The translations under genes and the position numbers were made by a program. The notes under the pieces were generated by a model, which saw only the letters and a list, made by a program, of their open reading frames with translations, searched no databases and was not told the origin of the DNA. A DNA stretch of 64,000 bases, from the NCBI GenBank assembly GCA_014879535.1, contig JACSRX010000029.1, forward strand, positions 93,476-157,475. The letters are read 5' to 3'. Below are positions 1 to 64,000 of this stretch, piece by piece (position 1 is the stretch's first letter; every line of letters begins with the position of its first letter). Origin of the DNA: Chthoniobacterales bacterium. Lineage in GTDB: Bacteria > Verrucomicrobiota > Verrucomicrobiia > Chthoniobacterales > JACTMZ01.

Positions 1-367
1 GAATGGGATCCGCCGGCTTGGATGGACGCCCCAAGGCCGCGGCAATGACCAAAAACAGCATCGCGGCATTGGCGGAATGCAGCAACACGCTGGTAAGCCG
101 GTAACCGGAAGGCTCCCTCCCCCAGACCGACGAATCCAGCATCAGGGAGGCAAGGAGCAGCGGTCGGTTCCGGTCGAGTTCATCCCGTGACATGACATGC
201 AGACTCAACACATCGCCCCAATGCGAGGGATTGTGGATGTAGTCCCCGTAAAGCACCTGCCCGACGGAATCGTAAACGAAGCCGCCCCGCACCGTGGGGA
301 AATAAAGAACCGCGACCAGCAGGAAGATCGCGGGTGCGCCAATCCAAGGACATCGGGGCAGAAACAC
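1..367 (-). CDS. Partial N-terminal part of a TMTC/PMT-like (DUF1736-type) membrane glycosyltransferase-family protein; runs off the window start
   Basis: Own minus-strand translation; the ORF is open at the window edge and absent from the track. It reads ...GAPAIFLLVAVLYFPTVRGGFVYDSVGQVLYGDYIHNPSHWGDVL...DRNRPLLLASLMLDSSVWGREPSGYRLTSVLLHSANAAMLFLV. The pattern F-x-Y-D ... RPL ... G-x-x-P-x-GY-x-L ... LH is typical of this family. Start uncertain (GTG near 367). Confidence 0.4.
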   Translation of the reverse strand, partial: MFLPRCPWIGAPAIFLLVAVLYFPTVRGGFVYDSVGQVLYGDYIHNPSHWGDVLSLHVMSRDELDRNRPLLLASLMLDSSVWGREPSGYRLTSVLLHSANAAMLFLVIAAALGRPSKPADPI

Positions 368-432
368 AGCCGATGCTGGAAGCCTCCCCCTCCGAATTGA
401 AGGAGAAAATCCCTCGTCCGCGGCAACTCCGC

Positions 433-1458
433 CTATTTTCCGAGGTAAACCTCCGCCACAGCCTTCGCCGCGCCGGAAAGCGCCTCCCGAAGTTCTCCCG
501 GTTCGAGCACCTCGGCGTCCGCGCCCCACCCCAGAATCCATTGCCGCAGGTCGGGTGACAGCCCCACATCCATCGTCAGAACAAGCCCGTCTCCATCGCG
601 ATCGAATCGCTGGGAGGCATGCCATACCCGTTCACCGACGAGACGGGAGGCGACACCCGTGAAACGCAAACGCACCTTCCGGGCCTGCCCGCCCTCGAAC
701 ACGGCGAAACTCCCCTCGAGAATTTTTGCAAGGGAGAATTTTTTCGGACGCTTGAAGCTTATGCCGGTCCGTTCGACGGAACGTATCCTCGGCAGCGCGA
801 ATGTCCGGACCGCCCCGCGGGCGGGATCATGGCCGAACAAATACCATTGGTTCTCGATGCAACCGAGGTGGTAGGGGCGGGCCGTTCTCTGCTCCTCCTT
901 CTCTCCGGCGAGTTTGTGGTAGGAGAAGGAAACCTCATTTCCGTCCATCACCGCGTTGGCCAAGGCATCGAAGACTTCCATGTCGGCAAGTCCCGTCCCG
1001 CTGTGATGGACGGACAGCGCCTGCTCGAGTTCGTGCCATGCCACCTCCATCTCGCCACCCAGGGAATGGCTCAGCTTGCGGAATGCGCCCGCCAGCGGCT
1101 GCTCGAATGCCGTGCCGCGGAATTGCTCCAGTGATTTTTGCGCCAGCAGAAGCGCGGCCACTTCACCCTGGGAAATTTTCATCACGGGAAAATCCTTCAC
1201 CGCAGCGGTGTAATGGAACCCGTGCCTCACGGCATCGTAGGCCAAGGGCAACTCCAGACGGTCGCGCATGAACTCGATGTCGCGCATGACTGTCTTCGAG
1301 GAAACCTCGAGTGATTCGGCAAGGCGGCGGCAGTTCGGATATTCGCCCCGGGTAAGCTCCTGATGGATGCGCCACATGCGCTCCATCGGCGGACGGCTTC
1401 TCAGCACATCGGGCCGGCGTCTGGGGGCCTTGATTTTTTCCGGGCATTTTTCGGGCAT
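433..1458 (-). CDS. HTH-WYL-WCX transcriptional regulator (BrxR/CapW/PafBC-like architecture)
   Basis: N-terminal DeoR-like HTH (YPNCRRLAESLEVSSKTVMRDIEFMRDRL). Central WYL motif (GCIENQWYLFGHD). C-terminal extension ending ...WILGWGADAEVLEPGELR. Confidence 0.8.
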   Translation of the reverse strand: MPEKCPEKIKAPRRRPDVLRSRPPMERMWRIHQELTRGEYPNCRRLAESLEVSSKTVMRDIEFMRDRLELPLAYDAVRHGFHYTAAVKDFPVMKISQGEVAALLLAQKSLEQFRGTAFEQPLAGAFRKLSHSLGGEMEVAWHELEQALSVHHSGTGLADMEVFDALANAVMDGNEVSFSYHKLAGEKEEQRTARPYHLGCIENQWYLFGHDPARGAVRTFALPRIRSVERTGISFKRPKKFSLAKILEGSFAVFEGGQARKVRLRFTGVASRLVGERVWHASQRFDRDGDGLVLTMDVGLSPDLRQWILGWGADAEVLEPGELREALSGAAKAVAEVYLGK

Positions 1459-1684
1459 ATGACAGCGTATGTCCTACCCCATCGTCCAAACTTGCCCGCG
1501 ATGAAAGCAAAAAACCACATTGGCAAAACCCGCAGGCACAACCATCGCAGCAATGAGCTCCTTCCACATGAGTTGGGCGCGCACTTGTTCGCCCTCATCC
1601 GCCGCAACCTTGCAGCACGACGCGAGCCGTCCGTGGCTCGGGACGTGCAACTGACCTTCGCCTTTCAGTCGGAGTGACCGCCGC

Positions 1685-2206
1685 TCAGGTGGTCACAATC
1701 ACAATGACTGCGTAGCAGGCTGCCAAGACCCCAACCCCGGCCAGTCCCCACGCCACCATGTCCAGCTTGTCCTTGGATGCGACCGGACGCGGCAGCGGCG
1801 ACATGTAGCTGAAATTGCCGGGGCGCCCCCCGCTTGTTGCGGCCGGCTCGGAACCGGCCACCGGCGGGATCGGTCCGCTCTCCACGACCTCCTCCTGCAC
1901 CACCGCGGGAGCGCCCTCATCCCCCACGAGAAAAACGGAGCGAACGCTCCCGAAATATATCTCGTCCCCATCGTTCAGCACGCGCCGTCCGGTGACCTGC
2001 TCCCCGTTGACGAATGTGCCGTTGGTGGAGCCCAAGTCATGGAGGGTGACCTCCCCATCCTGCGCCACGACCTGCGCATGGCGGCTGGAAACCGACCCCT
2101 CGTCCAATGCGATGTCATTGTCTCCCAAGCGGCCGACCGTGAGCTGATTGTCGACGAACTCGTGGATGGTTGGACTGTCCTCGGGGAAATATACGGTCAG
2201 GCGCAT
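1685..2206 (-). CDS. FHA-domain protein with C-terminal transmembrane anchor
   Basis: FHA signature LTVGRLGDNDIALDEGSVSSRHAQV...LHDLGSTNGTFVNGEQV. Hydrophobic C-terminus MVAWGLAGVGVLAACYAVIVIV. Confidence 0.8.
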   Translation of the reverse strand: MRLTVYFPEDSPTIHEFVDNQLTVGRLGDNDIALDEGSVSSRHAQVVAQDGEVTLHDLGSTNGTFVNGEQVTGRRVLNDGDEIYFGSVRSVFLVGDEGAPAVVQEEVVESGPIPPVAGSEPAATSGGRPGNFSYMSPLPRPVASKDKLDMVAWGLAGVGVLAACYAVIVIVTT

Positions 2207-2221
2207 GGGTGTCCGAGAGTA

Positions 2222-3403
2222 TCAACCCGCCTTTGTCTCATCAATCAGTTTGGCAAACTGGTCGAAGAAGTAGCCGGCGTCATGCGGCCCAGGAGCGGCC
2301 TCCGGGTGGTATTGGACACTGAAAACCGGCATCGACTTGCTCCGCAACCCCTCAACCGTGCCGTCGTTGAGATTGATGTGCGTCACCTCGGCATCGGAGG
2401 GCAGCGAATCTGCATCCACCGCAAACCCGTGGTTCTGCGAAGTGATGGAAACCCTGTCTGTGAGCAGATCCTTCACCGGCTGGTTGCCTCCGCGGTGGCC
2501 GAATTTCAATTTGAACGTCTTCCCCCCCAGTGCATAGCCGAGAATCTGGTGACCGAGGCAGATCCCGAAAATCGGCTTGCGACCGAGCAACCCGCGCACC
2601 GCGGCATGGATGTAGTCGAGGGCCGCGGGATCGCCGGGACCGTTCGAAAGAAACACCCCGTCCGGCTTCATGGCCAACACATCCTCCGCGGACGTGTCGG
2701 CGGGAACCACACGGACCGCCAACCCGCGCTGGCGCAGCCCCCGGAGAATGTTGCGCTTCATCCCGAAATCATAAGCCACCACCCGGTGCCGCACGGGAGG
2801 CAGCATGCCGAAGACGTTCCCCAACGGATCACAAACTCCGCCATCCGGAAAAGTGCTCTGGACCAGCTGCCACGGCCGGCTTTCGGCGTCGTCCGGATCC
2901 CAGTCGAAGGCCTCCCGCACCGTGACCTCGCGCACAAAATCCATGCCCACCACCCCGTCGCCCGTGCGGGCCCTGCTCACCGCCTCTTCCGGGATCATCG
3001 GCTCCGTGGTCAGGCATGCCTTCATCGCGCCGGCCTCGCGCAGGTGCTTGGTCAGGGCCCGTGTGTCCACCTCCTGGATGCCGGGGATGGCATGGCGCTT
3101 CAGGTATTCATCGAGCGATTCCTCCGACCGCCAGTTGCTCGGGGCATCCGTCAGCTCTTCAATGACAAAACCGCGCACCTGCGGGCACCCGCTTTCCTCG
3201 TCGAGCACGTTCACCCCGTAGTTCCCGATGTGCGGATTGGTCATGGCCACGATCTGGCCGAAGTAGGACGGATCGGTCAGCACCTCCTGATAGCCGCTCA
3301 GGGACGTGTTGAAGCAAATCTCCCCCGTCGTTGTCCCCGTCGCGCCGAACGCCTCGCCGTGGAACACCCGCCCGTCCTCAAGAGCCAGTAAAGCCTTCAT
3401 CAT
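2222..3403 (-). CDS. carA: Carbamoyl-phosphate synthase small (glutamine amidotransferase) subunit
   Basis: N-terminus [21 protein letters not shown]...[21 protein letters not shown]. Catalytic GICLGHQ. C-terminal FSVQYHPEA. Confidence 0.95.
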
Positions 3404-3472
3404 GTGCGAATCCTTCTATCCGTCCGCCGCCGTGCGGACAAATCATATCCGGCGCATGCGAACCGCGGGACG

Positions 3473-3500
3473 AAAAAGCCTCCCGCGAGGGGAGGCTTTT
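3473..3500 (-). terminator. Rho-independent terminator-like hairpin (GCCTCCC / 5-nt loop / GGGAGGC) with flanking A and T runs
   Basis: Plus strand reads AAAAAGCCTCCCGCGAGGGGAGGCTTTT. On the minus strand the stem is followed by TTTTT. It lies about 210 nt downstream of the pheT stop and 70 nt upstream of the carA ATG. Confidence 0.6.
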
Positions 3501-3713
3501 CCATGAAAGGATTGCCCCGGATGAGCCGTCACGGCCCAATTCCCGATCCCTTGAAAGCAAGGGCGGATGACCGCCGCACACAGCGCGGACTTCCAATCAA
3601 GGCATGTCCTTGCCGCCCGCAGCTCAGCCTCCTGGGAAACAAGTAATACGGTTCGGGGTTTGGATCGTTTACTCGAACCCTCCAGGGCAAATGTTTTCCG
3701 CGATGCGAAAGAT

Positions 3714-6062
3714 CTAAGCGCGAAAATCGGCCCCCAGCTCCGCTTTCGCGTGATCGCGCAGCGTTTCGACCGCGCGGTCAATTTCGTCCGAGGTCAATGT
3801 TCGACTCGCGTCCCGGAATGTCAAGGCGACCGTGAGCGCGCGCCGATCCGCGGGAAGCGCCTCCCCGAAAGCGTCCGTGAATACGTCCTTCAAAGCGAAA
3901 GTTTCAAGGTGCGGCACACGCACGCGGCGGAGCGCCGCCTCGATGTCGGCATATGGAACCCCGCGGGGGAGAACGATGGACAAGTCCCGCTCCACGGCCG
4001 GAAATTTCGGAAGGTTCCGCACCCGCACGTCGCCCGAAACCAGCTCCAGCCAAGGGCCGACGATCAATTCCGCGTAATACACCGGCGACCGGGCCTCATG
4101 GTCCTGCGCCAATGTCTTGGGCAGACGCTGGATGGTTCCCTGCACGCCGCTTTCGCCGGACACCCGCATCGCCAAGCCTCCGCCGTCGGATGCGTCGAAT
4201 GCCAACGGACCGAGCACACATTCCAACACCCCTTTCAAATCGTGGAAATCCGCGGGCGTCCCCGCCTCCTTCCACGATGCCGCCCGCGCCTCGCCGCTGG
4301 CGATGAGACCGAGCGCTGTGCACTCCTCCCGCCCCTCCGTGGAGAAAACCTGTCCGAGCTCGAAAAGCCGCACGGATCGGGCGCCGTGCCGGAAATTGTG
4401 CGCCATGGCACCGAGCAACCCGGCACGCAGGACCGGACGCAGAAACGCCTGATCCGCCCCGAGCGGGTTCCGGATGGCGACCGCACCGGCCGCGGGGACC
4501 CCGGCCTCCGCCAGCGCCTCGGCGGAAACAAAGTGGGATGTTCGCGCCTCGCTGAAGCCCTGGGCGCGCAAACGGCTCCGCAGAACCTCGGCGCGGTCGT
4601 GACGCAGATCCGCCAAAGACGCCGCCGCGGGGAATCCACGCAGACGTGAGGGAACACGCTCAATGCCCGCCACGCGGATCACCTCCTCGATCAAATCCAC
4701 GGCTCGTGTCAAATCGGGACGGAATGCGGGAATCCGCCATGTGCCCCGATCCTTTCTCTCAAGCCCCAAGCGGACGAGGATCGCATCGATCTCCTCGTCG
4801 CCAATCTCCAATCCGAGCAAATCCCGGCAATGCCCGTAATCAAGGGCGATCTCCCTCTCCTCCCGCGGCAATTCCCCGGCCACGAACACCCCGGCTTCGG
4901 GAGTGCCGCCTGCCGTCTCCAAGATCAGCCCGGTCGCACGAGCCGAGGCGGCGAGCACGCCCTCGGGATTGACGCGTCTTTCAAAACGGTAGCTTGAATC
5001 CGTGGTGCATCCGAGTTCCCTCGATGTCCGCCGCACGCGTGATGGCTCGAACCACGCGCTCTCCAGCAGAAGATCGACCGTGGAAGGTTCCACGCCGGTT
5101 TCGGCGCCACCCATCACGCCCGCAAGCGCAACCGCTCCGCTCTGGTCCGCGATGACAAGGTCGTGCGGGCGGAGTTGCCGGGTGATGCCATCCAAGCCGT
5201 GGAGCGTTTCCCCATCCCGTGCCGCGCGGACCACAATGCCGCCTGAGAGCTTGGCCAGATCAAAGGCGTGCAGCGGCTGCCCCGTCTCCATGAGCACGTA
5301 ATTCGTCACATCGACCACGTTGTTGATCGGACGGAGTCCCACCGCCGCCAAACGGTCTGCCAGCCATGCCGGACTCGGTCCGATTTTGACGCCGCGGATG
5401 ATGCGGGCCGAATAAAACGCACACCCGGCATCCTCGATGTTGATGCGGCCCGGCTCCGCCGTCGCGACGGGTGGAAGCGGCGGCGAGGATGCCGCGTTTC
5501 CCGTCAATGCCGCCCCGGTCAGCGCCGACAACTCCCGCGCCACGCCGAGGTAGCCCAGCATGTCGGGCCGGTTGGGCGTGACCTCCAATTCCAGCAACGT
5601 GTTCGGCGGGAAAAGCTCTCGGACCGGACGACCGACCGTGGAATCCGCGGGCAGAATCATCAATCCCTCGGCATCATCCGCCAAGGCGAGTTCCTTCGCG
5701 CTGCACATCATCCCCTCCGAGGCGACGCCGCGGAGTTTCCCCGATTTGATCTTGAAGTCCGGTCCCAACACGGCCCCGGGCAGCGCCAGCGGCACCTTGT
5801 CGCCGACGCGGTAGTTCTTCGCGCCGCAGACGATCTGCCGGGGTTGCCCGCTCCCGTCATCGACCTGGCACACGCTCAACCGGTCGGCATTCGGATGCTG
5901 CTCGCTCGAAAGAATCTGCGCCACGACGACCTTGTCGGGAACGTCGCCGCGCGTCATCCGTCCGACAACCTCGGTGCCACCCGCCGTGAGTGCATCGGCC
6001 AAAGCGTCTGCGGTGCCGGGCAGCGCCACGTAATCCGCCAGCCATTCGAGGGAGATTTTCAT
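3714..6062 (-). CDS. pheT: Phenylalanine--tRNA ligase beta subunit
   Basis: 782 aa. N-terminal tRNA-binding domain (VVVAQILSSEQHPNADRLSVCQVDDG...KIKSGKLRGV.SEGMMCS). 4-nt ATGA overlap with pheS. Confidence 0.95.
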   Translation of the reverse strand: MKISLEWLADYVALPGTADALADALTAGGTEVVGRMTRGDVPDKVVVAQILSSEQHPNADRLSVCQVDDGSGQPRQIVCGAKNYRVGDKVPLALPGAVLGPDFKIKSGKLRGVASEGMMCSAKELALADDAEGLMILPADSTVGRPVRELFPPNTLLELEVTPNRPDMLGYLGVARELSALTGAALTGNAASSPPLPPVATAEPGRINIEDAGCAFYSARIIRGVKIGPSPAWLADRLAAVGLRPINNVVDVTNYVLMETGQPLHAFDLAKLSGGIVVRAARDGETLHGLDGITRQLRPHDLVIADQSGAVALAGVMGGAETGVEPSTVDLLLESAWFEPSRVRRTSRELGCTTDSSYRFERRVNPEGVLAASARATGLILETAGGTPEAGVFVAGELPREEREIALDYGHCRDLLGLEIGDEEIDAILVRLGLERKDRGTWRIPAFRPDLTRAVDLIEEVIRVAGIERVPSRLRGFPAAASLADLRHDRAEVLRSRLRAQGFSEARTSHFVSAEALAEAGVPAAGAVAIRNPLGADQAFLRPVLRAGLLGAMAHNFRHGARSVRLFELGQVFSTEGREECTALGLIASGEARAASWKEAGTPADFHDLKGVLECVLGPLAFDASDGGGLAMRVSGESGVQGTIQRLPKTLAQDHEARSPVYYAELIVGPWLELVSGDVRVRNLPKFPAVERDLSIVLPRGVPYADIEAALRRVRVPHLETFALKDVFTDAFGEALPADRRALTVALTFRDASRTLTSDEIDRAVETLRDHAKAELGADFRA

Positions 6063-7078
6063 GGCGCGAACTGCGAAAGGAAACGCTGGTCGTTCTCGAC
6101 GAACATCCGGATATCCGGAACGCCGTAAAGGATCATCGCCAGCCGTTCGAGGCCGAAACCGAAGGCGAACCCCGTGACTTTGTCCGGATCGAACGCCCGG
6201 TCGCCCCGCCTCGCGTTGATCTGCTCGAACACGGCGGGGTCCACCATGCCGCAGCCGGCCAGTTCAAGCCAGCGTGTCCCCCCACCCAACGCGGCGGCGC
6301 GCACGTCGAGCTCGTAGCTCGGTTCCGTGAACGGGAAAAAATGCGGACGGAAGCGCACACTCGTGTCCGGCCCGAACAACTCGCGGAAGAAAAACTCAAG
6401 CGTCCCCTTGAGGTCGCCAAGGGTGACTCCCTCGTCGACGTAAAGCCCCTCCATCTGCGTGAACTGCGCCAGATGCGTGGCATCCACCTCATCGCGCCGG
6501 TAGGCGGCGCCGGGGGATATGATGCGCACCGGGGGCGCCTGTCCTTCCATCGTGCGGATTTGCACGCTCGACGTGTGCGTGCGCAGCAACCGCCCGTCGG
6601 GAAGGTAAAACGTGTCCTGCTCGTTGCGCGCCGGATGGTCCTCCGGGGTGTTGAGCGCATCAAAGCAGTGCCACTCCGTCTCGATGTCCGGGCCCTCGGC
6701 CAGCGCGAAGCCCATGCGGCGGAAAATCTCCACGGCCCGGCGTTGGAGGACTTGGAGTGGATGCATGCTGCCGACCGCCCGGGCGACTCCGGGCAGCGTC
6801 GGATCCACACCCGCCAGTTCGGCCTCCTCGGCCGCGGACTGCAGCGCCGCGGTGCGTTCCTCAAGCGCGGCGGACACCGCTTGGCGGACTTCGTGGAGAA
6901 GCTTGCCGATTTCCGGCCGCTCCTCCTTCGCCAGGTGGCGCATCTGCTCCCCGGCATTGGTCAGCCGCCCCGCACGGCCGACATAGGCCACGCGCACGCG
7001 GTCCAACGCCGGGGAGTCGGTTGCGGACGCGATGTCACGCAGCGCCTCCCCGCGCAGGACGTTCAGTTCCTCCCGCAT
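6059..7078 (-). CDS. pheS: Phenylalanine--tRNA ligase alpha subunit
   Basis: Class II core motifs FRPHFFPFTEPS and GCGMVDP...GFAFGFGLERLAMI. Confidence 0.95.
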   Translation of the reverse strand: MREELNVLRGEALRDIASATDSPALDRVRVAYVGRAGRLTNAGEQMRHLAKEERPEIGKLLHEVRQAVSAALEERTAALQSAAEEAELAGVDPTLPGVARAVGSMHPLQVLQRRAVEIFRRMGFALAEGPDIETEWHCFDALNTPEDHPARNEQDTFYLPDGRLLRTHTSSVQIRTMEGQAPPVRIISPGAAYRRDEVDATHLAQFTQMEGLYVDEGVTLGDLKGTLEFFFRELFGPDTSVRFRPHFFPFTEPSYELDVRAAALGGGTRWLELAGCGMVDPAVFEQINARRGDRAFDPDKVTGFAFGFGLERLAMILYGVPDIRMFVENDQRFLSQFAP

Positions 7079-7103
7079 TGGGCGGATCTCCCGGCCTGAA
7101 GGA

Positions 7104-7466
7104 TCAGGCGGCCTTGAGTGCCGCGGCGGCCTTGGCCACCACTTGGTTGAAGGCGGCTTCGTCAGCCACGGCCAGATCGGCCAGCATCTTGCGATTGATG
7201 GCGATCGAAGCCTTCTTCAATCCCTCCAGCAGGCGGCTGTAGGTGATTCCCTCGGCGCGGCATGCGGCGTTGATGCGCGTGATCCACAGCCCGCGCAACG
7301 AACGTTTGCGGGTCTTGCGGTCGCGTGTCGCCCAGACCTGGGCCTTCATCCGCGCGTCTTTCGCGTAGCGGAAGAGTTTGCTTCTGCGTCCGCGATAGCC
7401 CTTGGCTTTCTCGACGACTCTTTTGCGCCGCTCACGACTGGCCGGCGCGTTTGTTGCTCTTGGCAT
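7104..7466 (-). CDS. rplT: 50S ribosomal protein L20
   Basis: [38 protein letters not shown]...; 120 aa. Confidence 0.95.
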
Positions 7467-7585
7467 TTGTTGTCCCGCCTTGCGGCGGTCTCCTTGGGAC
7501 GGATCGTTTCGTTGTTCGGCCCCTCACCTCATCCATCCCGTGAACCCCGATACGCGGGGCCAGGTGCGGCGGCCGGCGTCAATCT

Positions 7586-7795
7586 TCAACCAAAGGGCAG
7601 GTTCTCCTTGATGCGGGCCACGTCGCTCACATCCACGAGGATGTTCTTCGCGAGCTGCCGCTTGCGCTTGGCGCTCTTCGACGCCAGCAAGTGGCGGCGC
7701 GAGGCCTGGGCGCGGAGCACCTTCCCGGAAGCTGTGACCTTGAAACGCTTGGCCACGGCTTTCTTTGTTTTTCTGCGAGCTACCGGTTTCGGCAT
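7586..7795 (-). CDS. rpmI: 50S ribosomal protein L35
   Basis: MPKPVARRKTKKAVAKRFKVTASGKVLRAQASRRHLL...; 69 aa, directly upstream of rplT. Confidence 0.9.
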   Translation of the reverse strand: MPKPVARRKTKKAVAKRFKVTASGKVLRAQASRRHLLASKSAKRKRQLAKNILVDVSDVARIKENLPFG

Positions 7796-7843
7796 AAGCG
7801 AATCACAGTAATGGAAAGGCGCCCTTGCGGCAAACCTTTTCCA

Positions 7844-7990
7844 TCATTCCATCCAGTTGAGGATGTTGAAATTCGCGCTGACCATCACCGTGATGACAAT
7901 CCCGACCGTCAGGATGCCGAGCATTCCGACCGTGGAGGCAATGATGACCAGGGCATTGATGAGCCGGTCTTCGGACTGTGTGTCTTCCAT
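7844..7990 (-). CDS. Small (48 aa) single-pass membrane protein, hypothetical
   Basis: Own translation, below the track length cut-off: MEDTQSEDRLINALVIIASTVGMLGILTVGIVITVMVSANFNILNWME. One clear hydrophobic helix and no homology recognised. Confidence 0.3.
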   Translation of the reverse strand: MEDTQSEDRLINALVIIASTVGMLGILTVGIVITVMVSANFNILNWME

Positions 7991-8056
7991 CAGGGAAGGA
8001 CTACCAGCAAAGCAGGGACCAGACGAGTCCTTTTGCCCGTGGTGGCGCCGGGAAGC

Positions 8057-8602
8057 TCAATGCAGCAGCAGGAAACCCGCCACGCCCCCCGCAAGGATGG
8101 TCAGCGCGGGATTGATGCGCGTGAAGGTCAGCAGCGCGACCACGACGGCACCGATGGCAAGGGTGATGCCATTGTCCTCCCACCCCTTGGCGGGATTGAA
8201 GCTGGCCGTCTTGCCCACCGCATAGGTGCCGGCGAGCATGAGTCCGATGACAATGGGAGCCATCCCCTTTTGAATCGCGTCCCGCCACGGCGATCCGCGG
8301 GCGGACTCCCACAGGCTGCTCACGATGTAGCAGAGGAGGCACGCCGGGAAAAAGAAGGCGAAAAGAACCGCCACTGCGCCGGCCCAACCAGCCACCATGT
8401 AGCCAATGAGGATGACCGAGGTCATGTTCGGTCCGGGAGCGAGCTGACCGAGGCTGTAGATCTCCGCGAACTGCGTGTCGGTGACCCAGTGATGGATATC
8501 GACCGTGTCATGCTTCATCTGCGGCAGAACCGCCGTGCCTCCGCCCACGGCCAGCAGGGACAACAACGCGAAGACGTTGATGAGGTTGACGATGTGGCTC
8601 AT
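8057..8602 (-). CDS. chrA: Chromate transporter (CHR) family half-protein
   Basis: The true start is taken at MSHIVNLINVFALLSLLAVGGGTAVLPQMKHD...; the track ORF extends further upstream. 181 aa, polytopic. 4-nt overlap with the upstream half. Confidence 0.75.
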   Translation of the reverse strand: MSHIVNLINVFALLSLLAVGGGTAVLPQMKHDTVDIHHWVTDTQFAEIYSLGQLAPGPNMTSVILIGYMVAGWAGAVAVLFAFFFPACLLCYIVSSLWESARGSPWRDAIQKGMAPIVIGLMLAGTYAVGKTASFNPAKGWEDNGITLAIGAVVVALLTFTRINPALTILAGGVAGFLLLH

Positions 8603-9165
8603 GCCTCCTCCTTCGAGGTCGTTCCGGCCGGCCGGTTCAGCCAGATCGCCAGAGGCGCGACGCAGAACAAGGTGACCACAAGCGAAATGTGGAAGATTCC
8701 GACGAGGACGAAGACCACGAGGACGAACGCAAGGTCGCGGGGATTGATGAGCTGCTTCCAGCCGATCTTCAGCGTGACCTGCAACAGCAGCCCCACGGCC
8801 GCCGCCGCCACGCCCGAAAGGACGAGTGTGATCACGGGATCGTGCCGGAACCGGGCATAGGCAAGCCCCAGGCCCATGACGATCAGGGCTCCCGGGAGGA
8901 CCATTCCCAGAACCGCCACCGTCGCCCCCATCGGTCCCCGCAGCTTGCGTCCGACGATCACGCTCATGTTGGTCGAGTTCAGCCCCGGCAGCGTCTGGCT
9001 GATCTCCAGGGCCGCCATGAACTCCTCCTCGTCGAGCCACTTCTCCACCTCCACGAGCGTGTGGCGCAGGTAGGCCACGATGCCGCCGCCGAAACTCGTC
9101 ACGCCGATCAGGGCGAAGACGCGGAAGATTTTGGCGAGCGAGGGCTTTTCCGCAACCTCACTCAT
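8599..9165 (-). CDS. chrA: Chromate transporter (CHR) family half-protein
   Basis: FRVFALIGVTSFGGGIVAYLRHTLVEVEKWLDEEEFMAALEISQTLPGLNSTNM is typical of short-chain CHR pairs. Confidence 0.75.
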   Translation of the reverse strand: MSEVAEKPSLAKIFRVFALIGVTSFGGGIVAYLRHTLVEVEKWLDEEEFMAALEISQTLPGLNSTNMSVIVGRKLRGPMGATVAVLGMVLPGALIVMGLGLAYARFRHDPVITLVLSGVAAAAVGLLLQVTLKIGWKQLINPRDLAFVLVVFVLVGIFHISLVVTLFCVAPLAIWLNRPAGTTSKEEA

Positions 9166-10048
9166 GGTTCACCACCGTCTTGGCACCGAGCCCGTAAACC
9201 AAGGCGGTTTTGGTCGTCCCCAGCAGGACCCAGTCGGCCGCGACGGACTGCAGCTCTTTGTGGAAGGTTTCGGCCTTGTTCAAGGTCATGGCATGGACGT
9301 CGTCGGACTTGTTGAACTTGCACTGGAAGGCGAATTCCCCGCAGACCGGCTTCTCGAGCTTGCGGCTGCGCCAGACCGCGATGGTGGTCTTCCCGTTGTA
9401 GTGATGGCCGAAGTGCGCCAGACCCGTGTTGACCTGCACCTCCTCGACCGCCATGTCGTTGACGAGCTCGATGGGGGCGTCGCCCTTCTCCTCGATCTCG
9501 CGGAAGGCAGGAAAAGCATGCGTGATGTTGCGGAGCGCGAGGTCCATCGCCTCCCGCGGCAGCGCCAGCACCGCGTTGTGCGAGTAGATCGCGCGGATCT
9601 CCCCCAGCTTGTCGGGAAGCGGCAGCAACTCCTCCTTGAACTTGATCCGCGTCTGCCCCGCCAATGCCGGACGGATGTCGACCTTGGCCGCGGAGTCGAA
9701 GTCCGGATGCCGGAATTTCACCGTCAGCTCCGGCGTCCCCGCCGGCCAGCCGTCATGGTAGAGCGTGCGCAACCTCACGATGAAGTGGTTGTTGTAGAGG
9801 TCGAACTCCGGGGTGTCGAAGAAGAGCACCTCCCTCACCTGGTTGACGAAGGCGTCCTCTGCCTCCTCCAGCTTCACGTCGAGGTTCTTGGCGACACGCT
9901 TGACCACATGCCAGAAATCCTTGAAAGCCTGCGGCGTGGTGAAAGGCTCCGGACGCAGGAGAATCTTGTATTCGCGGTAATGCAGGTCGTCGTGCGGACC
10001 ATTGGAGGGATCGTCGGCAAAGTCGGGCATATCCGTCGTAGGTATCAC
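9158..10048 (-). CDS. Hypothetical protein, possible CYTH-like (triphosphate tunnel) fold
   Basis: HYREYKILLRP near the N-terminus. FFDTPEFDLYNNHFIVRLRTLY...PELTVKFRHPD resembles the CYTH strand pattern (ExExK; Y-F-D-T-P...L-R-I-R...L-T-x-K). 8-nt overlap with chrA. Assigned by motif reading only. Confidence 0.45.
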   Translation of the reverse strand: MIPTTDMPDFADDPSNGPHDDLHYREYKILLRPEPFTTPQAFKDFWHVVKRVAKNLDVKLEEAEDAFVNQVREVLFFDTPEFDLYNNHFIVRLRTLYHDGWPAGTPELTVKFRHPDFDSAAKVDIRPALAGQTRIKFKEELLPLPDKLGEIRAIYSHNAVLALPREAMDLALRNITHAFPAFREIEEKGDAPIELVNDMAVEEVQVNTGLAHFGHHYNGKTTIAVWRSRKLEKPVCGEFAFQCKFNKSDDVHAMTLNKAETFHKELQSVAADWVLLGTTKTALVYGLGAKTVVNHE

Positions 10049-10144
10049 TTCCCAGAAGGAAGGCGAGCAGAGTGTGAGGTGCGGGCAACCGCCTGCACGA
10101 GTTCAACAGAAAAAATCACCAGTCACACCGATCAAACATGCTGG

Positions 10145-13100
10145 ATGAGAATGCGTCTAAGATTCATCCTGATGGAACTTGCCCCCGTCGTTTCACCGTT
10201 GGCAGGCGCGTGCGGCATTCCGGGCGGACTCACCGAATCGACCAAAAGCTGCCGCCTGCGCTGGCGGACCGCACTTGCGGCCTTGATCGTTCTGGCACCG
10301 CACTCACTCCAAGCGGTTGTTCCCTACACGGGAGGCAGCTATTCTCAGACTTTCGACGGTCTCCACGGCTCGGCCATCGCGCTGGCAGACCTGCCGATCA
10401 CCGGCTTCCCCTACCATCTTGCAGACGCTCCTTTCACCGGATCCTCCGGCATGGGAGGCTGGTATGTGCGCAATGTTGCGTCCGCGGCACTCGCATACAG
10501 AGTCTACGCCGACGCCGGCTCCGGTTCCGGCTATATCAACTTCGGCCTCGCGGGATCCACCAACCGCGCCCTCGGAGGAATTGCCGGAAGCACCAATGCC
10601 CGCCCGCAATTTGGAGTTGTCCTGCGCAACGATACCGGCGGGACGATCAATGAAATCGCAGTTTCCTTCGCCGGGGAGCAATGGCGGGGGACAGGGTCTG
10701 CGACAACCCTGGTCTTTGACTACCAAATCGGAGCGACCCCAAGCGTCGCTGCAGGGGGGACTTTCACGGAACCCGGAGGGAATTTCAACTTCACCGCCTC
10801 CGGTGCCAGCGGCAGCATCAATGGCAAGGTCGAGGGGCGCGTCAACAGCCTGGGGGGCACGTTGTCCGGCCTGACTTGGGCACCGGGACAATATCTCGTC
10901 TTGCGTTGGTCGAACTCCACGAGCGCCGCGGGGATGGCCATCGATGATTTTCAGATCTCCACCCCGGGAGCACCTCCGCCCACCCCCACACCGACTCCGA
11001 GTCCCACACCGCCGCCAAGCCCCGAGTCGGCTTTCATGCCTTTCACCGGCCACCATTACAGCCAAAACTTCGACGGTCTTCATGCATCCTCGCTGAACGG
11101 TGCCTCGCTGCTGCCCGCCGCGAGCTACCCGTATTACCTCGACCAACCACCGTTCACCGAAGGCATCGGGCTGCGCGGATGGTTTGTGCGCAACGGAAGC
11201 TCGGCTTCGCCGGCTTACCGGGTTTACGGCATGGCCGGCGAATCCACCGGATTTGTCAGTTTCGGAAGAGGCTCGAGCGGCGGCGGAGACCGCTCTCTGG
11301 GCGGCATCTCCAACGGCGGGAACACCAGGCCACAATTCGGCATCGTGCTGAAAAACGTCACGGGCGTTGCAATCTCCGAACTGGACATCTCCTTCTCCGG
11401 CGAGCAATGGCGCGGCACGGGGGCATCCGTCACGATGAAATTCGGCTACGGGGTGCAATTCACTCCGGACACCTCCGCGGCGACGCTGGTGGAACCGGGC
11501 GGAAACTTCAACTTCACGGCCAGTGCCCCGGCCGGCGCGATCTATGGGGACACGCATGGACGCTCCGCGGGCTTGGGAGGCTCGCTCCAGAACCTGAATT
11601 GGAACCCCGGCGAATATCTCGTGCTCCGCTGGAGCATCGATGATGCGAACGCGGGGCTGGCCCTCGACGATCTCACCATCACGGCCCCCGGTCTCGCGCC
11701 CAAAGCCGCCGTCGTGCAGGACGACTGGGTTTACGTGAAGTTCCCCCACGCGTTCTCGGTCTCCCAGCAGCGATGGTTCCGTCTTGCGGGCGACAGCGTG
11801 CCCTCCGGCATGACGGACAACGCATTCCAGCCCATCAAGGGCGATGCGCTGAATCCCGCGACCGCCCCCGAGGAACGCGTGAGCCCGGCCTACGCGTCCA
11901 CCGGAGCGGATCCCAAGACGCTCCTCCGCTGGCCCACGAGGGCCGGGGCGGTTTCCTACAACGTGCATTTCGGAACATCCTCGTCGCTGGGTTCAGGCCA
12001 GTTCCTCGGCAATCGTGCCGACCGCTGGATCAGTCCGGGCAACCTCGCGCCCAACACGCAGTATTTCTGGAGGGTGGATGCCGTGGATGCCTTGGGCAAT
12101 GTCACCGCCGGCAACCTGTGGCACTTCTGGACGGGCGACACACCGGGGACGATCACCATGGTCGACACGATGCCCAACGAGCCCCCGAACTACTTCCTGC
12201 GCGACTGGAAGCAGGTGGCGCGCGGGTTTGACAGCATGGTCAGTGATTTCAACGCCGAAGGGCAGTATCTGCCGATCCCGTTCTACACGAGCGCGAAGCG
12301 CAACTTCCCGCAGGCCTTCGTGAACATCGGCAGTTTCATCGGCCACTTCTCCCTCGCCGGCGGAATGGCCACGCAGTCCACCGTGATCGGAGCCTCGCTC
12401 AGCGGCGTGGACAAATCGAAGGATCCCCTCACCGGCCTGAACTACGTGACCATGCAGTCCTCTTACCACAGCGTGGACAAAGGCTTGGGCGTGCTCTACC
12501 ACTCGCCGACCGCCGGTCCCGTGCAAAGCGGATGGTATCAGCTCTTCGCGGCGGTTTCCCACTGGCAACTCGTGGACCTCTACCCCGAGGTGGCTGTCAA
12601 CGAACTCATGCCTGCTAACGACGGGAACACTTACACGATGGAGGGCATCCTCCGATCGAACGCGGACAAATGGCGCGATGCCTCGCAGGTCATCAACGGC
12701 AACTATTCCTTTTTTGCCTTCAACTTCGAGACCATGCAGCCGGACTATGGCGGCACGCTGCTCCCGCACCTTGCGGGTCCGGTTGCATGGCTGGAATACA
12801 CGGCCTACCAGCGCTACGGGGACACGGGCTATCTCGCTGCCGCCGATCAGGCCTTGGGCTTCCTGCAGGACCTGGGTTTCAACCCCAACCACGATCTCCT
12901 TCTTCCCTATGCCGGTGTCGCGGCCGCCCGCATGAACGCGGAGATCGGGAGGAACTTCAATGTCGGAAAGTTCATCAACTGGCACTTCGACAACAACGGC
13001 GATGTGAATGAAAGCACCGGCGTCGCGGGCGGTGAAACTTGGGGCGGCAGCTCCGTGGCGGGTCTGGCCGGCAAACCCGCCCTCCCCATCGAGAAGGTCT

Positions 13101-14650
13101 ATCCCGCGAACACATTCCACTCTGCCGGCGTCCTCGCCCCGGTGGCCAGGTATGACCAACGGTATGCGCAGCACATCGGCAAATGGCTGCTCAATGTGGC
13201 CGTCAACTCCCGCTTCTTCTATCCGAACTTCCTGCCGCCAACGAAGCAGGAGACGGCAAGCGCGGCGTGGGCGCAGCAATACGACACCAACGGCTACATC
13301 GCCTATGAGTTTCTGGGGAAGGACTCCTACTTCATCAACAAGCCGTTGGCAGACCACTCAACGCCGAATGGCAGCGTCCTTTCAGGCGACCACACCTCTC
13401 TGATGCTGGCCGATGACGGCAACTACATGGTGCTCAAGGGCGCCAATGTGCCCAGCGGCCCACGTCTCCGGCACATCTGGCAATTCAACGTCCCCTCAGG
13501 CTGGACTCACAAGCTGCGATTCGAGGGCCGCATCGTGGGTTCCGGGGCGGCCAGCGGCTTCCGGTTCGCCTACAGCAAGAATCCGGCCGGCCCGTGGACC
13601 AACATCGACCTCACATTCACCGACACGACAGAGGTCGAGCGGACGATGAATTTTGCGGAGGTGCTCAAGACGAACATTTCCCCGATTTCGGGGACTCTTT
13701 ACCTCCGCGTGGAGGATCTCGGCCCCCTGCCATCAGAAGGCCCCGACGAACTGCATCTCGACTTCCTGCAGATCCAGACGTTCGATGCCAACACGTCACC
13801 CTACCTCGGCGGCGGCCACACCGCACACGGCGGAACGACGGACCTCTGCCTCTACCAGAGCGCCCAAGTCGGCTACCTCGCCGGCCTCGTCGAGCCGACG
13901 AACGTGGAAGGCGTCCTCCAGATCGACCTCTGCGCAACCGACTTCCTCGGAGCCGCATCCTGGCCGACGTATCTCTATTACAACCCGAAGCCGAACTCGG
14001 TTTCCGTGCAGGTGAACGTGGGATCCGAGCCCGTCGACATCTACGACACAATCACGCAGCAGTTCCTCCAGCAGGGGGTTTCCGGCGTGCGCTCGTTCAA
14101 CATCCCGGCGAACTCCACCCGCGTGCTCGTTCTCACGAAATCCGGGGGACTGCGCTACTACCAAGGCGGCAAATTGTTCGTGGACGGCGCGGCCGTTGAC
14201 TACTACAACCCCGCCGCGCGCGCCGCGGAAGACACACCCGCGAACCCGGCCCCGCTCCATGCGTCTCTCCATGCGGCGCTGGCGGCGAGCCCCATGGGCG
14301 ACGGCATGTCGAACCTCCTCAAATACGCCGTGGGCCTCAACCCGCAAGCGCCGGCTTCCAAGACGGATCGCGAGGTTGTCAAACTGGCGAAGAATTCGTC
14401 GGGCCACAATGAACTCCGGCTCCGGATTCCCGCGAGGCGCGACGACGTGCGCTACACCGTCCAGGGCTCCACTGACCTGAAGACATGGACGACGCTGGCC
14501 AAGGCCGAGGGGCGGAACGCCTTCTCTGCGGCAGAGGGCCTCGGTCATCCGCTTTCCATCGGAAGTGAGGGAGATCGCATCGTCCTTGGTGGATTCGATG
14601 ACGAAGACGCACCGGCGGCATTCTATCGCCTGAAGGTCGAACTCCGCTGA
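10145..14650 (+). CDS. Giant secreted protein. It has two copies of an unassigned module of about 210 aa and a Pro/Thr linker. These are followed by an Fn3-like segment, a large central region of unknown (possibly glycoside-hydrolase-like) function and a shared C-terminal tail.
   Basis: The track ORF 9080..14650 is antisense to the CYTH-like gene upstream of 10145. The first in-frame ATGs are at 10145/10151 (MRMRLRFIL...). Signal-like LRWRTALAALIVLAPHSLQA. Module hallmarks: YSQTFDGL...GWYVRN...AYRVY...NRALGGI...RPQFGVVLRN...FAGEQWRGTG...GGNFNFTAS...LRWS...IDD. Start codon uncertain. Confidence 0.8.
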   Translation: MRMRLRFILMELAPVVSPLAGACGIPGGLTESTKSCRLRWRTALAALIVLAPHSLQAVVPYTGGSYSQTFDGLHGSAIALADLPITGFPYHLADAPFTGSSGMGGWYVRNVASAALAYRVYADAGSGSGYINFGLAGSTNRALGGIAGSTNARPQFGVVLRNDTGGTINEIAVSFAGEQWRGTGSATTLVFDYQIGATPSVAAGGTFTEPGGNFNFTASGASGSINGKVEGRVNSLGGTLSGLTWAPGQYLVLRWSNSTSAAGMAIDDFQISTPGAPPPTPTPTPSPTPPPSPESAFMPFTGHHYSQNFDGLHASSLNGASLLPAASYPYYLDQPPFTEGIGLRGWFVRNGSSASPAYRVYGMAGESTGFVSFGRGSSGGGDRSLGGISNGGNTRPQFGIVLKNVTGVAISELDISFSGEQWRGTGASVTMKFGYGVQFTPDTSAATLVEPGGNFNFTASAPAGAIYGDTHGRSAGLGGSLQNLNWNPGEYLVLRWSIDDANAGLALDDLTITAPGLAPKAAVVQDDWVYVKFPHAFSVSQQRWFRLAGDSVPSGMTDNAFQPIKGDALNPATAPEERVSPAYASTGADPKTLLRWPTRAGAVSYNVHFGTSSSLGSGQFLGNRADRWISPGNLAPNTQYFWRVDAVDALGNVTAGNLWHFWTGDTPGTITMVDTMPNEPPNYFLRDWKQVARGFDSMVSDFNAEGQYLPIPFYTSAKRNFPQAFVNIGSFIGHFSLAGGMATQSTVIGASLSGVDKSKDPLTGLNYVTMQSSYHSVDKGLGVLYHSPTAGPVQSGWYQLFAAVSHWQLVDLYPEVAVNELMPANDGNTYTMEGILRSNADKWRDASQVINGNYSFFAFNFETMQPDYGGTLLPHLAGPVAWLEYTAYQRYGDTGYLAAADQALGFLQDLGFNPNHDLLLPYAGVAAARMNAEIGRNFNVGKFINWHFDNNGDVNESTGVAGGETWGGSSVAGLAGKPALPIEKVYPANTFHSAGVLAPVARYDQRYAQHIGKWLLNVAVNSRFFYPNFLPPTKQETASAAWAQQYDTNGYIAYEFLGKDSYFINKPLADHSTPNGSVLSGDHTSLMLADDGNYMVLKGANVPSGPRLRHIWQFNVPSGWTHKLRFEGRIVGSGAASGFRFAYSKNPAGPWTNIDLTFTDTTEVERTMNFAEVLKTNISPISGTLYLRVEDLGPLPSEGPDELHLDFLQIQTFDANTSPYLGGGHTAHGGTTDLCLYQSAQVGYLAGLVEPTNVEGVLQIDLCATDFLGAASWPTYLYYNPKPNSVSVQVNVGSEPVDIYDTITQQFLQQGVSGVRSFNIPANSTRVLVLTKSGGLRYYQGGKLFVDGAAVDYYNPAARAAEDTPANPAPLHASLHAALAASPMGDGMSNLLKYAVGLNPQAPASKTDREVVKLAKNSSGHNELRLRIPARRDDVRYTVQGSTDLKTWTTLAKAEGRNAFSAAEGLGHPLSIGSEGDRIVLGGFDDEDAPAAFYRLKVELR

Positions 14651-14694
14651 CACGCTGCGCAACAGCACCCCATTCCTCTGATCCCGACAATCTC

Positions 14695-17600
14695 ATGAAA
14701 GCACCGCCTCCCCCGATCGGGACACGCACCCACTGCATGCTTCAAGTCAAGTCCGGTCCCTTCCGCTGGATGGCGGGGCTGGCGGCGGCAATCGCCTTCT
14801 TCCCGGCGATGCTTCACGCAGCAGCGCCGATTGAAGGAGCGAAGGTGATTTATCTCGGTGACAGTCTGACGAGCAACAATGGAACCCTCGGACCGCAGCG
14901 CGGTTACTACCACTGGACGGATGTGGTGCAGCGGAGGTTCAACCTGCAGGTCATCGCAAATCTCGGCAAAGGCGGCAGCCGGGCGGATGCCGGCCTGGAC
15001 CGGTTGAACGAACAACTTGCCAGCGCCGCACCCACTCCGGATTTCGTCCTCATCAACTTCGGCATGAACGACCACAAGATTGCCGAAGCAACAGGACTTC
15101 CGGTTTCGAGCACCACGGCCTTCGGACAGCAATTGACGGCGATTGTCACCAAGGTGAGGAGTGTGGGCGCCGAGCCGATTCTGGTCGCGCCACATGCCAT
15201 CTACGAGGGCGAAGCCGGCGGCGCCTATTACTACGGAAAATACGATCCGGCGAACTTTGTGGCAGACGGGGGCGCCCTGCAGAGGTTCGATACTTTCATC
15301 GCGGCCATCCGCAACGTCGCCCAGCAGCAGAACGTGCGCCTGATCGACATCCGCAAGGTGTCCGACGAATACGATGGCAGGGAATACACAAGCGAGGGCG
15401 TCCACCTCAGCAAACTGGGGCACCACATCTACGGTGACACGATCGGCAATTTTCTGTCCGCCAATTACCTCAGCGAGGGCTATGTCCCCGCTCCGGTCGC
15501 GTCGTTCACGGGCGGAGCCTTGCCGCATGAGCAATCGTTCAACGCCCTCCACAACGTTGCGCTCTCCACGGAGGACCTGCCCGTGGAAGGTATGCCGCAC
15601 CACCTTGCCGCCTCCCCGTTCTCCGGCTCGTCCATGGCCGGATGGTATGTGCGCAACATCGCAGCCGGCCCGCTCGCCTACAGGGTTTACGGAGACACAG
15701 GATCGAGCTCCGGGCATGTCAATTTCGGCGCGACTGACGCTTCGAACCGCGCTCTGGGCGGCATTTCAAACGGCGGCAGTTCCCTTCCGCAGTTCGGCGT
15801 CGTCCTCCGCAACGACACCGGCTCAACCATCGGGGATGTCGTGATCTCCTTTGCGGGAGAGCAATGGCGCGGGACAGGTGCGGCTGCGACCCTGGTTTTC
15901 GACTACATGGTGGGCACCACCCCGAGCATCGCCGCGGCGGGGCCGTTCACGGAACCGGGTGGAAATTTCAACTTCACCGCTTCCGGAGCAAGCGGCAGCA
16001 TCAACGGCAAAGTCGAGGGCCGCGTCAACGATCTCGGCGGCACATTGTCCGGACTCAACTGGGCTCCGGGACAATACCTCGTCCTGCGCTGGTCGAACTC
16101 CTCGAACACTGCGGGCATGGCCATCGATGATTTCCGCATTTCAGGAATCGTGCATCCCGAGCCGGTCGTTCATTTCACGGGAACGGGTTACGAGCAGACC
16201 TTCGATGGATTGCACCAGGGAGGCATCGCCTTGGCGGACCTCCCGACAAGCGGGTTTCCCTACCTGCTTGCCGCGGCGCCGTTCAACACCTCGGAGGGGA
16301 TGGACGGATGGTATGTGCGAAACATTTCGTCGGCAGCCTTGGCCTACAGGGTTTACGGGGAAACGGGCACAGGGTCCGGATTCATCAACTTCGGCCTGAC
16401 CGGCGCCTCGAACCGTGCCTTGGGAGGCATCTCCAATGGGAATAGCGCACGACCGCAGTTCGGTGTCGTTGTGCGCAACGACACGGGCGCGACCATCACA
16501 CAGATCCCCATTTCCTATGTGGGCGAGCAGTGGCGCGGCACAGGCTCGGCCACAACGCTGGTGTTCGACTACATGGTCAGCCCAACCCCGAACATCGCCG
16601 CGTCCGGGACATTCATCGCACCCGGGGAAAGCTTCAATTTCACCGCCTCCGGCGCCAGCGGCAGCATCAACGGCAAGACGGCCGGAAGGACACCGGGTCT
16701 TGGCGGCATGCTGAGCGGGCTCAATTGGGCTCCCGGACAGTATCTCATCCTGCGTTGGTCGAACTCCACGAACACCGCAGGAATGGCCATCGACGATTTC
16801 CGCCTCGGTGACGCCGAGTTCGATCCCGATCCAGATCCCACGCCAACACCGACTCCGACTCCGACGCCTGCTCCCACACCAACTCCGACGCCAACACCGA
16901 CCCCGGCCCCATCGGGACCGATTGTCACCTTCGCAGGAAGCTACGCCCAGACTTTCAACGGGCTCTCCGGCGCGAGCATTTCCTCAACCGAACTGCCAAT
17001 CGCCGGGTTCCCCTACCTGTTGGATGCCGCACCATTTTCAGGTGCCTCGGGCCTGGCCGGATGGCATGTGCGCAACATCGCAGCTGCGGCACTGGCCTAC
17101 AGGGTTCACGGAGAAACGGGCACAGGCTCCGGTTACATAAACTTCGGGCTCACGGGCTCCACGGATCGTGCGCTCGGCGCAACAGCCGGCGCGAGCAATG
17201 CGCGTCCGCAATTCGGCGTCGTGCTGCGCAACAACACGGCATCCACGATCAGTCAAATCGCAATCTCATTCGCCGGAGAGCAGTGGCGCGGCACCGGCTC
17301 AGCAACGACTCTCGTCTTCGACTACCAAGTCGGGAATTTGCCGAGCATCGCCGCAACGGGAACCTTCACCGAGCCGGGTGGGAACTTCAATTTCACGGCC
17401 TCCGGCGCCAGCGGCAGCATCAATGGCAAGGTCGCGGGACGCGTCGGCAACCTCGGAGGCACCTTGTCAGGTCTCAACTGGGCACCCGGCCAATACCTCA
17501 TCCTGCGCTGGTCGAACTCCACAAACTCCGCAGGCATGGCGATTGACGATTTGCAGATCGTCAGCATTGGAGCCCCTCCTCCAACTCCCACGCCCACCCC

Positions 17601-17931
17601 GACACCAACCCCTGCTTGGAATCTGCTCGAATACGCCATCGGACTCGGCCCGCAGGCTGTCAGGTTGACCAGAAGCTCCTCCGGACAGGCGGAAATCCGC
17701 CTTCGGATTCCAGAGCAGCGCGACGATGTCCGATACATTGTTCAAGTCTCCGATGACCTGACGACGTGGATGACGCTGGCAATCGCCGAAGGACGGGGCA
17801 CCTTCTCCGTGGCGGACGGCCTGAGCCACCCGCCTTCCATCGGCAACGAGGATGGGCAGATTGTCCTCGGAGGATTCGACAACGGCGAAACACCAGCAGC
17901 GTTTTACCGCTTGAAAGTCGAATTACGCTGA
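14695..17931 (+). CDS. Secreted SGNH/GDSL-hydrolase-domain protein followed by three copies of the same module of about 210 aa, Pro/Thr linkers and the shared C-terminal tail
   Basis: Signal-like MAGLAAAIAFFPAMLHAAAP. SGNH blocks VIYLGDSLTSNNG, INFGMNDH and TSEGVHLSKLG. Three modules each contain GEQWRGTG and GGNFNFTASGASGSINGK. The tail ends AAFYRLKVELR, as in the preceding gene. An alternative start is ATG 14737. Confidence 0.85.
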   Translation: MKAPPPPIGTRTHCMLQVKSGPFRWMAGLAAAIAFFPAMLHAAAPIEGAKVIYLGDSLTSNNGTLGPQRGYYHWTDVVQRRFNLQVIANLGKGGSRADAGLDRLNEQLASAAPTPDFVLINFGMNDHKIAEATGLPVSSTTAFGQQLTAIVTKVRSVGAEPILVAPHAIYEGEAGGAYYYGKYDPANFVADGGALQRFDTFIAAIRNVAQQQNVRLIDIRKVSDEYDGREYTSEGVHLSKLGHHIYGDTIGNFLSANYLSEGYVPAPVASFTGGALPHEQSFNALHNVALSTEDLPVEGMPHHLAASPFSGSSMAGWYVRNIAAGPLAYRVYGDTGSSSGHVNFGATDASNRALGGISNGGSSLPQFGVVLRNDTGSTIGDVVISFAGEQWRGTGAAATLVFDYMVGTTPSIAAAGPFTEPGGNFNFTASGASGSINGKVEGRVNDLGGTLSGLNWAPGQYLVLRWSNSSNTAGMAIDDFRISGIVHPEPVVHFTGTGYEQTFDGLHQGGIALADLPTSGFPYLLAAAPFNTSEGMDGWYVRNISSAALAYRVYGETGTGSGFINFGLTGASNRALGGISNGNSARPQFGVVVRNDTGATITQIPISYVGEQWRGTGSATTLVFDYMVSPTPNIAASGTFIAPGESFNFTASGASGSINGKTAGRTPGLGGMLSGLNWAPGQYLILRWSNSTNTAGMAIDDFRLGDAEFDPDPDPTPTPTPTPTPAPTPTPTPTPTPAPSGPIVTFAGSYAQTFNGLSGASISSTELPIAGFPYLLDAAPFSGASGLAGWHVRNIAAAALAYRVHGETGTGSGYINFGLTGSTDRALGATAGASNARPQFGVVLRNNTASTISQIAISFAGEQWRGTGSATTLVFDYQVGNLPSIAATGTFTEPGGNFNFTASGASGSINGKVAGRVGNLGGTLSGLNWAPGQYLILRWSNSTNSAGMAIDDLQIVSIGAPPPTPTPTPTPTPAWNLLEYAIGLGPQAVRLTRSSSGQAEIRLRIPEQRDDVRYIVQVSDDLTTWMTLAIAEGRGTFSVADGLSHPPSIGNEDGQIVLGGFDNGETPAAFYRLKVELR
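16820..16912 (+). repeat. Low-complexity coding repeat encoding a (Asp-Pro)/(Thr-Pro) linker
   Basis: The DNA ttcgatcccgatccagatcccacgccaacaccgactccgactccgacgcct... encodes FDPDPDPTPTPTPTPTPAPTPTPTPTPTPAP. Shorter equivalents lie at about 10961-11025 and 17575-17612. Confidence 0.9.
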
Positions 17932-17957
17932 GCCTCGCATTCGCTTCACTGGCCGGC

Positions 17958-19526
17958 TCAGGGCGCTGAGTTCGGCTGGCTGCGCGGTTTGGCAAGTCCC
18001 ATGAATATGCTCTGCATCCCGAAGTGCACGACGACCAACCGTGTCACGATGATGCCCGCGAGCACCACGAGTGTGAGCATGAGCATCCCCTTGGGATCCA
18101 GTTGCGCTCCTGCAAAAATGATCACCATCGAGTAGGCAAGTCCCCACACCAGTGCGATCTCCGGATAGATCGTGCCTTTGAGTGTCGGGATGTCGGCCTG
18201 CCCCCGGAGGATGTCACGGAGCACGCCGCCACCCGCCCCCGTCAGACCGGCCATCACGGGCCCCCAGAGCCAGAGCGGCTCGCACCGTTGCTCGATGGCC
18301 ACCATCACGCCGATGACGGTGAATGCGGAAAGGCCGAGCGCATCGGAGAGTTCCAGCAGCCCCTGCGTCGAGCCCCAGCGGAATTCATCCGGCGGGGGAA
18401 CCTCCCCGCCCCCGATGCTCTGGCCCCGCACGATGTCACGGACCAGGAAGAACACGAACCCCACTGCAACCGTCCCGATCACCAGCAGAAGAAGATGGGG
18501 TGCCTGGATGATCCCCAGGGGCGAACGTCCGCTGACAAGATCACGGATGATACCCCCACCGAGCGCGGGCAGTGCGGCCAGCACCAAGGCGCCCACCACG
18601 TCATAACGTTCGCGGCGTGCGATGATCACCCCCGAAAGGGCGAATGCCACCGTGCCGATGATCTCGAAGGCCCGGAACACCCGCGTCTCCAGCGTGATCA
18701 GCAGCAACTGGGGCACAAGATAATAGCGTGCAAGCCGGTCCAGTTCCCCGGTCTGCTTCATTTCCTCCAACGCAGCGTCGAATGCCGCCACATCGCCGGG
18801 TCGGCCGCTCGCCTTGGAAAACATGATGCTGACATCCGTCTCGTAGATCACCCCCGGAATGGCATCGATCTGCCCCAAGGCATCGGCCTTCCACGCGACG
18901 CTCGCTCCAGCCAGCCGGTCGGCAAGAAACCCATCCACGTTTCCCGTGAGCAGTGCCGCCAGCGACTCCGCATTGCTCCCCGTCTCGAGAATGTTCCCGC
19001 GGAGTTCTTCCGATGCAAGAAGACTGGCGGCCTCCGGCCCGTAATAGAATCCCCGCACCGCCGCCAGCTTGCCGCCGCGGCTGAGAATCCGCCGGATGCG
19101 CGCGAGGGCTGTCGCTCCCTCCCACTTCTCCCGCTCGCCATGGCGCAGGAAGAGCATGATGGATTCCGTGCGGTAGGGCACGCTGAACCACGCCCACTCG
19201 CGGCGATCTTCGCGCGGTGTCGCCCCGAGGGCGAAATCAAGCCCCCCGTCACGGATCGCCCGGAGGTTCTCCTCCCACGAAACCTGCTCGAAAGCCGGCT
19301 TGTATCCGGCCCGTCGCGCGGCCTCCTGCATCACCTCGATGTCGAGCCCGCGCAGCGTGAGGATCCCCTGATCATAAACCTCCTCGAATTGGTAGGGCAT
19401 CGCCGGCGACCAGCCGCCGCGGATCTCGGGTTCCTTTTCCGCGCGCGCAACGCCGCACAGACCAAGGGCGGAGACCAACGCAATCGCGCGGGCGAATGAC
19501 GCGATACCGCAGAAGGATTTCATCAT
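17958..19526 (-). CDS. Fusion protein: periplasmic family-3 solute-binding domain plus a TRIC/UPF0126 (YadS-like) membrane channel domain
   Basis: Signal peptide MMKSFCGIASFARAIALVSALGLCGVARA. An SBP-like region of about 240 aa (GLDIEVMQEAARRAGY...GLDFALGAT...). Then 7 predicted TM segments with two GGG-[IV]-[IL]-RD motifs (LGGGIIRDLV, GAGGGVLRDIL). Confidence 0.7.
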   Translation of the reverse strand: MMKSFCGIASFARAIALVSALGLCGVARAEKEPEIRGGWSPAMPYQFEEVYDQGILTLRGLDIEVMQEAARRAGYKPAFEQVSWEENLRAIRDGGLDFALGATPREDRREWAWFSVPYRTESIMLFLRHGEREKWEGATALARIRRILSRGGKLAAVRGFYYGPEAASLLASEELRGNILETGSNAESLAALLTGNVDGFLADRLAGASVAWKADALGQIDAIPGVIYETDVSIMFSKASGRPGDVAAFDAALEEMKQTGELDRLARYYLVPQLLLITLETRVFRAFEIIGTVAFALSGVIIARRERYDVVGALVLAALPALGGGIIRDLVSGRSPLGIIQAPHLLLLVIGTVAVGFVFFLVRDIVRGQSIGGGEVPPPDEFRWGSTQGLLELSDALGLSAFTVIGVMVAIEQRCEPLWLWGPVMAGLTGAGGGVLRDILRGQADIPTLKGTIYPEIALVWGLAYSMVIIFAGAQLDPKGMLMLTLVVLAGIIVTRLVVVHFGMQSIFMGLAKPRSQPNSAP

Positions 19527-19673
19527 CGGTTGCAGGCCTCTCCCAATATCCTGCCCAGGCTTTGGCAGAAAGGACTATCGGCAGGGCCGGCCATGACGCA
19601 GGGCGTCACAACGGCCTGCTTCCCCGTCGCACAAAATCTTGGCTCTTCCAAGAAGCATGTAGCATGGTCGGCC

Positions 19674-19889
19674 ATGGATCACGCCGCCGCTGATTGGGAG
19701 AGACTGCGCACATGGGAGATGCCTTTCGGCCGCTACAAGGGGCGCAGGCTTTACGAGCTTCCGGCCGAATACCTGTGCTGGTTCGAACAGAATGGCTTTC
19801 CGGAGGGTGATCTCGGACGGTTGCTGCGGATTGTTCTTGAGGCGAAGCGCCAAGGCGCGGATCACGCTTTCGACATTCTGCGGAAATAG
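19674..19889 (+). CDS. DUF3820-like small protein
   Basis: MDHAAADWERLRTWEMPFGRYKGRRLYELPAEYLCWFEQNGFPEGDLGRLL... matches the MPFGKYKG..L.DLP..YL.WF pattern. Start taken at internal ATG 19674. Confidence 0.6.
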   Translation: MDHAAADWERLRTWEMPFGRYKGRRLYELPAEYLCWFEQNGFPEGDLGRLLRIVLEAKRQGADHAFDILRK

Positions 19890-20011
19890 CCACCACACCC
19901 CGCCGCGCGGCAGAACGTCCGGTTTTCAGTGTTGGCTCAGTTTTCAGTTTTCAGCCGGCCGTGCACGGCGTTTAATTCCTCGACTGACCGCAAACTGAAA
20001 ACTCCCCGTCC

Positions 20012-20533
20012 ATGAAAGTCGCCAAAGATCACGTTGTTTCATTCGACTACGAAGTCCGCAACAGCCGCTCCGAGCTGCTCGACAGCTCGGAAAACACCGC
20101 GCCCATGGCCTACCTCCATGGTTATGCGAGCATCGTTCCGGGGCTGGAGAAAGCCCTTGAGGGGCGGTCGGCCGGCGACACCCTGGATGTCGTCGTCCCC
20201 CCTGTCGAAGCTTACGGCCTGCGCGACGAGCGTCGTATGGGTGAGGTTTCCCGCGACATCTTTCCGGCCGGGGCCGAGATCAAACCCGGCATGCGCTTCC
20301 GTGCCCAAGGCGCGCACGGAACCGACAATGTGGTCGTGGTTGCCGTGTCGGAAGACACCGTCACCGTGGATGCGAACCATCCGCTGGCGGGCGAGACCCT
20401 GACCTTCAATGTCACCATCCGCGAGGTGCGGGCTGCCACCGGCGAGGAAATCGCCCACGGTCATGTCCACCACGCGCACACACATGCCGCCGACGACGAC
20501 TGCTGCGGAGGTGGCGGTTGCGGCTGTCATTGA
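20012..20533 (+). CDS. slyD: FKBP-type peptidyl-prolyl isomerase SlyD with His/Cys-rich metal-binding tail
   Basis: MKVAKDHVVSFDYEVRNS...YLHGYASIVPGLEKALEGRSAGD...DANHPLAGETLTFNVTIREVRAAT. Tail HGHVHHAHTHAADDDCCGGGGCGCH. Confidence 0.9.
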   Translation: MKVAKDHVVSFDYEVRNSRSELLDSSENTAPMAYLHGYASIVPGLEKALEGRSAGDTLDVVVPPVEAYGLRDERRMGEVSRDIFPAGAEIKPGMRFRAQGAHGTDNVVVVAVSEDTVTVDANHPLAGETLTFNVTIREVRAATGEEIAHGHVHHAHTHAADDDCCGGGGCGCH

Positions 20534-20538
20534 GGTCC

Positions 20539-20982
20539 ATGCGTCGCCGCACGGCGGGAATGTCGCCGGACGAAGCCCGCGAGGCCGTCCGCGATGTTTA
20601 CAAGGAGCTGGCCGGGCGCCCCATCCAGCGGGATTGCCGCCTGCGCACGGAGTGCTGCCACTTCAAGCTCACCGGAAAAGTCCCCCACCTGACCCGCGGC
20701 GAGGCCCTTGTGGCCGCGCACGCGTTTCGGGCGACCGGACGCAAAACCCTCACCGCCCGTCCGGACGGCGCCTGCCCGCTGCTCGATGCAGCCACCTCGC
20801 GCTGCCTCATCTACGACAGCCGCCCCTTCGGATGCCGCACGCATTTCTGCGCAGCCGCCGGCGGCCCCTACTCGCGGCGCGACGTGGTGGATCTCATCCG
20901 GAAGCTGGAGGAGATCGACTCACAACTCGGCGGGGACGGCGCCCGGATGTTGCCGGCCGCCGTGGCGGACGCCCTGCGTTAG
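20539..20982 (+). CDS. YkgJ-family (UPF0153) cysteine-cluster protein
   Basis: CRLRTECCHFKLTG...GACPLLDAATSRCLIYDSRPFGCRTHFC (CxxCxxCC-type pattern). Start taken at ATG 20539, just after the slyD stop. Confidence 0.65.
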   Translation: MRRRTAGMSPDEAREAVRDVYKELAGRPIQRDCRLRTECCHFKLTGKVPHLTRGEALVAAHAFRATGRKTLTARPDGACPLLDAATSRCLIYDSRPFGCRTHFCAAAGGPYSRRDVVDLIRKLEEIDSQLGGDGARMLPAAVADALR

Positions 20983-22155
20983 CTAGCCGACCCGGACGGC
21001 ACGGGTCTTGTCCAACCTCAAGATTCCCGACTGCGACAAGTCGAGCATCGCCTTGGGGTCGGTGACCTTCTCCCCGCGCCACTGGATGCTCCCCTGCACC
21101 GCCAGTCGGCGGATGTCGCCGCGGGATTTGTCCTGCCCGAAGCATTGCGCGTAGGCCTCGACGCCTGCCGTGATGACATCGATCAGGGGAACGGCCGGGT
21201 TGAAGGCCGGAAGCTCCGCGTTTTGGAGGTCACGACCGCTGAAGCGGCGCTCGAATTCCTCAAGGGCCGCGTCTGCCTCGCCCGCCGAGTGGAAGCGCTC
21301 AACCAGCGACCGGGCGAGCTCCTTCTTGGCCGCCATCGGATGGGCCTCTGCCGGAAGATCGCGCGACAGCAGGAGCGTGTAGTAGCGGGCCATGAGCGCA
21401 TCGGAAATGCTCATGACCTTGCCGAACATGTCGCCGGGAGCGTCGTTGACGCCAATGGCATTGCCGAGGCTCTTGCTCATCTTCTGGGTGCCGTCGAGGC
21501 CCTCGAGAATCGGCAGCATCATGGCCACCTGCGGCTCCTGCCCCTCCTCTTTCTGCAGGTCGCGGCCGACCATGATGTTGAACAACTGGTCGGTTCCGCC
21601 GAGTTCGACGTCGGCTTGGATCATGACCGAGTCCCATCCCTGCATGATCGGATACTGCACCTCGTGGGCGCGGATCGGTTGGGACTTGTCGATGCGCTCC
21701 CGGAAGTCCTCGCGCTGCAGCATCTGCTGCAGGGTGACGCGGCTGTTCAACCGGATCACGTCGGTGAAGGTCATCTTCTTGAACCAATCGCCGTTGAAGA
21801 CAACCCGGGTTCGCTTTTCATCAAGCACCTTGAAAGCCTGCTCCTGGTAGGTTTTGGCATTCGCCAGCACTTCGTCATGGGTCAGCTGCGGCCTCGTCGC
21901 GGAGCGTCCGCTCGGATCCCCGATCATCGCGGTGAAATCGCCGATCAGGAGAATGCCGTCATGACCGAGGTCCTGGAACTGCCGCAGCTTCTGAAGGGTC
22001 ACCGTGTGGCCGAAGTGGATGTCAGGCGCCGTCGGGTCCACCCCGAGTTTCACCTGAAGCGGCCGGCCGGCGGCGAGTTTGCGCCGCAACTCGTCCCGGC
22101 TGATGATCTCCGCGCAACCGCGGCAGAGAATCTCAAGAGACTCGGCGGGATCCAT
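20983..22155 (-). CDS. tyrS: Tyrosine--tRNA ligase
   Basis: HIGH-type motif DPTAPDIHFGHTV, KMSKS motif GTQKMSKSLGN and a C-terminal S4-like domain. Start at MDPAESLEIL... (ATG 22155), directly after the upstream gene's stop. Confidence 0.9.
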   Translation of the reverse strand: MDPAESLEILCRGCAEIISRDELRRKLAAGRPLQVKLGVDPTAPDIHFGHTVTLQKLRQFQDLGHDGILLIGDFTAMIGDPSGRSATRPQLTHDEVLANAKTYQEQAFKVLDEKRTRVVFNGDWFKKMTFTDVIRLNSRVTLQQMLQREDFRERIDKSQPIRAHEVQYPIMQGWDSVMIQADVELGGTDQLFNIMVGRDLQKEEGQEPQVAMMLPILEGLDGTQKMSKSLGNAIGVNDAPGDMFGKVMSISDALMARYYTLLLSRDLPAEAHPMAAKKELARSLVERFHSAGEADAALEEFERRFSGRDLQNAELPAFNPAVPLIDVITAGVEAYAQCFGQDKSRGDIRRLAVQGSIQWRGEKVTDPKAMLDLSQSGILRLDKTRAVRVG

Positions 22156-22157
22156 GC

Positions 22158-22673
22158 TCAACGATCGCGGTTGAGCACATCCCGGACCTGATCGATCGAG
22201 AGAGCCGACTGGGCCGCGGGGCTGGCGGCATCGAGTGCGTTCTGGGACTTGCCCCTTCCGAGGAACTTTTTGGTTTCCACGGCGCGGCCGGCCTGCCACG
22301 ACGTGCGCCCCTCTTCGGGTGCCGCCTTGGTCTTCACCTCGCGGGAGGTGTAGGACTTGTCGCTAAGCACATAGCGGGTGAGTTCGCGCGCTGCGGAGGT
22401 CTCATAGACCTTTTTGCCGAACCATGGATTGCGGATTCCGAGGAATACGCGCGTGCCGAATGTCTTCGTCGGGGTCTCCTTGAGGCCGTTGTAAGCCCCG
22501 GCGCCGCGGAACTGCCCGGTGGAATAGCCGGTTCCCGAAAACGACTTCGCCCCCATGGGATTCGCCTGCTCCAAGTTCGGCTTCATGATCCTGTCCATCA
22601 TGGTCTGCTCCTGCTGCTGGGCCTGCGCCGAGGCCGCAAAGAGCATTGCCAGCAATAGCACCCGAATTACCAT
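22158..22673 (-). CDS. Secreted hypothetical protein
   Basis: Signal peptide MVIRVLLLAMLFAASAQA followed by a Gly/Lys/Thr-rich sequence; no family recognised. Confidence 0.6.
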   Translation of the reverse strand: MVIRVLLLAMLFAASAQAQQQEQTMMDRIMKPNLEQANPMGAKSFSGTGYSTGQFRGAGAYNGLKETPTKTFGTRVFLGIRNPWFGKKVYETSAARELTRYVLSDKSYTSREVKTKAAPEEGRTSWQAGRAVETKKFLGRGKSQNALDAASPAAQSALSIDQVRDVLNRDR

Positions 22674-22710
22674 GGCTCATCCATAGCCGAGCCGAGTCCC
22701 CGCTGCAACC

Positions 22711-23691
22711 TTGGCGCCACCATCCATGACCACGCCATCCCCGAAGCCACCGCGGATTGCCGCGGCCATCGCGGCCTTCAGGCGGGATGAGGAACTCATC
22801 CGCCTGTTCACCACCTTGGCTTCCAGCACCGTGCCGTTCGATGGCGGCGTCTTCGTCGCCGACAATGCCGCCTCCGAGGAGACTGCTGCGGTTTGCGCCG
22901 CCGCCCCGCTGCCCGTCACATGGCTTCCCCGTCCTGCCAACAACGGCCCCGGTGCCGCATGGAACGCCGCGGTATCCGCTGCGCTCGCCGACAACTCCGT
23001 GACCCACGTGCTGGTGCTCGACGATGATGTCGTCCCGCCGGGCGACACCGCGGCCCTGCTGTTGCAGGCCATGGGTGATTCCGCGGCAGCGGCAGCCCCC
23101 CTTTTGTTCGACGAAAAGGAGCGTCTCTGGGCCTTTCCCGAGCCGAAGTCTCCTGCCCTGCGCCGCGCCATCCGTCGCGTGCATTCCCTCTCCGAGTGCC
23201 GCACAGCCTTGGGCCCGGAGCCGCACCCGTTCTGCTGGGCCACCGGGGCCTGCATGCTCTACGCGCGACGCGCCTTCGAAACGGGGGGCTTCCGCGAGGA
23301 TTTCTGGATGCTGGGTGAGGACCTCGAGTTTTCGATGCGCGTCGCCTCGACCCTCGGCGGAGTGTTCACGGCATCGGCCGCAGTCGCGCACCTGCCCCCG
23401 CCCGGGATGCCCGGAAATGCCTCCATGCGCAACAGGCTGAAGTTCCTCGCCCTGCTGCAAAACCTCTCCTATCTCGCCTTTCACTCACCCCATGGCAGCC
23501 ACATGCGCGGTTATCTGCCGGGCAATTTCAAACGCTACATCCTTGTCGAAGATCCCGCGCCCGCGGGACTGCGGGATGCCTGGCGCACGTTCTGGCACGG
23601 CGCTTTGCGCGGCCGGCCGGCCGGACATGCCTCCGGCGTGCATCTGCGGGAAAGGGTGCAGCGCCGGATGCAAAGGGACCAGCCGGAATGA
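22711..23691 (+). CDS. Family-2 glycosyltransferase
   Basis: IAAAIAAFRRDEELIRLFTTL...VADNAASEET...NNGPGAAWNAAV...VLVLDDDVVP...GEDLEFSMR, the GT-A fold DxD region. Confidence 0.75.
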   Translation: MAPPSMTTPSPKPPRIAAAIAAFRRDEELIRLFTTLASSTVPFDGGVFVADNAASEETAAVCAAAPLPVTWLPRPANNGPGAAWNAAVSAALADNSVTHVLVLDDDVVPPGDTAALLLQAMGDSAAAAAPLLFDEKERLWAFPEPKSPALRRAIRRVHSLSECRTALGPEPHPFCWATGACMLYARRAFETGGFREDFWMLGEDLEFSMRVASTLGGVFTASAAVAHLPPPGMPGNASMRNRLKFLALLQNLSYLAFHSPHGSHMRGYLPGNFKRYILVEDPAPAGLRDAWRTFWHGALRGRPAGHASGVHLRERVQRRMQRDQPE

Positions 23692-24044
23692 ACCCTGCGG
23701 CCGCCCGTCGCATCGTTGCCGGCATCATCCGCCGCCTGCCGGAGGATTTGCGCAAAGCGGCAGAGGAAGTCCCCGTGTGCATCGAGGACTACCCGGACGA
23801 TGACCTGACGGCGGACGGTCTTGCACCGGACATTCTCGGTCTTTTTGTGGGTTCACCCCGCCACCAGCACGATCACGATCCCGGACCACCCCCGCAAATC
23901 CTGCTTTTCCTGGGCAACATTCTTGAGGAAGCCGACGAGGTCGGAACCACCTTCGAGGAGGAGGTCGGGAGAACCTACCTCCACGAACTCGGCCATTACC
24001 TCGGCCTGGATGAGGACGCGCTTGCAGAGCGCGACCTCGATTGA
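23688..24044 (+). CDS. Metallopeptidase-like (zincin, DUF1025-type) small protein
   Basis: C-terminal TYLHELGHYLGLDEDAL carries HExxH. ATGA overlap with the GT2 gene. Confidence 0.6.
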   Translation: MNPAAARRIVAGIIRRLPEDLRKAAEEVPVCIEDYPDDDLTADGLAPDILGLFVGSPRHQHDHDPGPPPQILLFLGNILEEADEVGTTFEEEVGRTYLHELGHYLGLDEDALAERDLD

Positions 24045-24051
24045 TCCCGCC

Positions 24052-24684
24052 TCACCCCACCGCGTTGACCGCACGGGAAAGAAGGACGGTGATCACGACG
24101 ATCGACAGCGTGACCTGCAGCATCATCAGGCTTTTCGCCCGGAGAGAAACCGGCACCTCAAGCGTCGGACCGAACGTGGTGCATGTGTCGAACGAGAGAT
24201 AAATGTAGTCCCCGAGCCCGGGTTCTGCGAGCGGCCCGTTGCGTCCGGGGATGAGAAAGGCCCGCCCGGGAGTGATCCGGTCGAGCACCAGGTAACACAC
24301 GGCAAAAGTGAGGACGCTCATGGCGCCGATCGCGCCGACATCCCACAGGCTGGCCAGCCCCGAGGCCTTGGCTGTCGCCGTGAAAAGGAGCGCCGCAACA
24401 TTCACGACCAGATGCAGCAGCGCGAAGCCAAGGTAGGCCGTCAGGCCGGGAAGAATCCAGCGTGACTGCGGACGAAACACGGACAGCAGGATCACCGCAA
24501 GCAGGAGCAGCAGCAACCAACCGCTCCCCGCATGGAAAAACTGGACCACCGCCACGCCGGCTGCGTCCAATTCGCCTCCACCCACCAATTTCGCCGTCAC
24601 GGCGGAATCCAGAAGCTGGACCACCACCATGACGATGGCCAGGCGCCAGTGCTCATGACCTTTCAATGGAGACAAATTGGTCAT
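24052..24684 (-). CDS. Polytopic membrane protein, DUF1345-like
   Basis: Several hydrophobic helices. The C-terminal YIYLSFDTCTTFGPTLEVPVSLRAKSLMMLQVTLSIVVITVLLSRAVN resembles the Y-F-x-F...T-F...[DE]-V...S...R...VN pattern. Recognised from memory only. Confidence 0.4.
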   Translation of the reverse strand: MTNLSPLKGHEHWRLAIVMVVVQLLDSAVTAKLVGGGELDAAGVAVVQFFHAGSGWLLLLLLAVILLSVFRPQSRWILPGLTAYLGFALLHLVVNVAALLFTATAKASGLASLWDVGAIGAMSVLTFAVCYLVLDRITPGRAFLIPGRNGPLAEPGLGDYIYLSFDTCTTFGPTLEVPVSLRAKSLMMLQVTLSIVVITVLLSRAVNAVG

Positions 24685-24794
24685 GCGCGGGGATACCCGA
24701 TTTCCGTGCCGGACGCCAACCTCGTCTGCAATCCGCCGCGGCAGGCTGCGGATGCTGGCGCATGCGCCCGCCTGTCGCCTATGATCCCACAGCC

Positions 24795-25649
24795 ATGCCG
24801 GAGCAACTGCGCATCATCCACACCACCGAATACCATTACCGCGAGGCCGTGACGTTCGGTCCCCACCGCGCCATGATCCGTCCGCGCGACGGGCACGACC
24901 TCCACATCAACGCATCATTGCTCGAGGTCACGCCTCATGCCGACATCCGCTGGCTTCGGGACATCCACGACAACTCCATCGCCATCCTGAGCTTCACGGA
25001 GCCCTCGGCGCTGCTTCGCATCCACAGCGAAGCCGTGGTGGATGTTTACCCGGACACCCTGCCGGACTACCTGATCGGTCCGGAATGCTCGGAGTATCCG
25101 TTCCAATACGGTGCCGAGGAACAAATCGAGATCATTCCCTACCGGATCCCGAGCTATCCGCATGACGGCACCGCGGTGCTCTCGTGGCTGAGGGATCTCT
25201 ACCGGCCCGGAACCACGGCAGGCACTCTCGAACTGCTGGGACAACTCAACAGCCGCATCCACGGCGCATTCCAATATGTCCATCGCGAGGAATTCGGCGT
25301 GCAGATGCCCTGCGAGACCCTGGCCAAGGGCAGCGGCTCCTGCCGCGACTACGCCGTCTTCATGATGGAGGCCGCCCGCCACTGGGGCTTTGCCGCACGC
25401 TTCGTGACCGGCTATGTCCGCATGAACGAAGGACAGCACGGCGCCACGCATGCCTGGACGGAAATCTACCTGCCGGGCGTGGGCTGGCGCGGGTTCGATC
25501 CGACCAACAACAAGCTGGCCGGCGCCGAGCACGTCCCCGTGGGTGTCGCCCGCGAGCAGGAAAAGGCGGCCCCGATCATGGGCACATGGGCCGGAAGTCC
25601 CGGGGCTTTCGAGCGCATGGACGTCGTCGTGCGCGTCGAGGCGCTCTGA
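24795..25649 (+). CDS. Transglutaminase-like cysteine protease family protein
   Basis: MPEQLRIIHTTEYHYREAV (Bact_transglu_N-like). Catalytic GSGSCRDYAVFMMEAARHWGFAARFVTGY...HAWTEIYLPGVGWRGFDPTN. Confidence 0.85.
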   Translation: MPEQLRIIHTTEYHYREAVTFGPHRAMIRPRDGHDLHINASLLEVTPHADIRWLRDIHDNSIAILSFTEPSALLRIHSEAVVDVYPDTLPDYLIGPECSEYPFQYGAEEQIEIIPYRIPSYPHDGTAVLSWLRDLYRPGTTAGTLELLGQLNSRIHGAFQYVHREEFGVQMPCETLAKGSGSCRDYAVFMMEAARHWGFAARFVTGYVRMNEGQHGATHAWTEIYLPGVGWRGFDPTNNKLAGAEHVPVGVAREQEKAAPIMGTWAGSPGAFERMDVVVRVEAL

Positions 25650-28600
25650 TCAGGCACCCGGCGGCTTCAGCCGGAAAAACATCGCGTAAAGCACGGGCAC
25701 GACGAACAGGGTCAGCGCGGAGGCGAACATCAGGCCGACCACGATGGTCACGGCCATGGCCCCGAAGAAGACATCCGGCACGAGCGGGATGAGACCGAAG
25801 ACCGTGGTCAGGGCCGCCATCGAGACCGGGCGCACGCGGCTGACCGCCGAATCCACGACGGCCTCCCACGCTTCCTTGCCCGAGGACAACTGGGCGTTGG
25901 TCTCGTCGATGAGCACGATGGAGTTCTTGATCAGCATGCCCATCAGGCTCAGCGCCCCGAGCAATGCCATGAAGCCGAACGGTTGTCCGAAGATGAGCAA
26001 TCCCACCACGATGCCGATGATGGCCAGCGGCACCGTGAGCCAGATGATGGCGAAAATCCGCATGCAGTTGAAAAGCACGATGACAATCAGGGCCATCGCC
26101 AGCACGAATGGTGGAAGCGCCTCGGCCAGGGCCTTGCGCGCGAGAAGCGAATCCTCATGCTCGCCCCCCCACTCCATGGAATAGCCAGGCGGAAGCGGGA
26201 TCGCCTCGATTTGCTCCCGGATCCTCGAGTGCAGCGTGCTGGCCAGCCCCGAAACCTGGTCCGCATGGACCGTGATCGTCGGCAGGCGGTTGCGGCGCAT
26301 GATGATGGGATCCTCGATGACCGTCTCGAAGCCATTCACGATCTGACGGACCGGGATGAAGCGGTTCGCCGCCGGGCTGAAAACTTGGACGTCGCGGATG
26401 TAATCCGGGTCGCTCCGCTCGGCGAGCGGCGCCCTGGCCACCACGGGAAGAAGCTCATCCCCCTCGCGGTAGATTCCGATCGTGCGCCCGCTGAATGTCG
26501 CCTCGAGCGCGGCACCGAGGTCCGTCCGCGTGATTCCCGCCAATCGCGCGGGCGCCTCCGCGAACTGCGGCCGCAGCACGGGCACCTGCTCCCGGCAATC
26601 CAGACGGATGCCCTTCGCGCCGCCGTCCTGCCGGAGAATCTCCACGGCCTCCCCGGCCAACCTCCTCAGCTCCTGCTGGTTCTCGCCGGAAAATCGGACC
26701 TGGATGCGCCCCCCCTCGCCGGGACCGAGCAGGAACCTGCGCCCTGTGATCTGGGCATCGGGAAATGCCGCCGTGAGTTCCCCCTCGACTTGCGGAATCA
26801 GCGTGTCGATGGCGGCATGGCCGTCCACATCGACAAGGAATTGGGCGTAGGACGAATCGAACCTCTCGGGCGCGTAGGTCAGCAGGAAGCGCAGCGTTCC
26901 CTGCCCGACGCTGGTGGTGACATGGGTGACGCCCGGCATCCCGGCGATGCGCTCGCGCATCTCCTCGGCGGTGCGGTCGGTTTCATCGAGCCGCGTCCCG
27001 ACCGGAAGCCAGACATTCACCATGAACTGCTCCCGCGTGGAGTCCGGGAAAAAGCTGTTCTCGACGAATCGGAATCCCCACACCGACAGGGCCAGCAGCA
27101 CAAGCATGGCCGCCAGCGTCGCGAACCGCCGTCGCATGCAGAAAACGAGCAGCTTCTTGTAGCCCTGATAGATGGTCCCGGCATAGGGGTCCGCCGCCTG
27201 CTTCCCCGGCCCACCGGCCTTGAGGAACAGGTAGCCGAAGAGCGGGGTGATCGTCACCGCCGTGATCCAGCTGATCCCCAGGGCGAAAAGAAGGACGACA
27301 AAGAGCGAGCGCGTGTATTCCCCGGTGTTGTTGTCGGAAAGCCCGATGGCCCCGAAGGCCAGAATCGCGATGGCGGTCGAGCCGAGCAGCGGCCACGCCG
27401 TCTGCGCCACCACGTCCTTGGCCGCCTTCAGCCGGTCATGGCCGCGCTGGATCGCCACCAGCATGCCCTCGGTGATCACGATGGCGTTGTCCACCAGCAT
27501 CACGAGGGCGATGATGAGCGCCCCGAGCGAAATGCGCTCGAGCGTGACACCCCCCAAATCCATGGCCAGCATCGTCCCGGCAATCGTGATGAGCAGGATC
27601 ACCCCGATGATGAGCCCGCTTCTCAGCCCCATCGCGATCAGGAGCACAACAAAAACGATGATGATGGCCGCGACCAGATTGGAGACAAACGCGCTGATCG
27701 CCTCGGTCACCGTGTCCGCCTGGAAGGAGATCTTGTGCAACTCCATCCCCAGCGGGATCCGTGAGCCGAGCGAGGCGATGCGGCTCTGGACGGCATCGCC
27801 CAGCACGACGACATTCCCGCCCTCCACGGTGGAAACGCCGATGCCGACGGCGTGTTTGCCGTCATAGCGCAGCGTCGTCGTCGGCGGGTCGATGTAATCC
27901 CGGCGGACCGTGGCGATGTCGCGCAGGAACACGAGCGCCCCGCTTCCTCCCCCGCGGATGAGGAGATTTTCGAAATCCTCGGTCCCGGTCCATTCCCCCG
28001 TGGGGTCGATGGTGATGGCCAGGGGCCCGGCATCCACCCGACCGGAGGGAACCACGAGGTTCTGCTCGCGCAGGGCGGCGAAGACCTCGGACGGCAGGAT
28101 GCCCAGCCTCGCCATGCGGTCGCGCTGCATCTCGATGAAGATGACTTCCTGCTGGACGCCGAAGAGCTCCACCTTCTTGACGTTCGGCACGAGCAGCAGT
28201 TCGCGCCGCAGCAGCTTTGCGGTCTCGTAGAGCTGCGCCGCGCTGTAGTCCGGCCCGGTCAGGGCGTAGAAAATTCCGAAAACGTCGCCGAAGTCGTCGA
28301 TCACCAGCGACGGCCCCGCTCCCGGGGGAAGCTGCCTCTGCGCATCGGTGATCCTCCGGCGCAGCTCGTCCCACACCTGCGGCAGGGAGTGCTTGTCGTA
28401 TTGGTCGAGGATCCGCACCGTGACCGTGCTGCGCCCCCGCTCGGAACGCGAGGTGACGCGCTCGAGCTGGCCGAGCTGCTGTGCGGCCATTTCGATGACA
28501 TTGCTGACCTCATCAGCCACTTCCTGGGCCGTGGCCCCCTGGTAAGGCGTGACGACAAGCGCTTCCTTGATGGTGAACTCCGGGTCCTCCAGGCGCGGGA

Positions 28601-28694
28601 GATGGATGTAGGACCACGCGCCGAGCACGACAAGCAGCGCCGTGAAGACCCACGTGACGACACGCTTGCGGATGGACGCCTCGGCGATGTTCAT
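25650..28694 (-). CDS. RND (AcrB/HAE-type) efflux transporter permease
   Basis: 1,014 aa. MNIAEASIRKRVVTWVFTALLVVLGAWSYIHLPRLEDPEFTIKEALV..., with 12-TM topology and two large loops. Confidence 0.9.
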   Translation of the reverse strand: MNIAEASIRKRVVTWVFTALLVVLGAWSYIHLPRLEDPEFTIKEALVVTPYQGATAQEVADEVSNVIEMAAQQLGQLERVTSRSERGRSTVTVRILDQYDKHSLPQVWDELRRRITDAQRQLPPGAGPSLVIDDFGDVFGIFYALTGPDYSAAQLYETAKLLRRELLLVPNVKKVELFGVQQEVIFIEMQRDRMARLGILPSEVFAALREQNLVVPSGRVDAGPLAITIDPTGEWTGTEDFENLLIRGGGSGALVFLRDIATVRRDYIDPPTTTLRYDGKHAVGIGVSTVEGGNVVVLGDAVQSRIASLGSRIPLGMELHKISFQADTVTEAISAFVSNLVAAIIIVFVVLLIAMGLRSGLIIGVILLITIAGTMLAMDLGGVTLERISLGALIIALVMLVDNAIVITEGMLVAIQRGHDRLKAAKDVVAQTAWPLLGSTAIAILAFGAIGLSDNNTGEYTRSLFVVLLFALGISWITAVTITPLFGYLFLKAGGPGKQAADPYAGTIYQGYKKLLVFCMRRRFATLAAMLVLLALSVWGFRFVENSFFPDSTREQFMVNVWLPVGTRLDETDRTAEEMRERIAGMPGVTHVTTSVGQGTLRFLLTYAPERFDSSYAQFLVDVDGHAAIDTLIPQVEGELTAAFPDAQITGRRFLLGPGEGGRIQVRFSGENQQELRRLAGEAVEILRQDGGAKGIRLDCREQVPVLRPQFAEAPARLAGITRTDLGAALEATFSGRTIGIYREGDELLPVVARAPLAERSDPDYIRDVQVFSPAANRFIPVRQIVNGFETVIEDPIIMRRNRLPTITVHADQVSGLASTLHSRIREQIEAIPLPPGYSMEWGGEHEDSLLARKALAEALPPFVLAMALIVIVLFNCMRIFAIIWLTVPLAIIGIVVGLLIFGQPFGFMALLGALSLMGMLIKNSIVLIDETNAQLSSGKEAWEAVVDSAVSRVRPVSMAALTTVFGLIPLVPDVFFGAMAVTIVVGLMFASALTLFVVPVLYAMFFRLKPPGA

Positions 28695-28695
28695 G

Positions 28696-29793
28696 TCAGC
28701 GTCCGGGAGCCGCCATCCTGCCGACCTTCATGCCCTCGGAGAGAAACCGCACACCGGAGATGACCACTTCATCGCCGACGCGGAGTCCATCCGACCTCAG
28801 TCGCATGGATTGGCCCGCCGGGCCGAGCAACTCGACGGGAACCGAAGCCACCGTGAGCCCCTCCGGAGCCAGACGCCAGATGACCGGGGAACCCCCAGCC
28901 GTCCCGACTGCCTGCGCCGGCACCTCGAAAACCCCCTCCTCGACGACCTGCTCCTCCGTTCCACGGGCGCGCAGGAGAACCGTGCACGTCACCCCGGGCA
29001 GGATGTTGGCATCGGCCGGAGGCTCCAGATCAAAGGTGACCCGGAATGTCCGTGCCGCGGCGGTTGCCTCGGTGCTGAACGATTTCAAGGACAGGTCGAA
29101 GCGGCGTCCGGGCATCGCGGGGAATTCCACCTGGGCTTCGAGCATGCCACGCGCGTTCTCCGCCGTGATCCCCTGCGCAACGAGCGTCATGGATTGCTCC
29201 GGAACTTCAATGTCCACTTCGAGCCGGGAAATGTCCTGGAACACGAGCACGGGCTGCTTGGGTTGGACGCTTGTGCCGACATTGAGGAGCGTGCGTGCCA
29301 CGCGTCCGTCAAACGGAGCCATCAGACGCGTGTCCTCAAGTGCCCGCTGGGCCTCCCGCTGGGCGGCCTCCGCAACCTGGAACTCCGTGGTGAACTGGTC
29401 GAATTCCGTGGCGGAGATCACCCCGCGCTCGCGCAGTTGCCGGCGGCGCCCAAGTTCATCGCGCGCGTTGGACAGCCGCGCATTCGCCGAGGCCAGGCGC
29501 GCCTCGAAATTTTCCGGATCCAGCCGGGCCAGCAATTGACCCCGTGCGGCGGTCATTCCCTGCGTGGCCGGACGCTCGACCATGCGACCGGCGACATCGA
29601 AGGACATCTGGGTGGTCCGCAACGCCACGACTTCGCCGGGGAAACGGCGGAAGTTCTGTGCCACGCTCTGCTGAAGAACGAGGGTCTGCACGGGTGGAAC
29701 CGGGGGGGCCGGTTGTTCGGGCCCCGGGCACCCGGCGAGCAGCAGCGGGCCCGCGGAAAGCATCAGCACGCGGCGGATTTTCAGGAAAGTCAT
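28696..29793 (-). CDS. RND periplasmic adaptor (membrane fusion protein), lipoprotein
   Basis: Start taken at MTFLKIRRVLMLSAGPLLLAGC (lipobox). Coiled-coil, beta-barrel and MP domains. Directly upstream of the RND pump. Confidence 0.85.
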   Translation of the reverse strand: MTFLKIRRVLMLSAGPLLLAGCPGPEQPAPPVPPVQTLVLQQSVAQNFRRFPGEVVALRTTQMSFDVAGRMVERPATQGMTAARGQLLARLDPENFEARLASANARLSNARDELGRRRQLRERGVISATEFDQFTTEFQVAEAAQREAQRALEDTRLMAPFDGRVARTLLNVGTSVQPKQPVLVFQDISRLEVDIEVPEQSMTLVAQGITAENARGMLEAQVEFPAMPGRRFDLSLKSFSTEATAAARTFRVTFDLEPPADANILPGVTCTVLLRARGTEEQVVEEGVFEVPAQAVGTAGGSPVIWRLAPEGLTVASVPVELLGPAGQSMRLRSDGLRVGDEVVISGVRFLSEGMKVGRMAAPGR

Positions 29794-29966
29794 GGCGTCA
29801 AAAAGCATCCTTCTGCAAACCGGAAGTTTCGCCCGATGTTCCCAACGGGCGAGAAAAAACCTCGATTCCATGCCGCTTTTTGCTGGCCGCACCGGTCCCC
29901 TCAACGGCAAGGATTCCCCCCGTGAAACCCGCCGCCACGCTGTCCCTCCCCGTCCGCTCGCTGGAA

Positions 29967-30440
29967 ATGCTTCTCGACGAGGAAGGCTCCCCGCTTCGGC
30001 TCCCCCGCATCCATCCCGACGCCTCCCACCACCTCATCGAGCAGTCCAAGGAATCCCCGGCGCAAAACGGCTACCGCATCGAGATCCGCGCCCCGGAAAC
30101 GTCCGCCGCGGCCAAGGTTCCGGAGGCGGTCCGGGCGCACTTCACCGAGAAAGCCCGGCAGGCGGACTGCGAACTCTCCGATCATGTCCGCAAAGGCGTC
30201 AAGGCACTGGCCATCTCGGTGCTCGTCGTCGCCGCGCTGTTTGCGGGCGCCGAATCCCTGCATGCGATGGGCGAACGCCGGCTCTACCGGCTTCTCAGCG
30301 AAAGCCTGATCATCATCGCGTGGGTGACGATGTGGATCCCCGTGGAATCCCTCCTCTTTGAAAACCTCTCCCTGCGCCGCAAGCGCAACAGGCTGCGCGC
30401 CCTCTCCAAGGCCGAGGTCAAGGTCCTTCCGTCGGCTTAA
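29967..30440 (+). CDS. Small membrane protein, hypothetical
   Basis: MLLDEEGSPLRLPRIHPD... followed by two hydrophobic helices (ALAISVLVVAALFAGA; LIIIAWVTMWIPV). No family recognised. A GTG start at 29922 is also possible. Confidence 0.45.
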   Translation: MLLDEEGSPLRLPRIHPDASHHLIEQSKESPAQNGYRIEIRAPETSAAAKVPEAVRAHFTEKARQADCELSDHVRKGVKALAISVLVVAALFAGAESLHAMGERRLYRLLSESLIIIAWVTMWIPVESLLFENLSLRRKRNRLRALSKAEVKVLPSA

Positions 30441-31432
30441 ACGGAGGCGAAAAGGTTCAGTCCGAGCCGCTCGGACAAAAATTTGCTCACGAGCTGCCCC
30501 TTCACGCTGTTGCCCGCGGAGTCCAAGCGCGGCGCAAACACCCCGAGGCCACCCTTGCCCGGTGCCACCGTGAAGATCCCCCCGCTCACCCCGCTCTTCC
30601 CAGGCAGGCCGACCTCGTAGAGCCAATCGCCGGACAACTCGTAAAGTCCCGCCGTGGCCAGCACCGCCAGCACATGCTTGCAGTGCAGATCGCTGATCAC
30701 CCGCTCTCCGGTCAGCGGATTCACCCCGCCCAGCGCCAGCGTCGCCGCCATCACCGCCAGATCCCTTGCCGTGACCTGCAGGGAGCACTGGCGCGTGTAA
30801 ACATCCGTGGCCTCCAAGGCGTCGCAATACATGCGCCCGTAACCCTCGAGCAACTTGGCGATGCCGCGGTTGCGCTGGTTGGTCTCGGCTTCGGAAGCAT
30901 ACACCTCCTCGTCGAGAACCAAGGGGCGTCCGGCAAAGCGGGAAAGACCGTCGCGCAGGAAGTCCCACTTGGCGGCCGCCGTCGCGCCCGGCACGAGGCT
31001 GGTCGCGGCCATCGCCCCGGCATTCACCATCGGATTCATGGTGCGGCTCGGGTTGAGTTCCACCGCCATCACCGAATCAAACGGCAGCCCCGTGCTGTTG
31101 ACCCCCAACTTCTCCTGCGCGGCATCCGCCCCGAGCGCCTCGCAGACCAGCGCGAACACGAACGGCTTGGACACACTCTGGATCGTGAACACATGATCCG
31201 CATCCCCCGCGGTGTGGATGTCCGCCCCCGGCGCCACGAGGCAGATCCCGAACAAATCCGGCGGCACCGCGGCCAGCGCCGGAATGTAATCCGCCACCGC
31301 GCCCTCACGATTGTCCCTGAACAATCCATGCGCCTCCCGCACCAGACGACCGGCGACCTCCGAAGGAGCGGGACGCCCGGTGCAGACCGCCGAGCGGACA
31401 TCCTCCGGGTCGAGCGTCAGCGGGATATGCAC
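30437..31432 (-). CDS. glsA: Glutaminase A
   Basis: FTIQSVSKPFVFALVCEALG (Ser-x-x-Lys), NPMVNAGAMA, LPGKSGVSGGIFTV. A GTG start at 31432 is chosen because the track ORF's upstream extension overlaps the hdeD-like gene. Confidence 0.85.
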   Translation of the reverse strand: MHIPLTLDPEDVRSAVCTGRPAPSEVAGRLVREAHGLFRDNREGAVADYIPALAAVPPDLFGICLVAPGADIHTAGDADHVFTIQSVSKPFVFALVCEALGADAAQEKLGVNSTGLPFDSVMAVELNPSRTMNPMVNAGAMAATSLVPGATAAAKWDFLRDGLSRFAGRPLVLDEEVYASEAETNQRNRGIAKLLEGYGRMYCDALEATDVYTRQCSLQVTARDLAVMAATLALGGVNPLTGERVISDLHCKHVLAVLATAGLYELSGDWLYEVGLPGKSGVSGGIFTVAPGKGGLGVFAPRLDSAGNSVKGQLVSKFLSERLGLNLFASV

Positions 31433-31442
31433 GCTGCCGGAA

Positions 31443-31991
31443 TCAGGCTTCCTGGGCGCGGGGCAGCGCCATGCCGAACGTGGCCAGCGTGACCCCGGTG
31501 AAGATGCTGTTGATGCCGAAAAGAAGGCCGATGACCCATGCGGCGTCCGAGGGGAACTTGGCAAACAACATGGCGCCGAGGATCAGCGCCATCAACCCGT
31601 TGAACACGACCCAACCCCACGCGGGATTCTTGCCCCGGAGTTTGAATCCGAGCGCCAAGCTGTAGATCCCCTCCACCACGAAGACGGCGCCGAGAACCAG
31701 TGTCAGCGCCAGCAGGCCCTTCACGATGTTGCCTAGGATGAGCAGGCCCACGACGATGCGCAGCGCGGCCGAGAAAAAGTCGAGCAGGCGGTGCTGGCGG
31801 GCTTTTCCGAAGAGCGCGGCAAAAAGGAGGAAGACGCCGCTCACCAGCGTGAAAATGCCGATGACCTGCGTGATGGCGAGAGCGGCCAAGCCCGGACGGC
31901 CGATGGCGTAAAAGCCGACGAAAATGCAGAGGATGCCGCCGAGCACATACCAGATGCGGCCGGCCGAATGTTGGGGTGCGGAACCAGTCAT
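31443..31991 (-). CDS. hdeD: HdeD-family (DUF308) acid-resistance membrane protein
   Basis: 182 aa with six hydrophobic helices. WYVLGGILCIFVGFYAIGRPG...VVFNGLMALILGAMLFAKFP is typical of DUF308 repeats. Confidence 0.7.
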   Translation of the reverse strand: MTGSAPQHSAGRIWYVLGGILCIFVGFYAIGRPGLAALAITQVIGIFTLVSGVFLLFAALFGKARQHRLLDFFSAALRIVVGLLILGNIVKGLLALTLVLGAVFVVEGIYSLALGFKLRGKNPAWGWVVFNGLMALILGAMLFAKFPSDAAWVIGLLFGINSIFTGVTLATFGMALPRAQEA

Positions 31992-32049
31992 GGCCCCGAT
32001 GGTAGGAGGCGCCGTTCCCGCAGCAAGCCGCGAGTTGGAGCCGGCCGCC

Positions 32050-33246
32050 TCACCCGAACCAGTTCAGGAAGCGGGAAATGACCAGGGCGTTGGCGATATC
32101 GACGAAAAACCCGGAAACCAGCGGCACCACGATGAAGGCCCGGTGGGCCAAGCCGTATTTCTTGGTCACCGCGGTCATGTTGGCCATCGCCGTGGGGGTC
32201 GCCCCGAGGGAAATGCCCGCAAACCCGGCACTCATCACCGCCGCTTCATAGTCATGTCCCATGAAGCGGAAGATCACGAAGATCGAGAACGCCAGCGCCA
32301 GCAACACCTGGGCCGTGAGGATCGCCACGATGGGGCCGGCCAGATCGAGGATGGCCCAGAGCTGGAGGCTCATCAGCGACATCGCAAGGAACACGCCGAG
32401 GGACACATCGGAGACGAGCGCAAGAGAGCGACTCCCGGCCGGCCATGTCAGCCCGGGAATCATCCGCGGAACCGTGTTGGTGAGGATGATCGCGGCAAAC
32501 AGCGAGCACACGAACAGGGGGAGATTCACCGACAACTGGTGCAATCCCTCCTGCAACAGGCCGCCGAGGGCGAGGCTGATGTTCAACCAGAACAAGGTGC
32601 CCAGCATGCCGTGGTAGCCGATCGTCTCGGTCTTCGCCTCGTAGGTGATGCCCACATCCGGCTCGATCAGCGTCTTCGGCTCCAACTTGTGCCGCGCAAT
32701 GAGCCATTGGGCCACCGGGCCGCCCATGAGCGACGAAGCGACCAGCCCGAGCGTGGCGCAGGCAATGCCGATTTCCCCGGCATTGAGGATTCCAAAACGC
32801 TCCGCAAAAACCGGCGCCCACGCGATGCTGGTCCCGTGGCCGCCGAGCAGCGATACCGATCCGCCGAGCAGACCGATCAGCGGGTTGAGCCCGAAGGCCG
32901 AGGCGACCCCGATGCCGGTGAGATTCTGAAGCATCATGTAACCGACCGTGAGGCCGACCAGAATGACCAGGGGCAACCCGCCCGCGCGCAGGGTCTTGAA
33001 ATCCGAGTTCAGACCGATGCCGGCAAAGAAATAGAGGAGAAGGAAGTCCCTCGTCTGCAGGTTGAAGGAAATCTCCACCCCGAATCCCAGATACAGCACC
33101 GCGGCGAGAAGCCCGACGATCAGCCCGCTGCTGACCGGCTCCGGGATGTTGAAATCCCGCAGCACCCGCACATGCCGGTTGAGCCAGTTCCCGGCTGCGA
33201 GAACCAGAATGGCGATGTTGAAGGTGGCGAAACTTTCAAAACTCAT
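32050..33246 (-). CDS. gltS: Sodium/glutamate symporter
   Basis: MSFESFATFNIAILVLAAGNWLNRHVRVLRDFNIPEPVSSGLIVGL...FFAGIGLNSDFKTLRAGG matches the GltS N-terminus. Confidence 0.85.
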   Translation of the reverse strand: MSFESFATFNIAILVLAAGNWLNRHVRVLRDFNIPEPVSSGLIVGLLAAVLYLGFGVEISFNLQTRDFLLLYFFAGIGLNSDFKTLRAGGLPLVILVGLTVGYMMLQNLTGIGVASAFGLNPLIGLLGGSVSLLGGHGTSIAWAPVFAERFGILNAGEIGIACATLGLVASSLMGGPVAQWLIARHKLEPKTLIEPDVGITYEAKTETIGYHGMLGTLFWLNISLALGGLLQEGLHQLSVNLPLFVCSLFAAIILTNTVPRMIPGLTWPAGSRSLALVSDVSLGVFLAMSLMSLQLWAILDLAGPIVAILTAQVLLALAFSIFVIFRFMGHDYEAAVMSAGFAGISLGATPTAMANMTAVTKKYGLAHRAFIVVPLVSGFFVDIANALVISRFLNWFG

Positions 33247-33346
33247 CACCGGAACCAACCAGCCGCGTCCGCTCCGCGCAAGGGCAAACCCGCCGCATCC
33301 CAACACCCGCTTGCCACCGGATGGCCTCCGCACGATAACTCCCGCC

Positions 33347-34378
33347 ATGCCGGATCAAACCAAGACGCGCCGCGGATGCCTGCGCAACCTCCTCCTCGTT
33401 GCAGGAGTCCTGATCCTCGGCGTCGTTCTGGCACTCGCATGGCTGTTCCGCCCCCTCCCGACCGCGGATCTCACCGCATCCCCCGCCCCGGCCCATGGCT
33501 ACGACGAGGCCATGGAACGGCTCGAAGCCATCCATGCCGAGGAAGCCACCCTCCCGCTGCACAATGGCGGACGGACCATCGTGCTCTCGCACGGCCATCC
33601 CACGGATCGTGTGTTCGTCCTGCTGCACGGATTCACCAATTCGCCGCGCCAGTTCCGGGAGCTCGGCGAGCTGCTTTTCGCCCGGGGGGCCAATGTCGTC
33701 ATTCCCCGCCTTCCCTACCACGGGCTCACGGACCGCCTGACCAATGCCCATGGCGACCTCACCGCCGCCAACCTGATCCGCTATGCCGAGAGCGGCATCG
33801 ACATCGCCCGCGGACTCGGGAAGCGGATCACCCTCGTCGGCCTGTCCGTCAGCGGCATTTCCGCGGGGTGGCTCGCGCATCAGCGCGACGACCTTGACGA
33901 GGTGTTCCTGTTCGCGCCGTTTTTCGGCACGGCCGCCGTGCCCGACGCCCTCACCCCGGCCGTGACCGCCGCCTTGGTGCGCTGGCCGAACACCTTCCTC
34001 TGGTGGGACCCCCGGGCGCGGGAGAACATCCTCGGACCGCCCCTGAACTATCCGCGCTTCGCCACCCGGCCGCTCGGCGAGGCCATGAGGCTCGGACTCG
34101 ACGCCGAGCGGCAGACCGGACCGCTGCGCGTGAAGCGCTTCGGGCTCGTCCTCACCGCCAGCGACAAGGCCGTGAACAACCGCCGCACCCTGCGGATCGT
34201 GTCCCTCTGGGAATACAACTCCCCGGGCACCGAGTTCTTCATCTACACCTTCCCCCGCGAGGATCGCATTCCCCACGACTTCATCGACCCGCTCCAGAAT
34301 GGCGCGCAGACCGGGAAAGTCTATCCACGTCTGGTCTCGTGGCTCATGGACTCCAGCCTCGCGGACCAGAATCCCTGA
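33347..34378 (+). CDS. Alpha/beta-fold hydrolase with N-terminal membrane anchor
   Basis: Start at MPDQTKTRRGCLRNLLLVAGVLILGVVLALAWL. HGFTNSPRQF and the nucleophile elbow VGLSVSG. Confidence 0.7.
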   Translation: MPDQTKTRRGCLRNLLLVAGVLILGVVLALAWLFRPLPTADLTASPAPAHGYDEAMERLEAIHAEEATLPLHNGGRTIVLSHGHPTDRVFVLLHGFTNSPRQFRELGELLFARGANVVIPRLPYHGLTDRLTNAHGDLTAANLIRYAESGIDIARGLGKRITLVGLSVSGISAGWLAHQRDDLDEVFLFAPFFGTAAVPDALTPAVTAALVRWPNTFLWWDPRARENILGPPLNYPRFATRPLGEAMRLGLDAERQTGPLRVKRFGLVLTASDKAVNNRRTLRIVSLWEYNSPGTEFFIYTFPREDRIPHDFIDPLQNGAQTGKVYPRLVSWLMDSSLADQNP

Positions 34379-34394
34379 GGCACCGTCCGCGCAC

Positions 34395-35084
34395 TCAGCG
34401 CCGCGAGCCCATCAGGATGCGCAGCACATACCAGAACATCAGCGCGATCCCCGCGAAAAGCTGGATGGCCGCCCCGATGTCCGCATCCCGCGAATACCCG
34501 CCGCGCAGGATCCCCGATGTCGTGTAGAGCACCGACCCGCCCGCCAGCAGGATCATGGCCACGGAGAACCACGTGCCCGGATCGAACTTGAACAGCACCG
34601 CGCACACGATCACCCCCAACCCGAACAGTCCGCCCCAGATGAGGAACGTCCGCAGGAAGGAAAAATCCTTCCCCGTGAGCACCACCACGCCGGTGAGCAG
34701 GAGGAACCCGCCGATGGTCACCTGCGCCGCCGTCGCGATCACTCCCGGCGCGCTGCTGTCCGCCACCGCCAGCAGCGGCACCGTGATCAGCGCCTGCAAC
34801 AGCACATAAAGCGCGAACCCCGCATATTGCACCGGACGCGACACCTGCGGCGCGGCCAGCATCGTGGCGACCCACGAGAGCAGCATGAACCCGCCGAGAA
34901 CGACCAGCCACGACACCCCGGAAAAAATGCCGACGACGGTGTTGGCGATCCCGCTCTGGAAGAACCACACCTCCAGCCCCACGAAGAGCAGGATGGCCAG
35001 GACAAGGTGCGTGTAAACACGCGTGAGGAAGGAAGACTGCGCCCGGGCGTCGTCGCGATCCAAGGAGGGTGAAAAGGAATCCAT
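34395..35084 (-). CDS. Bax inhibitor-1/YccA family membrane protein
   Basis: Start at MDSFSPSLDRDDARAQSSFLTRVYTHLVLAILLF..., seven TM helices, C-terminal ...IQLFAGIALMFWYVLRILMG. Confidence 0.8.
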   Translation of the reverse strand: MDSFSPSLDRDDARAQSSFLTRVYTHLVLAILLFVGLEVWFFQSGIANTVVGIFSGVSWLVVLGGFMLLSWVATMLAAPQVSRPVQYAGFALYVLLQALITVPLLAVADSSAPGVIATAAQVTIGGFLLLTGVVVLTGKDFSFLRTFLIWGGLFGLGVIVCAVLFKFDPGTWFSVAMILLAGGSVLYTTSGILRGGYSRDADIGAAIQLFAGIALMFWYVLRILMGSRR

Positions 35085-35088
35085 GGTT

Positions 35089-35553
35089 TTACTCCGCAAG
35101 GGCCTTCTCGATGTCCGCATCCTTGAGCGATGCCGGATGCCCCTGCCAGACAATCACCCCGTCCTTGTTCGCGAGGAACGCCGAGGGAATCCCCGACACC
35201 CCCATCTTCTCACTCAGCCGCCCGCCCGTGTCCGTCGCCGTCGGGTAATCCATCGGCACATCCTTCTGGAACTTGCGGATGACCGCATTCGGCTCATCCG
35301 TCACCCAGACAATCTCCAAGCCGCGATCCTTGAACTTCGCGTAAAGCTCGTTGAGGTGCGGAATGCTTTCCCGGCAAGGCGGACACCATGTCGCCCAGAA
35401 TTCCAGCAGCAGCGGCTTCCCCTCGAGTTCGGGCGATGCCTTGAGAAAATTCACCGAAATCTTCGGCAACTTTTCCCCGACCCAATTCTTCTCGGCCGCC
35501 ATCGCCGAAACCGCCAAAACCAACCCGACAGCAAGAAGCGCGTGGAGTTTCAT
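35089..35553 (-). CDS. TlpA/ResA-like periplasmic thiol:disulfide oxidoreductase
   Basis: Signal MKLHALLAVGLVLAVSAMA. Active site EFWATWCPPCR. Confidence 0.85.
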   Translation of the reverse strand: MKLHALLAVGLVLAVSAMAAEKNWVGEKLPKISVNFLKASPELEGKPLLLEFWATWCPPCRESIPHLNELYAKFKDRGLEIVWVTDEPNAVIRKFQKDVPMDYPTATDTGGRLSEKMGVSGIPSAFLANKDGVIVWQGHPASLKDADIEKALAE

Positions 35554-35608
35554 AGGCCGCGATTTAGCCCAACCCAACCGCAGGCGGCAAGCTGGGATTG
35601 CAGGCGGC

Positions 35609-36110
35609 CTACGATCTGGCTCTTTTCGAATCCATGTGGGCACGCGCCGCGGCGATCACGGCTTCGCTAACTCGGAAATTTGTGCGCGTCATCAGCAAGT
35701 CGAGCGTCAGATCGAAATCTGTCAGATTGCGCATGGCAGCCTCGATCACCACGCCCAGAGTGCCCGTGACCGCGAGGTCGAGGCGCGCAGCCACCATGCG
35801 ACCGCGCCGCTCGTCCAACAAGAGCAGATCGGCTTGCACCGCTTGGGCAAGACGGATTGCTGCCGTTTCGCCGACGTCCAGCACCACATCCCCCGGCAGC
35901 ACCGGGGCACCCTACGGAACATCTGTGACGCGCAGCCACGAAGGAACGGAAGCGGCCCATTGACGGAGCGCGGCAGGCGCACGTTCATGGAGGCACTCCG
36001 CAAGAACCTCAGGCGGACACACAACCTCTCCAAATTAAAGCCGGCAACCAAGCAAGACCGTCCACCACTGCCAGATACCGCAGGGGCGTCGTATCGCTGA
36101 CGACGATCAT
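35609..36110 (-). pseudogene. Decayed DUF3368 (PIN-like) gene, partner of the UPF0175 gene
   Basis: From ATG 36110 the sequence reads MIVVSDTTPLRYLAVVDGLAWLPAL. The frame then breaks near 36029-36040, and the ATG frame stops at 36009-36011. The conserved continuation EVVCPPEVLAECLHERAPAALRQWAASVPSWLRVTDVP lies in another frame. That frame ends at an in-frame TAG (35912-35914) and then continues GAPVLPGDVVLDVGETAAIRLA... to 35609. Confidence 0.7.
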
Positions 36111-36373
36111 GCCTCCCGCAGACGATCAAGCGTGGCAAGATCGGATTGCAACTCCCCCGCGGTGACACCGGGCCAAACACCACGCGAGGCAAGAAACTCC
36201 TCCGACTCCCAGCGAGATGTGTGGCCCAGAAGATGGCCCACCTCCGCGCACGAGAGCTTGCCGCTGCGATAACCCTCCACCGCGAGACTCTCCAACGTCG
36301 CCCGCGGGAGGTCATCCCACGCGCCGGTCAGGGTAGCAGCAACGCGGTCGGGAAGTTGCAGGGTGAGAGTCAT
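36107..36373 (-). CDS. UPF0175-family small protein (antitoxin-like partner of DUF3368)
   Basis: MTLTLQLPDRVAATLTGAWDDLPRATLESLAVEGYRSGKLSCAEVGHLLGHTSRWESEEFLASRGV..., 88 aa. Its stop overlaps the DUF3368 ATG (ATGA). Confidence 0.7.
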   Translation of the reverse strand: MTLTLQLPDRVAATLTGAWDDLPRATLESLAVEGYRSGKLSCAEVGHLLGHTSRWESEEFLASRGVWPGVTAGELQSDLATLDRLREA

Positions 36374-36490
36374 ACCCACCAAGCTACGTCGGGGCATCTC
36401 ACTTGGCAACCCGGCCCGAGACCTCGCCGGCAAGCCGGGACTGTGCAGGGTCCTCCATTCCGCCCCACTCCGGTTAAAACTCCAACCCGA

Positions 36491-36540
36491 CTCCGATCGC
36501 TTGCCACGTGCCCTTGGTGATTTGTTGACAGGTCCCTTTC
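36491..36540 (+). repeat. Island repeat unit, short copy D
   Basis: CTCCGATCGCTTGCCACGTGCCCTTGGTGATTTGTTGACAGGTCCCTTTC. Collinear with 37229-37318 apart from two internal deletions. Confidence 0.8.
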
Positions 36541-36553
36541 TGGGGTTGGTTGA

Positions 36554-36586
36554 CATGATGGCCTTTTGCTCCATGATGCCATCATG
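36554..36586 (+). promoter_or_regulatory. Candidate vapBC operator: CATGATGGC / GCCATCATG inverted repeat plus a third CATGATG
   Basis: CATGATGGCCTTTTGCTCCATGATGCCATCATG has 9-bp perfect arms at 36554-36562 and 36578-36586. It overlaps the vapB ATG (36584). A TTGACA lies just upstream at 36550-36555. Confidence 0.45.
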
Positions 36587-36817
36587 ATAAAGACGCAGAT
36601 CCAATTGGAAGAGTGGCAGTATCGTGCCGCGAAGAACGAGTCGGCGAGGACTTCGCGCAGTCTCTCCGACCTCGTCCGGGAGGGGCTGACCTCGGTTCTG
36701 CAGAAATCCCGGCATCAACCCCGCCAAACGCTGGAAAGTCTGGCCGGCAAGTATGGACCACAGTCCACCGACGATCTCAAACCGCATGACCAAGCTTGGG
36801 CGGATTCGATCCGATGA
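36584..36817 (+). CDS. vapB: Ribbon-helix-helix type antitoxin (VapB-like)
   Basis: MIKTQIQLEEWQYRAAKNESARTSRSLSDLVREGL... ATGA overlap with the PIN toxin gene. Confidence 0.7.
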   Translation: MIKTQIQLEEWQYRAAKNESARTSRSLSDLVREGLTSVLQKSRHQPRQTLESLAGKYGPQSTDDLKPHDQAWADSIR

Positions 36818-37218
36818 AGCCCGTGTTTGTGGACACGAGCGGCTTCTACGCGTTCCTCGACCGCACCGACCCGTTCCACGACCAAGCCAGCACCTTTTTT
36901 CTCCGGGCCCGTGACGAGGGCTGGGGGCTCTTCACTTCGAGCTATGTGGTCCACGAAACCTGGGCCCTCATCCAAGCACGCCTCGGCTGGGGCGCCGTGG
37001 AAGACTGGCTCTCCTCCCTGCTTCCCCTTTGCGAGGTCGTGTGGGTCGATGAAACCCTCCACCGCCTCGGCATGGCCCGCGCCCGCCAAGTCAGGGAAAG
37101 ACGACTGAGCCTCACCGACTGCGTCTCCTTCGAGGTCATGTCCGCCCGCAACTGCCTCGAAGCCATCGCCGACGACGAGCACTTCCGCAAACTGGGCTAC
37201 CTCCCACCCAAGGATTGA
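36814..37218 (+). CDS. vapC: PIN-domain toxin (VapC family)
   Basis: MKPVFVDTSGFYAFLDRTDPFH (first acidic residue), ...TSSYVVHET..., ...LSLTDCVSFEVM..., ...AIADDEHF. Confidence 0.8.
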   Translation: MKPVFVDTSGFYAFLDRTDPFHDQASTFFLRARDEGWGLFTSSYVVHETWALIQARLGWGAVEDWLSSLLPLCEVVWVDETLHRLGMARARQVRERRLSLTDCVSFEVMSARNCLEAIADDEHFRKLGYLPPKD

Positions 37219-37228
37219 TCCGCCCCTC

Positions 37229-37318
37229 CTCCGATCGCTCGCCACGTGCCCCATGGCGGGGAAAAAGGAAAGCATGGTGACTGTGTTGAGATTTGTTGAC
37301 AGACCCCTTTTTGCCTTT
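37229..37318 (+). repeat. Island repeat unit, long copy A. It is a direct repeat of D, and its distal 39 bp is an inverted repeat of units B and C.
   Basis: CTCCGATCGCTCGCCACGTGCCCCATGGCGGGGAAAAAGGAAAGCATGGTGACTGTGTTGAGATTTGTTGACAGACCCCTTTTTGCCTT. Positions 37285-37307 are the exact reverse complement of 41833-41855 and 42401-42423. Confidence 0.85.
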
Positions 37319-37326
37319 TCCTCGGT

Positions 37327-40300
37327 TCACCCACGAGACGCCTTTGTGTTCCATACAAATCCAACCTTTTGGAGTTGTTGAACGCGATTAGGTTTAAGTG
37401 TTCCTATCTTGAAGTGCGTTCGTTGTGTATTGACCCACCTACCAAGGAGCTTATCACCTCCGCCTTTTTGCGGGACGTTGCAGTGGCCATGGAGTTTCTT
37501 GAATTCAACCAACCTGTCGAACATTCGATCCCATGCATTCCGCTCAACTAGACGCCAGCTAAAGCCAATTTCATCGAGACGCTTGCTGCGCTTGGCGATG
37601 ATGGGACGATTGTATCGCTTTGCAGCCCGCTGACTTCGAACCCAAGTTCCAAGAGCAGCGTATTTACCGGAACGTTGAGGAACGTTTGTGTGGCCATGCT
37701 CTTTCTTAAATTCGACAAGTTGCCGGAACATTTCTTCCCAGCGGGTGCCAATTGGATCCCACTCGAAGCCCGCGTCGTTCAGCCGCTGCACGCGGTCTGG
37801 AGCGAGACGTTCGCGGCTGTAAGCCATGCGCTGTTCTGAAACCCAGTCTGCGAGTTTTCGATTCTCTTTCCACCGCTGCGGAACGAGGCAGTCGCCGTGC
37901 GCCTGTTTGTATTCGAGCAACGCCTGAAACATCATCTCGAAGTATTTTACGCTGGATAGCGGCCTCTCACCATTCGACGGTTTGGGCATGTGCGTTCGCG
38001 GCCTGCCACCTTTTCGCCCACCGTCCCAATCAAAAGCCAGTTCGTTCAGTCGTGCGATTTGCCAATCTGCCAGCTTCTGCTTCCGATACTTCCGTCGTTG
38101 TGTTGTGACCCACCATCCCAGCTTTTTGTCAGGCCGATAAACTTGTGGGACGGCTGCGTGACCGTGCTCCGCATGGAATGCAATAAGCCGCTTCAGCATT
38201 GTGTTCCACGCTTCCTGTGGGGAGCGGGTGCCGCTGAATTCACCGAGCCTCCAAGCGAAACCGAGAGCATCAAGCGCGGCGATTCGCTCGGGTGAAAGTT
38301 TGCCATCCAGCTTCCGCGCACGCTGAACCCCAACCCAATTCGCCAGCACTGGATTCTTGCTCCAGGCGGCTGGAACGCGACAGTGGCCGTGCTCCGCATG
38401 AAACCGCTTCAGTTCTCCAAGCATCCTATTCCAACGCGATGCGAACGGCTCCCACTCGAATCCGATGCCGGTGAGCCGCTTCTCACGCTCGGGTTCTAGG
38501 TCTCCGCGCTTTTTCGATTGGCGCTGAGTCAGCATCCACCGTTTCAGTTCGTCGCTGGCGGGTGCCTCTCGCCGCTTTCCATTGTGCATGGGCCGCATGT
38601 GTTCGACCAACTTTGCGAACATGGCATCCCAAGCGCCATCATGTGTGCTCCAGGCAAAGCCGATTTCCTCCATTCTGCTCACCTGCTCCGGCGTGAGCTG
38701 ATTCTGCTTCTTGGCCCGCCGTTGTATGGCGACCCAACGAGCAAGTTGGGGTTGAGGCGTCCAATCGGCAGGCACGTTGCAGTGGCCGTGCAGTTTGAAG
38801 AAGTCCACCAACTCAGAAAGCATTTCGTCCCATGTGCGGGTGATGGGAGTCTCGTCCACAGGAATAAGCTGCGAGGGCATCCCGATGCGCCGCGCGTTTC
38901 GCTGCCACACGAAACCAATTTCGTTCAGGGCGTTGATTCGCGTCTCGCTCAGCTCGCCCCGCTTCTTAGCCTGCCTCTGAGTCAGCATCCAGCGGTTGAG
39001 CTTCTTCGTGTCCTCGTCCACCACATAAACCGCAGCAGCGCCGTGCGCGGCGGCGTAAGCCCGAAAGCGGTCGAAAGCCACACGCCACTGCTTGTCTGGG
39101 TCGGTCGTTTTTTCATCAGCTCTGCTTGCTGCAGTTCGCCCATCCCATTCAAACCCGATAGAATTTAAGCGCTCAACAAGTGCATCAGAGAGTTTCCCCT
39201 TTTTATGCTGGTGTCGCTGACGAACAACCCACCTTCCCAGAAGCCCATTTTCTGCCCACTGCACATTGACGCGGGTGTGGCCAAATCTCTCCTTGAAAGC
39301 ACAAAGGTCAGCGAATCGCTTTTCCCATGTGCTTCGGTCGACCTTCCAGTCGAACCCAATCTTCTCGAGTAACGCAATTCGATCTCCATGTAGTTCGCCA
39401 CTCAGGAAGTCCATCCGCTGGGTTTTCACCCAGTGAGCCAGCGAATTGTTCTCCTTCCAATTCTGCGGAACACGGCAATGCCCGAAGCGTTTCTGGAACT
39501 TCACCAACTCCAGATAGGCACCTCGCCAATTCGTTTCTCTCGGATTCCAATTAAAACCCAGACGGTTCAAGAGCTCGACTTTCTCCGGCTCCAGATTGCC
39601 ATCACGTTTCCGCACTCGCTGATCCACAACCCATGTCGCCAGTTTTTGGTGCGCGTCCCATCGAGCGGGAATGCCGCAATCCCCGTGCTTCTGTTTGTAG
39701 GCAACCAGTTGCCCGTAACGCTCGAACCATGGTTCGCCAACCGCATCGAGACATGCCGCAGTGATGGTGCTGCGTAGCACTTCGAGGGAAAGCTCCGGCC
39801 CGAATATCTCCACTCGTTCTCGGAAACGGCTGTCGTCAAATCCGCCCGTGCAACCCCGCTCAATCCGCATCTCGGCGATAGTCTGAGCAAGCAGGTCGTC
39901 CTGCTCCTTCAGGCTCTGAAGGACTCTCCAAACCTCGTCGAAATTACTGCGCAAGACCGCCTGCTCAGTGGTCTCGCCGCGTGCCTCCTCGACGTAGAGC
40001 GGCACTAACACGTAGCCGATTTCCTTCTCTGGAGAGCGTCGCATTGCTCGGCCTGTCGCCTGCACGATGTCCACAATGCTTCTCTTCGGACTGAGAAACG
40101 CCACCATGTCAACAGCGGGAACATCCACGCCTTCCGTGAGACATCGCGCGTTGGAGAGAATGGCGCGCGGAGCGGCAGCGAATTCGCGCAGTAGCCGTTC
40201 GCGGTAAACGGTAGTCATCGCCCCTTCGATGTGCGCACAATGAAATCCCTTGAGATGTGTGCCGATGCCTTCCGGTCCGCCGGAGGTGAACGACTTAGCC

Positions 40301-41721
40301 GAATTGACCTTGGAGTGGAAGGTGAACACTTTCGAAACTTTGTATTTCTCAATGGCTGACTTGAGCGCGATTTGATTGGCAACTTGTCGGGCCTTTACTT
40401 CGTCCCCTTCGACCAGGACAACACCAAGCCGCAGCGCTTCGTTGGTGACCATCTCCGATGTCACAACCGAAATCAGCACCTTATAGTCGGTGATGATTCC
40501 AGCCTTCGCTGCCGCGTTGAACGGCAGCCGATGAACGACTTGCCCGTAAGTCTCGGGCACATTCATCGAGAAGACGACTTTCGATTCACCAAACTTGTCC
40601 TTCTTCGCCACGTCATAGTGACGCGGTGTCGCAGTCATGAAAAGTCGGCGTGCAATGGGCAGATTCTCGTCCTTGAGCGCGAGTGCAAACCTCGCGCCGT
40701 CTCGTCCAGCGGTCTTATGAGCTTCGTCGAACACGCCGAAATCAAAAGGCGGCAAGCCAGCGACGGCTGCCGCGACGACTTGGCTGGATTGATACGTGGA
40801 GAACACCAACCGCACCGAGTCGGTCTGCCTCTCAAGGAAGCGCCGCACGTCGGTAGCCTGCGTAGTGACCGCAAAGTCGAGGTCGGACGGGCGAACCAAC
40901 AGCGAATCTTCCTCCGGCTGAACTGTCGGATCGGAACAGACGCACAGGAATTGAACATCCGGCCAACTCGTCTCGTGAAGCCACTCGTGCAACGTCTGGC
41001 GAACCAGTGCCAGCGAAGGCAGCAAAACCAGCACGGTGCGTGCCCCAAGTCGTTCCGCAGCCCAAAGGGCGACCAAGGTCTTACCGCTGCCGCAAGCCAT
41101 CAATGCCGTGGCTCGTGGACCGCGTGCCAAACCTCCAACAATATCATTCAGGGCGACGACTTGGTGAGGCTTTGGATGTTTCCTTTTAGGGGCGGCCGCT
41201 CGCTCCGCGAGCCAAGCTTCGATGATCTGGAAATCCTCCGGCGTTAGGCGGTCGAGGTCGCTGCCCCTGACGAAGATGGCCCCCAACCGTTCCTCAGCGA
41301 CGCGGGCGACTTCATCGCAGTTGGTAAATACGAGCCTGCGCGCGCCAACATCAGCCAGGCCATAAAAAGTAGAAAGTTCGGTCCAAGTGAGCGCTGGCCG
41401 CCCAGTGCGGAACTTTGATTGGTAGCAGACGGGCTCCTCCACCGAACTGACGAATACTCCATCCACTCCCATGTCTGCCAACGGCAAGCGGAGTTGCTGG
41501 CGCAGTGATGAAGGCATTGAGTTTCCCGGCCAAACGTCGCGAGCCTGATAGATTCGCTGTGTCGCCAAACACGCTTCGGCGAAGACTTCGAGTGCTGCAC
41601 CTCTCGCTTGCTCCGTTGGCAGTGCTGCAATTCGCTCTTCAAGCTCGGCGAAAATCTGAACCCCTGACATCAAGCCGAGGCCATGAAAATGTTTCGCTTT
41701 GGGATGACGCGGCAGGTTCAT
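37327..41721 (-). CDS. Nuclease-helicase with an N-terminal PD-(D/E)xK (Mrr-like) domain, an SF2 DEAH helicase core and eleven tandem HA (helicase-associated) repeats
   Basis: 1,464 aa. Nuclease-like ...LADMGVDGVF...VCYQSKF. Walker A MACGSGKT (aa 208-215), DEAH (332-335), TAT (363-365), LTEGVDVP, and motif VI QATGRAMR (554-561). From aa ~663 there are eleven units of the form W..F..L..F...HGH..VP......L..WV..QR......L...R...L..IGF.W. Confidence 0.85.
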   Translation of the reverse strand: MNLPRHPKAKHFHGLGLMSGVQIFAELEERIAALPTEQARGAALEVFAEACLATQRIYQARDVWPGNSMPSSLRQQLRLPLADMGVDGVFVSSVEEPVCYQSKFRTGRPALTWTELSTFYGLADVGARRLVFTNCDEVARVAEERLGAIFVRGSDLDRLTPEDFQIIEAWLAERAAAPKRKHPKPHQVVALNDIVGGLARGPRATALMACGSGKTLVALWAAERLGARTVLVLLPSLALVRQTLHEWLHETSWPDVQFLCVCSDPTVQPEEDSLLVRPSDLDFAVTTQATDVRRFLERQTDSVRLVFSTYQSSQVVAAAVAGLPPFDFGVFDEAHKTAGRDGARFALALKDENLPIARRLFMTATPRHYDVAKKDKFGESKVVFSMNVPETYGQVVHRLPFNAAAKAGIITDYKVLISVVTSEMVTNEALRLGVVLVEGDEVKARQVANQIALKSAIEKYKVSKVFTFHSKVNSAKSFTSGGPEGIGTHLKGFHCAHIEGAMTTVYRERLLREFAAAPRAILSNARCLTEGVDVPAVDMVAFLSPKRSIVDIVQATGRAMRRSPEKEIGYVLVPLYVEEARGETTEQAVLRSNFDEVWRVLQSLKEQDDLLAQTIAEMRIERGCTGGFDDSRFRERVEIFGPELSLEVLRSTITAACLDAVGEPWFERYGQLVAYKQKHGDCGIPARWDAHQKLATWVVDQRVRKRDGNLEPEKVELLNRLGFNWNPRETNWRGAYLELVKFQKRFGHCRVPQNWKENNSLAHWVKTQRMDFLSGELHGDRIALLEKIGFDWKVDRSTWEKRFADLCAFKERFGHTRVNVQWAENGLLGRWVVRQRHQHKKGKLSDALVERLNSIGFEWDGRTAASRADEKTTDPDKQWRVAFDRFRAYAAAHGAAAVYVVDEDTKKLNRWMLTQRQAKKRGELSETRINALNEIGFVWQRNARRIGMPSQLIPVDETPITRTWDEMLSELVDFFKLHGHCNVPADWTPQPQLARWVAIQRRAKKQNQLTPEQVSRMEEIGFAWSTHDGAWDAMFAKLVEHMRPMHNGKRREAPASDELKRWMLTQRQSKKRGDLEPEREKRLTGIGFEWEPFASRWNRMLGELKRFHAEHGHCRVPAAWSKNPVLANWVGVQRARKLDGKLSPERIAALDALGFAWRLGEFSGTRSPQEAWNTMLKRLIAFHAEHGHAAVPQVYRPDKKLGWWVTTQRRKYRKQKLADWQIARLNELAFDWDGGRKGGRPRTHMPKPSNGERPLSSVKYFEMMFQALLEYKQAHGDCLVPQRWKENRKLADWVSEQRMAYSRERLAPDRVQRLNDAGFEWDPIGTRWEEMFRQLVEFKKEHGHTNVPQRSGKYAALGTWVRSQRAAKRYNRPIIAKRSKRLDEIGFSWRLVERNAWDRMFDRLVEFKKLHGHCNVPQKGGGDKLLGRWVNTQRTHFKIGTLKPNRVQQLQKVGFVWNTKASRG
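37330..39735 (-). repeat. Coding tandem array of 11 HA-domain units (about 66-73 aa each), diverged at the DNA level
   Basis: Unit starts read from the translation: EPWFERYGQL, TNWRGAYLEL, STWEKRFADL, KQWRVAFDRF, RTWDEMLSEL, GAWDAMFAKL, SRWNRMLGEL, EAWNTMLKRL, KYFEMMFQAL, TRWEEMFRQL, NAWDRMFDRL. Confidence 0.85.
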
Positions 41722-41826
41722 TCGCCGTGTTTCAGAATGAATTGCACACCTGTTTCATGCTGCCATTGGCGAGGACGAAGCTGGCCATGCCTTGCGGGGC
41801 GAGGTGGTGTATAAAGTGCTGCCCAT

Positions 41827-41941
41827 GCAAATGGGGTCTGTCAACAAATCTCAACAATGTCTCAAGATCTCCCGATACCGGAAGCAGGTGGTGACTCGCT
41901 CGTTGACCATGCCGACGGCCTGCATGAAGGCGTAGCAGATG
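41827..41941. repeat. Island repeat unit B plus a truncated third copy (75 bp) of the tag 3' end
   Basis: GCAAATGGGGTCTGTCAACAAATCTCAACAATGTCTCAAG is followed by ATCTCCCGATACCGGAAGCAGGTGGTGACTCGCTCGTTGACCATGCCGACGGCCTGCATGAAGGCGTAGCAGATG. It is collinear with 42395-42509, with a few mismatches. Confidence 0.85.
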
Positions 41942-41949
41942 TGCAGGCA

Positions 41950-42231
41950 TCAGAGGGCAACGTAGGCTTTTGCGCCCCCGGGAATCCGCGAGGGGTCAAT
42001 CCTGGCGTCGAAGGTGGCAAAGCGGCCGCCGTGTTTCACCGCCAAGTGGTGGATGGATGGGGATGGCACGCCGGAATTCCTCCTCGTCAAGTTCCGCCTC
42101 GATCTCCTTGATCTTCTCCAAGGTGATCGTTTCCCCAGCCCCCCCTCTGTAGCGCCAAGAATCCAAGGGGCCCGATTTCGAATTTCTCCGGGGCTGGGTT
42201 GGTCGTTTTCATGGATATGGGTGTGTGTCAA
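41950..42231 (-). pseudogene. Toxin-antitoxin remnant: C-terminal fragment of a PIN/VapC-type toxin, possibly fused to an antitoxin fragment
   Basis: The track ORF ends ...SIHHLAVKHGGRFATFDARIDPSRIPGGAKAYVAL, like VapC C-termini (..LAA.A..HG..LATFD..F...PG...). No N-terminal PIN acidic residues are present. A neighbouring frame reads ETITLEKIKEIEAELDEEEFRRA. Confidence 0.45.
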
Positions 42232-42269
42232 ATATCACTCGAAAAGCCCCTCCTTGTCAGCCATCCATA

Positions 42270-42390
42270 ACCTCCCGATGCCGAAAGCAGGTGGTCACAT
42301 GGTCGTTGACCATGCCGACGGCTTGCATGAAGGCGTAGCAGATGGTCGAGCCGACGAAGTTGAAGCCGAGCTTTTTGAGGTCCTTGCTCA
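42270..42390. repeat. Second copy (121 bp) of the tag 3' end with its own stop context
   Basis: Differs from 42435-42555 at 5 of 121 positions. On the minus strand it encodes (V)SKDLKKLGFNFVGSTICYAFMQAVGMVNDHVTTCFRHREVMDG*. Confidence 0.9.
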
Positions 42391-42391
42391 C

Positions 42392-42555
42392 AAGGCAAAA
42401 GGGGTCTGTCAACAAATCTCAACAATGTCTCAATACCTCCCGATGCCGGAAGCAGGTGGTGACGTGGTCGTTGACCATGCCGACGGCCTGCATGAAGGCG
42501 TAGCAGATGGTCGAGCCGACGAAGTTGAAGCCGAGCTTTTTGAGATCCTTGCTCA
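42392..42555. repeat. Island repeat unit C plus the resident copy of the repeated tag 3' segment
   Basis: AAGGCAAAAGGGGTCTGTCAACAAATCTCAACAATGTCTCAAT is followed by the last ~40 codons of tag. The last six tag codons and the stop (EVLRHC*) are encoded inside unit C. Confidence 0.9.
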
Positions 42556-43003
42556 TGGCGTCCGACTCCGTGGTGCGGGTCGGGAGGTTGGCCATGGAGG
42601 CCCGGCGGTGCTGACGCGGTTTTCCGTCCACATAACGCCAGAGAAATGAATCGAGGGACCCGTGCTCCTCGCGGATCTTCAGGACGCCGCAGGCATTGCG
42701 GATGGTGGACTCGATCTTGAGACGGTTGCGGACGATCCCCGGGTCCTGCATCAACCTCTCCACATCGCGCGGGGAAAACCGGGCAACTTTCTCCGCGTCG
42801 AACCCGGCGAACGCCTTGCGGTAGTTCTCCCGCTTCTTGAGGATGGTCAGCCAACTCAGCCCGGCCTGGGCGCCTTCCAGGATGAGGAACTCGAAGAGCA
42901 CGCGGTCGTCGTGCACGGGCACACCCCATTCTTCATCATGGTAGGCCACATAGAGCGGATCATTCGGGCACCAAGCGCAGCGCTTTTTCACGGGGGATGT
43001 CAC
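42419..43003 (-). CDS. tag: DNA-3-methyladenine glycosylase I
   Basis: KKRCAWCPNDPLYVAYHDEEWGVPVHDDRVLFEFLILEGAQAGLSWLTILKKRENYRKAF...GSTICYAFMQAVGMVNDH aligns with E. coli Tag throughout. GTG 43003 is chosen as the start; ATG 43054 would overlap the mlaD-like gene. Confidence 0.85.
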   Translation of the reverse strand: MTSPVKKRCAWCPNDPLYVAYHDEEWGVPVHDDRVLFEFLILEGAQAGLSWLTILKKRENYRKAFAGFDAEKVARFSPRDVERLMQDPGIVRNRLKIESTIRNACGVLKIREEHGSLDSFLWRYVDGKPRQHRRASMANLPTRTTESDAMSKDLKKLGFNFVGSTICYAFMQAVGMVNDHVTTCFRHREVLRHC

Positions 43004-43013
43004 AAGCAGAAAA

Positions 43014-43997
43014 TTAAGGCCGCGGGGTGGCCGATGCCGAAACCTGCCCTGCATCACGGATCGTCGCCGCATTCCGCTGCCGCGGCAGGAACAGGCGGAG
43101 CACCCAGATGTTGCGGAAATCCGCGATCAGGGATTCCGCGCGGCCAGCCGCCGCGTTCGAGCGCTCGAGAAGCTGGTGGAGTTCGGGGGCGGAGGTCTTG
43201 GCGGTCTGCTCAAGCTGCTCGGACGTGCGGCGCAGCGCGGAGACACTCTTTCCGATTTCATCCATCAAGGGAGGCAGGCGGCTTTCGACTTCGCTGGTGA
43301 CCGCAAGCAGATGCCTCCGCGCCTGCGCGATGTCCCCGTTCTCGTCCGCGAGCCCCTCCATGAACTCCCTCGTGGACTTGGTGGCCGCCGTGGCCTCGGC
43401 CAGCGTCGCCGGAACATCCCGGGCCAGATCGACCGTGAGCGTGCGCACGGCGGCAAGCGATTGACGCACATCGCCGTCGGGGCTGTTGAGTTCGTTGAAC
43501 AGCTCGGCGCCCGTGGCGATGACCGGACGCAGGTCGTCGCGCAGGGATTTCGCAATCTCGCCGAGGGAGGCCTCGCGCTCGACCGCGATGTCCGCCCCGT
43601 CCTGCAACGGCGGCAAGCTTGGCGTGCCGGTCCGTAGATTGATGTAGGGTGTCTCCAGCGGACCGCGTCCGGTGAGAACCGCCACCGCATCCTGTCGCAG
43701 CCAGACCGCCCCCCGACGCCGCACCCGCAGGGACATCCGGGGTTCCCCCTGCTCGTCCAGCCAGACATCATGCACCCTCCCCACCCGGATGCCGTGCAGG
43801 GTGACATTCATGCCCGGCAAAATGCCGTCCGCCCGCCCGGGCGAGGCGAAATAGTCATCCGTCGGCTCGAACAAATCCTGCTGCCATGCAAGGACGGCTC
43901 CCATGAAAATCAGGAGGATGCAGAGCAAAGCGAGGAAGCTGCCGACCTTGAGGCCGAGGTATTGGAACCTTGGATCCGTGTCGCGCAGATATTTCAT
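43014..43997 (-). CDS. mlaD: MlaD/MCE-family substrate-binding protein
   Basis: N-terminal TM (VGSFLALLCILLIFMGAVLAW). MCE domain (GILPGMNVTLHGIRVGRVHDVWLDEQGEPRMSLRV...). Long helical C-terminus. Confidence 0.75.
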   Translation of the reverse strand: MKYLRDTDPRFQYLGLKVGSFLALLCILLIFMGAVLAWQQDLFEPTDDYFASPGRADGILPGMNVTLHGIRVGRVHDVWLDEQGEPRMSLRVRRRGAVWLRQDAVAVLTGRGPLETPYINLRTGTPSLPPLQDGADIAVEREASLGEIAKSLRDDLRPVIATGAELFNELNSPDGDVRQSLAAVRTLTVDLARDVPATLAEATAATKSTREFMEGLADENGDIAQARRHLLAVTSEVESRLPPLMDEIGKSVSALRRTSEQLEQTAKTSAPELHQLLERSNAAAGRAESLIADFRNIWVLRLFLPRQRNAATIRDAGQVSASATPRP

Positions 43998-44650
43998 GAT
44001 GCCGGATTTTTGAGAATAGATTCACCGAAGCCCCGCGGCAACGCACTTTCCGGCGAGATGAAGAGCCACGAACAGTCCGGCAGGCGTCCCCTCACCCACG
44101 CGACGGCCGCTTCCAAGGCCGGACGCTCCCGGGCATCCAACTTCCCGAAGATATTCGCCGCCACGATCGCCTCGGGCCGGCAAAGATAAGCCCGCAGAAG
44201 CCCCGCGAAGGCGCGGCGCGGATCATCGAGCATGTGCGGCAGAAACAGCAGCGATTCGAACGGAAGCCACCCGGACCAGGGGGGCTCCGAGACCAGCTTC
44301 TCCAGCTCGGCCAGCGGGGCGGAGCCGCGGCGGCGCTGCATCGACGGGAGCAGGATGTTTTCACAGACATTGATGTTCCCCAGCAGGGCGCCGTCCTCCG
44401 TGAGCGGCGCGATGCGGCGCAACAGGCCGAAACAACGCTCCAGGTCCAATCCGGCAAAATCCGTGCCGAACCAGACGACGGCATTGGGCGGAACAGGGGC
44501 CAACCCCGTCACGGCATCGAGGGCCTCGGCGGCGTGGTGGTCGTTGTGCACGGGCCACACGGCCGCATCGCCGCCACCGGCCACGCGGATTTCCGGGAGC
44601 TTGCCGCAAACCAAGTCCAAGCCGCAGGATTGGAACACGGGCGCTTTCAT
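43994..44650 (-). CDS. ABC-ATPase-like protein with degenerate catalytic motifs, in the MlaF position
   Basis: Start at MKAPVFQSCGLDLVCGKLPEIRV... Collinear with MlaF-type ATPases, but no G-x4-GK[ST], no LSGGQ and no hhhhDE are seen. ATGA overlaps on both sides (44647-44650 and 43994-43997). Confidence 0.55.
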   Translation of the reverse strand: MKAPVFQSCGLDLVCGKLPEIRVAGGGDAAVWPVHNDHHAAEALDAVTGLAPVPPNAVVWFGTDFAGLDLERCFGLLRRIAPLTEDGALLGNINVCENILLPSMQRRRGSAPLAELEKLVSEPPWSGWLPFESLLFLPHMLDDPRRAFAGLLRAYLCRPEAIVAANIFGKLDARERPALEAAVAWVRGRLPDCSWLFISPESALPRGFGESILKNPAS

Positions 44651-45417
44651 CCGACCACGAGCACAAAGAAGCCCTCCATCAGCACGATCGCGATGAATCC
44701 GTGCACCATCGCGGTGCGCACCGCCACCGGCACCCCGAACGGCCCCGGCATGGCGGCCAGCCCTTGGCGGCAGCAAATGGCCCCGATCGCCCCCCCGAAC
44801 ATCAGGGCCTTCACCGCCATGATCATCCCCCTGTCCGGCTGCAATCCCCGCGTGTAGTGCGTAAGTGCCAGCGGAAAATCCCACCCATCGAACAGGGCCA
44901 TGAATGCCAGACCGCCGAAGACAAGGATCACTTGGAAGAAAGCCGCAAGCGCCGGAACGCTCACAAGGCACGCAGCCACCCGCGGGGCGATCAGGTAGGA
45001 AGCCGGATCAATCCCGAGCCGGTAAAGGGAGTTCACCTCGCCTTTCTGCTGCATGTCGGCAAGCTCTGCGGCCATGGCCGAACCGCTGCGGGCCAGGACG
45101 AAAAGGGTCACGATGAGAATCGAGGCTTCCTGGACCACCAGGAAGCGGAACACATTGAGTGTGAGCGCAATGTCCTGCATGAGGACGCGATAGAGTTGCG
45201 AGATCGCGGCGGAGCCGGTCACCAAGGCCGTGATGCTCACAAGCGGCAACGCCTCGATGCCGGTGAAATAAATCTGCTTCAACAGCACCCGGCGACCGGG
45301 CAGCCGGAGGATGCTTCCGCCGTGGCGGAACATTTCCAAGAACACATCAAAGGACGCCGTGGCACTGCCCGCGAGCCATGCGGCAAATCTTGCAGCTTGT
45401 CGGACCAAGGAAATCAC
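44647..45417 (-). CDS. mlaE: MlaE-family ABC transporter permease
   Basis: LLKQIYFTGIEALPLVSITALVTGSAAISQ...ARSGSAMAAELADMQQKGEVNSLYRLGIDPASYLIAPRV. Confidence 0.85.
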   Translation of the reverse strand: MISLVRQAARFAAWLAGSATASFDVFLEMFRHGGSILRLPGRRVLLKQIYFTGIEALPLVSITALVTGSAAISQLYRVLMQDIALTLNVFRFLVVQEASILIVTLFVLARSGSAMAAELADMQQKGEVNSLYRLGIDPASYLIAPRVAACLVSVPALAAFFQVILVFGGLAFMALFDGWDFPLALTHYTRGLQPDRGMIMAVKALMFGGAIGAICCRQGLAAMPGPFGVPVAVRTAMVHGFIAIVLMEGFFVLVVG

Positions 45418-45484
45418 CGGATGCCACTATGCGAATGACCGGGCTCCCGGACAAGCGGCGTTGTGGGGCCCTGAGGTGGTGGGG

Positions 45485-46342
45485 TCAATCCCTCGCGATC
45501 GCCACGGACGCCGTCTGCCCGATCCTGAGCGGGACCGGGGGTTTCCCCGTGATATCGACGCGCACGGGAAACCGGTTGGGCAGGCGCACCCAGTCGATGG
45601 TCTGGGGAACATTGGGCAGAAGCTGACTGCCCATCGTGCTGCCGTCCTGGACGAAGATCCCCCAAGCGGTGCTTGCCACGACGCCCTCGAATGGCTGCCC
45701 GGAATGCCCCATGAGCGTGATGCGCACCTTGTCATTCGGCTGGACGCCCGCAATCTGCGTCTCCTTGAAATAGGCGGCGACCCAGAACGTCGAGGTGTCC
45801 ACGAGCGCCAGGAGCTGCTCCCCCGCCGCGACATAGGTCCCCGGACTGGTGTTCACATTCGTGAGGTAGCCGTCCACGGGGGACACGACCGTCGTGAATT
45901 CGAGGTTGAGCTTGGCATTCTCCAGCGCCGCCTCGGCCGCGGCCACGTCCGCCTTGGCCGCCTCGAAATTCTGGATGGTGTCATCGTATTGCTCGCGGCT
46001 GATGACATTCTGCTGAAGCAGATCGACCGCGCGCTTCGCATTGGCCTCGGCGTCGGTCAGCTTGGCCTGGGCCTGATCCAACTGCCCCTGCGCCTGGTCC
46101 ACCGCGGCCTTGAACGTGCGCGGATCGATCTGGAAAAGAAGGTCCCCCTTCTTCACCGACTGGTTGTCCACCACGGGGATCTGGATGATCGGGCCGGCCA
46201 CCCGGGGCGCGATTCCGACGACATTCGCCCGCACATAGGCATCGCGCGTCCACGGCTTGCTGAGATAACGGGAATACATCAGCACCGCCGAGACCAGGGC
46301 GAGCGCCACCACGATGAGCGTGACGAGGACCTTCGGCTTCAT
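45485..46342 (-). CDS. HlyD/EmrA/AaeA-type membrane fusion protein
   Basis: Start at MKPKVLVTLIVVALALVSAVLMY...TRDAYVRANVVGIAPRVAGPIIQIPVVDNQSVKKGDLLFQIDP. Coiled coil. ATGA overlap with the upstream small gene. Confidence 0.85.
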   Translation of the reverse strand: MKPKVLVTLIVVALALVSAVLMYSRYLSKPWTRDAYVRANVVGIAPRVAGPIIQIPVVDNQSVKKGDLLFQIDPRTFKAAVDQAQGQLDQAQAKLTDAEANAKRAVDLLQQNVISREQYDDTIQNFEAAKADVAAAEAALENAKLNLEFTTVVSPVDGYLTNVNTSPGTYVAAGEQLLALVDTSTFWVAAYFKETQIAGVQPNDKVRITLMGHSGQPFEGVVASTAWGIFVQDGSTMGSQLLPNVPQTIDWVRLPNRFPVRVDITGKPPVPLRIGQTASVAIARD

Positions 46343-46554
46343 GGGGTGAACAGCAATCCGAGCGTGCACCCCAAAAGCACGGCGAGCGCGATGAAGAAGA
46401 GCGGGAGATTCCAGATGAAGCGCGTGAGCCGGAAACGCTCGAGGACAATCACGGCCATCCACGCCAGAAGATAACCCAAGGTGGCGATCACCATCCCCCA
46501 TGGCAGCATGAAGTCGCCGAGGATGATTTCAGGAACGCTCAACGAAATGCCCAT
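46339..46554 (-). CDS. DUF1656 (AaeX-like) small membrane protein
   Basis: MGISLSVPEIILGDFMLPWGMVIATLGYLLAWMAVIVLERFRLTRFIWNLPLFFIALAVLLG...; 71 aa, located upstream of the MFP as in aaeXAB. Confidence 0.65.
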   Translation of the reverse strand: MGISLSVPEIILGDFMLPWGMVIATLGYLLAWMAVIVLERFRLTRFIWNLPLFFIALAVLLGCTLGLLFTP

Positions 46555-46583
46555 GGCCGCACATCCTTTGTCAGCTTTTGCCA

Positions 46584-48845
46584 ATGGAGGCAAGCGCCCC
46601 CGCTTTCCGGGCTGGTTCCCGCGGCAACGTGCGGACAACAATCCGCCCCGTGCAAGCCCCATCCGCCACGACCCGCCGGTTGAGATTCCCGGCATGGCTG
46701 GATGCCGGTGCCGCCGCCCTCGGCTTGCAGATGGCGATCGCGGGCACGGCGGCGTTTTATTTCTCCCAGTTCCTGCGCCTCGAGTTCCCGTCGTGGAGCG
46801 TCTTCACCGTCATCATGCTCCTGAGCGCCCAATATGTCGGCGCAATCCAGGAGAAGGCCGTCCTGCGCATGATCGGCACCGTGCTGGGCGGATTGCTCGG
46901 CTACCTCGCCACGGGGGCATGGCAGCAGACGCCGGTGCTCTACCTCGGGATGACATTCGCCATCACGGCGTTCAGCGTGGCCATGTTCAGCCAGTCGCGT
47001 GCCCCGTATGCATTCCTGCTCACGGGACTGACCTTCGTCATCATCGCCATCAACGGACAAAGCGATCCGCAGATGGCGTGGCAGTATTCCCTCGCCCGCG
47101 TCGAGGAGGTCCTTGTCGGGGTGGTTGCAAGCCTCGTCGTGCAGAGCACGATCTGGCCGCGGTATGCCAACGAGGATTTCCTGAAGCAGCTCCGGGACAC
47201 CTTGGAGGAACTTGCCGAGGCCACGCCGCGGGGGATGGCGATGTTTCGGGATCATGACGCGGAACTGGACGCCTCCCTGCGCGATTTTCCGCGCCGGTCC
47301 ACCGCGCTGCGCCAGCTTCTTTACTTCGGGGCGCGGGAGAGCCGGCACTTCCGGAGGAACCTGGCCATGCACGGCTCGGCCGTCACCTCGATCGCCCGCG
47401 CCGCCAACCTCCTGCGTTCCCTCGACCAGATCGCCCCGGCTCCGGAGCCCTACCTTTCGGCCCTCTCCGGAGAGTTCGACGAAGCCGGCCGCACCCTTCG
47501 GGACGGCTGGCTGCAACTCCGCGACAACGGGCGCATTGACGACGATTGGCGCTCCGGGATGGCCGGCCTGCTCGCGCGCATCGAGGAAAAGCTCCTCGTC
47601 CTGCGAACCGACCCCCGGAGCATGCAACTCGACGCCGCACAGGTCGGACCGGTGTCCGCCCACGTGCTCACCCTCTTCGACCTCCACACCAGCATCCTCG
47701 AACTCGACGAGTTGTGGCGGAATCCCCCGGCCATCCAGCGGACGGACAGCCTCGTGCTCGCCCCCGAGTGGCCGGACGCGGCGGCCGTCAAACGCGGGCT
47801 CCGCGCCGCACTCGCCACCACGGTTGCCCTCGTCCTCGACAACTGGCTTTCACCGCCCGGAGGCACGCTCATGGTGCTCTGCGCGTTCAATTTCACCGCG
47901 CTGAATTACTTGAGCCCCACCGGAATCGGCGACCACAGGACCTTCCATTTTGTCGTCAGCGCCGCCCTCGTCGGCTTGGGTGCATTCCTGGCCCTGCTGG
48001 TCCTCACGCCGATGATGGCCAGCTATGCCGTGCTGAACATCGTGCTGGCGTCGTGGCTGTTTCTGCAGGGGTATCGGACCTACAACCGCGGCGGCATCAC
48101 GAAGGCGCTGACCGTGTCCTTCCTCCTGCTGGTCTCCGTTTTGAGCCTCAATGCCCAGGAGCCGGTGCCTTTCGAAAACATCACCGGCATATTCTTCGGC
48201 CTGGTGACCGGCGCGCTGATCGCCGCGCTTCACGAGCGGCTCCTCTGGCCCATCCTTCCCCAAGGCCGGCTGCGCGCCGGCATGGTCTCCTATCTCCGCA
48301 CGATCGCGGGCGGCATCGACCGGGGCGTCACCAACCTCCCCCTCTGGCAGCGGACCAAGCTCGCGCTGTTCCCGTCCGAAGCCCGCAAATTCATCACCAT
48401 GATGGAAGGACCCGCGATGCCGCCCGGTGAATCCCGCCGCCTCGAGGAATACATCCTCAGCCTGCAGAAACTCGCGGGCGAAATCATCCTCTGCGCCGGC
48501 CGGCTTTCCCCGAGCCTGCCCCCGGACGCCGCCCCGGAGACGAGGAACACGTTGGACGAGGTCAAAGCCGCCCTCGCCTCGGGGTTGAACAGCTTAGCGG
48601 ACTCGTTCGGGCGCGCCGAGCAACCGCCCGCGGCGGACCATCTGGACGATTTGATCCGCCGCTGGGATGAAAGTGTGGCCCGGTTGCGCCGCACCTTCTT
48701 CGCCGACAACGTGCCCCCGCGCACCGCGATCGTCCCGATGGGGCTGTCCTACCGCTACCGCGTGTCCTTGGGCCTTCTGAAGCGGGCCAATGCGGAGGCG
48801 CGGTCGCTTCGACCCGGGGAATACCTCGGGGACGTGAGCCTTTGA
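46584..48845 (+). CDS. FUSC/AaeB-family efflux protein (fusaric-acid-resistance type)
   Basis: MAIAGTAAFYFSQFLRLEFPSWSVFTVIMLLSAQYVGAIQEKAVLRMIGTVLGGLLGY plus a duplicated TM domain. Divergent from the AaeX/AaeA-like pair. The exact start is uncertain (ATG 46584 or downstream). Confidence 0.8.
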   Translation: MEASAPAFRAGSRGNVRTTIRPVQAPSATTRRLRFPAWLDAGAAALGLQMAIAGTAAFYFSQFLRLEFPSWSVFTVIMLLSAQYVGAIQEKAVLRMIGTVLGGLLGYLATGAWQQTPVLYLGMTFAITAFSVAMFSQSRAPYAFLLTGLTFVIIAINGQSDPQMAWQYSLARVEEVLVGVVASLVVQSTIWPRYANEDFLKQLRDTLEELAEATPRGMAMFRDHDAELDASLRDFPRRSTALRQLLYFGARESRHFRRNLAMHGSAVTSIARAANLLRSLDQIAPAPEPYLSALSGEFDEAGRTLRDGWLQLRDNGRIDDDWRSGMAGLLARIEEKLLVLRTDPRSMQLDAAQVGPVSAHVLTLFDLHTSILELDELWRNPPAIQRTDSLVLAPEWPDAAAVKRGLRAALATTVALVLDNWLSPPGGTLMVLCAFNFTALNYLSPTGIGDHRTFHFVVSAALVGLGAFLALLVLTPMMASYAVLNIVLASWLFLQGYRTYNRGGITKALTVSFLLLVSVLSLNAQEPVPFENITGIFFGLVTGALIAALHERLLWPILPQGRLRAGMVSYLRTIAGGIDRGVTNLPLWQRTKLALFPSEARKFITMMEGPAMPPGESRRLEEYILSLQKLAGEIILCAGRLSPSLPPDAAPETRNTLDEVKAALASGLNSLADSFGRAEQPPAADHLDDLIRRWDESVARLRRTFFADNVPPRTAIVPMGLSYRYRVSLGLLKRANAEARSLRPGEYLGDVSL

Positions 48846-48910
48846 AGCGACATCAGATTTCAACTGACGATCAAGAGGGGACTTCGGCTACATCAAAACT
48901 CAAACCGCAA

Positions 48911-51900
48911 TCAGGGAATGGTGAGTTTGATGCGGACGAAGCGCCGCCCCGCACTGCCGGGTGGCAGGGTTGCCTTCACATGCTGGATGAGGCCATTGTC
49001 CGAGATGACTCCTGAGGCTACTCCTGCGGTGCTCCAGCTTCCCGTCTTCAGGTCTTCGTGCCATTCCACGGTGAATGTCGCACCCGCTGCCACCGCCGCA
49101 ACACTCCGGGTGTAATGGTATTCAATGCTGTCTCCATTGTGCATCAATGTGAAAGGCAGTGCATTGGGAGTATTCGGGTCCAGCCCAAAAGCCCACTCCA
49201 GACAATTCGAAAGGCCGTCTTTGTCTGTGTCGTCCCCTCCCGTTAGATTGGCTTGGGCAAGGTGAGGTGAAATCTTGTTCCCTGCTTTCCCGAAACGTCC
49301 TCCGGCATACAGATTGGCACCATCCAAGGCCAAGGCAAAGACGCTGCCATCAACGCCCGAACCAAGCGCCGACCATTCCACCCCATTCCACTTTGCAATG
49401 CCATTGGCCCCCACGCCGCCAGCAGACATGAAAAATCCTCCTGCATAAAGGTTGCCACCGCCATCCACAGCCAGAGCATACACATAGGCATAGCTCCCCC
49501 ACTCTCCTTCGATGCCCGAACCCAACGCCAACCATTCGCTGCCGTTCCACCGCGCGATACTATTGGCTTCCTCATCATCGGCAGTGCCAAAATATCCCCC
49601 TGCGTAAAGGTTGCCGCTGCCATCCACAGCCAAGGCATAAACATATGTATTGCCCCATTCATCCTCCATGCCCGAACCCAAGGCAGACCATGTGCTGCCG
49701 TTCCACTTGGCGATGTTGTGGGCTTCGACGCCGCCTGCGGTATTGAACCAACCTCCCGCGTAAAGGTTGCCGCCTCCATCCACAGCCAAGGCATTAACGG
49801 AGCCGACTTCGGTCCACCACTCCTGCGAGGTCTCCATGCCCAAACCCAAGGCAGACCACGCGCTGCCGTCCCATTGCGCAATACTATTGGCATCTTCTCC
49901 GCCCGCGGTGGTGAAGCTTCCTCCTGCATAAAGATTACCGAAGTCATCCGCAGCCAAGGCATTGACATAGGCATAGCCCGATTCGTCATTGACGCCCGAT
50001 CCCAATGCAGACCACGCACTGCCGTTCCACCTTGCGATCCTGCTGGCCTCCATTCCACCCGCGATGGTGAAGCTCCCCCCTGCGTAAAGGTTGCCGCTGC
50101 CATCCACAGCCAAGGCATGGACGTCGCCACCAGAGAAACCCAAACCCAAGGTCGACCAAGCACTGCCATTCCACTTGGCGATGCGATTGGCATCTATTCC
50201 CCCCGCCGTGCTGAATCCTCCCCCCACATAGAGGTTGCCGTCGCCGTCCGCGATCAAGGCAGAAACGCTGCTATTTATACCCAACCCGGCATCTAAGGCT
50301 GACCACGCGCTGCCGTTCCACTTCGCGATACCATTATCCCCGCGCCCAGTATAGACAGTGCCATTGCCGTCCACAGCCAAGGCATAAACATGACCAATAC
50401 CTGAACCCACCGCTGACCATGTGCTACCGTCCCACTTGGCTATCCCGTTCACTTCAACCCCTCCCGCAGCGGTGAACCATCCTCCTGCCCAGACATTCCC
50501 GCTGCCGTCAACAACCAAGGCCATAACCGAGCCTGCACCGCCCTCCACGCCCGAGTCCAATGGAGACCATGTGCTGCTGTCCCACTTGGCGATATTATTG
50601 GCCTCCACGTCGCCCGCCATGGTGAATCCGCCTCCTGCGTAGAGGTCGCCGCTGGCATCCACTGCCAAGGCACTGACACTGCCGCCGCTGACCCCATCAC
50701 CCAGAGCGGACCACATATAGCCATTCCACTTGGCAATGTTGTTGACCTCCACGCCACCTGCGGTGTTGAACCAACCTCCCGCGTAGAGATTGCCGCTGCC
50801 ATCCACTGCCAAGGCGGAGATAGAGCCATCCATGCCCGATCCTAAGATCGACCATGCGCTGCCATTCCACCTCGCAATACAATTTGCCTCCACGCCGCCT
50901 GCGGTGTTGAACCAACCTCCCGCGTAGAGGATGTCACTTTCGTCCACAACCAATGCATAAACCACTCCATCATCCATGCCCGAGCCCAGTGCTGACCATA
51001 CGCTGCCGTTCCACATTGCAACACCATTGGCCTCCACTCCACCTGCAGTGCTGAAGCCTCCGCCTGCGTAGACATTCCCGCTTCCATCCACCGCCAAGGC
51101 ACCAACGCCACCATTGATGCCCAAGCCCAGCGCCGACCACGCGCTGCCACTCCACCTCGCGATGCAACTTGCCGCAATCCCGCCTGCGGTGCTGAAGCTC
51201 CCACCCACGTAGAGATTGCCGTTTCCATCCACAACCAACGCATCGACGGAACCGCTTATGTCAGGTGCATCAGGGTTAAGGACGATCCAATCAGCATCAC
51301 TGAATGTAGGATCGATCCGAACAGGGTAAACCGCTCCGGCGTCATCGACGCGCACGGCCAGCCGTCCCGAATCAAGAACTTCCATATGTGCGGAAAGTTC
51401 GCATCCAGAAGCATCAGTCACATGCAGCCGGTGGTAGGCCAACTCCCTCCCCGTGGCCTCAATGGTCAGCTTCGCCCCGTAGTCTGCTGCCTCGGCGCGC
51501 GCACCCGTCACCTCCATCACCACGCTCAACTCCCCTGCGCCCGCAGGCCGCTCAAGCACCACGAAGTCCTGCCTCACCCCGTCGCCGCTCACACGGTATT
51601 CCTCCACCAATCCCGGGCGAACCCACGAGACCGACTCGTTCCCAACCAGAATACTCCCCTTGGGCAGCAGCGCCACGGATGTTTCCCGCCCCACCAACGC
51701 GGCGCTGAGACGGAAGCAGTTGGGCTTGTCCAAGTCCTCGTCCGCTGTCGAGGTGAGCCACAGTCCTTCGGGTGTAACCTCTCCCTCCAAGTCTTGCAGG
51801 ACAGCCCGCAACTTGGCCCCGGCAGCCGTTGGCGTGATGCCCATGCCCTCGCCGGAATATTGCCTCTGCGCCTCAACCCCAAGCTGGTCAAATGGGATGG

Positions 51901-52036
51901 ATGCCGAAGGCTGGGGTTCCGCAGAGGCCAGCGCATCACCGCCTGCTATCGGGAAGACACAGGCGAGGATTGCGGCAACGAGTAAGCATCGGAAGCTGCA
52001 ACCTCCACTCTGATGGGGAGAGTCGGCTGAAGTCAT
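48911..52036 (-). CDS. Secreted beta-propeller-repeat (SBBP-like) protein with 13 tandem repeats and the shared C-terminal tail
   Basis: Signal-like CLLVAAILACVFPIAGGDALA. 13 units of about 50 aa with IA[KR]W[ND]GS.WSALG.G...V.ALAVDGSGNLYAGG.F..AGGV.A. The tail is DTDKDGLSNCLEWAFGLDPNTPN...RRFVRIKLTIP. Confidence 0.85.
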   Translation of the reverse strand: MTSADSPHQSGGCSFRCLLVAAILACVFPIAGGDALASAEPQPSASIPFDQLGVEAQRQYSGEGMGITPTAAGAKLRAVLQDLEGEVTPEGLWLTSTADEDLDKPNCFRLSAALVGRETSVALLPKGSILVGNESVSWVRPGLVEEYRVSGDGVRQDFVVLERPAGAGELSVVMEVTGARAEAADYGAKLTIEATGRELAYHRLHVTDASGCELSAHMEVLDSGRLAVRVDDAGAVYPVRIDPTFSDADWIVLNPDAPDISGSVDALVVDGNGNLYVGGSFSTAGGIAASCIARWSGSAWSALGLGINGGVGALAVDGSGNVYAGGGFSTAGGVEANGVAMWNGSVWSALGSGMDDGVVYALVVDESDILYAGGWFNTAGGVEANCIARWNGSAWSILGSGMDGSISALAVDGSGNLYAGGWFNTAGGVEVNNIAKWNGYMWSALGDGVSGGSVSALAVDASGDLYAGGGFTMAGDVEANNIAKWDSSTWSPLDSGVEGGAGSVMALVVDGSGNVWAGGWFTAAGGVEVNGIAKWDGSTWSAVGSGIGHVYALAVDGNGTVYTGRGDNGIAKWNGSAWSALDAGLGINSSVSALIADGDGNLYVGGGFSTAGGIDANRIAKWNGSAWSTLGLGFSGGDVHALAVDGSGNLYAGGSFTIAGGMEASRIARWNGSAWSALGSGVNDESGYAYVNALAADDFGNLYAGGSFTTAGGEDANSIAQWDGSAWSALGLGMETSQEWWTEVGSVNALAVDGGGNLYAGGWFNTAGGVEAHNIAKWNGSTWSALGSGMEDEWGNTYVYALAVDGSGNLYAGGYFGTADDEEANSIARWNGSEWLALGSGIEGEWGSYAYVYALAVDGGGNLYAGGFFMSAGGVGANGIAKWNGVEWSALGSGVDGSVFALALDGANLYAGGRFGKAGNKISPHLAQANLTGGDDTDKDGLSNCLEWAFGLDPNTPNALPFTLMHNGDSIEYHYTRSVAAVAAGATFTVEWHEDLKTGSWSTAGVASGVISDNGLIQHVKATLPPGSAGRRFVRIKLTIP

Positions 52037-52210
52037 GGCAGAATTTCATTTTGCGGGCAGTTCATGGCCACTTGCAAGGGTGAAAACAGTCCCCGGAAAG
52101 CGCTCTCCTGCTTCCACCCGAGCACCGCTAAACTCCCTGTTTAGCGCGAGTTAAGAATTGCGACTACCATTCCGGCTTGAACCACTCAAAGCATTCCGTC
52201 CTTCACTGCT

Positions 52211-55200
52211 TCATGCACTGGTGGCAGCCAATTCCCCGGCGGATTCCTCGGCACGCGGAGGTGCCTTGGCGGAAGCCGTGTTGCCGGAGTCCACGAATTT
52301 CACGCCCACCAGCTTGCTCACGCCCTGTTCCTCCATGGTGACGCCATAGAGCACGTCCGCCCGGGAAATGGTGCGCTTGTTGTGCGTGATGACGAGGAAC
52401 TGGCTCTGCTTCACGAAGCGGTCGAGCATGGCGAGGAAGCGGTTGATGTTCGATTCGTCGAGCGGCGCGTCCATTTCGTCGAGGATGCAGAACGGGCTGG
52501 GCTTGACCATGTAGATCGCGAACAGCAGGGCCACGGCCGCCATCGTGCGCTCGCCGCCGCTGAGCAACGAAACGCTCTGCAGTTGCTTGCCCGGGGGCTT
52601 GGCCGTGATTTCGATGCCGCTTTCGAGGGGATCTCCCTCGTCCATCAGCGCCAGATCGGCCTTCCCGCCGCCGAACAGCTCCCGGAAGGTCTCGCGGAAA
52701 TTGTCGCGGATCTTCCCGAACGTCTCGGCAAAGAGCGTCGTCGTGGTCGCGTTGATCTTCTTGATCACCTCAAGCAACTCGTCCTTCGAGTTCGTAAGAT
52801 CGGTGAATTGCTCATCGAGGAACTTCTGCCGGTCGAGAAGATCGTCGAATTCCTGGATGGCATCGATGTTCACCGGCCCCATGGAGTCGAGCTTATCGCG
52901 CAATTCGCTGACAAAAATCTCGACCTCCGCCCAATCCAGCCGGGACTCGACCGGATCGGATGCCGCCTCGGCCTCCGGGGCGGTCTCCACCGGCGCGGTT
53001 TCCGCTTCCTCGGCAACGTCTGAATCTTCCGCGGCGGCGCTGCTGCCCGCCGACTTCCGGCGCTTGCGATGCTCCCGGATGGAACAATGCAGCGCATAGG
53101 TGTCGAGCCGGACGTCAACCAGCTCCACATGGTGACGCCGACGGATGTCTTCCTGGAGATTCTCCGTCTTGAGGCGCAATTCCGCAGCCTGCACTTCAAT
53201 CCTCCCCTTCTGATCCTGAATCTCGCCGTGCTCGCGGCGCTTCTGCCGCAGGATTTCATCCGCGCTCTGCACCTCGGCCTGCAGCGAGGAGCGCTCCTTC
53301 TGCAGGTCGTCCAAGGCGGATTGCTTTTCCCCGAGCTCGGCCTGGGCCGCGTCGGCATCCCGCCCCAAAGCCTCGGACTGCTCACCCAGCGCCTGGATGC
53401 GCTGCTCGGCGGAGGATTTTTCCTGCCCGCGCTGGCGCACCGTCTCCTCGAGTTCCTCGATGCGGCTGAGCATCGGGGCGCGCTGCGCCTGCAGGCTCTC
53501 CTCGAGCTGCCGGGCCGCCGCCAACTGAACCCTCAACTCGTTGAACTGCTCGCTGGCCGCCACCTCCTCGCCGGCTTCGCGCTCGGCTTCCTCCATCGCC
53601 GCCGCGGACTTCGCCGTGGCCTCCTCCGCCTGGCGACGGCATTCGGCCACGCGCCCCCCCAGCTCCTCGGACCTCTGCCGAGCCGCCTCCAATTCCTGGG
53701 CTGCCCGTTCCTGCTCGCGGCCGAGCGAGGCCGAACGATTTTCGGCGTCGCCCACTTCCTTTTCCAGCAAGCCGTGGTCGGCCCTCAGGCCGGCCAACTC
53801 GTTCTGGCGCTGGCGCAGCATCGCCCGTGCGGCTTCGAGGGCTTCCTTCTGGCCCGCACGGGCGGCAAGGACTTCCTCGCGGGCCGCCTCGTGGCTCGCC
53901 AACTCTTGCTGCAAAGACGCTTTTTGCCCGCTCAACGCGGCAATTTCATCGCGACGCTGCAAAGCCGAGGTGGCCCCTTCGCCGGCGCGCCCGCCGGTGA
54001 CGATCCCTGCCGCATCGATCAATTCCCCGTGCTGCGTGGCAAACGCGACGGACGGATGACGCTCGCGAAGTTCGGAGGCATGATCCAAATTCGTGGCCAG
54101 CGCCACGCCGTGCAGGATTCCGCGGACCAAGCGCTGCAGGTCATCGCCGTCGCAGCGCACGCGATCTGCCGCCCAGCCGAGAGAACCCTCGGGGGCCGGA
54201 CCGGGTTCCGGCAGATGGCTGCCGTTCGGCGCCACCAGACTCGCACGCCCGAGCTTGTGGTCGTAAAGCGACTGCAGGATTTCGCGCGCGGACTCCTTGT
54301 TGTTGAGCACGATGGTGTCTCCGCGAGCCCCGAGCGCCGCTTCAACCGCCGGAAGAAACCCCGGCTCGACCCGGAGCAGGCTTCCCAGCATCCCGCGCAC
54401 GGAGGACTTGAAGTGGTCCGGCCGATCGAGACCGCGAAGCACCGCCTGCGCGCCCGGGGCAGCCCCCTCGCCTTCGAGGTTGAGCTGCTCAAGCACCTCC
54501 AAACGCGACTGGATCTGGGCCAAGGTGCGCTGGGCGGCGGACATTTCGTTCTCCACGCGCTGCCTGTCGAGTTCACCGCGCTCAAGGGCGGCTTCCGCCG
54601 CATCGAGGGCGGATTCGGCCCCGTGCAGGGCCTCCGTCCCTGCGGCCACCTGCGCCGCCGCCTGCTCCAGCCGCTGCCGGGTTTCGGATTGGCGGTTGAA
54701 AATCTCCCGAGCCTCCACCTCAAGCGCCTCGATGCGGCTCTTGGTGGCATCGCGCCTCGCTTCGAGCCCCGCAAGCTCGCCCTGAAGGCGGAGCGATTCA
54801 TTCTCGGCCTTGCTGATTTCGATCCGCAGGGCCTCGAGGGATTGGCGCGAAGACTCCCGGCGTCCCGCGCTCTCGCGCAGCCGGGCCTGCAAGGCGTCGA
54901 GGGCGGCGGAGCGCTCGGCCAACTCGGCGGAAACCCTGGCCACCTGCTCGTCGGTGCGCCCCATCTCCTCGCGCTGGACCCGCTGGCGCTCGCGGGCGGC
55001 CGCGATCTCGGAGTCGCAACGGGAGATCGTCTCCCGAAGCTGCCCGCATGTTTCCTCATTGTGCGAAAGCCGGCTGCGGGCCTGCACCATGCGGTCCCGA
55101 ATGGACTGCATGGACTGCCGCGAACCCTCGACCTGATTTTCGAGCTCCGCCAGCCGGGCACGGTGCCCTGCCACGGCCTGCTCGCCCGCCTCGAGCTCGG

Positions 55201-55978
55201 CGGTGGTCTCATGCCAGCGCGATTCGAGTTTCTGAAGTTTTTCCTGCAGCCCGTCGTGCGAGGCCTTCAGCTCGTCGTGCTGGCGCCGCACAAAATTCAA
55301 CTCGAGCACCTTCAGGTCGTTCGACAACGCCTGGTAACGCCGGGCCTTGCCCGCCTGACGCTGAAGCGAGCCGATCTGGCGCTTCACCTCTCGCATGATG
55401 TCGTTCACCCGGACGAGGTTCGCCTCGGTGTATTCCAACTTGCGCAGGGCTTCCTTTTTCTGCGCCTTGAATTTGGTGATGCCGGCCGCCTCCTCGAACA
55501 CCGCGCGCCGGTCCTCCGGACGGCTGCTCAAAATGAGGTCGATCTTGCCCTGCTCCATGATCGAGTAGCTGCTCCGTCCGATGCCGGTGTCCATGAACAG
55601 CTCATGGATGTCGCGCAGGCGGCACGGTGTCTTGTTCAGCAGATACTCGCCCTTGCCGTCGCGGAAGATCCGGCGCGTCACGCAGACCTCCTCCCACTCC
55701 GTGCCCAGATGTTCCGCGCATCCGCCGAACGTCAGCGACACTTCCGCCATGCCGACCGCCGAACGCGAATCGGTGCCGCTGAAAATGACGTCCGACATCT
55801 CGCCGCCGCGCAGCGCCTTGGCGGATTGCTCGCCGAGACACCAGCGGATCGCATCGAGGATGTTCGACTTGCCGCAGCCGTTCGGGCCGACCACCGAAGT
55901 GATGCCCTCGTGAAATTCGAGGTGCGTCTTGTTGACGAACGATTTAAAACCGACCAGATCGAGAGATTTGAGAAACAT
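52211..55978 (-). CDS. smc: Chromosome partition protein Smc
   Basis: Start at MFLKSLDLVGFKSFVNKTHLEFHEGITSVVGPNGCGKSNILDAIRW. Long coiled coils. C-terminal LSGGERTMAAVALLFAIY...CILDEMDAPLD. The track ORF's 125-codon upstream extension was discarded. Confidence 0.95.
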   Translation of the reverse strand: MFLKSLDLVGFKSFVNKTHLEFHEGITSVVGPNGCGKSNILDAIRWCLGEQSAKALRGGEMSDVIFSGTDSRSAVGMAEVSLTFGGCAEHLGTEWEEVCVTRRIFRDGKGEYLLNKTPCRLRDIHELFMDTGIGRSSYSIMEQGKIDLILSSRPEDRRAVFEEAAGITKFKAQKKEALRKLEYTEANLVRVNDIMREVKRQIGSLQRQAGKARRYQALSNDLKVLELNFVRRQHDELKASHDGLQEKLQKLESRWHETTAELEAGEQAVAGHRARLAELENQVEGSRQSMQSIRDRMVQARSRLSHNEETCGQLRETISRCDSEIAAARERQRVQREEMGRTDEQVARVSAELAERSAALDALQARLRESAGRRESSRQSLEALRIEISKAENESLRLQGELAGLEARRDATKSRIEALEVEAREIFNRQSETRQRLEQAAAQVAAGTEALHGAESALDAAEAALERGELDRQRVENEMSAAQRTLAQIQSRLEVLEQLNLEGEGAAPGAQAVLRGLDRPDHFKSSVRGMLGSLLRVEPGFLPAVEAALGARGDTIVLNNKESAREILQSLYDHKLGRASLVAPNGSHLPEPGPAPEGSLGWAADRVRCDGDDLQRLVRGILHGVALATNLDHASELRERHPSVAFATQHGELIDAAGIVTGGRAGEGATSALQRRDEIAALSGQKASLQQELASHEAAREEVLAARAGQKEALEAARAMLRQRQNELAGLRADHGLLEKEVGDAENRSASLGREQERAAQELEAARQRSEELGGRVAECRRQAEEATAKSAAAMEEAEREAGEEVAASEQFNELRVQLAAARQLEESLQAQRAPMLSRIEELEETVRQRGQEKSSAEQRIQALGEQSEALGRDADAAQAELGEKQSALDDLQKERSSLQAEVQSADEILRQKRREHGEIQDQKGRIEVQAAELRLKTENLQEDIRRRHHVELVDVRLDTYALHCSIREHRKRRKSAGSSAAAEDSDVAEEAETAPVETAPEAEAASDPVESRLDWAEVEIFVSELRDKLDSMGPVNIDAIQEFDDLLDRQKFLDEQFTDLTNSKDELLEVIKKINATTTTLFAETFGKIRDNFRETFRELFGGGKADLALMDEGDPLESGIEITAKPPGKQLQSVSLLSGGERTMAAVALLFAIYMVKPSPFCILDEMDAPLDESNINRFLAMLDRFVKQSQFLVITHNKRTISRADVLYGVTMEEQGVSKLVGVKFVDSGNTASAKAPPRAEESAGELAATSA

Positions 55979-56086
55979 GGGGAAGAAACTCCAGATTGCA
56001 TTCAATAAGGCGCCCCGGCACCTTTGGCAACCCCCGCTTGCCACAAATTGTGGTGCATAGGGCTCCCCACCACCATATCTAGAGTC

Positions 56087-57457
56087 ATGCCAGAACAATA
56101 CGAGAGCGTCCTCCCAGATCTTTCGAGGCCCGACCTCGATCTCCTGCTCGATTTTCTCCGGTTTCGCAGTGTCTCGACCAAGCCCGACCACGCGCCGCAC
56201 ATGCGGGCATGCGCGAACTGGCTGAGTTCCCTGCTGCGCCGCGGAGGCTTCACGTCCGAGGTCGCCGAGACCGGGGGCCATCCTGCGGTCCTGGCCCGCG
56301 GACCGGAGGCCCCGGGGCGACCCACGGTGCTCATCTACGGGCACTACGACGTGCAACCGGAGGAGCCCCTCGACTTTTGGACCTCACCGCCGTTCGAGCC
56401 GGCGATCCGCAACAAGCGCATCTTCGCGCGCGGCTCGACCGACAACAAGGGCCAGATCCTCGCCCACATCCTCGGCGCCATCCACATGCTGCGCGAGGAA
56501 GGCTCCCTCCCGGTGAACCTCATCTTCCTCATCGAAGGCGAGGAAGAGATCGGAAGCTCGAACCTCGACGACTTCATCCGCGCCCGGCGCAATGAATTGC
56601 GCTGCGATATCATCGCGATTTCCGACACCGGAATGATCGCCGAGGGATATCCCACCCTCACGCAAAGTTTGCGGGGCATCGCCGCGATGGAGGTCGTCAT
56701 CCGCGGACCCGCCACCGACCTGCATTCCGGGATCTTCGGCGGCGCCGTCATCAACCCCGCCACAGCCCTGGTCAAACTCCTCGGACGCCTCCACGACGAC
56801 CAGAACCGCATCGCCGTCCCCGGATTCTACGATGATGTGGTTCCACCCGATGCCGCCGAGCGCGCGGAGCTGGCCGCGTTGCCGGTCAGCGAGTCGGACT
56901 ACCAGCGTGAAACGGGCGTTCTCCTGCTCGGTGGCGAGGCCGGGTTCAGCAGCATCGAACGCATCGGCGTCCGGCCGACGGCGGAAATCAACGGCCTGAC
57001 CAGCGGATACCAGGGCGAGGGCACCAAGACCGTCCTCCCCTCCAGCGCATCGGCCAAGCTGACATTCCGTCTCGTGCCCAACCAGAAGCCCGACCGCGTG
57101 CTCAACCTCGTTGAGATTTTTTTCCAAGACCTCCTCCCGCCCGGCGTCGAAATGGAAATCCTCCGCGGACACGGCGGCATGCCCTACATCCTCGACACGC
57201 GGAGCCCATGGTGCGGCGCCGCGCTGCGCGCCTTGGAAGCAACCTTCGGACGCCAGCCCGCCCTGATGCGGGAAGGCGGGAGCATCCCCATCGTCCAGAC
57301 CTTCCGTGACCTCCTCGGCTCCGACACCCTCCTGCTCGGGCTCGCCGCGCCGGACTGCCACGCGCACGCTCCGGATGAAAATTTCCCGATCGAAAATTTC
57401 GAGGCCGGGATCCGGCTCCACCAGAATCTGCTGCGCGAACTGGCGTCCACCCGCTGA
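56087..57457 (+). CDS. M20-family dipeptidase/peptidase
   Basis: Start at MPEQYESVL... Motifs LIYGHYDVQP, ARGSTDNKGQ, IEGEEEIGS. C-terminal HAPDENF. Confidence 0.85.
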   Translation: MPEQYESVLPDLSRPDLDLLLDFLRFRSVSTKPDHAPHMRACANWLSSLLRRGGFTSEVAETGGHPAVLARGPEAPGRPTVLIYGHYDVQPEEPLDFWTSPPFEPAIRNKRIFARGSTDNKGQILAHILGAIHMLREEGSLPVNLIFLIEGEEEIGSSNLDDFIRARRNELRCDIIAISDTGMIAEGYPTLTQSLRGIAAMEVVIRGPATDLHSGIFGGAVINPATALVKLLGRLHDDQNRIAVPGFYDDVVPPDAAERAELAALPVSESDYQRETGVLLLGGEAGFSSIERIGVRPTAEINGLTSGYQGEGTKTVLPSSASAKLTFRLVPNQKPDRVLNLVEIFFQDLLPPGVEMEILRGHGGMPYILDTRSPWCGAALRALEATFGRQPALMREGGSIPIVQTFRDLLGSDTLLLGLAAPDCHAHAPDENFPIENFEAGIRLHQNLLRELASTR

Positions 57458-57473
57458 GCGGCGGGCGCCAGCG

Positions 57474-57995
57474 TCACTTCAGCAGCCGGAAATCCATCGG
57501 ATCGTCCCCGAAGATCGCGTCGAAATCGGCGTCCGGCGCCCCCAGGATTCCCGCCGCTTCCTCCGCGGTTTTTCCCTTGAGGGGGCCGTTCTGTTCGATC
57601 AAACGAACCCGGACCGAGCCGGCCGCTTCCTGATCGAGCAAAATCACCGTATAGCGCTTGGCCTCCGCATCCGGCACCCCCTCCGCGAAGCTGGCGATCG
57701 TGCGCAATTGAAGCAAAAGGCGCCCGGGCGCCACTTGACGCCCCTGAACCTCGTAATAGGTCGCTTCATCCGACATGCCTGCAGGATAAGCGAGCAACCA
57801 GGAATCGCCGGAAAGCGCGGCGAACACCGCGAACTGGTCCTTGCGCGGATCCCCCCCTTCGCCGGCTGACACCCACACCCCGGCCATGGCCCCCGGCAAC
57901 GGCGAGAAGCCGCCGGTGAACACAGGTTTCTCGAACATGCAGCCCGGCAGAAGCCACATGCAGACCAAAGCACAGATGCCGGTTGCGTGTTTCAT
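57474..57995 (-). CDS. Lipoprotein, hypothetical
   Basis: Start at MKHATGICALVCMWLLPGC (lipobox). No family recognised. Confidence 0.55.
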   Translation of the reverse strand: MKHATGICALVCMWLLPGCMFEKPVFTGGFSPLPGAMAGVWVSAGEGGDPRKDQFAVFAALSGDSWLLAYPAGMSDEATYYEVQGRQVAPGRLLLQLRTIASFAEGVPDAEAKRYTVILLDQEAAGSVRVRLIEQNGPLKGKTAEEAAGILGAPDADFDAIFGDDPMDFRLLK

Positions 57996-58000
57996 CGGGC

Positions 58001-58210
58001 TTAGTCCTCCAAGGTGAAGCCGATCCTGAGGGTGACCTGCCAATGCGCGACCTTGCCCTCGACGATCTGGCCCCGCGTGTCGATCACCTCGAACCAGCGC
58101 ATGTTGCGCAGGGTCTTGGCCGCCCGGGTGATGGCGGAATTGACGGCATCCTCGATGCCGACCGAGGACGAACCCACCAACTCGACCTTCTTGTAAACGT
58201 GATGGCTCAT
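58001..58210 (-). CDS. Dodecin-family flavin-binding protein
   Basis: [69 protein letters not shown] is a full-length match to the dodecin pattern. Confidence 0.85.
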
Positions 58211-58220
58211 GGCCGGGATG

Positions 58221-58946
58221 TTAGCGCCCTGCAGCCGTGGCTGTCTTGGAAATTTTGCGGGGCCTTCCCACCGCGTAGGTGGCGCAGGCCTCCTCCCCCT
58301 CCACCAAGAAGCTTTCCAAACGGAGCGGAACGGAACGCCTCAACAGGGAGGACGCCGCAGGCCCGAGGAGGGTCGGTGCTTCCGCTCCACCGAAAATCAA
58401 TGGCGCCCAGGTCACATGCAGTTTCGACAGCAATCCGGCCCCGACGAAACCGGCCAGCAGAGACGGGCCCCCTTCGCACACGGCCACCCCCACGCGGTAA
58501 TCCCGGGCCAGCGCCTGCAGCGCACGCCGCAAATCCACGCTCCTTCCGCGCGGCTCAACGCGCACATCGGCCAGACGCTCCAGCCATGCGCGGGTTGCCG
58601 CAGGCATCGCCCGCGTGGTGAAGACCACGATCGGCGCGCCCGGGGTGCGGAAAACCCTCATGTCCCGGCGCAGATCGCCGCGGTTGGAAAAAATCACCCG
58701 CAGGGGCTCCGCGGTCCGGCCTTCCCGCAGCCGCCGCTCCTGGAGAGACCGCACGGGAAGCCCCATCGCCATGTTGTCCGTTTCCAACGTCCGGCGCCCG
58801 ACAAGCAACGCATCACCTCGCGCCCGTATCTCCAGCAACCGGCGCTTGTCCCGGTCCGAAGTGAACCCCGTGGGCACATGCCCCCGGGTGGAAACCTTGC
58901 CGTCAACCGTCACGGCAAAGTTCGCCTCCACCAGCGGCATCTTCAT
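58221..58946 (-). CDS. RibD C-terminal-domain (DHFR-like) reductase
   Basis: Start at [22 protein letters not shown]...[22 protein letters not shown]...[32 protein letters not shown]. The rest of track ORF 58221..60149 is a shadow across the upstream gene. Confidence 0.75.
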
Positions 58947-59968
58947 TCGCTGTGCTCGATCTCGTCCTCGAGCCGGTCCACCTCCTTGTGCATGTCCCGC
59001 AGGCTGATCGTCTCCCGGTCGGACGCCTTGTAAAAGAGGAAGATCAGGCCGCCGGCCAGGCTGCCAAGGGTGTTGATGAAGAATCCTGTCACCGAAATGA
59101 GCGTCGCCACCCCGGCGCTCACGCCGAACGGTGCCAGCAGCGAGACGAACAGACTCTCGCGCAGCCCGATGCCGGACACGCTGATGGGAATCGCGGTGAT
59201 CACCGCCACGATTGGCATCACCGAAAAGATGTCCACCACCCCGAGTTGGTCGGTGAAGGCACGCGCGGCGCAGTAAAATGTGATGAAAAACATCGCGAAA
59301 AGCGGGAAGGAAACCAGGAATGCCCAGACCGTCGTGCGCCATCCCTTCGCATACAGGTGGCAGGCGGCGGAGATTTCGACGATCCTTCCGCGCAGCGGGA
59401 TCCATGCGGGCAGGTAATGCACCCATCCGAGCCCAGAGACCACGAACATCCCGATGATGGTCGCCATCGCCGCCGCCAGCAGCCACAGCAGGATGTTGAG
59501 GAGGGCCGCGCTCCCCTCGGTGTGGCTGAGCTGGTCGTAGCGGAAATACAGGAACGCCACGCTCAGGAAAATCAGGGCGAGCATCCCGATCACGCGGTCC
59601 ATGAACACGCTCAGCAGCGCCGCCGCCTTGTTCGTGCGGGTTTCCCTCATGGTCAGGAACATCTTCACCACGTCCCCGCCGGTGGATCCCAGCATGAACA
59701 GGTTGAAGAACATCCCGATCATGAAAAGCTGCCATGTCCGGAACCAGCTCATCTCGATGTTCTGAACGGCGAGAAGCACCTTCCAGCGGACCGTCGCCAC
59801 CAGCGTGCAGGCGAAAAATACCGCCACCCCCACCCCGAGCCACCACCAATCCGCCAGTTTCAACGCCGCACCCATCTCGCGCCGCGCCCCGGGGTCGTGG
59901 AACACCCACCACAACAATCCGATGGTCACCGCCAACTGCAGCAACGTGATCAAGGTCTTTTTCAGCAT
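58943..59968 (-). CDS. Flippase-like / lysylphosphatidylglycerol-synthase TM-region (UPF0104) membrane protein
   Basis: MLKKTLITLLQLAVTIGLLWWVFHD...ATVRWKVLL...MIGMFFNLFMLGSTGGDVVKMF. 8 predicted TM segments. ATGA overlap with the downstream reductase. Confidence 0.75.
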   Translation of the reverse strand: MLKKTLITLLQLAVTIGLLWWVFHDPGARREMGAALKLADWWWLGVGVAVFFACTLVATVRWKVLLAVQNIEMSWFRTWQLFMIGMFFNLFMLGSTGGDVVKMFLTMRETRTNKAAALLSVFMDRVIGMLALIFLSVAFLYFRYDQLSHTEGSAALLNILLWLLAAAMATIIGMFVVSGLGWVHYLPAWIPLRGRIVEISAACHLYAKGWRTTVWAFLVSFPLFAMFFITFYCAARAFTDQLGVVDIFSVMPIVAVITAIPISVSGIGLRESLFVSLLAPFGVSAGVATLISVTGFFINTLGSLAGGLIFLFYKASDRETISLRDMHKEVDRLEDEIEHSE

Positions 59969-60133
59969 AGTTCCGGCCGCGCATAGCCAAGCAGTTGCGG
60001 CCCCCCGACGAAATCACTTTTTTCGGACTTGGCACACATCCTGCAAACGAACCTCCATCGCTGTGTCGGGCGCCCACCTTCAACAATTTTTCTTCGCCCC
60101 ATCCCGCCGCTCGCCTAATTTCACCCATTCGAT

Positions 60134-62578
60134 ATGCAAAAAGTCGCACCTGTCACCTTCGAGAAGGAAATCATCGACGAACTGAAGTTCACCCTGGCCC
60201 GTGACCAGATCACCGCCTCGCGACGCGACTGGTGGATCGCCACGTCCATGGCCATCCAGCGCATCATCATCGAGCGCATGATGAAGACCCTCGCCGTGCA
60301 CAACGAAGGCAACGTCCGCCGCGTTTACTACATGTCCATGGAATTCCTCATGGGACGCCTTTTTGCCAACAACATGATCGCGGCCGGCGTCTTCGAGGAA
60401 GTCAGCGAGGCCCTCAAGAACCTCGGACACCCCCTCGAGGAAACCCGGGACGAGGAATACGACATGGCCCTCGGCAACGGGGGCCTCGGGCGCCTCGCCG
60501 CATGTTTTCTCGACTCGCTCGCCACCCTCGACCTTCCCGCCATCGGCTACGGCATCCACTACCAATACGGCCTCTTCAAACAGGAGTTCCGCAAGGGCTA
60601 CCAGGTCGAACTGCCGGATGACTGGATCCAATTCGGCTCCCCGTGGGAAATCATCCGCCCGCAGCACAAGCAGGAAGTCCCCGTTTACGGGCACGTTGAA
60701 ACCGTCCACGACAGCGGCGGGAAGGATCGCCAGGTCTGGGTCAACTACCGCAAAATCATCGGCCTTCCTTACGACATCCCCATCCCCGGCTACGGCACCC
60801 AGACGGTCAACTTCCTCCGCCTGTGGGAATCCAAGGCCCCCGAGGACTTCGACTTCGAGGCCTTCAACCGGGGCGGCTATGATGAAGCCGTCCGCCAGAA
60901 GAACATGGCGGAAACCATCAGCAAGGTCCTTTATCCGAATGACCACACCGAGGCGGGGAAGGAACTGCGTCTCCTCCAGCAATACTTTTTCACCGCCTGC
61001 TCGCTGCGCGACATCATCCGGCGATTCCAGAAGGACAATTCCGACTGGGACGTTTTTCCCGACAAGGTCGCCATCCAACTCAACGACACCCACCCGGCCA
61101 TCAGCATCCCCGAACTCCAGCGCCTGCTGCACGACGACTACGGTCTTCCTTGGGACAAGGCATGGTCCATCGTCACCCGCACCTTTGCCTACACCAACCA
61201 CACCCTCCTTCCCGAGGCCCTCGAGAAATGGAGCGTCGGGCTTCTCCGCAAAGTGCTCCCGCGCCACGTTCAGATCATCTTCGAAATCAACAAGCACTTC
61301 CTCGACGAGGTCGAGAAGAAATGGCCCGGCGACATCGAGAAGAAGCGCACCCTTTCCCTCATCGAGGAAAACCACGAACAGATGGTCCGCATGGGCAATC
61401 TCAGCGTCGTCGGCAGCCACTCCGTCAACGGCGTGGCCGCCATCCACACCCAGTTGGTCAAGAGCGATCTCTTCCCGGGCTTCGACGCGCTCTATCCCGG
61501 ACGCATCAACAACAAGACCAACGGCATCACCCCACGGCGCTGGCTGCTCGCCTGCAATCCGCGGCTCTCGGATCTCATCATCCGCAACATCGGCCACGGG
61601 TGGGAGCGGGACCTCGACAAACTCCGCGCTCTCGAACCCTTGGCGGACGACGCCTCCTTCCGCGAGGAGTTCATGGACGTGAAGCTGGCCAACAAGGCGC
61701 ACCTGGCCAAGCGCATCCTCGAGGAGTGCGACGTGAAGGTTGATCCGGCCGCCATGTTCGACGTGCAGATCAAGCGCCTGCACGAATACAAGCGCCAGCA
61801 TCTCAACCTGCTCCACATCCTCACCCTCTACCGCCGCCTCCTCGACAACCCGAAGCTCGACGTGCCGCCGCGCGTCTTCATCTTCGCCGCGAAGGCCGCC
61901 CCCGGCTACGATCTGGCGAAGCTGATCATCAAGGCGATCAACTCCGTGGGCGCCGTGATCAATGCCGACAAGCGCATCAAGGGGAAGATCAAGGTTGTCT
62001 TCATGCCGAATTACCGCGTGTCCCTCGCCCAGCGCATCGTCCCGGCCGCCGATCTCTCCGAACAGATCTCCACCGCCGGCAAGGAGGCATCCGGCACCGG
62101 CAACATGAAGCTCGCCCTCAACGGGGCCGTCACCATCGGCACCCTCGACGGCGCCAACGTGGAAATCCGCGAGGAAGTCGGCGACGACAACATCTTCATC
62201 TTCGGCAACACCGTGGAGCAGGTGCACGAGCTTCTGGCCAAGGGCTACAACCCCCAGAAATACTACCACGCCGACGCGGAACTTGCCGCCGCCATCGACT
62301 GGCTCGGCACCGGCTACTTCACGCCCGACGAGGGACCCGATGTGCTTGTGCCGCTGCGCGACAACCTGCTCTACCACGATCCGTTCCTCTGCCTTGCCGA
62401 CTTCCGCTCCTACTGCGAGGCGCAGGATCGGGCCTCGGAGGCCTTCAAGGACAAGGCCCGGTGGGGCCGCATGGCCGTCCTCAACACGGCCCGGGTCGGC
62501 AAGTTCTCCAGCGACCGCACCATCGCGGAATACGCGCGCGACATCTGGAAGCTGCCCGCCGTCCCCATCCCCGAGTAG
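60134..62578 (+). CDS. glgP: Glycogen/maltodextrin phosphorylase
   Basis: 814 aa. [16 protein letters not shown], and the PLP-lysine motif [23 protein letters not shown]. Confidence 0.95.
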
Positions 62579-62680
62579 GAGCGTCCGTCTTTCGACTGGC
62601 CTCGTCCCGGCGCCACGCCCATCATGGCGGGCTTGGTGGCGCCGGGTGCCCGCTCACCCGCTGCTGCTGCCGCGCGACCC

Positions 62681-63802
62681 ATGGCCAGTGTCACCCTCCA
62701 GAACGTCACGAAGATCTACCGCGGCCTCCGCGGGGAGGAGGTTCCCGCCGTCCTCGACCTCTCGATCGAGGTTCCCGACCGTGCTTTCGTCGTTCTCCTC
62801 GGGCCGTCCGGTTGCGGCAAGACGAGCACGCTGCGCATGGTCGCCGGTCTTGAGCGCCTCACGTCGGGACGCATCCTCATCGGCGGCACCGATGTCAGCG
62901 ACCTGCCCCCGGGCGACCGCGACGTGACGATGGTCTTCCAGAACTATGCGCTGTATCCCCACCTCAGCGTGGCCGACAACCTTGCCTTCGGTCTCCGGGT
63001 CCGAAAGACCCCCGTCGCCGAGATCTCCCGCCGGGTCCGCGAGGCCGCCGCCATCCTCGGGATCGAGGACCTCCTCGAACGCATGCCCGGCGACCTCTCC
63101 GGAGGCCAGCAGCAGCGCGTGGCCGTGGGCCGCGCCATCGTGCGCCAGCCCCGCGTTTTCCTTTTCGACGAGCCGCTTTCCAACCTCGATGCAAGCAAAC
63201 GCGCCCAACTCCGCGCCGAGCTGATCAAGCTCCACCAGCGGCTGCAGACGACCATCATCTATGTGACCCACGACCAGGCGGAGGCCATGACCATGGGCAC
63301 CAGCATCGCCCTCCTCCGGGATGGCTCGCTCCAGCAATCCGGGGCTCCTCTCGAACTTTACCGGAGCCCGGCGAACACCTTCGTCGCCGGCTTCCTCGGC
63401 AGCCCGCCGATGAATTTCATACGCGGCACGCTCCATGTCCGCGATGGCAACCGCCATGTCTTCCGTGAAAGCGGCGCAGGCTCCATGGAGATCGAGTTGG
63501 CGCCCCGACGGGACATGACGCGCCTGATCGAGAAGGAAATTCTTCTCGGACTGCGCCCGGAGAATTTCCAGCCACTCATGCCCGGACAAACCCCGGATGC
63601 GGCCACGTTCCCCGCCCACCTCGACATCGTCGAGCCCACGGGGGCCGAATCCATCTGCTACCTGCAGACGGGTGCGAACACACTCATTTGCCGCAGCCGC
63701 CACGTGGTGGACACCCGTGAAGCCGGCCACCGCATGCTCTTCCGAGCCGACATCTCCAACCTCCTCCTCTTCGATCCCGCAACAAGCCAGCGGATCGACT
63801 GA
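62681..63802 (+). CDS. Sugar-type ABC transporter ATP-binding protein (MalK/UgpC-like)
   Basis: Start at MASVTLQNVTKIY. Walker A GPSGCGKTS, signature LSGGQQQRVA, Walker B FLFDEPLSNLD. C-terminal regulatory beta-domain. Confidence 0.9.
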   Translation: MASVTLQNVTKIYRGLRGEEVPAVLDLSIEVPDRAFVVLLGPSGCGKTSTLRMVAGLERLTSGRILIGGTDVSDLPPGDRDVTMVFQNYALYPHLSVADNLAFGLRVRKTPVAEISRRVREAAAILGIEDLLERMPGDLSGGQQQRVAVGRAIVRQPRVFLFDEPLSNLDASKRAQLRAELIKLHQRLQTTIIYVTHDQAEAMTMGTSIALLRDGSLQQSGAPLELYRSPANTFVAGFLGSPPMNFIRGTLHVRDGNRHVFRESGAGSMEIELAPRRDMTRLIEKEILLGLRPENFQPLMPGQTPDAATFPAHLDIVEPTGAESICYLQTGANTLICRSRHVVDTREAGHRMLFRADISNLLLFDPATSQRID

Positions 63803-63805
63803 CCC

Positions 63806-64000
63806 ATGTCCGTCCTGCGCCCACGCGAAGCCATCGAGGAAATCGAAGCCTCAACCTTGGCACCCTACGCCCAGCGCTCGGCCGCGGGGCGCGGACGCCT
63901 CCACCCGCAGGACGCCCACCATTGGCGCACCGAATACCAGAGGGATGTCTCCCGCATCATCCACTCCGCAGCGTTCCGGCGCCTCGAATACAAGACGCAG
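63806..64000 (+). CDS. dGTP triphosphohydrolase-like (HD-domain) protein, N-terminal part; runs off the window end
   Basis: Own translation: MSVLRPREAIEEIEASTLAPYAQRSAAGRGRLHPQDAHHWRTEYQRDVSRIIHSAAFRRLEYKTQ. The F/YQRD..RIIHS.AFRRL..KTQ block is the family hallmark. Confidence 0.75.
   Translation, partial: MSVLRPREAIEEIEASTLAPYAQRSAAGRGRLHPQDAHHWRTEYQRDVSRIIHSAAFRRLEYKTQ

Follow-up and report, generated by a model that had tools for sequence, protein, structure and literature searches.

The DNA directly downstream of tag in this Chthoniobacterales bacterium is best explained as a chromosomal recombination hotspot, a small addiction/defence islet that was probably put together bit by bit and does not represent one mobile element (a reading to which we assign a probability of about 0.6). 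As it stands, the region is an ordinary accessory-genome mosaic. This kind of hotspot is already known, and the site is a new example of it, offering a small and clear case of the turnover of toxin-antitoxin (TA) and restriction-type genes at one chromosomal site with no resident mobility gene. The recurring link between tag and a short repeat, here called R, is the only point with the potential for something larger. The sequence analysed, referred to as the window, is a stretch of 64,000 nt (assembly GCA_014879535.1, contig JACSRX010000029.1, positions 93,476-157,475 of the forward strand).

Boundaries and cargo of the site

The genes and gene remnants at the site are as follows; copies of R and of the tag 3' end are given in later sections.

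35089-35553 (-): tlpA-like periplasmic thioredoxin/redoxin gene (Pfam Redoxin 2.1e-20, AhpC-TSA 8.4e-20), 88% identical to its orthologue in L001; core-gene boundary
35609-36110 (-): DUF3368 (PIN-like toxin) pseudogene (Pfam DUF3368), part of the backbone common to L001
36107-36373 (-): intact UPF0175 antitoxin-like gene (Pfam UPF0175 2.3e-12), inside the L001-syntenic block 36506-31633
36550-36577: promoter-like site ahead of vapB (consensus scan)
36584-36817 (+): vapB-like antitoxin gene, a small ORF ahead of vapC
36814-37218 (+): intact vapC gene for a PIN-domain toxin (Pfam PIN 5.8e-08)
37327-41721 (-): nuclease-helicase gene, 1464 aa, with an Mrr-like nuclease and an SF2 helicase (Pfam ResIII, Helicase_C, 11 HA)
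41754-41831 (-): fragment of hsdM (type I methyltransferase), 78 nt (tblastn with the L001 N6_Mtase fragment, 83% over 23 aa)
41950-42212 (-): gutted VapBC-like pair, the remnant of an ancestral 96-aa antitoxin and a 141-143-aa PIN toxin
42419-43072 (-): tag, DNA-3-methyladenine glycosylase I (Pfam Adenine_glyco, E = 6.7e-84); the other core-gene boundary

The Pfam matches uphold the boundaries drawn in an earlier sequence-only reading, in which core genes end at 35553 with the tlpA-like gene and restart at 42419 with tag. Every item of its inventory was found as well: UPF0175, a broken DUF3368 gene, vapBC, the nuclease-helicase, a PIN remnant, four copies of R and three tag 3' ends. That reading took everything from 35554 to 42434 to be accessory, which holds for 36507-42434 and fails for 35554-36506. 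The latter segment, which covers UPF0175, DUF3368 and a portion of R1, is conserved backbone and not cargo, because it is syntenic with the closest relative examined (L001, Tag 92% identical) at 86.5% identity. Since the relative has different cargo and the same UPF0175/DUF3368 end, the variable part is only about 5.9 kb long (36507-42434).

Comparison with L001 reveals conserved flanks, with MlaE-MlaD-tag on one side and UPF0175/DUF3368-tlpA-Bax1-I on the other. Window positions 48000-42435 are 93% identical to L001 and positions 36506-31633 are 86.5% identical; the interiors are unrelated save for short patches. Common to the two sites are UPF0175/DUF3368, an hsdM remnant and one of the R copies. 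L001 has as its cargo two additional VapBC-like pairs together with Fic, a further PIN pair, an hsdM fragment and a 308-aa ORF. More distant relatives (L006, L013-L016 and L017) have TA pairs stacked downstream of tag. These patterns bear out the earlier suggestion of a recombination hotspot that accumulates cassettes. No empty tag-tlpA junction is present among the handful of relatives examined, the site of the closest one being filled with other cargo, so it is replacement that is observed and not gain or loss as such. Of the sequencing runs, only two contain 5% of the words of this region.

The site resembles the defence and TA islets known from core-gene hotspots in its conserved flanks with different accessory genes in a close relative, in its cargo of TA modules, restriction-modification debris, Fic and nuclease-helicase, and in having no mobility gene inside. 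It differs from them in its very small size (about 6 kb), in that no empty site was seen, and in its duplicated flanking-gene 3' ends and dedicated short repeat. The earlier statement that the region has no integrase, transposase or tRNA gene agrees with the searches made here. ARAGORN finds no tRNA or tmRNA gene anywhere in the 64-kb window, and Rfam gives no match, whether the window is scanned in full at gathering thresholds or the island at permissive E-values. ORF calls and Pfam account for every ORF of the island, and none is a recombinase; the gene list of the L001 region syntenic with window 31.6-48 kb, like those of the other Tag loci, names no recombinase family.

In the backbone, the DUF3368 gene is disrupted by a single frameshift around codon 26 and a single in-frame stop relative to its intact 166-aa L001 orthologue (tblastn). 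The vapBC segment (36507-37239) has no blastn match in the L001 island. Its vapC start and vapB stop overlap as ATGA, and Pfam gives no family above threshold for the vapB-like ORF. With a PIN-domain toxin gene behind a small overlapping antitoxin gene, 36584-37218 is classed as a putative type II VapBC system, likely to act as an addiction or abortive-infection TA pair. The gutted pair at 41950-42212 matches the pair behind tag in L001, L006, L013-L016 and L017 (five lineages), the pair being intact in relatives; the L006 toxin of this pair matches TIGR00028 VapC (3.8e-24).

The nuclease-helicase gene has a GC content of 0.566, against about 0.638 for the backbone, and GC falls across 37-42.5 kb of the window. 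Its homologues in unrelated contexts are 91% identical across the N-terminal 640 aa, and nucleotide identity with those loci (82-85%) begins 80-100 nt upstream of the helicase ATG. One homologue stands after a truncated hsdM (L018) and another near IleRS (L021), and the hsdM/helicase junction is identical in the window, L018 and L021, which are three unrelated genomic contexts. Judged from sequence and context, the nuclease-helicase is a low-GC, horizontally acquired module. Its product is predicted to be a translocating nuclease that likely acts on foreign DNA. The PADLOC model REase_MTase_IIG matches the protein at E = 1.8e-82, over model positions 19-653 of 1646 and the N-terminal 620 aa only. 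The gene resembles type ISP/IIG enzymes (LlaGI-like) in its N-terminal Mrr-like nuclease and SF2 translocase; it differs in having 11 HA repeats in place of the methyltransferase/target-recognition half, and the window provides no partner methyltransferase, just the 78-nt hsdM scrap. Classification as a full type ISP/IIG restriction-modification enzyme was therefore rejected, as the match is confined to the nuclease and translocase half and the C-terminal half consists of HA repeats.

Copies of the tag 3' end

The last part of the tag gene occurs three times.

42435-42555 (-): copy A, the real gene end, 121 nt; the segment that is duplicated
42257-42390 (-): copy B, 134 nt, whose C-terminus (MDG-stop) is the ancestral one; identity with A is 95.8% across 118 nt
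41867-41941 (-): copy C, 73 nt, encoding ICYAFMQAVGMVNERVTTCFRYREI, 94.5% identical to A

Copy B is 92.5% identical to L001 10437-10570 and is contiguous with the ancestral TA promoter. The identity between A and B (95.8%) equals that between A and the L001 tag (95.8%). An independent duplication of the tag 3' end, of about 158-165 nt, surrounds a vapBC pair in L006 and is without R. In the window, an R head was fused to the tag end twice, and displaced tag 3' ends were left behind.

These duplications could be taken as the remains of one or more integrase-driven elements that targeted the tag 3' end and imported a tag 3' copy, the integrase having been deleted later and the TA genes kept by addiction. 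The three copies in the window and the independent duplication around vapBC in L006 are consistent with such a history. So are the drop in GC over 37-42.5 kb and the divergence of the copies, which is as large as that between separate lineages and is expected if one copy was imported. However, no integrase was found in any of the Tag loci examined (the window island, L001 and the other relatives). The duplications have three lengths and start points, and thus no fixed att core, and the differing copy lengths in the window and L006 argue against a site-specific integrase. All three window copies lie within 700 nt (41867-42555) at one end of the island and none on the tlpA side, and the parts of the cargo have separate histories. 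We regard an integrase-driven origin as unlikely. The same evidence defines the relation to islands that integrate into gene 3' ends (tRNA/tmRNA-type att duplication): the target gene 3' end is directly repeated with the displaced original end downstream, but here there is no integrase, the repeats vary in length and the island is not bracketed by them. A diversity-generating retroelement (DGR) was also considered, with the tag copies as its template/variable repeat pair, and rejected: a reverse transcriptase is lacking, and the copies differ, on an informal view, in a pattern that is not adenine-focused.

The repeat R in the window and in relatives

R consists of a head of about 38 nt and a tail of about 57 nt.

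36481-36542 (+): R1, internally deleted (degenerate head and tail), orthologous to L001 15630-15720, with its tail within the L001-syntenic block
37219-37313 (+): R2, full R, 90% identical over 72 nt to L001 13696-13766
41829-41866 (-): R3, head only, with its inner end fused to tag 3' copy C
42391-42434 (-): R4, a head fused to the working tag end, for which it encodes the four C-terminal residues (LRHC) and the stop codon

Matches of 17 nt among the R cores occur four times and matches of 23 nt three times, against 0.03 and 0.00 in shuffled sequence. A profile search of the whole window adds no copy, as the earlier reading had held in counting four copies and none elsewhere in the window. 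Folding of R is no better than that of shuffled sequence (z -1.3 to +0.85). An integron/attC array (CALIN) was rejected, the R units being without attC-type hairpin folding and the site without an integrase. A Xer/dif-type module was also set aside, R showing no dif-like palindrome by eye. Derivation of the R tail from a diverged tag 3' end or from upstream transposase coding sequence was dropped, as convincing alignment extends over only about 35 nt.

An exact-pattern scan for the R core in 185,579 species genomes, a collection that excludes the source genome and that of L001, yielded a single locus, L008. A metagenome scan yielded four loci (L009-L012). Of these, L010 and L012 extend slightly further; L009 and L011 look like chance 19-mers, since such matches are expected at the size of the metagenome database. 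In the Verrucomicrobiae genome of L008 and its extended form L024, the R head extends over the final codons and the stop of two remnants of Y1-transposase (TIRYT-type) genes, whose full-length relatives carry a Y1_Tnp domain. Both are 3' remnants, and one is cut by an IS66 element. The published TIRYT terminal-repeat motif is GGGGWSAS (PMC3733652). The outer end of R in the window copies, GGGGTCTG, fits it at 7/8 positions; the right arm of a pair in L013 reads GGAGTCAG and a copy in L003 reads GGGTCAG. The two remnants in one genome and this short motif suggest that R is a terminal repeat belonging to a TIRYT-type Y1 transposase element, which would place such a repeat in uncultured Verrucomicrobiae.

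Comparison with TIRtrons/TIRYT (Di Nocera et al. 2013, PMC3733652; subclass 2.1 of Quentin et al. 2018, PMC6006769) extends the likeness beyond the outer end. The gene whose 3' end R overlaps in L008 encodes a Y1 transposase with a long C-terminal extension, and R copies occur singly, in groups and, ahead of tag in L013 and L017, as an inverted pair whose arms measure 23 bp. Unlike TIRYT repeats, the R copies cluster around tag in the available sequence instead of being dispersed, and two are joined in frame to the tag end. R also resembles the REP/REPIN-RAYT systems (PMC3116915) in the probable tie between short non-autonomous repeats and a single Y1 transposase and in inverted doublets that can fold into a long hairpin; it differs in that the window R head is non-palindromic and has no GTAG tag.

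A trans-acting Y1 (TIRYT) transposase might use R units as active ends and move the segments that they bound, for example the helicase (from R3 to R2) or vapBC (from R1 to R2), by way of single-stranded intermediates; its preferred target would be tag or a site beside it. Such movement accords with the R heads that bound each window cassette and with the inverted, 91% complementary arrangement of R3 and R2. Relative to L001, R2 is an island of homology with unrelated DNA on both sides. The GGGG end of R abuts truncated genes (hsdM in the window and an IS701 transposase gene in L008), and, besides the window, four related loci have R-like heads near tag (L001, L003-L005, L013-L016 and L017). 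The tag/R-head junction falls at almost the same codon in the window and in L003-L005, whose Tag is only 85% identical; this could point to a targeted reaction and not random joining. With R-like heads near tag in relatives and no TIRYT gene in the 64-kb window, the enzyme would have to act in trans. Against movement of this kind, R1 and R2 are direct and not inverted repeats, and the GGGG termini of R3 and R2 face the helicase while those of the L013 pair point outward from the bounded unit. A composite or non-autonomous transposon carrying the helicase was rejected on the same orientation, and no target-site duplication was seen on either side of the helicase segment. The helicase module is found elsewhere without R and with an hsdM hitch-hiker of variable length, and R by itself shows no significant fold. 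None of the loci examined showed an intact TIRYT gene lying between two R copies, and the two papers on these enzymes treat TIRYT activity as a proposal awaiting test and do not describe cargo transport (PMC3733652, PMC6006769). Movement of R-bounded segments in this way is rather improbable. The earlier proposal of a mobilising enzyme acting in trans is plausible only for R, which looks TIRYT-type.

R-like heads are confined to within a few kb of tag across about 190 kb of related sequence, a distribution for which passive homology gives no explanation. It is quite a remote prospect that the tag 3' end and the R head together form a recurrent capture site served by a trans-acting Y1 (HUH, TIRYT-type) transposase. 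That reading would explain the R-like heads beside tag, the same-codon tag/R junction in two lineages and the R-bounded cassettes. If true, it would mean single-strand, integron-like stacking of small TA/defence cassettes beside a DNA-repair gene.

Least credible is a role for R as a regulatory or RNA element (promoter, operator or terminator) travelling with the cassettes: R contains TTGACA and three TCAAC-like motifs at 10-nt spacing and lies about 45 nt upstream of vapB (R1) and some 120 nt ahead of the helicase start codon (R3), but the consensus scan gives no TTGACA inside R a -10 partner (a sigma-70 promoter inside R was dropped on this ground), the sole promoter-like match near R1 relies on another TTGACA that lies outside R, R2 and the L001 copy L001a each lie between convergent gene ends, the same head overlaps the transposase stop codon in L008, and R has neither an Rfam match nor a significant fold.

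Probable assembly of the islet

The alternative history offered by the sequence-only reading, one decaying integrated element, finds no support, given the separate histories of the parts, the position of the tag copies at one end and the differing lengths of the duplications. The TA remnant, the helicase with its hsdM junction, the vapBC pair unique to the window and the conserved UPF0175/DUF3368 genes point to several independent events. The ancestral layout was tag, a VapBC-like pair and, further on, an hsdM remnant, R units, UPF0175/DUF3368 and tlpA. The first TA pair was gutted in the source genome, and the low-GC nuclease-helicase module came in with the 78-nt piece of hsdM attached. An unrelated vapBC pair lies between the conserved units R1 and R2. 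More than one reconstruction fits the order of these events.

In the piecemeal hotspot, cargo would be swapped by the general recombination of the host. Patches of homology would be offered by the conserved genes on either side, by the tag 3' end, by relics of restriction-modification and TA genes and by the R units. Illegitimate joins at microhomology would close the far ends, and the tag 3' copies may be scars of one-sided or single-crossover insertions. R, as a putative TIRYT-type Y1/HUH terminal repeat, would have spread as solo or paired copies by means of an enzyme encoded elsewhere, and its part at this site would be that of portable homology at most. The hsdM fragment is joined 37 nt upstream of the helicase start and abuts the GGGG end of R3, and the R3/hsdM joint falls at a TTYGCC microhomology.

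The tag-tlpA interval and its counterparts in relatives

The interval between tag (DNA-3-methyladenine glycosylase I) and the tlpA-like gene, 35554-42434, is best explained as a mosaic recombination hotspot downstream of tag, a reading to which we assign a probability of about 0.6. The features are listed from tag inward; R1 to R4 are the copies of a short repeat, R.

42419-43072, minus strand: tag, a core gene and one boundary of the interval
R4
42257-42390: copy B of the tag 3' end (copy A, 42435-42555, is the real end of tag)
41950-42212: gutted VapBC-like pair
41867-41941: copy C of the tag 3' end
R3
78-nt hsdM fragment
37327-41721, minus strand: 1464-aa nuclease-helicase gene
R2
36584-37218: intact vapC-vapB pair, oppositely oriented
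R1
UPF0175
DUF3368 pseudogene
35089-35553, minus strand: tlpA-like redoxin gene, a core gene and the other boundary

The inventory bears out each item that the sequence-only reading listed, namely its gene types, its four R copies and its three tag 3' ends. That reading also held that R occurs nowhere else in the window and that the interval contains no integrase, transposase or tRNA gene. A profile search of the 64 kb found no further R copy, and searches of the interval found no tRNA gene, Rfam family or recombinase ORF. The 3-4 R matches are far more than the 0.00-0.03 expected by chance. The GC content of the window is ~64%, and the nearest named relatives of its Tag protein are Verrucomicrobiae. 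Because the longest tag ORF overlaps the 3' end of the upstream MlaD gene (43014-43997) by 59 nt and Tag is 189-200 aa long in relatives, the true tag start probably lies about 20-30 codons downstream of 43072.

A close relative with the same flanks (L001) has a Tag 92% identical to that of the window. Its backbone matches window 48000-42435 at 93% and window 36506-31633 at 86.5%. Between these flanks are the ancestral VapBC-like pair, a second pair, an hsdM fragment, a 308-aa ORF, one R unit, Fic, another PIN pair and a degenerate R. The match over 36506-31633 shows that UPF0175/DUF3368 and R1 belong to the conserved backbone and that the truly variable stretch is 36507-42434. The claim that everything between the two core genes is accessory is thus upheld for 36507-42434 and withdrawn for UPF0175/DUF3368 and R1. 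In L006, L013-L016 and L017, loci in which Tag is 82-85% identical, the neighborhood differs, with a PALP gene on one side and DNA polymerase B on the other. Downstream of tag there is again this same VapBC-like pair (96 aa and 141-143 aa), followed by more toxin-antitoxin (TA) pairs; it is absent from L003-L005. An empty tag-tlpA junction was not found among the relatives examined. The region downstream of tag is a long-standing collecting place for TA and defense genes, whose content varies between close relatives.

The sequence-only reading had left two possibilities. Its recombination hotspot gathering cassettes is favored by the other cargo between the same flanks in L001 and by the TA pairs stacked 3' of tag elsewhere. 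Its single decaying integrated element is not supported, as the TA remnant, the helicase module and R2 each have their own history and the tag copies are not att-like. The TA remnant is orthologous to the VapBC-like pair 3' of tag in other loci and has lost most of both genes. Since copy B has retained the ancestral C-terminus and runs directly into the promoter region of the ancestral TA pair, copy B and the remnant are the original end of the locus, now displaced. The intact vapBC pair has no blastn match in L001. Judged by their families, its genes are predicted to encode an ordinary PIN toxin and an overlapping antitoxin, and UPF0175 would be without a working partner.

Elsewhere in the window, a 1041-aa ORF (48911-52036, minus strand) with a signal-like N-terminus, numerous repeats of the form 'NIAKWNGSAWSALGSG...ALAVDGSGNLYAGG' and a low GC content (~0.56-0.57) fills the 3.4 kb that separate the FUSC gene from the SMC gene. 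These two genes are adjacent in L001, which suggests a second insertion or variable site.

The nuclease-helicase module

The GC content of the helicase gene is 0.566, compared with 0.638 for the backbone. Residues 1-640 are 91% identical to proteins from two unrelated contexts, one 3' of a truncated hsdM (L018-L020) and the other between a 23S-rRNA-IVP gene and ileS (L021-L023). Nucleotide homology to both begins 80-100 nt upstream of the ATG, and the hsdM/helicase junction, which lies 37 nt 5' of the start codon, is identical in the window and both other contexts. Such a shared junction means that the helicase travels as a module, dragging along an hsdM piece of variable length. An hsdM remnant occupies the corresponding position in the L001 island and is a plausible homology patch for gaining the module. 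In L018 (6800-11300), and also in L019 and L020, the helicase homolog immediately follows a truncated hsdM (396 aa) and precedes two HsdR C-terminal fragments (T1RH-like_C). Here the module apparently landed within a type I restriction locus, from which the hsdM scrap carried by the helicase elsewhere probably derives.

Over its N-terminal 620 residues the protein matches the nuclease and translocase half of a PADLOC model for type IIG/ISP restriction-modification enzymes (E = 1.8e-82), and Mrr-like D...QxK residues were seen by eye. Unlike type IIG/ISP enzymes, the protein has 11 HA repeats in place of the methyltransferase half. Its family relationships suggest that it is most likely a stand-alone translocating nuclease directed against foreign DNA. 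The two closest relatives of this 1464-aa protein have 719 and 1007 aa, other family members have up to ~1100 aa, and the homology of the window gene to L018 and L021 ends within the repeat region. These features, noted at 37327-39800 (minus strand), suggest that the HA repeat array was expanded or reshuffled in the window copy.

Copies of the tag 3' end

The final four residues of the working tag (LRHC) and its stop codon come from R4, and copy C shows the same kind of fusion, to R3. In L003-L005 (Tag 85% identical) an R-like head is fused to tag at nearly the same codon, ≤1-2 nt from the fusion point in the window, though the downstream genes differ; the head (L003 10385-10434, also in L004 and L005) encodes the Tag end (…CFRHRECAETLSRVVD-stop). 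An independent tag 3' duplication in L006 measures ~158-165 nt; it surrounds another vapBC pair and lacks R. Copies A and B are 95.8% identical, as are copy A and the L001 tag.

An element that targeted the tag 3' end and later lost its integrase is an unlikely explanation of the interval. The duplications vary in length (73, 134 and ~160 nt) and in start point, and all those in the window are at one end of the island, which is at odds with a fixed att core. The pattern is compatible with imported DNA recombining via the highly conserved tag 3' end. On its far side that DNA would have been attached by an illegitimate join or a single crossover, an example being the R3/hsdM joint, which lies at a TTYGCC microhomology.

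The identity of R

R consists of a head of ~38 nt (ATTGAGACATTGTTGAGATTTGTTGACAGACCCC), followed in only some copies by a tail of ~57 nt. R2 is homologous to L001 over an isolated 72 nt, and the DNA to its left and right is unrelated. Among 185,579 species genomes, a collection without the source genome or that of L001, the sole match to the R core is in a Verrucomicrobiae MAG (L008/L024). A repeated gene is present there as two remnants, both overlapped by the R head at their last codons (VEIC-stop), and one of these copies adjoins a truncated gene for an IS701 transposase. With the closest relative of the repeated gene as query, an exhaustive HMMER search returned 531 proteins; those of full length (340-390 aa) carry a Y1_Tnp (IS200-like, HUH) domain at the N-terminus, and the query aligns to their long C-terminal extension.

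TIRYTs are tyrosine transposases whose flanking terminal inverted repeats have GGGGWSAS in common (PMC3733652; PMC6006769 subclass 2.1). The repeats sometimes overlap the gene 3' end, and in some genomes they are found as single, paired or grouped copies (PMC3733652; PMC6006769). For comparison with GGGGWSAS, the outer end of R is GGGGTCTG and the L003 copy is GGGTCAG. An inverted pair of R-like heads lies just 5' of tag at L013 7836-7980 (right arm GGAGTCAG) and L017 1-110. The pair has 23-bp arms, a ~72-nt spacer and AAAC on both sides, is kept in two lineages, and resembles a REPIN- or MITE-like doublet of the TIRYT repeat. R itself is best read as a putative TIRYT-type terminal repeat, linked to a gene through two remnants, both from a single genome. 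An intact gene flanked by R was not seen, the extended L008 locus (L024) included, and neither the window nor any of the Tag loci contains a TIRYT gene. The L008 regions 2925-3140 and 6630-8000 (= L024) are an insertion-sequence graveyard, where the R end cuts an IS701 transposase fragment and where an IS66 element and two 3' remnants of TIRYT genes also lie.

In four further related loci R-like heads are concentrated around tag, and another ~190 kb of sequence from these genomes contains none; the tag/R junction is at nearly the same codon in two lineages. Both observations are unexplained by a hotspot and keep alive the explanation that a Y1 transposase with a preference for tag moves R-bounded cassettes, improbable as we consider it. 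That R is a regulatory element is very doubtful, as it contains no promoter-like match and alone has no significant fold.

In L017 a 567-aa Hexapep-repeat gene is inserted 3' of tag, and a tandem pair of truncated R outer ends (AAGCAAGGCAAAGGGGTCGGTCATG; 2655-2710) lies between this gene and the ancestral TA pair.

Follow-up and report, generated by a model that had tools for sequence, protein, structure and literature searches.

A candidate methylase-free, type ISP-like restriction motor with an array of eleven HA domains

Results

A long ORF of foreign composition in an exchangeable chromosomal slot

We analyzed a gene for a nuclease-translocase protein with an HA array within a window of 64,000 nucleotides, the whole stretch of DNA under study (Table 1). 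The reading frame runs uninterrupted for 1,464 codons, as a sequence-only reading of this DNA had stated, and lies on the minus strand, which that reading had left out. Close homologues share the N-terminus (M...RHPKA), which favours the ATG start. The GC content of the gene is 0.55-0.59 versus about 0.64 in the flanks, and its GC3 is 0.62 versus about 0.80; the composition of the gene is foreign to its surroundings, as had been proposed. The window itself is ordinary chromosome (PheT, SMC, AcrB and similar). No RNA genes or tRNA integration sites were found, and there were no telomere, terminal-protein, conjugation, replication or integrase genes within the 64 kb.

Table 1. Features of the HA-array gene and its immediate surroundings
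Feature	Position	Strand	Basis or remark
Intact toxin-antitoxin pair: putative antitoxin, 83 aa (36566-36817), and PIN toxin (36796-37218)	36566..37218	plus	Pfam PIN; antitoxin by position and size only
Inverted copy of the boundary element, GATTTGTTGACAGACCCCTTT core	37267..37311	plus	16 nt past the stop of the HA-array ORF
Nuclease-SF2-HA gene, 1,464 aa	37327..41721 (stop codon included)	minus	Single ORF, ATG start
Eleven three-helix HA units (PF03457), residues 664-1457	37351..39732	minus	Pfam, unit coordinates, AlphaFold models
Linker of 47 aa from the motor to the first HA unit, residues 617-663	39733..39873	minus	LlaBIII alignment stops at 616
SF2 helicase-like dsDNA translocase core, about residues 176-616	39874..41196	minus	Pfam, LlaBIII/LlaGI alignment, PADLOC profile
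N-terminal Mrr-family PD-(D/E)xK nuclease domain, about residues 25-170	41212..41649	minus	LlaBIII 4XQK alignment, LlaGI residues
Dead N6-adenine DNA methyltransferase remnant, ...HFIHHLAPQGMASFVLANGSM...	41754..41831	minus	blastn to the N6_Mtase fragment of L048
Upstream boundary repeat: degenerate copy of the tag 3' end and 22-nt downstream element	41829..41987	minus	Sequence comparison
Second partial duplicate of the tag 3' end (42257-42390) and decayed antitoxin/PIN remnants (42007-42205)	42007..42390	minus	Comparison with L048

In the relative L048, whose flanks are 93% identical, the same slot is occupied by the defence gene SoFic (E 4e-55), a type I methylase fragment (MTase_I; E 1e-26) and three genes for PIN toxins; a helicase gene is absent. 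Because these stand there instead of the HA-array gene, the slot downstream of the repair gene tag is a hotspot that swaps defence and toxin-antitoxin cargo; what had been suspected to be a variable island is thus seen directly as an exchange. The flank at 37240-37311 is conserved in L048, and the antitoxin/PIN pair decayed at 42007-42205 is intact there. The gene had further been placed between toxin-antitoxin modules, but only one of these is an intact pair, the module on the upstream side being a decayed remnant. Similarly, the island is bounded by repeats, but these arose by duplication of parts of the tag 3' end and are specific to this genome; the upstream one retains 29 tag codons at 86% amino acid identity, plus the stop codon. 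The idea that the inverted repeats on either side terminate a mobile element that carries the gene was rejected, because their core is present at no other locus, only in contigs of this strain, and derives from the tag 3' end.

A 72-aa ORF immediately upstream, at 41732-41950, was rejected as a small partner, since it is a chimera of the tag fragment and the dead methylase fragment without a Pfam match. The methylase remnant was rejected as a former partner as well, because a longer form of it is present in L048, which has no helicase there. It follows that the remnant predates insertion of the HA-array gene, and its approximately 80 nt are a relic of earlier slot cargo, not a partner gene.

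The N-terminal part corresponds to a type ISP nuclease and motor

Residues 36-616 align with residues 29-653 of LlaBIII (4XQK; E 3e-53), and residues 176-616 with residues 7-489 of LlaGI (E 2.5e-49). Motif I (E), motif II (D-x-G-(V/I)-D) and motif III (Q-x-K) of the type ISP nuclease are all present, as ALEVF at 43 (E45), DMGVD at 83-87 and QSK at 101-103. The nuclease-like pattern that had been picked out by eye, E45, D83-M-G-V-D87 and Q101-S-K103, therefore aligns with both enzymes, and E45, D83, D87, Q101 and K103 correspond to LlaGI E38, D74, D78, Q92 and K94. Cleavage by LlaGI was abolished in the D74A, D78A and K94A mutants and lowered in E38A and Q92A (PMC2790908).

The SF2 core, described earlier as complete, was located in full: Walker A GSGKT at 211-215 (K214), DEAH at 332-335, TAT at 363-365, and motifs V and VI at 528-561 (LTEGVDVP at 528, QATGRAMR at 554). 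Pfam matched ResIII at 182-367, Helicase_C at 453-562 and the HA profile, but gave no nuclease match in the 1,464-aa protein itself at E ≤ 0.1, where the LlaBIII alignment covers the domain instead; Mrr_cat_2 (PF13156) is matched by relatives of the protein. Across 142 homologues, the five nuclease residues and every SF2 motif show no or almost no variation, and the nuclease motif residues are unchanged in 128-142 of them. By homology, the N-terminal part is shown to comprise a predicted Mrr-family nuclease and an SF2 dsDNA translocase of the LlaGI/LlaBIII kind, with all residues known to be required for activity retained.

The similarity to LlaBIII stops at its residue 653, and the 47-aa linker stands where the type ISP coupler would, with no coupler similarity detectable in the sequence alignment. 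The REase_MTase_IIG profile of PADLOC was likewise matched only at positions 19-653 of 1646, its N-terminal third.

The C-terminal part is an array of diverged HA units

Pfam recognized 11 HA stretches (E 3.4e-189, 613.9 bits versus a gathering cut-off of 28.4), the number counted from the sequence alone, and HA units with their linkers make up the whole of the C-terminal 800 aa. The earlier picture of a nuclease, an SF2 translocase and 11 HA units is accordingly supported by Pfam and the LlaBIII alignment together. The units have periods of 66-89 aa, carry a net charge of -1 to +9 each (about +48 in sum) and are arranged in AlphaFold models as blocks of 3-1-3-1-3 with flexible linkers in between. 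In the model of the whole array (pTM 0.30), inter-unit geometry has low confidence and pLDDT is low where the array begins; wrapping of DNA by the array would be speculative.

A single HA unit matches the HA domain of BVU_0683 (PDB 2KTA; profile E 9e-9), and the signature W...W..QR...GKL...IGF.W is common to this domain and the units of the array. BVU_0683 provides an isolated single domain, whereas 11 stand in tandem here. In the NMR study of 2KTA, the domain reportedly bound DNA. To our knowledge, 2KTA is the sole solved HA unit, no tandem array has a structure, and the HA domain has neither an established role nor a known capacity to read modified bases. Foldseek against the PDB returned no analogue of the whole array or of a triplet (best E 0.4 and 2.3), and a profile search of PDB sequences returned nothing beyond 2KTA.

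The 11 units share only 25-47% identity, which rules out recent amplification of the repeat, and orthologous units can still be paired by position between proteins whose overall identity is as low as about 46%. Columns 20, 23-25, 28, 33, 36, 40 and 41, on the exposed face of helix 2 and in the loop between helices 1 and 2, vary from unit to unit and are conserved within each orthologous unit. Identity to homologues is 49% in the array versus 74% in the enzymatic core (lower in the array for 99 of 100 homologues), an approximately twofold faster divergence, and units have been gained and lost, with 3-16 HA per protein. Such fast divergence with gain and loss is the behavior expected of a specificity module. 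The positional orthology is more conservative than the rapidly swapped target recognition domains (TRDs) of restriction-modification systems, and could mean that the target is conserved, or even cellular. HA domains had been said to occur usually in a few copies; this did not hold, as arrays of 7-26 units are common.

The bare ORF alone is conserved across the gene family

We found more than 1,800 homologues, annotated in databases as "Helicase associated domain protein" and mainly from Verrucomicrobiota. Besides Verrucomicrobiota and Planctomycetota, where it is prominent, the family has members in Proteobacteria, Chlamydiota and DPANN archaea. Phage-encoded relatives gave only partial helicase matches, along with two Listeria records resembling the N-terminal halves of type ISP enzymes. 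Relatives with the same nuclease-motor chassis bear another C-terminal repeat module, INT_rpt. Judged by these domain combinations, the joining of the chassis to HA, to INT_rpt or, in type ISP enzymes, to a methyltransferase and TRD indicates what is probably a modular effector-plus-reader design.

DNA homology between genomes ends at the ends of the ORF, so that the bare ORF alone is conserved. Homologues at 71-87% identity lie in unrelated contexts, often adjoining toxin-antitoxin pairs or IS, and the insertion site differs in every genome compared. When 1,972 flanking ORFs from 38 loci were clustered all against all, no cluster appeared at more than 2 of the 38 loci and no DNA methylase recurred, ruling out a conserved partner gene or operon; nor did Pfam, NCBIfam or PADLOC find a DNA methyltransferase or TRD in the protein. 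The proposal that the enzyme has no methyltransferase partner thus extends to some 38 loci.

The neighborhood had also been considered typical of defence genes. A variable slot flanked by toxin-antitoxin genes is indeed what we found at this locus, but at other loci the neighbors are mostly housekeeping genes and few match defence models, a modest association with defence. No full-length model in PADLOC-DB v2 was matched and nothing spanned the HA array. Partial matches were confined to the R-half in R-M fusion profiles and, for PbeA and mREase_IV, to generic helicase parts, so that PADLOC, to which the sequence-only reading had looked, recovered no catalogued system. NCBIfam similarly has no model covering the whole protein.

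Relation to known enzymes

LlaGI and LlaBIII are established phage-defence enzymes, in which the TRD reads an asymmetric site of 6-7 bp. Like them, the present protein is a single polypeptide, with a nuclease and SF2 translocase homologous over about 580 residues. Type ISP enzymes continue with a coupler, a gamma-class N6-adenine methyltransferase and the TRD, whereas here 11 HA units follow the motor; by homology, HA is shown to be the only domain family that apparently takes the place of all three. Type ISP enzymes translocate in an ATP-dependent manner and cleave when two enzymes collide (PMC4666363). As the HA-array protein has no methylase, protection of self DNA by methylation is impossible.

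The TtrA-type helicases from the ends of Streptomyces linear replicons have the same SF2 motor clade followed by tandem HA, and go by the same database name. A BLASTP alignment with a telomere-proximal Streptomyces protein gave 27% identity over 840 aa (E 2e-53). By contrast, these proteins are without a nuclease domain, have only about four HA units and are encoded near the telomeres of linear replicons; TtrA is implicated in conjugal transfer, not restriction.

Like our protein, the ATP-dependent, type IV-like enzyme SauUSI, the END nucleases and PLD nuclease-HA fusions are single chains without a methylase in which a nuclease is joined to a helicase or to a C-terminal module that reads DNA and varies between enzymes, and HA is one of the alternative C-terminal modules of such modular nuclease-sensor enzymes (PMC12191111). 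Their nuclease fold is PLD, however, whereas that of the HA-array protein is Mrr PD-(D/E)xK. Type IV restriction enzymes are also alike in having a nuclease without a cognate methyltransferase; no modified-base reader (SRA, EVE/PUA, YTH or iEndoIII) was found in the protein, for which Pfam gives only HA outside the enzymatic part.

The earlier statement that no characterized system has this architecture needs correction: the N-terminal 620 aa correspond to the R-half of type ISP enzymes, HA-helicases such as TtrA are known, and homologues exceed 1,800. HA-helicases and long HA arrays are already known, and the protein is not a new category.

Discussion

We consider that the gene encodes a derivative of the type ISP enzymes that has no methyltransferase, uses the HA array for DNA recognition and acts as a stand-alone defence against phages or plasmids, a reading to which we give about an even chance. 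In such an enzyme, the positively charged array would bind DNA as a target-recognition or loading module, and this binding would license ATP-driven movement along the duplex. Where the motor stalls or two enzymes collide, the nuclease would nick repeatedly in the type ISP manner, leading to double-strand breaks. Without a methylase, the enzyme would have to avoid self DNA through its choice of target, as type IV or homing-type enzymes do; a composite site of great length or a DNA feature that the host lacks could serve. The gene would move as a bare ORF, and here would have landed in the hotspot downstream of tag. The defence role itself is inferred; the mostly housekeeping neighbors at other loci, the lack of a PADLOC or NCBIfam model for the whole protein and the action of the characterized HA-helicase TtrA in DNA transfer were counted against it.

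A bolder version, which we regard as improbable, makes the array a modular code in which each unit reads a few bp. Eleven to 13 units would then specify a long site absent from the host, and the protein would be a TALE-like restriction motor without a methylase that evolves by substitution, gain and loss of units.

The likeness to TtrA raises the possibility of a helicase for DNA transfer or end processing in a mobile element, whose array would recognize the element's end, origin or a telomere-like fold for processing by motor and nuclease. Besides the shared motor clade and tandem HA, TtrA-type genes lie within 0.5-3 kb of linear-plasmid ends, TtrA has been described as a helicase for conjugation or telomere recognition, the TniQ target selectors of Tn7-like transposons carry HA fusions too, and Pseudomonas megaplasmids carry helicase-HA genes. 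However, neither TtrA nor the megaplasmid proteins have a nuclease domain, their matches beginning only at residue 184; the present gene is chromosomal, with none of the conjugation, replication or integrase genes nearby, and its flanks are not conserved between genomes. We therefore judge this explanation unlikely.

Still less probable is a cellular enzyme of DNA repair or recombination (RadD-, Hef- or UvrB-like), with an array that binds DNA when damaged or branched, or else some conserved feature of the chromosome. A conserved cellular ligand would agree with the way in which HA units hold their positions across orthologues, and the gene adjoins tag, but this adjacency is not conserved among loci, and the gene is missing from the same slot of L048 between flanks that are 93% identical. 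The weak NCBIfam similarities to RadD, Hef, XPB and UvrB score far under the family cut-offs and reflect generic SF2 motifs only. Foreign GC3, contexts that are unlike even at 87% identity, and restriction enzymes as the strongest homology also argue against repair.

A selfish homing-like or addiction gene, whose array reads a long site while nuclease and motor cut genomes without the gene or an immunity determinant, so securing its own spread or retention, would suit the conservation of the bare ORF alone, its place here among addiction modules, cargo replaced at precise boundaries and an 11-unit array that could specify a very long site, but is comparably improbable, because the loci have no common target-site signature or conserved flanks, insertion sites differ in every genome compared and cleavage by the type ISP chassis falls at random distant positions, not at a defined homing site (PMC4666363).

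If the methylase-free type ISP reading is true, a family with thousands of members would form a branch of ATP-dependent restriction enzymes that has dispensed with methylation, and the HA domain would gain a function. Were the long-site code to hold too, restriction enzymes would gain a new class, and programmable DNA-binding scaffolds a new member. With units that hold strictly to their positions in an array that diverges fast, the protein offers a good entry point into the question of how DNA is read by tandem three-helix modules. This nuclease-motor family escapes current defence-finder catalogues, and HA is found in over 33,000 protein clusters, including TtrA, TniQ target selectors and nuclease fusions.

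A single ORF encodes a putative nuclease, an SF2 motor and eleven HA units

The sequence-only reading described one uninterrupted ORF in which nuclease-like and SF2 helicase motifs precede an array of helicase-associated (HA) repeats. This ORF proved real and lies on the minus strand, and every motif was recovered from the translated product at the place assigned to it. A Pfam scan matched HA (PF03457) in 11 stretches (E = 3.4e-189), bearing out the identity of the repeat, and also matched ResIII, DEAD and Helicase_C. The region is compositionally distinct, as had been claimed: its GC content is 0.55-0.59 versus ~0.64 in the flanks, and GC3 is 0.62 for the helicase-HA ORF versus ~0.8 for neighbour genes.

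Positions of the helicase-HA ORF, its motifs and HA units, and the repeats around it
Feature	Position	Strand	Remarks
Helicase-HA ORF	window 37327..41721	minus	1,464 codons, ATG start
Nuclease motifs	ALEVF (E45); DMGVD, residues 83-87; QSK, residues 101-103		
SF2 motifs	GSGKT, residues 211-215; DEAH, 332-335; TAT, 363-365; LTEGVDVP, 528; QATGRAMR, 554		
HA array	window 37351-39732		3-1-3-1-3 block structure
HA units 1-4	residues 664-725, 731-792, 798-859, 878-939		
HA units 5-8	residues 963-1024, 1030-1090, 1096-1157, 1171-1232		
HA units 9-11	residues 1260-1321, 1327-1389, 1396-1457		
tag 3'-end duplications	window 41829-42555	minus	last ~42 codons plus 22-nt element, twice; 95% and 86% amino acid identity
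Inverted copies of 22-nt element	window 36519-36542 and 37267-37311		bracketing intact PIN TA cassette

The nuclease-motor half resembles that of type ISP restriction enzymes

Sequence searches of the PDB aligned residues 36-616 of the helicase-HA protein with residues 29-653 of LlaBIII (4XQK; E = 3e-53), and residues 176-616 with LlaGI (5FFJ; E = 2.5e-49), both of which are type ISP single-polypeptide restriction-modification enzymes. The best PADLOC matches were type IIG and type I REase-MTase fusion profiles, covered over the first ~650 of 1,646 positions; no NCBIfam model matched at its own cut-off. In LlaGI, D74A, D78A and K94A abolish cleavage and E38A and Q92A reduce it, with translocation kept in all five mutants (PMC2790908). 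Across 142 aligned homologues, the corresponding residues, D83, D87, K103, E45 and Q101, show little or no variation, and the same holds for every SF2 motif residue examined, indicating at the level of sequence that the nuclease and motor activities are both under purifying selection. The proposed Mrr-type nuclease is supported by this conservation, by the LlaBIII alignment and by the matches of family members and non-HA relatives to Mrr_cat_2 (PF13156), although Pfam called no nuclease domain in the protein itself at E ≤ 0.1. By homology, the Mrr nuclease is predicted to be competent and the motor to be a dsDNA translocase of the type ISP type. The whole is very probably a nuclease and translocase joined to a nucleic-acid-binding array.

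Membership of the type ISP enzymes was rejected, since we tested for a methylase and a TRD and found neither; the helicase-HA protein corresponds to their R-half with a different reader. None of the catalogued defence models covers it, and our literature search found no published characterisation of a nuclease-SF2-HA protein.

The HA array is old and evolves by gain and loss of units

Pairwise identity between the 11 HA units is just 25-47% (36% on average; 46% for the DNA), which rules out recent amplification and indicates that the array is old. In an AlphaFold2 model built on a 70-sequence alignment, each unit was confidently folded as three helices (pLDDT 80-90) and the blocks were divided by low-confidence linkers; the overall arrangement was not confident (pTM 0.30). 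Units 9-11 modelled separately reached a pLDDT of 88.6 and a pTM of 0.55. Foldseek found no structural analogue of either model in the PDB (best E 0.4 for the array and 2.3 for units 9-11). The only PDB match to an HA unit, obtained with a sequence profile, was the NMR structure 2KTA (E = 9e-9), an HA domain that binds DNA according to the title of its paper. The net charges of the units add up to ~+48.

Across 77 orthologues, each unit is 55-90% identical to the unit at the same position and ~45% identical to the next-best unit, and this positional identity persists down to ~46% overall identity. In distant clades, units no longer correspond by position, and each protein has 3-16 of them. Relatives with 13 units (orthologues P0010, P0021, P0044 and P0082 bear on the block boundaries) carry the extra units exactly at two of the long linkers, those that follow unit 3 and/or unit 8, indicating that gain and loss of units take place where blocks meet. 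HA columns W2, L31, W34, Q38, R39, F60 and W62 are invariant across all units; columns 1, 13, 20, 23-25, 28, 33, 36, 40 and 41 vary between units and are kept within each orthologous unit. Several of these unit-specific columns, which are candidate ligand-specificity positions, lie on either side of the invariant Q-R in helix 2 (helix boundaries from the units 9-11 model). Mean identity is 49% for the array versus 74% for the nuclease-motor core, and of 100 homologues 99 show the lower value for the array. Divergence of the array is thus about twice as rapid as that of the core, with the caveat that unit gain and loss depress single-HSP BLAST identities.

A fast-evolving, unit-swapping array joined to an effector that changes slowly matches the sensor-effector modularity reported for methylase-less restriction enzymes. 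In LlaGI and LlaBIII, target recognition by the MTase-TRD sets off ATP hydrolysis and then downstream translocation at 1-2 ATP per bp, and repeated nicking leads to cleavage at non-specific sites where two converging enzymes collide (PMC4666363). In the helicase-HA protein, the array would assume the MTase-TRD role as a DNA-recognition or loading module, the nuclease would fire upon stalling or collision, and self DNA would be spared through target choice, not methylation. We give a role in defence about an even chance.

Relatives of the helicase-HA protein

More than 1,874 proteins match the helicase-HA protein at E ≤ 1e-20. The best 120, at 41-89% identity, are full-length or nearly so, and their database names go no further than 'Helicase associated domain protein' or 'superfamily II helicase'. 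Most of the genomes that have a name belong to Verrucomicrobiota (Luteolibacter, Akkermansiaceae, Limisphaerales); homologues also occur in Planctomycetaceae, Gallionella, Colwellia, Simkaniaceae, Eisenbacteria and DPANN archaea. The architecture is less singular than first supposed, and belongs to a large, uncharacterised family worth testing. Searched with a profile of the HA unit, 1.84 billion proteins yielded 33,509 representative clusters (6,703 at E ≤ 1e-30), with arrays of up to 26 units, so that eleven units, once thought unusual, are typical. Many of the matching proteins are too short for a helicase, and array-only proteins, which may be fragments of genes or genuine stand-alone arrays, are frequent (for example, among P0241-P0387, 872 aa with 12 units and 665 aa with 10 units). 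At five loci (L007, L016, L026, L030 and L033), the helicase-HA frame is split into shorter ORFs, although tblastn matches cover the greater part of the query. Pseudogenes are one possible explanation; frameshift or collapse errors, in assemblies from long reads or rich in repeats, are another.

The Mrr plus SF2 chassis without HA bears other C-terminal modules, such as INT_rpt (PF14882, 'Integrase repeat unit') repeats in place of HA, suggesting that the nuclease-motors form one family whose repeat-array readers can be exchanged. HA is itself named among alternative C-terminal modules of PLD nucleases in the END-nuclease preprint, and TniQ target selectors also contain it. Loci L035-L040 encode Mrr_cat_2 and SF2 without HA; in L038 (10004-13609), PF14882 repeats were matched at E = 2.6e-16.

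We also found matches in 410 Streptomyces plasmid records, lying 0.5-3 kb from linear-plasmid ends and beginning at query residue 184. These are TtrA-type proteins, with the same motor, a few HA units and no nuclease; TtrA, which carries tandem HA domains, has been described as a helicase for conjugation or for telomere recognition. Direct comparison gave 27% identity over 840 aa. Membership of this group was rejected for the helicase-HA protein, which has a nuclease and is not telomeric in location. A TtrA-like function in DNA transfer, for all the shared motor, is also unlikely given that nuclease domain, the chromosomal gene and the lack of transfer genes. A further 115 Pseudomonas plasmid records matched. 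Pseudomonas megaplasmids (~320-530 kb among the records listed) encode a helicase with a few HA units and no nuclease; on P. aeruginosa plasmid pSE5369-VIM (292574-295231; L047), it is surrounded by hypothetical genes, with Fic, HEPN and an antirestriction gene close by.

The helicase-HA gene occupies a cassette slot downstream of tag

Clustering of 1,972 flanking ORFs from 38 loci (≤7 kb each side) gave no conserved partner gene, with no cluster in more than 2 of the 38 loci. In a Pfam scan of 128 neighbour ORFs, no family occurred in more than three and none was a DNA methylase, in agreement with the earlier view that the protein lacks a methyltransferase partner. DNA homology between the window and 30 related loci is limited to the ORF, reaching no more than ~80 nt past it on the upstream side and 6 nt on the downstream side, and homologues at 87% and 71% identity have unrelated neighbourhoods. 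In annotated loci, the gene is a singleton among housekeeping genes, often adjoining TA pairs (PIN/DUF2281, ParE), an IS110 or small hypothetical genes. The expectation of variable islands beside defence genes was borne out for the unrelated contexts and TA pairs, but not for the housekeeping neighbours. Among the neighbours as a whole, PADLOC matches were few. One such match is a mad3/PtuA-like AAA_15 ATPase directly upstream of the gene in L043 (6422-7735; E = 2.5e-21).

In the window, the gene lies downstream of the repair gene tag. Locus L048, from another genome, encodes a Tag protein 92% identical to the window's and is syntenic on both sides (SMC, FUSC, HlyD, MlaE, MlaD and Tag; DUF3368, AhpC, Bax1-I and Glt symporter), with flank DNA identities of 93% and 86.5%. 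Its slot contains no helicase. The cargo between tag and DUF3368 (10570-15688) comprises two antitoxin+PIN pairs, one further PIN gene, a 157-aa N6_Mtase fragment with an NPPF motif region (12244-12717; PADLOC MTase_I, E = 1e-26), a 308-aa ORF without family match and a Fic protein (PADLOC SoFic, E = 3.8e-55), forming a compact islet of defence and TA genes in Verrucomicrobiota. The helicase ATG is immediately preceded by 80 nt (41754-41831) of dead sequence left from the type I-like N6-adenine DNA methyltransferase gene of which L048 keeps the longer fragment, and the slot probably held an R-M system in the past. The 72 nt just past the stop codon (37240-37311) match L048 immediately beyond the 308-aa ORF. 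Read together, these two matches indicate that the 4.4-kb helicase-HA gene replaces 1.1 kb of other cargo with precise boundaries. That a gene beside tag should itself encode a cellular repair enzyme is improbable, given its absence from the same slot in this near relative, its foreign composition and its homology to restriction enzymes.

The locus had been portrayed as a repeat-bounded island between TA modules. Repeats are indeed present at cassette junctions, but they are copies of parts of the tag 3' end and of a 22-nt downstream element, and are absent from other genomes' helicase-HA loci. The 22-nt element has four copies, all at cassette junctions, versus 0 expected by chance. Downstream of the helicase there are an intact PIN pair and a UPF0175/DUF3368 pair, but upstream there are just decayed remains of the TA pair that comes first in L048. 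The region following tag behaves like a hotspot for cassette insertion, but no recombinase lies near it; we found no integrase in the window and no tRNA or Rfam match at the locus. A selfish homing or addiction gene at this site is likewise improbable, no target-site signature shared between loci having been found.

Outside this locus, the window consists of ordinary chromosomal DNA. We noted a 1,856-aa ORF (9080-14650, plus strand) without a Pfam match at E ≤ 1e-5, and a 1,041-aa beta-propeller protein (48911-52036, minus strand) in a second low-GC stretch (GC 0.57-0.62, GC3 0.64).

What the first reader, a model, noticed from the sequence alone, without database searches (positions are those of the whole stretch)
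41827..42555. Three direct copies of the tag 3' end: att-like scars of serial site-specific integration
Seen: the last ~40 codons of tag (42435-42555) recur at 42270-42390, with 121 bp and 5 mismatches. A truncated 75-bp copy lies at 41867-41941, also with 5 mismatches. The resident copy and the distal copy are each followed by the same 33-34-bp unit GGGGTCTGTCAACAAATCTCAACAATGTCTCAA. So 42395-42509 and 41827-41941 form a ~115-bp direct repeat. It brackets a 459-bp segment made of the middle tag copy and a toxin remnant. The middle copy ends with a different C-terminus (…HREVMDG*) from the functional gene (…HREVLRHC*). The last six codons of the functional gene lie inside the repeat unit. Established: elements that integrate into the 3' end of a gene carry a replacement 3' end and leave the displaced copy as a direct repeat. 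Inference: there were at least two integration events at tag, followed by deletion.
Basis: partly seen in the sequence, partly recalled or inferred. Interest (0 to 1): 0.65.

Follow-up and report, generated by a model that had tools for sequence, protein, structure and literature searches.

The report
Stacked tag gene-end copies with REP repeats
Three diverged copies of the end of a DNA-repair gene (tag) mark repeated insertion of small toxin-antitoxin DNA at that gene end, with no recombinase nearby, and the short "unit" beside two copies is a genome-wide REP-type repeat, not a private attachment site.

Summary
The last 121 bp of tag (42435-42555) recur at 42270-42390 (96%) and, truncated to about 78 bp, at 41867-41944. 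An identical 33-bp unit follows the resident and the distal copy.

- The middle copy differs from the resident copy only at synonymous sites (6 synonymous, 0 non-synonymous). It therefore came from another functional tag allele.
- The distal copy shares the resident copy's synonymous sites but carries 4-5 amino-acid changes. It is a decaying displaced end.
- Between them lies a gutted VapBC-type module that is intact in a relative.
- Independent arrays of the form tag, TA cassette, about 100 bp of tag end, TA cassette occur in Armatimonadota.

So repeated insertion at the tag end is supported.

Not supported:
- The 33-bp unit is one of 11 copies in this genome. It belongs to a repeat conserved across Chthoniobacterales, where it flanks RAYT-like Y1 transposase genes, so it is REP-like.
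- There is no integrase in the window and no serine recombinase in the genome.
- tag is not syntenic in relatives.

Most likely mechanism (inferred): cassettes without an integrase entered by recombination through the highly conserved tag 3' end, and deletions followed.

The parts
42419..43000 (-). Resident tag gene (DNA-3-methyladenine glycosylase I). The start is approximate, about 13 nt after the stop of the upstream MCE/MlaD-like gene.
   Evidence: Pfam Adenine_glyco, 281 bits, profile 1-177/177. 83-85% aa identity to G001 and G020.
42435..42555 (-). R1: the 3' 121 nt of the resident tag (codons MSKDL...HREV), the reference for the repeats.
42395..42433 (-). U_A: REP-like unit that overlaps the last 5 codons and the stop of tag (..LRHC*). 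The sense strand reads TGTTGAGATTTGTTGACAGACCCCTTTTGCC.
   Evidence: Exact 33-nt match. Member of an 11-copy genome family. An orthologous copy lies at the tag stop in G020.
42257..42390 (-). R2: middle tag 3' copy (121 nt) with its own tail ...VMDG* (stop at 42257-42259). It is joined to U_A by only TTG.
   Evidence: 96% identity to R1. All 6 differences inside the repeat are synonymous.
41944..42212 (-). Remnant of a VapBC-type TA module. The antitoxin has an internal deletion and a frameshift. Only the last ~32 codons of the PIN toxin remain.
   Evidence: 86-90% nt identity to G001 L023 15603-15705 and 16052-16194, with a ~350-nt gap. The intact G001 toxin hits TIGR00028 VapC at 85.6 bits.
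41867..41944 (-). R3: distal, truncated tag 3' copy (~78 nt, ...CYAFMQAVGMVNERVTTCFRYREILRHC*).
   Evidence: It has 0 synonymous and 4-5 non-synonymous differences from R1 (one at the junction codon). At codon 31 the His aligned with a reported E. coli Tag zinc ligand is changed to Arg (ligand identity from memory).
41827..41865 (-). U_B: second REP-like unit. Its 33-nt core is identical to U_A.
37327..41721 (-). 1464-aa ResIII/DEAD helicase with 11 HA repeats. It is low-GC cargo lying between inverted U copies.
   Evidence: Pfam. GC is 0.55-0.59 against about 0.61-0.67 in the surrounding region.
37284..37317 (+). U_C: inverted copy of the unit, just after vapC and just before the helicase stop.
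36575..37218 (+). Intact vapBC-like pair (antitoxin 36575-36817, PIN toxin 36814-37218).
   Evidence: Pfam PIN, 34 bits.
36518..36540 (+). U_D: degenerate unit copy upstream of vapB.
   Evidence: 2 mismatches in the 18-nt core.
35609..36373 (-). UPF0175 antitoxin plus a broken DUF3368 partner, at the left edge of the accessory stretch.
   Evidence: Pfam. An in-frame TAG is seen in the sequence.

Best explanation
The locus is a decayed stack of small insertions at the 3' end of tag. Each insertion either brought a replacement tag end or displaced the previous one.

Step 1 (inferred). A compact VapBC-type cassette carrying a tag 3' end from another functional allele (R2, tail VMDG*) recombined into tag. 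This pushed the original end (R3) and its adjoining REP-like unit (U_B) downstream.

Step 2 (inferred). A second event placed an R1+U_A end, of the same lineage as R3+U_B, in front. This cut the R2-bearing gene down to 121 nt.

Step 3 (shown). Deletions then removed most of the TA module.

Proposed mechanism (inferred, not shown). Single-crossover (Campbell-type) homologous recombination occurred between the chromosomal tag end and a tag-end copy carried on the incoming DNA, with no dedicated integrase. The tag end is conserved at nucleotide level across phyla and so offers a ready landing pad.

The 33-bp unit is a REP-like repeat linked to RAYT-type Y1 transposases in Chthoniobacterales. It already sat at the tag stop codon in the common ancestor with G020. 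It is a passenger in the duplication and does not define an attachment site.
For: - The copies are real and significant.
- R1 vs R2: 6 synonymous and 0 non-synonymous differences inside the repeat, so R2 evolved under selection in another lineage.
- R1 vs R3: 0 synonymous and 4-5 non-synonymous differences, including a change at the His aligned with a reported Tag zinc ligand. So R3 is the same lineage as R1 and is decaying.
- The TA remnant matches an intact VapBC pair in G001.
- There is no Phage_integrase hit in the window and no Resolvase hit in the genome.
- G001 and G020 have single tag ends.
- Parallel arrays without an integrase exist elsewhere. G163/L286 reads tag, Phd, 99-bp tag end, Phd/RelE, tag end. 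L137 reads tag, Phd, tag end. L200 has the same Phd/RelE cassette directly after tag. G212 has the same cassettes in a different order at the orthologous locus. L162 has a 2.6-kb insert between 45-bp tag-end repeats.
- Repeat lengths vary (45, 78, 99-110, 121 nt).
- An exact 36-nt tag-end pattern occurs in 97 species genomes of many phyla.
- tblastn with 12 integrase catalytic domains finds nothing in about 217 tag loci.
- REP nature of the unit: there are 11 copies in G000, and it is conserved in other families. It flanks PF01797 / REP_Tyr_transpos-like genes in inverted orientation in at least 8 loci. Inverted doublets occur in G030.
Against:
- Step 2 requires an inserted body of almost zero length (U_A plus 'TTG'), so an extra deletion or an illegitimate join must be assumed.
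- RecA recombination on 75-120 nt is inefficient, and how such small DNA would move between cells is unknown.
- A trans-acting or lost integrase would leave the same pattern.
- The integrase screen of other tag loci was crude.
- The Armatimonadota parallels may stem from few independent events.
- The tag-linked variant of the unit has lost the hairpin, and G000 lacks an intact RAYT. The unit's present activity, if any, is therefore unknown.
Confidence: 0.4

Rival explanations
1. Classical serial site-specific integration. Integrase-bearing elements with an attP containing the tag 3' end integrated in tandem. They then lost their integrase and cargo, leaving CIME-like relics bounded by attL/attR. 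TA genes survived longest because they are addictive.
For: The topology is that of accretion and CIME formation as described for ICE/IME families (PMC5704250, read). Displaced gene ends from a foreign allele fit this model. Recurrence at the same gene end in other phyla also fits. G000 has 12 tyrosine recombinases above cut-off elsewhere that could act in trans.
Against: No integrase lies in the window or in any of the parallel arrays. No integrase-like sequence was found in about 217 tag loci. The cassettes in Armatimonadota are too compact and tidy to be random deletion relics. Repeat lengths and boundaries differ between events. Two literature searches found no report of tag as an att site.
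Confidence: 0.25
2. REP-associated rearrangement. The 115-bp [tag end + unit] duplication arose through the repeat itself. Possible routes are unequal exchange or replication slippage between REP copies, or aberrant processing by a RAYT-type HUH enzyme. Foreign DNA then landed between the copies in an unrelated event.
For: The unit is 33/33 identical in both copies, while the adjoining tag part differs at 6 of ~78 aligned positions (8 nt in the codon count that includes the junction codon). In G038, the inner flank plus the unit is multiplied in tandem at both ends of a locus. Duplicated ends occur beside RAYT-like genes (L063, L090).
Against: The middle copy has no unit and comes from a foreign allele. 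The Armatimonadota arrays have no such unit. G000 has no intact RAYT, only a C-terminal remnant on C95. The tag-linked unit variant does not fold into a hairpin.
Confidence: 0.12
3. Allelic replacement by homology-facilitated illegitimate recombination. Linear DNA from relatives was anchored in tag and joined illegitimately at its far end. Each time, this left the recipient's tag end behind the incoming segment.
For: The junctions lack any shared site. U_A joins R2 through 'TTG', and the toxin end joins R3 through a possible 'CAT' microhomology. Haplotypes are mixed. tag is accessory and non-syntenic in the genus.
Against: This model needs duplication rather than the usual deletion at the illegitimate joint. 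It does not explain why the same architecture recurs with neat cassette boundaries in another phylum.
Confidence: 0.12
4. Assembly artefact of a metagenome-assembled genome, in which strain variants of the tag end were stitched in series.
For: G000 is a 97-contig draft. R2 looks like another strain's allele. Reads could not be inspected.
Against: The copies differ by 4-8% and are not collapsed or exact. The junctions lie outside shared sequence, which is not where graph chimeras form. Similar arrays occur in two independent assemblies of the Armatimonadota lineage (L096/L286 and L146) and in other genomes.
Confidence: 0.04

Closest known systems
Tandem accretion and CIMEs (cis-mobilizable elements) at the 3' end of protein-coding or tRNA genes, e.g. 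ICESt1/ICESt3-related islands of Streptococcus thermophilus
   Same: There are direct repeats of the target gene's 3' end. The newest insertion lies nearest the gene, older displaced ends lie further out, and decayed elements lack integration genes (PMC5704250).
   Different: No integrase, relaxase or att core is identifiable here or in the parallel arrays. The inserts are only TA cassettes or a REP unit. The target gene, tag, was not found as a reported att site in the literature searches.
REP/REPIN sequences and their RAYT (REP-associated tyrosine transposase) genes
   Same: The 33-bp unit belongs to a short, dispersed repeat. Its order-wide consensus is an imperfect palindrome (CWGTCAA-N6-TTGACWG+ACCCC). 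It flanks Y1-transposase genes in inverted orientation and forms ~115-bp inverted doublets. REP/REPIN features are taken from PMC3116915, PMC3337134 and PMC3733652 (abstracts).
   Different: Copy number is low (11 per genome, not hundreds). The transposase is ~350 aa and present in up to 14 copies in some genomes, whereas RAYTs are typically single-copy (PMC5581495 abstract). Its REP_Tyr_transpos score is below the NCBIfam cut-off (68.6 < 80). G000 has no intact copy, and its tag-linked variant has lost the hairpin.
Integron cassette arrays (attC-bounded cassettes, often TA genes in chromosomal arrays)
   Same: These are arrays of compact, promoter-proximal cassettes separated by a repeated ~100-nt element. 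Cassette order differs between related genomes (G163 vs G212).
   Different: The repeated element is a fragment of a coding gene and not a structured attC. No IntI-type integrase or attI is present. The arrays are very short (2-3 units).

Membership tests
Integrative element / CIME bounded by attL-attR at a gene 3' end | Direct repeats consisting of the target gene's 3' end flank the inserted DNA | tested here: met
   R1/R2/R3. A 115-bp repeat brackets 459 bp.
Integrative element / CIME bounded by attL-attR at a gene 3' end | A cognate tyrosine or serine recombinase lies in the element, or is demonstrably acting in trans | tested here: not met
   No PF00589 hit in the window (the nearest, sub-threshold hit lies about 2 kb upstream of the window start and about 44 kb from tag). 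No PF00239 hit in the genome. Action in trans is not testable here.
Integrative element / CIME bounded by attL-attR at a gene 3' end | The empty site exists in relatives, or excision is observed | tested here: inconclusive
   G001 and G020 have a single tag end, but their tag loci are not syntenic. Read-level excision could not be tested.
REP / REPIN-RAYT system (for the 33-bp unit) | Short imperfect palindrome present in multiple dispersed copies, mostly outside genes | tested here: met
   There are 11 copies in G000, and further copies in G030 and G038. The consensus folds with a 5-7-bp stem, z -2.1 to -3.3. However, the tag-linked variant does not fold, and it overlaps 5 codons of tag.
REP / REPIN-RAYT system (for the 33-bp unit) | A Y1 (HUH) transposase gene flanked by two repeats in inverted orientation | tested here: met
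   Seen at G030 L050 8654-9766 and at 8 of 30 homologous loci on both sides. PF01797 scores 39 bits (cut-off 23).
REP / REPIN-RAYT system (for the 33-bp unit) | The transposase is an equivalog of the REP-associated tyrosine transposase and is single-copy per genome | tested here: not met
   NF047646 scores 68.6 bits, below the cut-off of 80. There are up to 13-14 copies per genome. There is none in G000 apart from a C-terminal remnant.
REP / REPIN-RAYT system (for the 33-bp unit) | Inverted doublets (REPINs) | tested here: met
   G030: L051 5953/6028, and L052 6417/6497 and 7263/7342, about 115 bp overall. None was seen in G000.
Type II toxin-antitoxin (VapBC) for the segment between the copies | Adjacent antitoxin and PIN-toxin reading frames | tested here: not met
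   Only fragments remain (no Pfam hit). The intact homologue in G001 meets the criterion (TIGR00028, 85.6 bits).

The most novel reading that the evidence does not exclude
Small TA cassettes, each coupled to a ~45-120-nt copy of the tag 3' end, form a class of recombinase-less mobile cassettes. They home to tag, or to any earlier tag-end copy, by homologous single crossover through this nucleotide-conserved gene end. This builds short integron-like arrays whose order can differ between genomes. The G000 locus would be a decayed example in Verrucomicrobiota, and G163, G212, L137 and L200 would be live examples in Armatimonadota.
Probability: 0.2. Interest if true: 0.7.

Novelty: new variant of a known kind. 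Interest (0 to 1): 0.42.

Why it matters
If the reading holds, a conserved repair gene's 3' end serves as a landing pad for selfish TA cassettes without any dedicated recombinase. The same solution appears in two distant phyla. That would add a homology-driven route to the known integrase-driven ways in which accessory genes pile up at gene ends. It would also explain integrase-less 'att-like' repeats seen in draft genomes. Separately, the work defines a REP-like repeat and its RAYT-like transposase family for Chthoniobacterales. This helps annotate repeats that otherwise look like private att sites or terminal inverted repeats. For this window alone the biology is modest: it is a relic with no evident current function.

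Tried and rejected
- Sigma-70 promoter reading of the unit (it contains TTGACA). Rejected, because no conserved -10 lies at a proper spacing in any copy (sequence inspection).
- Tn3-type terminal repeat (GGGGTCTG...). Rejected, because similarity stops after 8 nt and neither flank is conserved between copies.
- dif/pdif-like Xer site and integron attC. No matching core motifs or symmetry were seen by eye. Not pursued further.
- Synteny test for the empty site. The neighbours of tag in G000 were not found near tag in G001 or G020, and the Mla-like operon's downstream side differs in every relative. No ancestral empty site could be defined.
- Metagenome scan for the exact tag-unit junction: 0 hits.
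- Literature searches for tag as an integration target: nothing relevant. The first attempt failed on syntax.
- tblastn of the G030 RAYT against G000 gave only chance hits.
- Integrase screen of about 217 tag loci: none found. The positive control on the own genome gave 43 hits.
- One NCBIfam call failed on coordinates, and one genome search failed on the 'of' argument.

Full report
**Observation**

tag lies on the minus strand at 42419 to about 43000. It hits Pfam Adenine_glyco at 281 bits over the full-length profile. Its last 121 nt (42435-42555) recur at 42270-42390 with 96% identity. They recur again, truncated, at 41867-41944. Against the whole 3.17-Mb assembly the two extra copies score E 5e-51 and E 3e-45, and there is no fourth copy. 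The 33-nt unit is exact at 41833-41865 and 42401-42433, and none of 100 shuffles gave two matches.

**What the 33-nt unit is**

The unit is not private to tag.
- An inverted copy lies at 37284-37311, between vapC and the end of the 1464-aa helicase gene. A degenerate copy lies at 36518-36540, and seven more lie on contigs C16 (two copies), C52, C74, C93 and C95 (two copies).
- With up to 3 mismatches, the 22-nt core is also present in G030 (11 copies), G038 and G001, which span other families of the same order.
- Two record titles identify the order as Chthoniobacterales. G020 is JBGSSV010000017 and G001 is CAZSUJ010000056.
- The order-wide consensus is CTGTCAAGATTTGTTGACTGACCCC. It is an imperfect palindrome (CWGTCAA-N6-TTGACWG) followed by ACCCC.
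- In G030 a 349-aa gene is flanked by two inverted copies with GGGG/CCCC outermost (L050 8654-9766). Its product hits Pfam Y1_Tnp (39 bits, cut-off 23) and, as best NCBIfam hit, REP-associated tyrosine transposase (68.6 bits, below the cut-off of 80).
- Homologues occur in 78 of 151 genomes of the order. In 8 of the 30 loci fetched, the same motif flanks the gene on both sides in inverted orientation.
- G030 also has ~115-nt inverted doublets of the unit.

These are the hallmarks of REP/REPIN-RAYT systems (PMC3116915, PMC3337134, PMC3733652). There are differences:
- Copy number is low.
- The transposase is long and often multi-copy, whereas RAYTs are typically single-copy (PMC5581495).
- G000 keeps only a C-terminal remnant of the transposase (C95 26686-26940, ending ...NVKNC* inside a unit copy, as the G030 protein does).
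- The consensus unit and the C16 variant fold into 5-7-bp hairpins. The variant found next to tag (left arm TGTTGAG) does not.

In G020 a unit copy sits at exactly the same place, overlapping the tag stop codon with the same 5' flank (TGAGAC). There it is read in another frame (...HRECAETLSRVVD*). The tag-unit junction therefore predates the split of these lineages, or it travelled with tag. The VLRHC tail is repeat-encoded filler. Tails after ...CFR differ in every relative examined, so neither VMDG nor VLRHC is meaningfully ancestral.

**The three copies are not equivalent**

- Inside the 121-nt repeat, R2 differs from R1 at six codons, all synonymous. R2 therefore evolved as part of a working tag gene in another lineage.
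- R3 shares every synonymous site with R1. It has 4-5 amino-acid changes, one of them at the junction codon. One change turns the His at codon 31 into Arg. This His aligns with a reported E. coli Tag zinc ligand in the H-x3-C motif (the ligand identity is from my own knowledge and was not tested here).
- R3 is thus the same lineage as the resident end and has decayed.
- R2 is followed, 47 nt after its own stop, by the remains of a TA pair. These remains comprise the antitoxin start and C-terminal half, with an internal deletion and a frameshift, and the last ~32 codons of a PIN toxin.
- The intact pair exists in G001, 2.3 kb downstream of its tag. The G001 toxin hits TIGR00028 VapC at 85.6 bits.
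- R3 starts about 10 nt after the toxin stop. R2 starts 3 nt (TTG) after the end of U_A.

**Context**

- The stretch from 35.6 to 43 kb is accessory. It holds UPF0175 with a broken DUF3368, vapBC, the HA-repeat helicase, the TA remnant and tag. GC falls to 0.55-0.59 between 37 and 43 kb.
- There is no tRNA gene.
- There is no Phage_integrase hit in the window. The nearest, sub-threshold hit lies about 2 kb upstream of the window start, about 44 kb from tag.
- There is no Resolvase hit in the whole genome.
- tag itself is accessory in this genus. Only G000, G001 and G020 of 25 genomes carry it. None of the neighbours of tag in G000 is near tag in the other two.
- The conserved Mla-like operon (permease, ATPase-like protein, MCE) has a different downstream side in every relative.

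**Parallels elsewhere**

A 36-nt pattern from the tag end occurs exactly in 97 species genomes from many phyla and in more than 120 metagenome contigs. The tag end is therefore conserved at nucleotide level. Among about 217 loci fetched, a few carry extra tag-end copies.
- Armatimonadota MAG G163 (L286, the same as L096; also L146) reads: tag, Phd antitoxin, 99-nt tag end (98%), Phd/RelE pair, tag end (89%).
- L137 reads: tag, Phd, tag end.
- L200 has the same Phd/RelE cassette (86-90% aa identity) directly after tag, with no distal copy.
- G212 has, at the locus with the same downstream flank, a tag-less array: tag end, Phd/RelE, tag end, tag end, Phd. The cassette order is the reverse of G163. 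An intact, unadorned tag lies on another contig.
- L162 has a 2.6-kb insert between 45-nt tag-end repeats.
- None of these contains a recombinase gene. A tblastn screen with 12 integrase domains found none in any tag locus (positive control).

**Explanation**

Several facts point to repeated insertion at the tag end, with replacement and displacement of the gene end and later deletion:
- the foreign-allele signature of R2;
- the decayed same-lineage R3;
- the gutted TA module between them;
- single ends in the relatives;
- recurrence of the architecture elsewhere.

That the recombination was site-specific is not shown. I favour single-crossover homologous recombination through the tag-end homology carried by the incoming DNA (confidence 0.4). 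My reasons are that every example lacks a recombinase, the cassettes are minimal, the repeat lengths vary, and the target is conserved at nucleotide level.

The rivals are:
- an integrase acting in trans or since lost (CIME-like accretion, PMC5704250), at 0.25;
- a REP-mediated duplication plus an unrelated insertion, at 0.12;
- homology-facilitated illegitimate recombination, at 0.12;
- an assembly artefact, at 0.04.

The second event in G000 is awkward for all models. The 'insert' between R1 and R2 is only the REP unit plus three bases, so a further deletion or an illegitimate join must be assumed.

**Limits**

No reads could be examined. No close strain of G000 was found. The Armatimonadota cases may represent few independent events. 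The claim about homologous recombination is an inference from absence and architecture.

**Verdict**

It is a new variant of a known kind (accretion relics), with a REP-like repeat that was mistaken for part of an att site. Interest is moderate. The recombinase-less tag-end cassette idea is the part worth following up.

Noticed in passing
L286 (G163:C492) 970-2700; L137; L200; L322 (G212:C102): Armatimonadota genomes carry arrays of Phd and Phd/RelE cassettes. Each cassette is preceded by ~100 nt of the tag 3' end. Cassette order differs between G163 and G212, and the G212 array has lost its tag gene.
   Followed up: partly
L162 261-2962: A 2.6-kb insert with two unknown ORFs lies between tag and a prfB-like gene. 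It is flanked by 45-nt direct repeats of the tag end and has no recombinase.
   Followed up: no
L053 (G038:C33) about 6970-8550: Both sides of a ~400-nt centre carry tandem multiplied copies (3-6 each) of [60-70-nt inner flank + REP-like unit] pointing outward. Part of the stretch is masked with N.
   Followed up: no
order-wide: The ~350-aa RAYT-like Y1 transposase family occurs in 78 of 151 Chthoniobacterales genomes, with up to 13-14 copies per genome. This is unlike the usual single-copy RAYT pattern. Its stop codon often lies inside the flanking unit.
   Followed up: partly
window 37284-37311 and 41833-41865; G000 C16 37735-37752 and 40243-40260: Inverted unit pairs (GGGG pointing inward) bracket single low-GC cargo genes. 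The cargo is the HA-repeat helicase here and a caspase-like Peptidase_C14+TPR gene on C16. TA modules lie just outside each pair.
   Followed up: partly
window 36489-36515 and 37229-37255: A second direct repeat, CTCCGATCGCTYGCCACGTGCCC, precedes the unit on both sides of vapBC. The module is therefore bounded by ~50-90-nt direct repeats.
   Followed up: no
window 35609-36110: The DUF3368 partner of the UPF0175 antitoxin is interrupted by an in-frame TAG and a frame change. It is a toxin pseudogene beside an intact antitoxin.
   Followed up: no
window 43000-43014: tag starts about 13 nt after the stop of the MCE/MlaD-like gene, with no room for its own promoter. G001 and G020 share a ~100-nt tag upstream region that is absent here.
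   Followed up: no
G000 C95 25825-26940: Remnants of an IS110-family transposase C-terminus and of the RAYT-like C-terminus lie on either side of an inverted unit pair 600 nt apart.
   Followed up: no
The 36-nt tag segment CTGCTACGCCTTCATGCARGCCGTYGGNATGGTCAA is identical in genomes of Acidobacteriota, Planctomycetota, Proteobacteria, Nitrospirota, Actinomycetota and others.
   Followed up: partly
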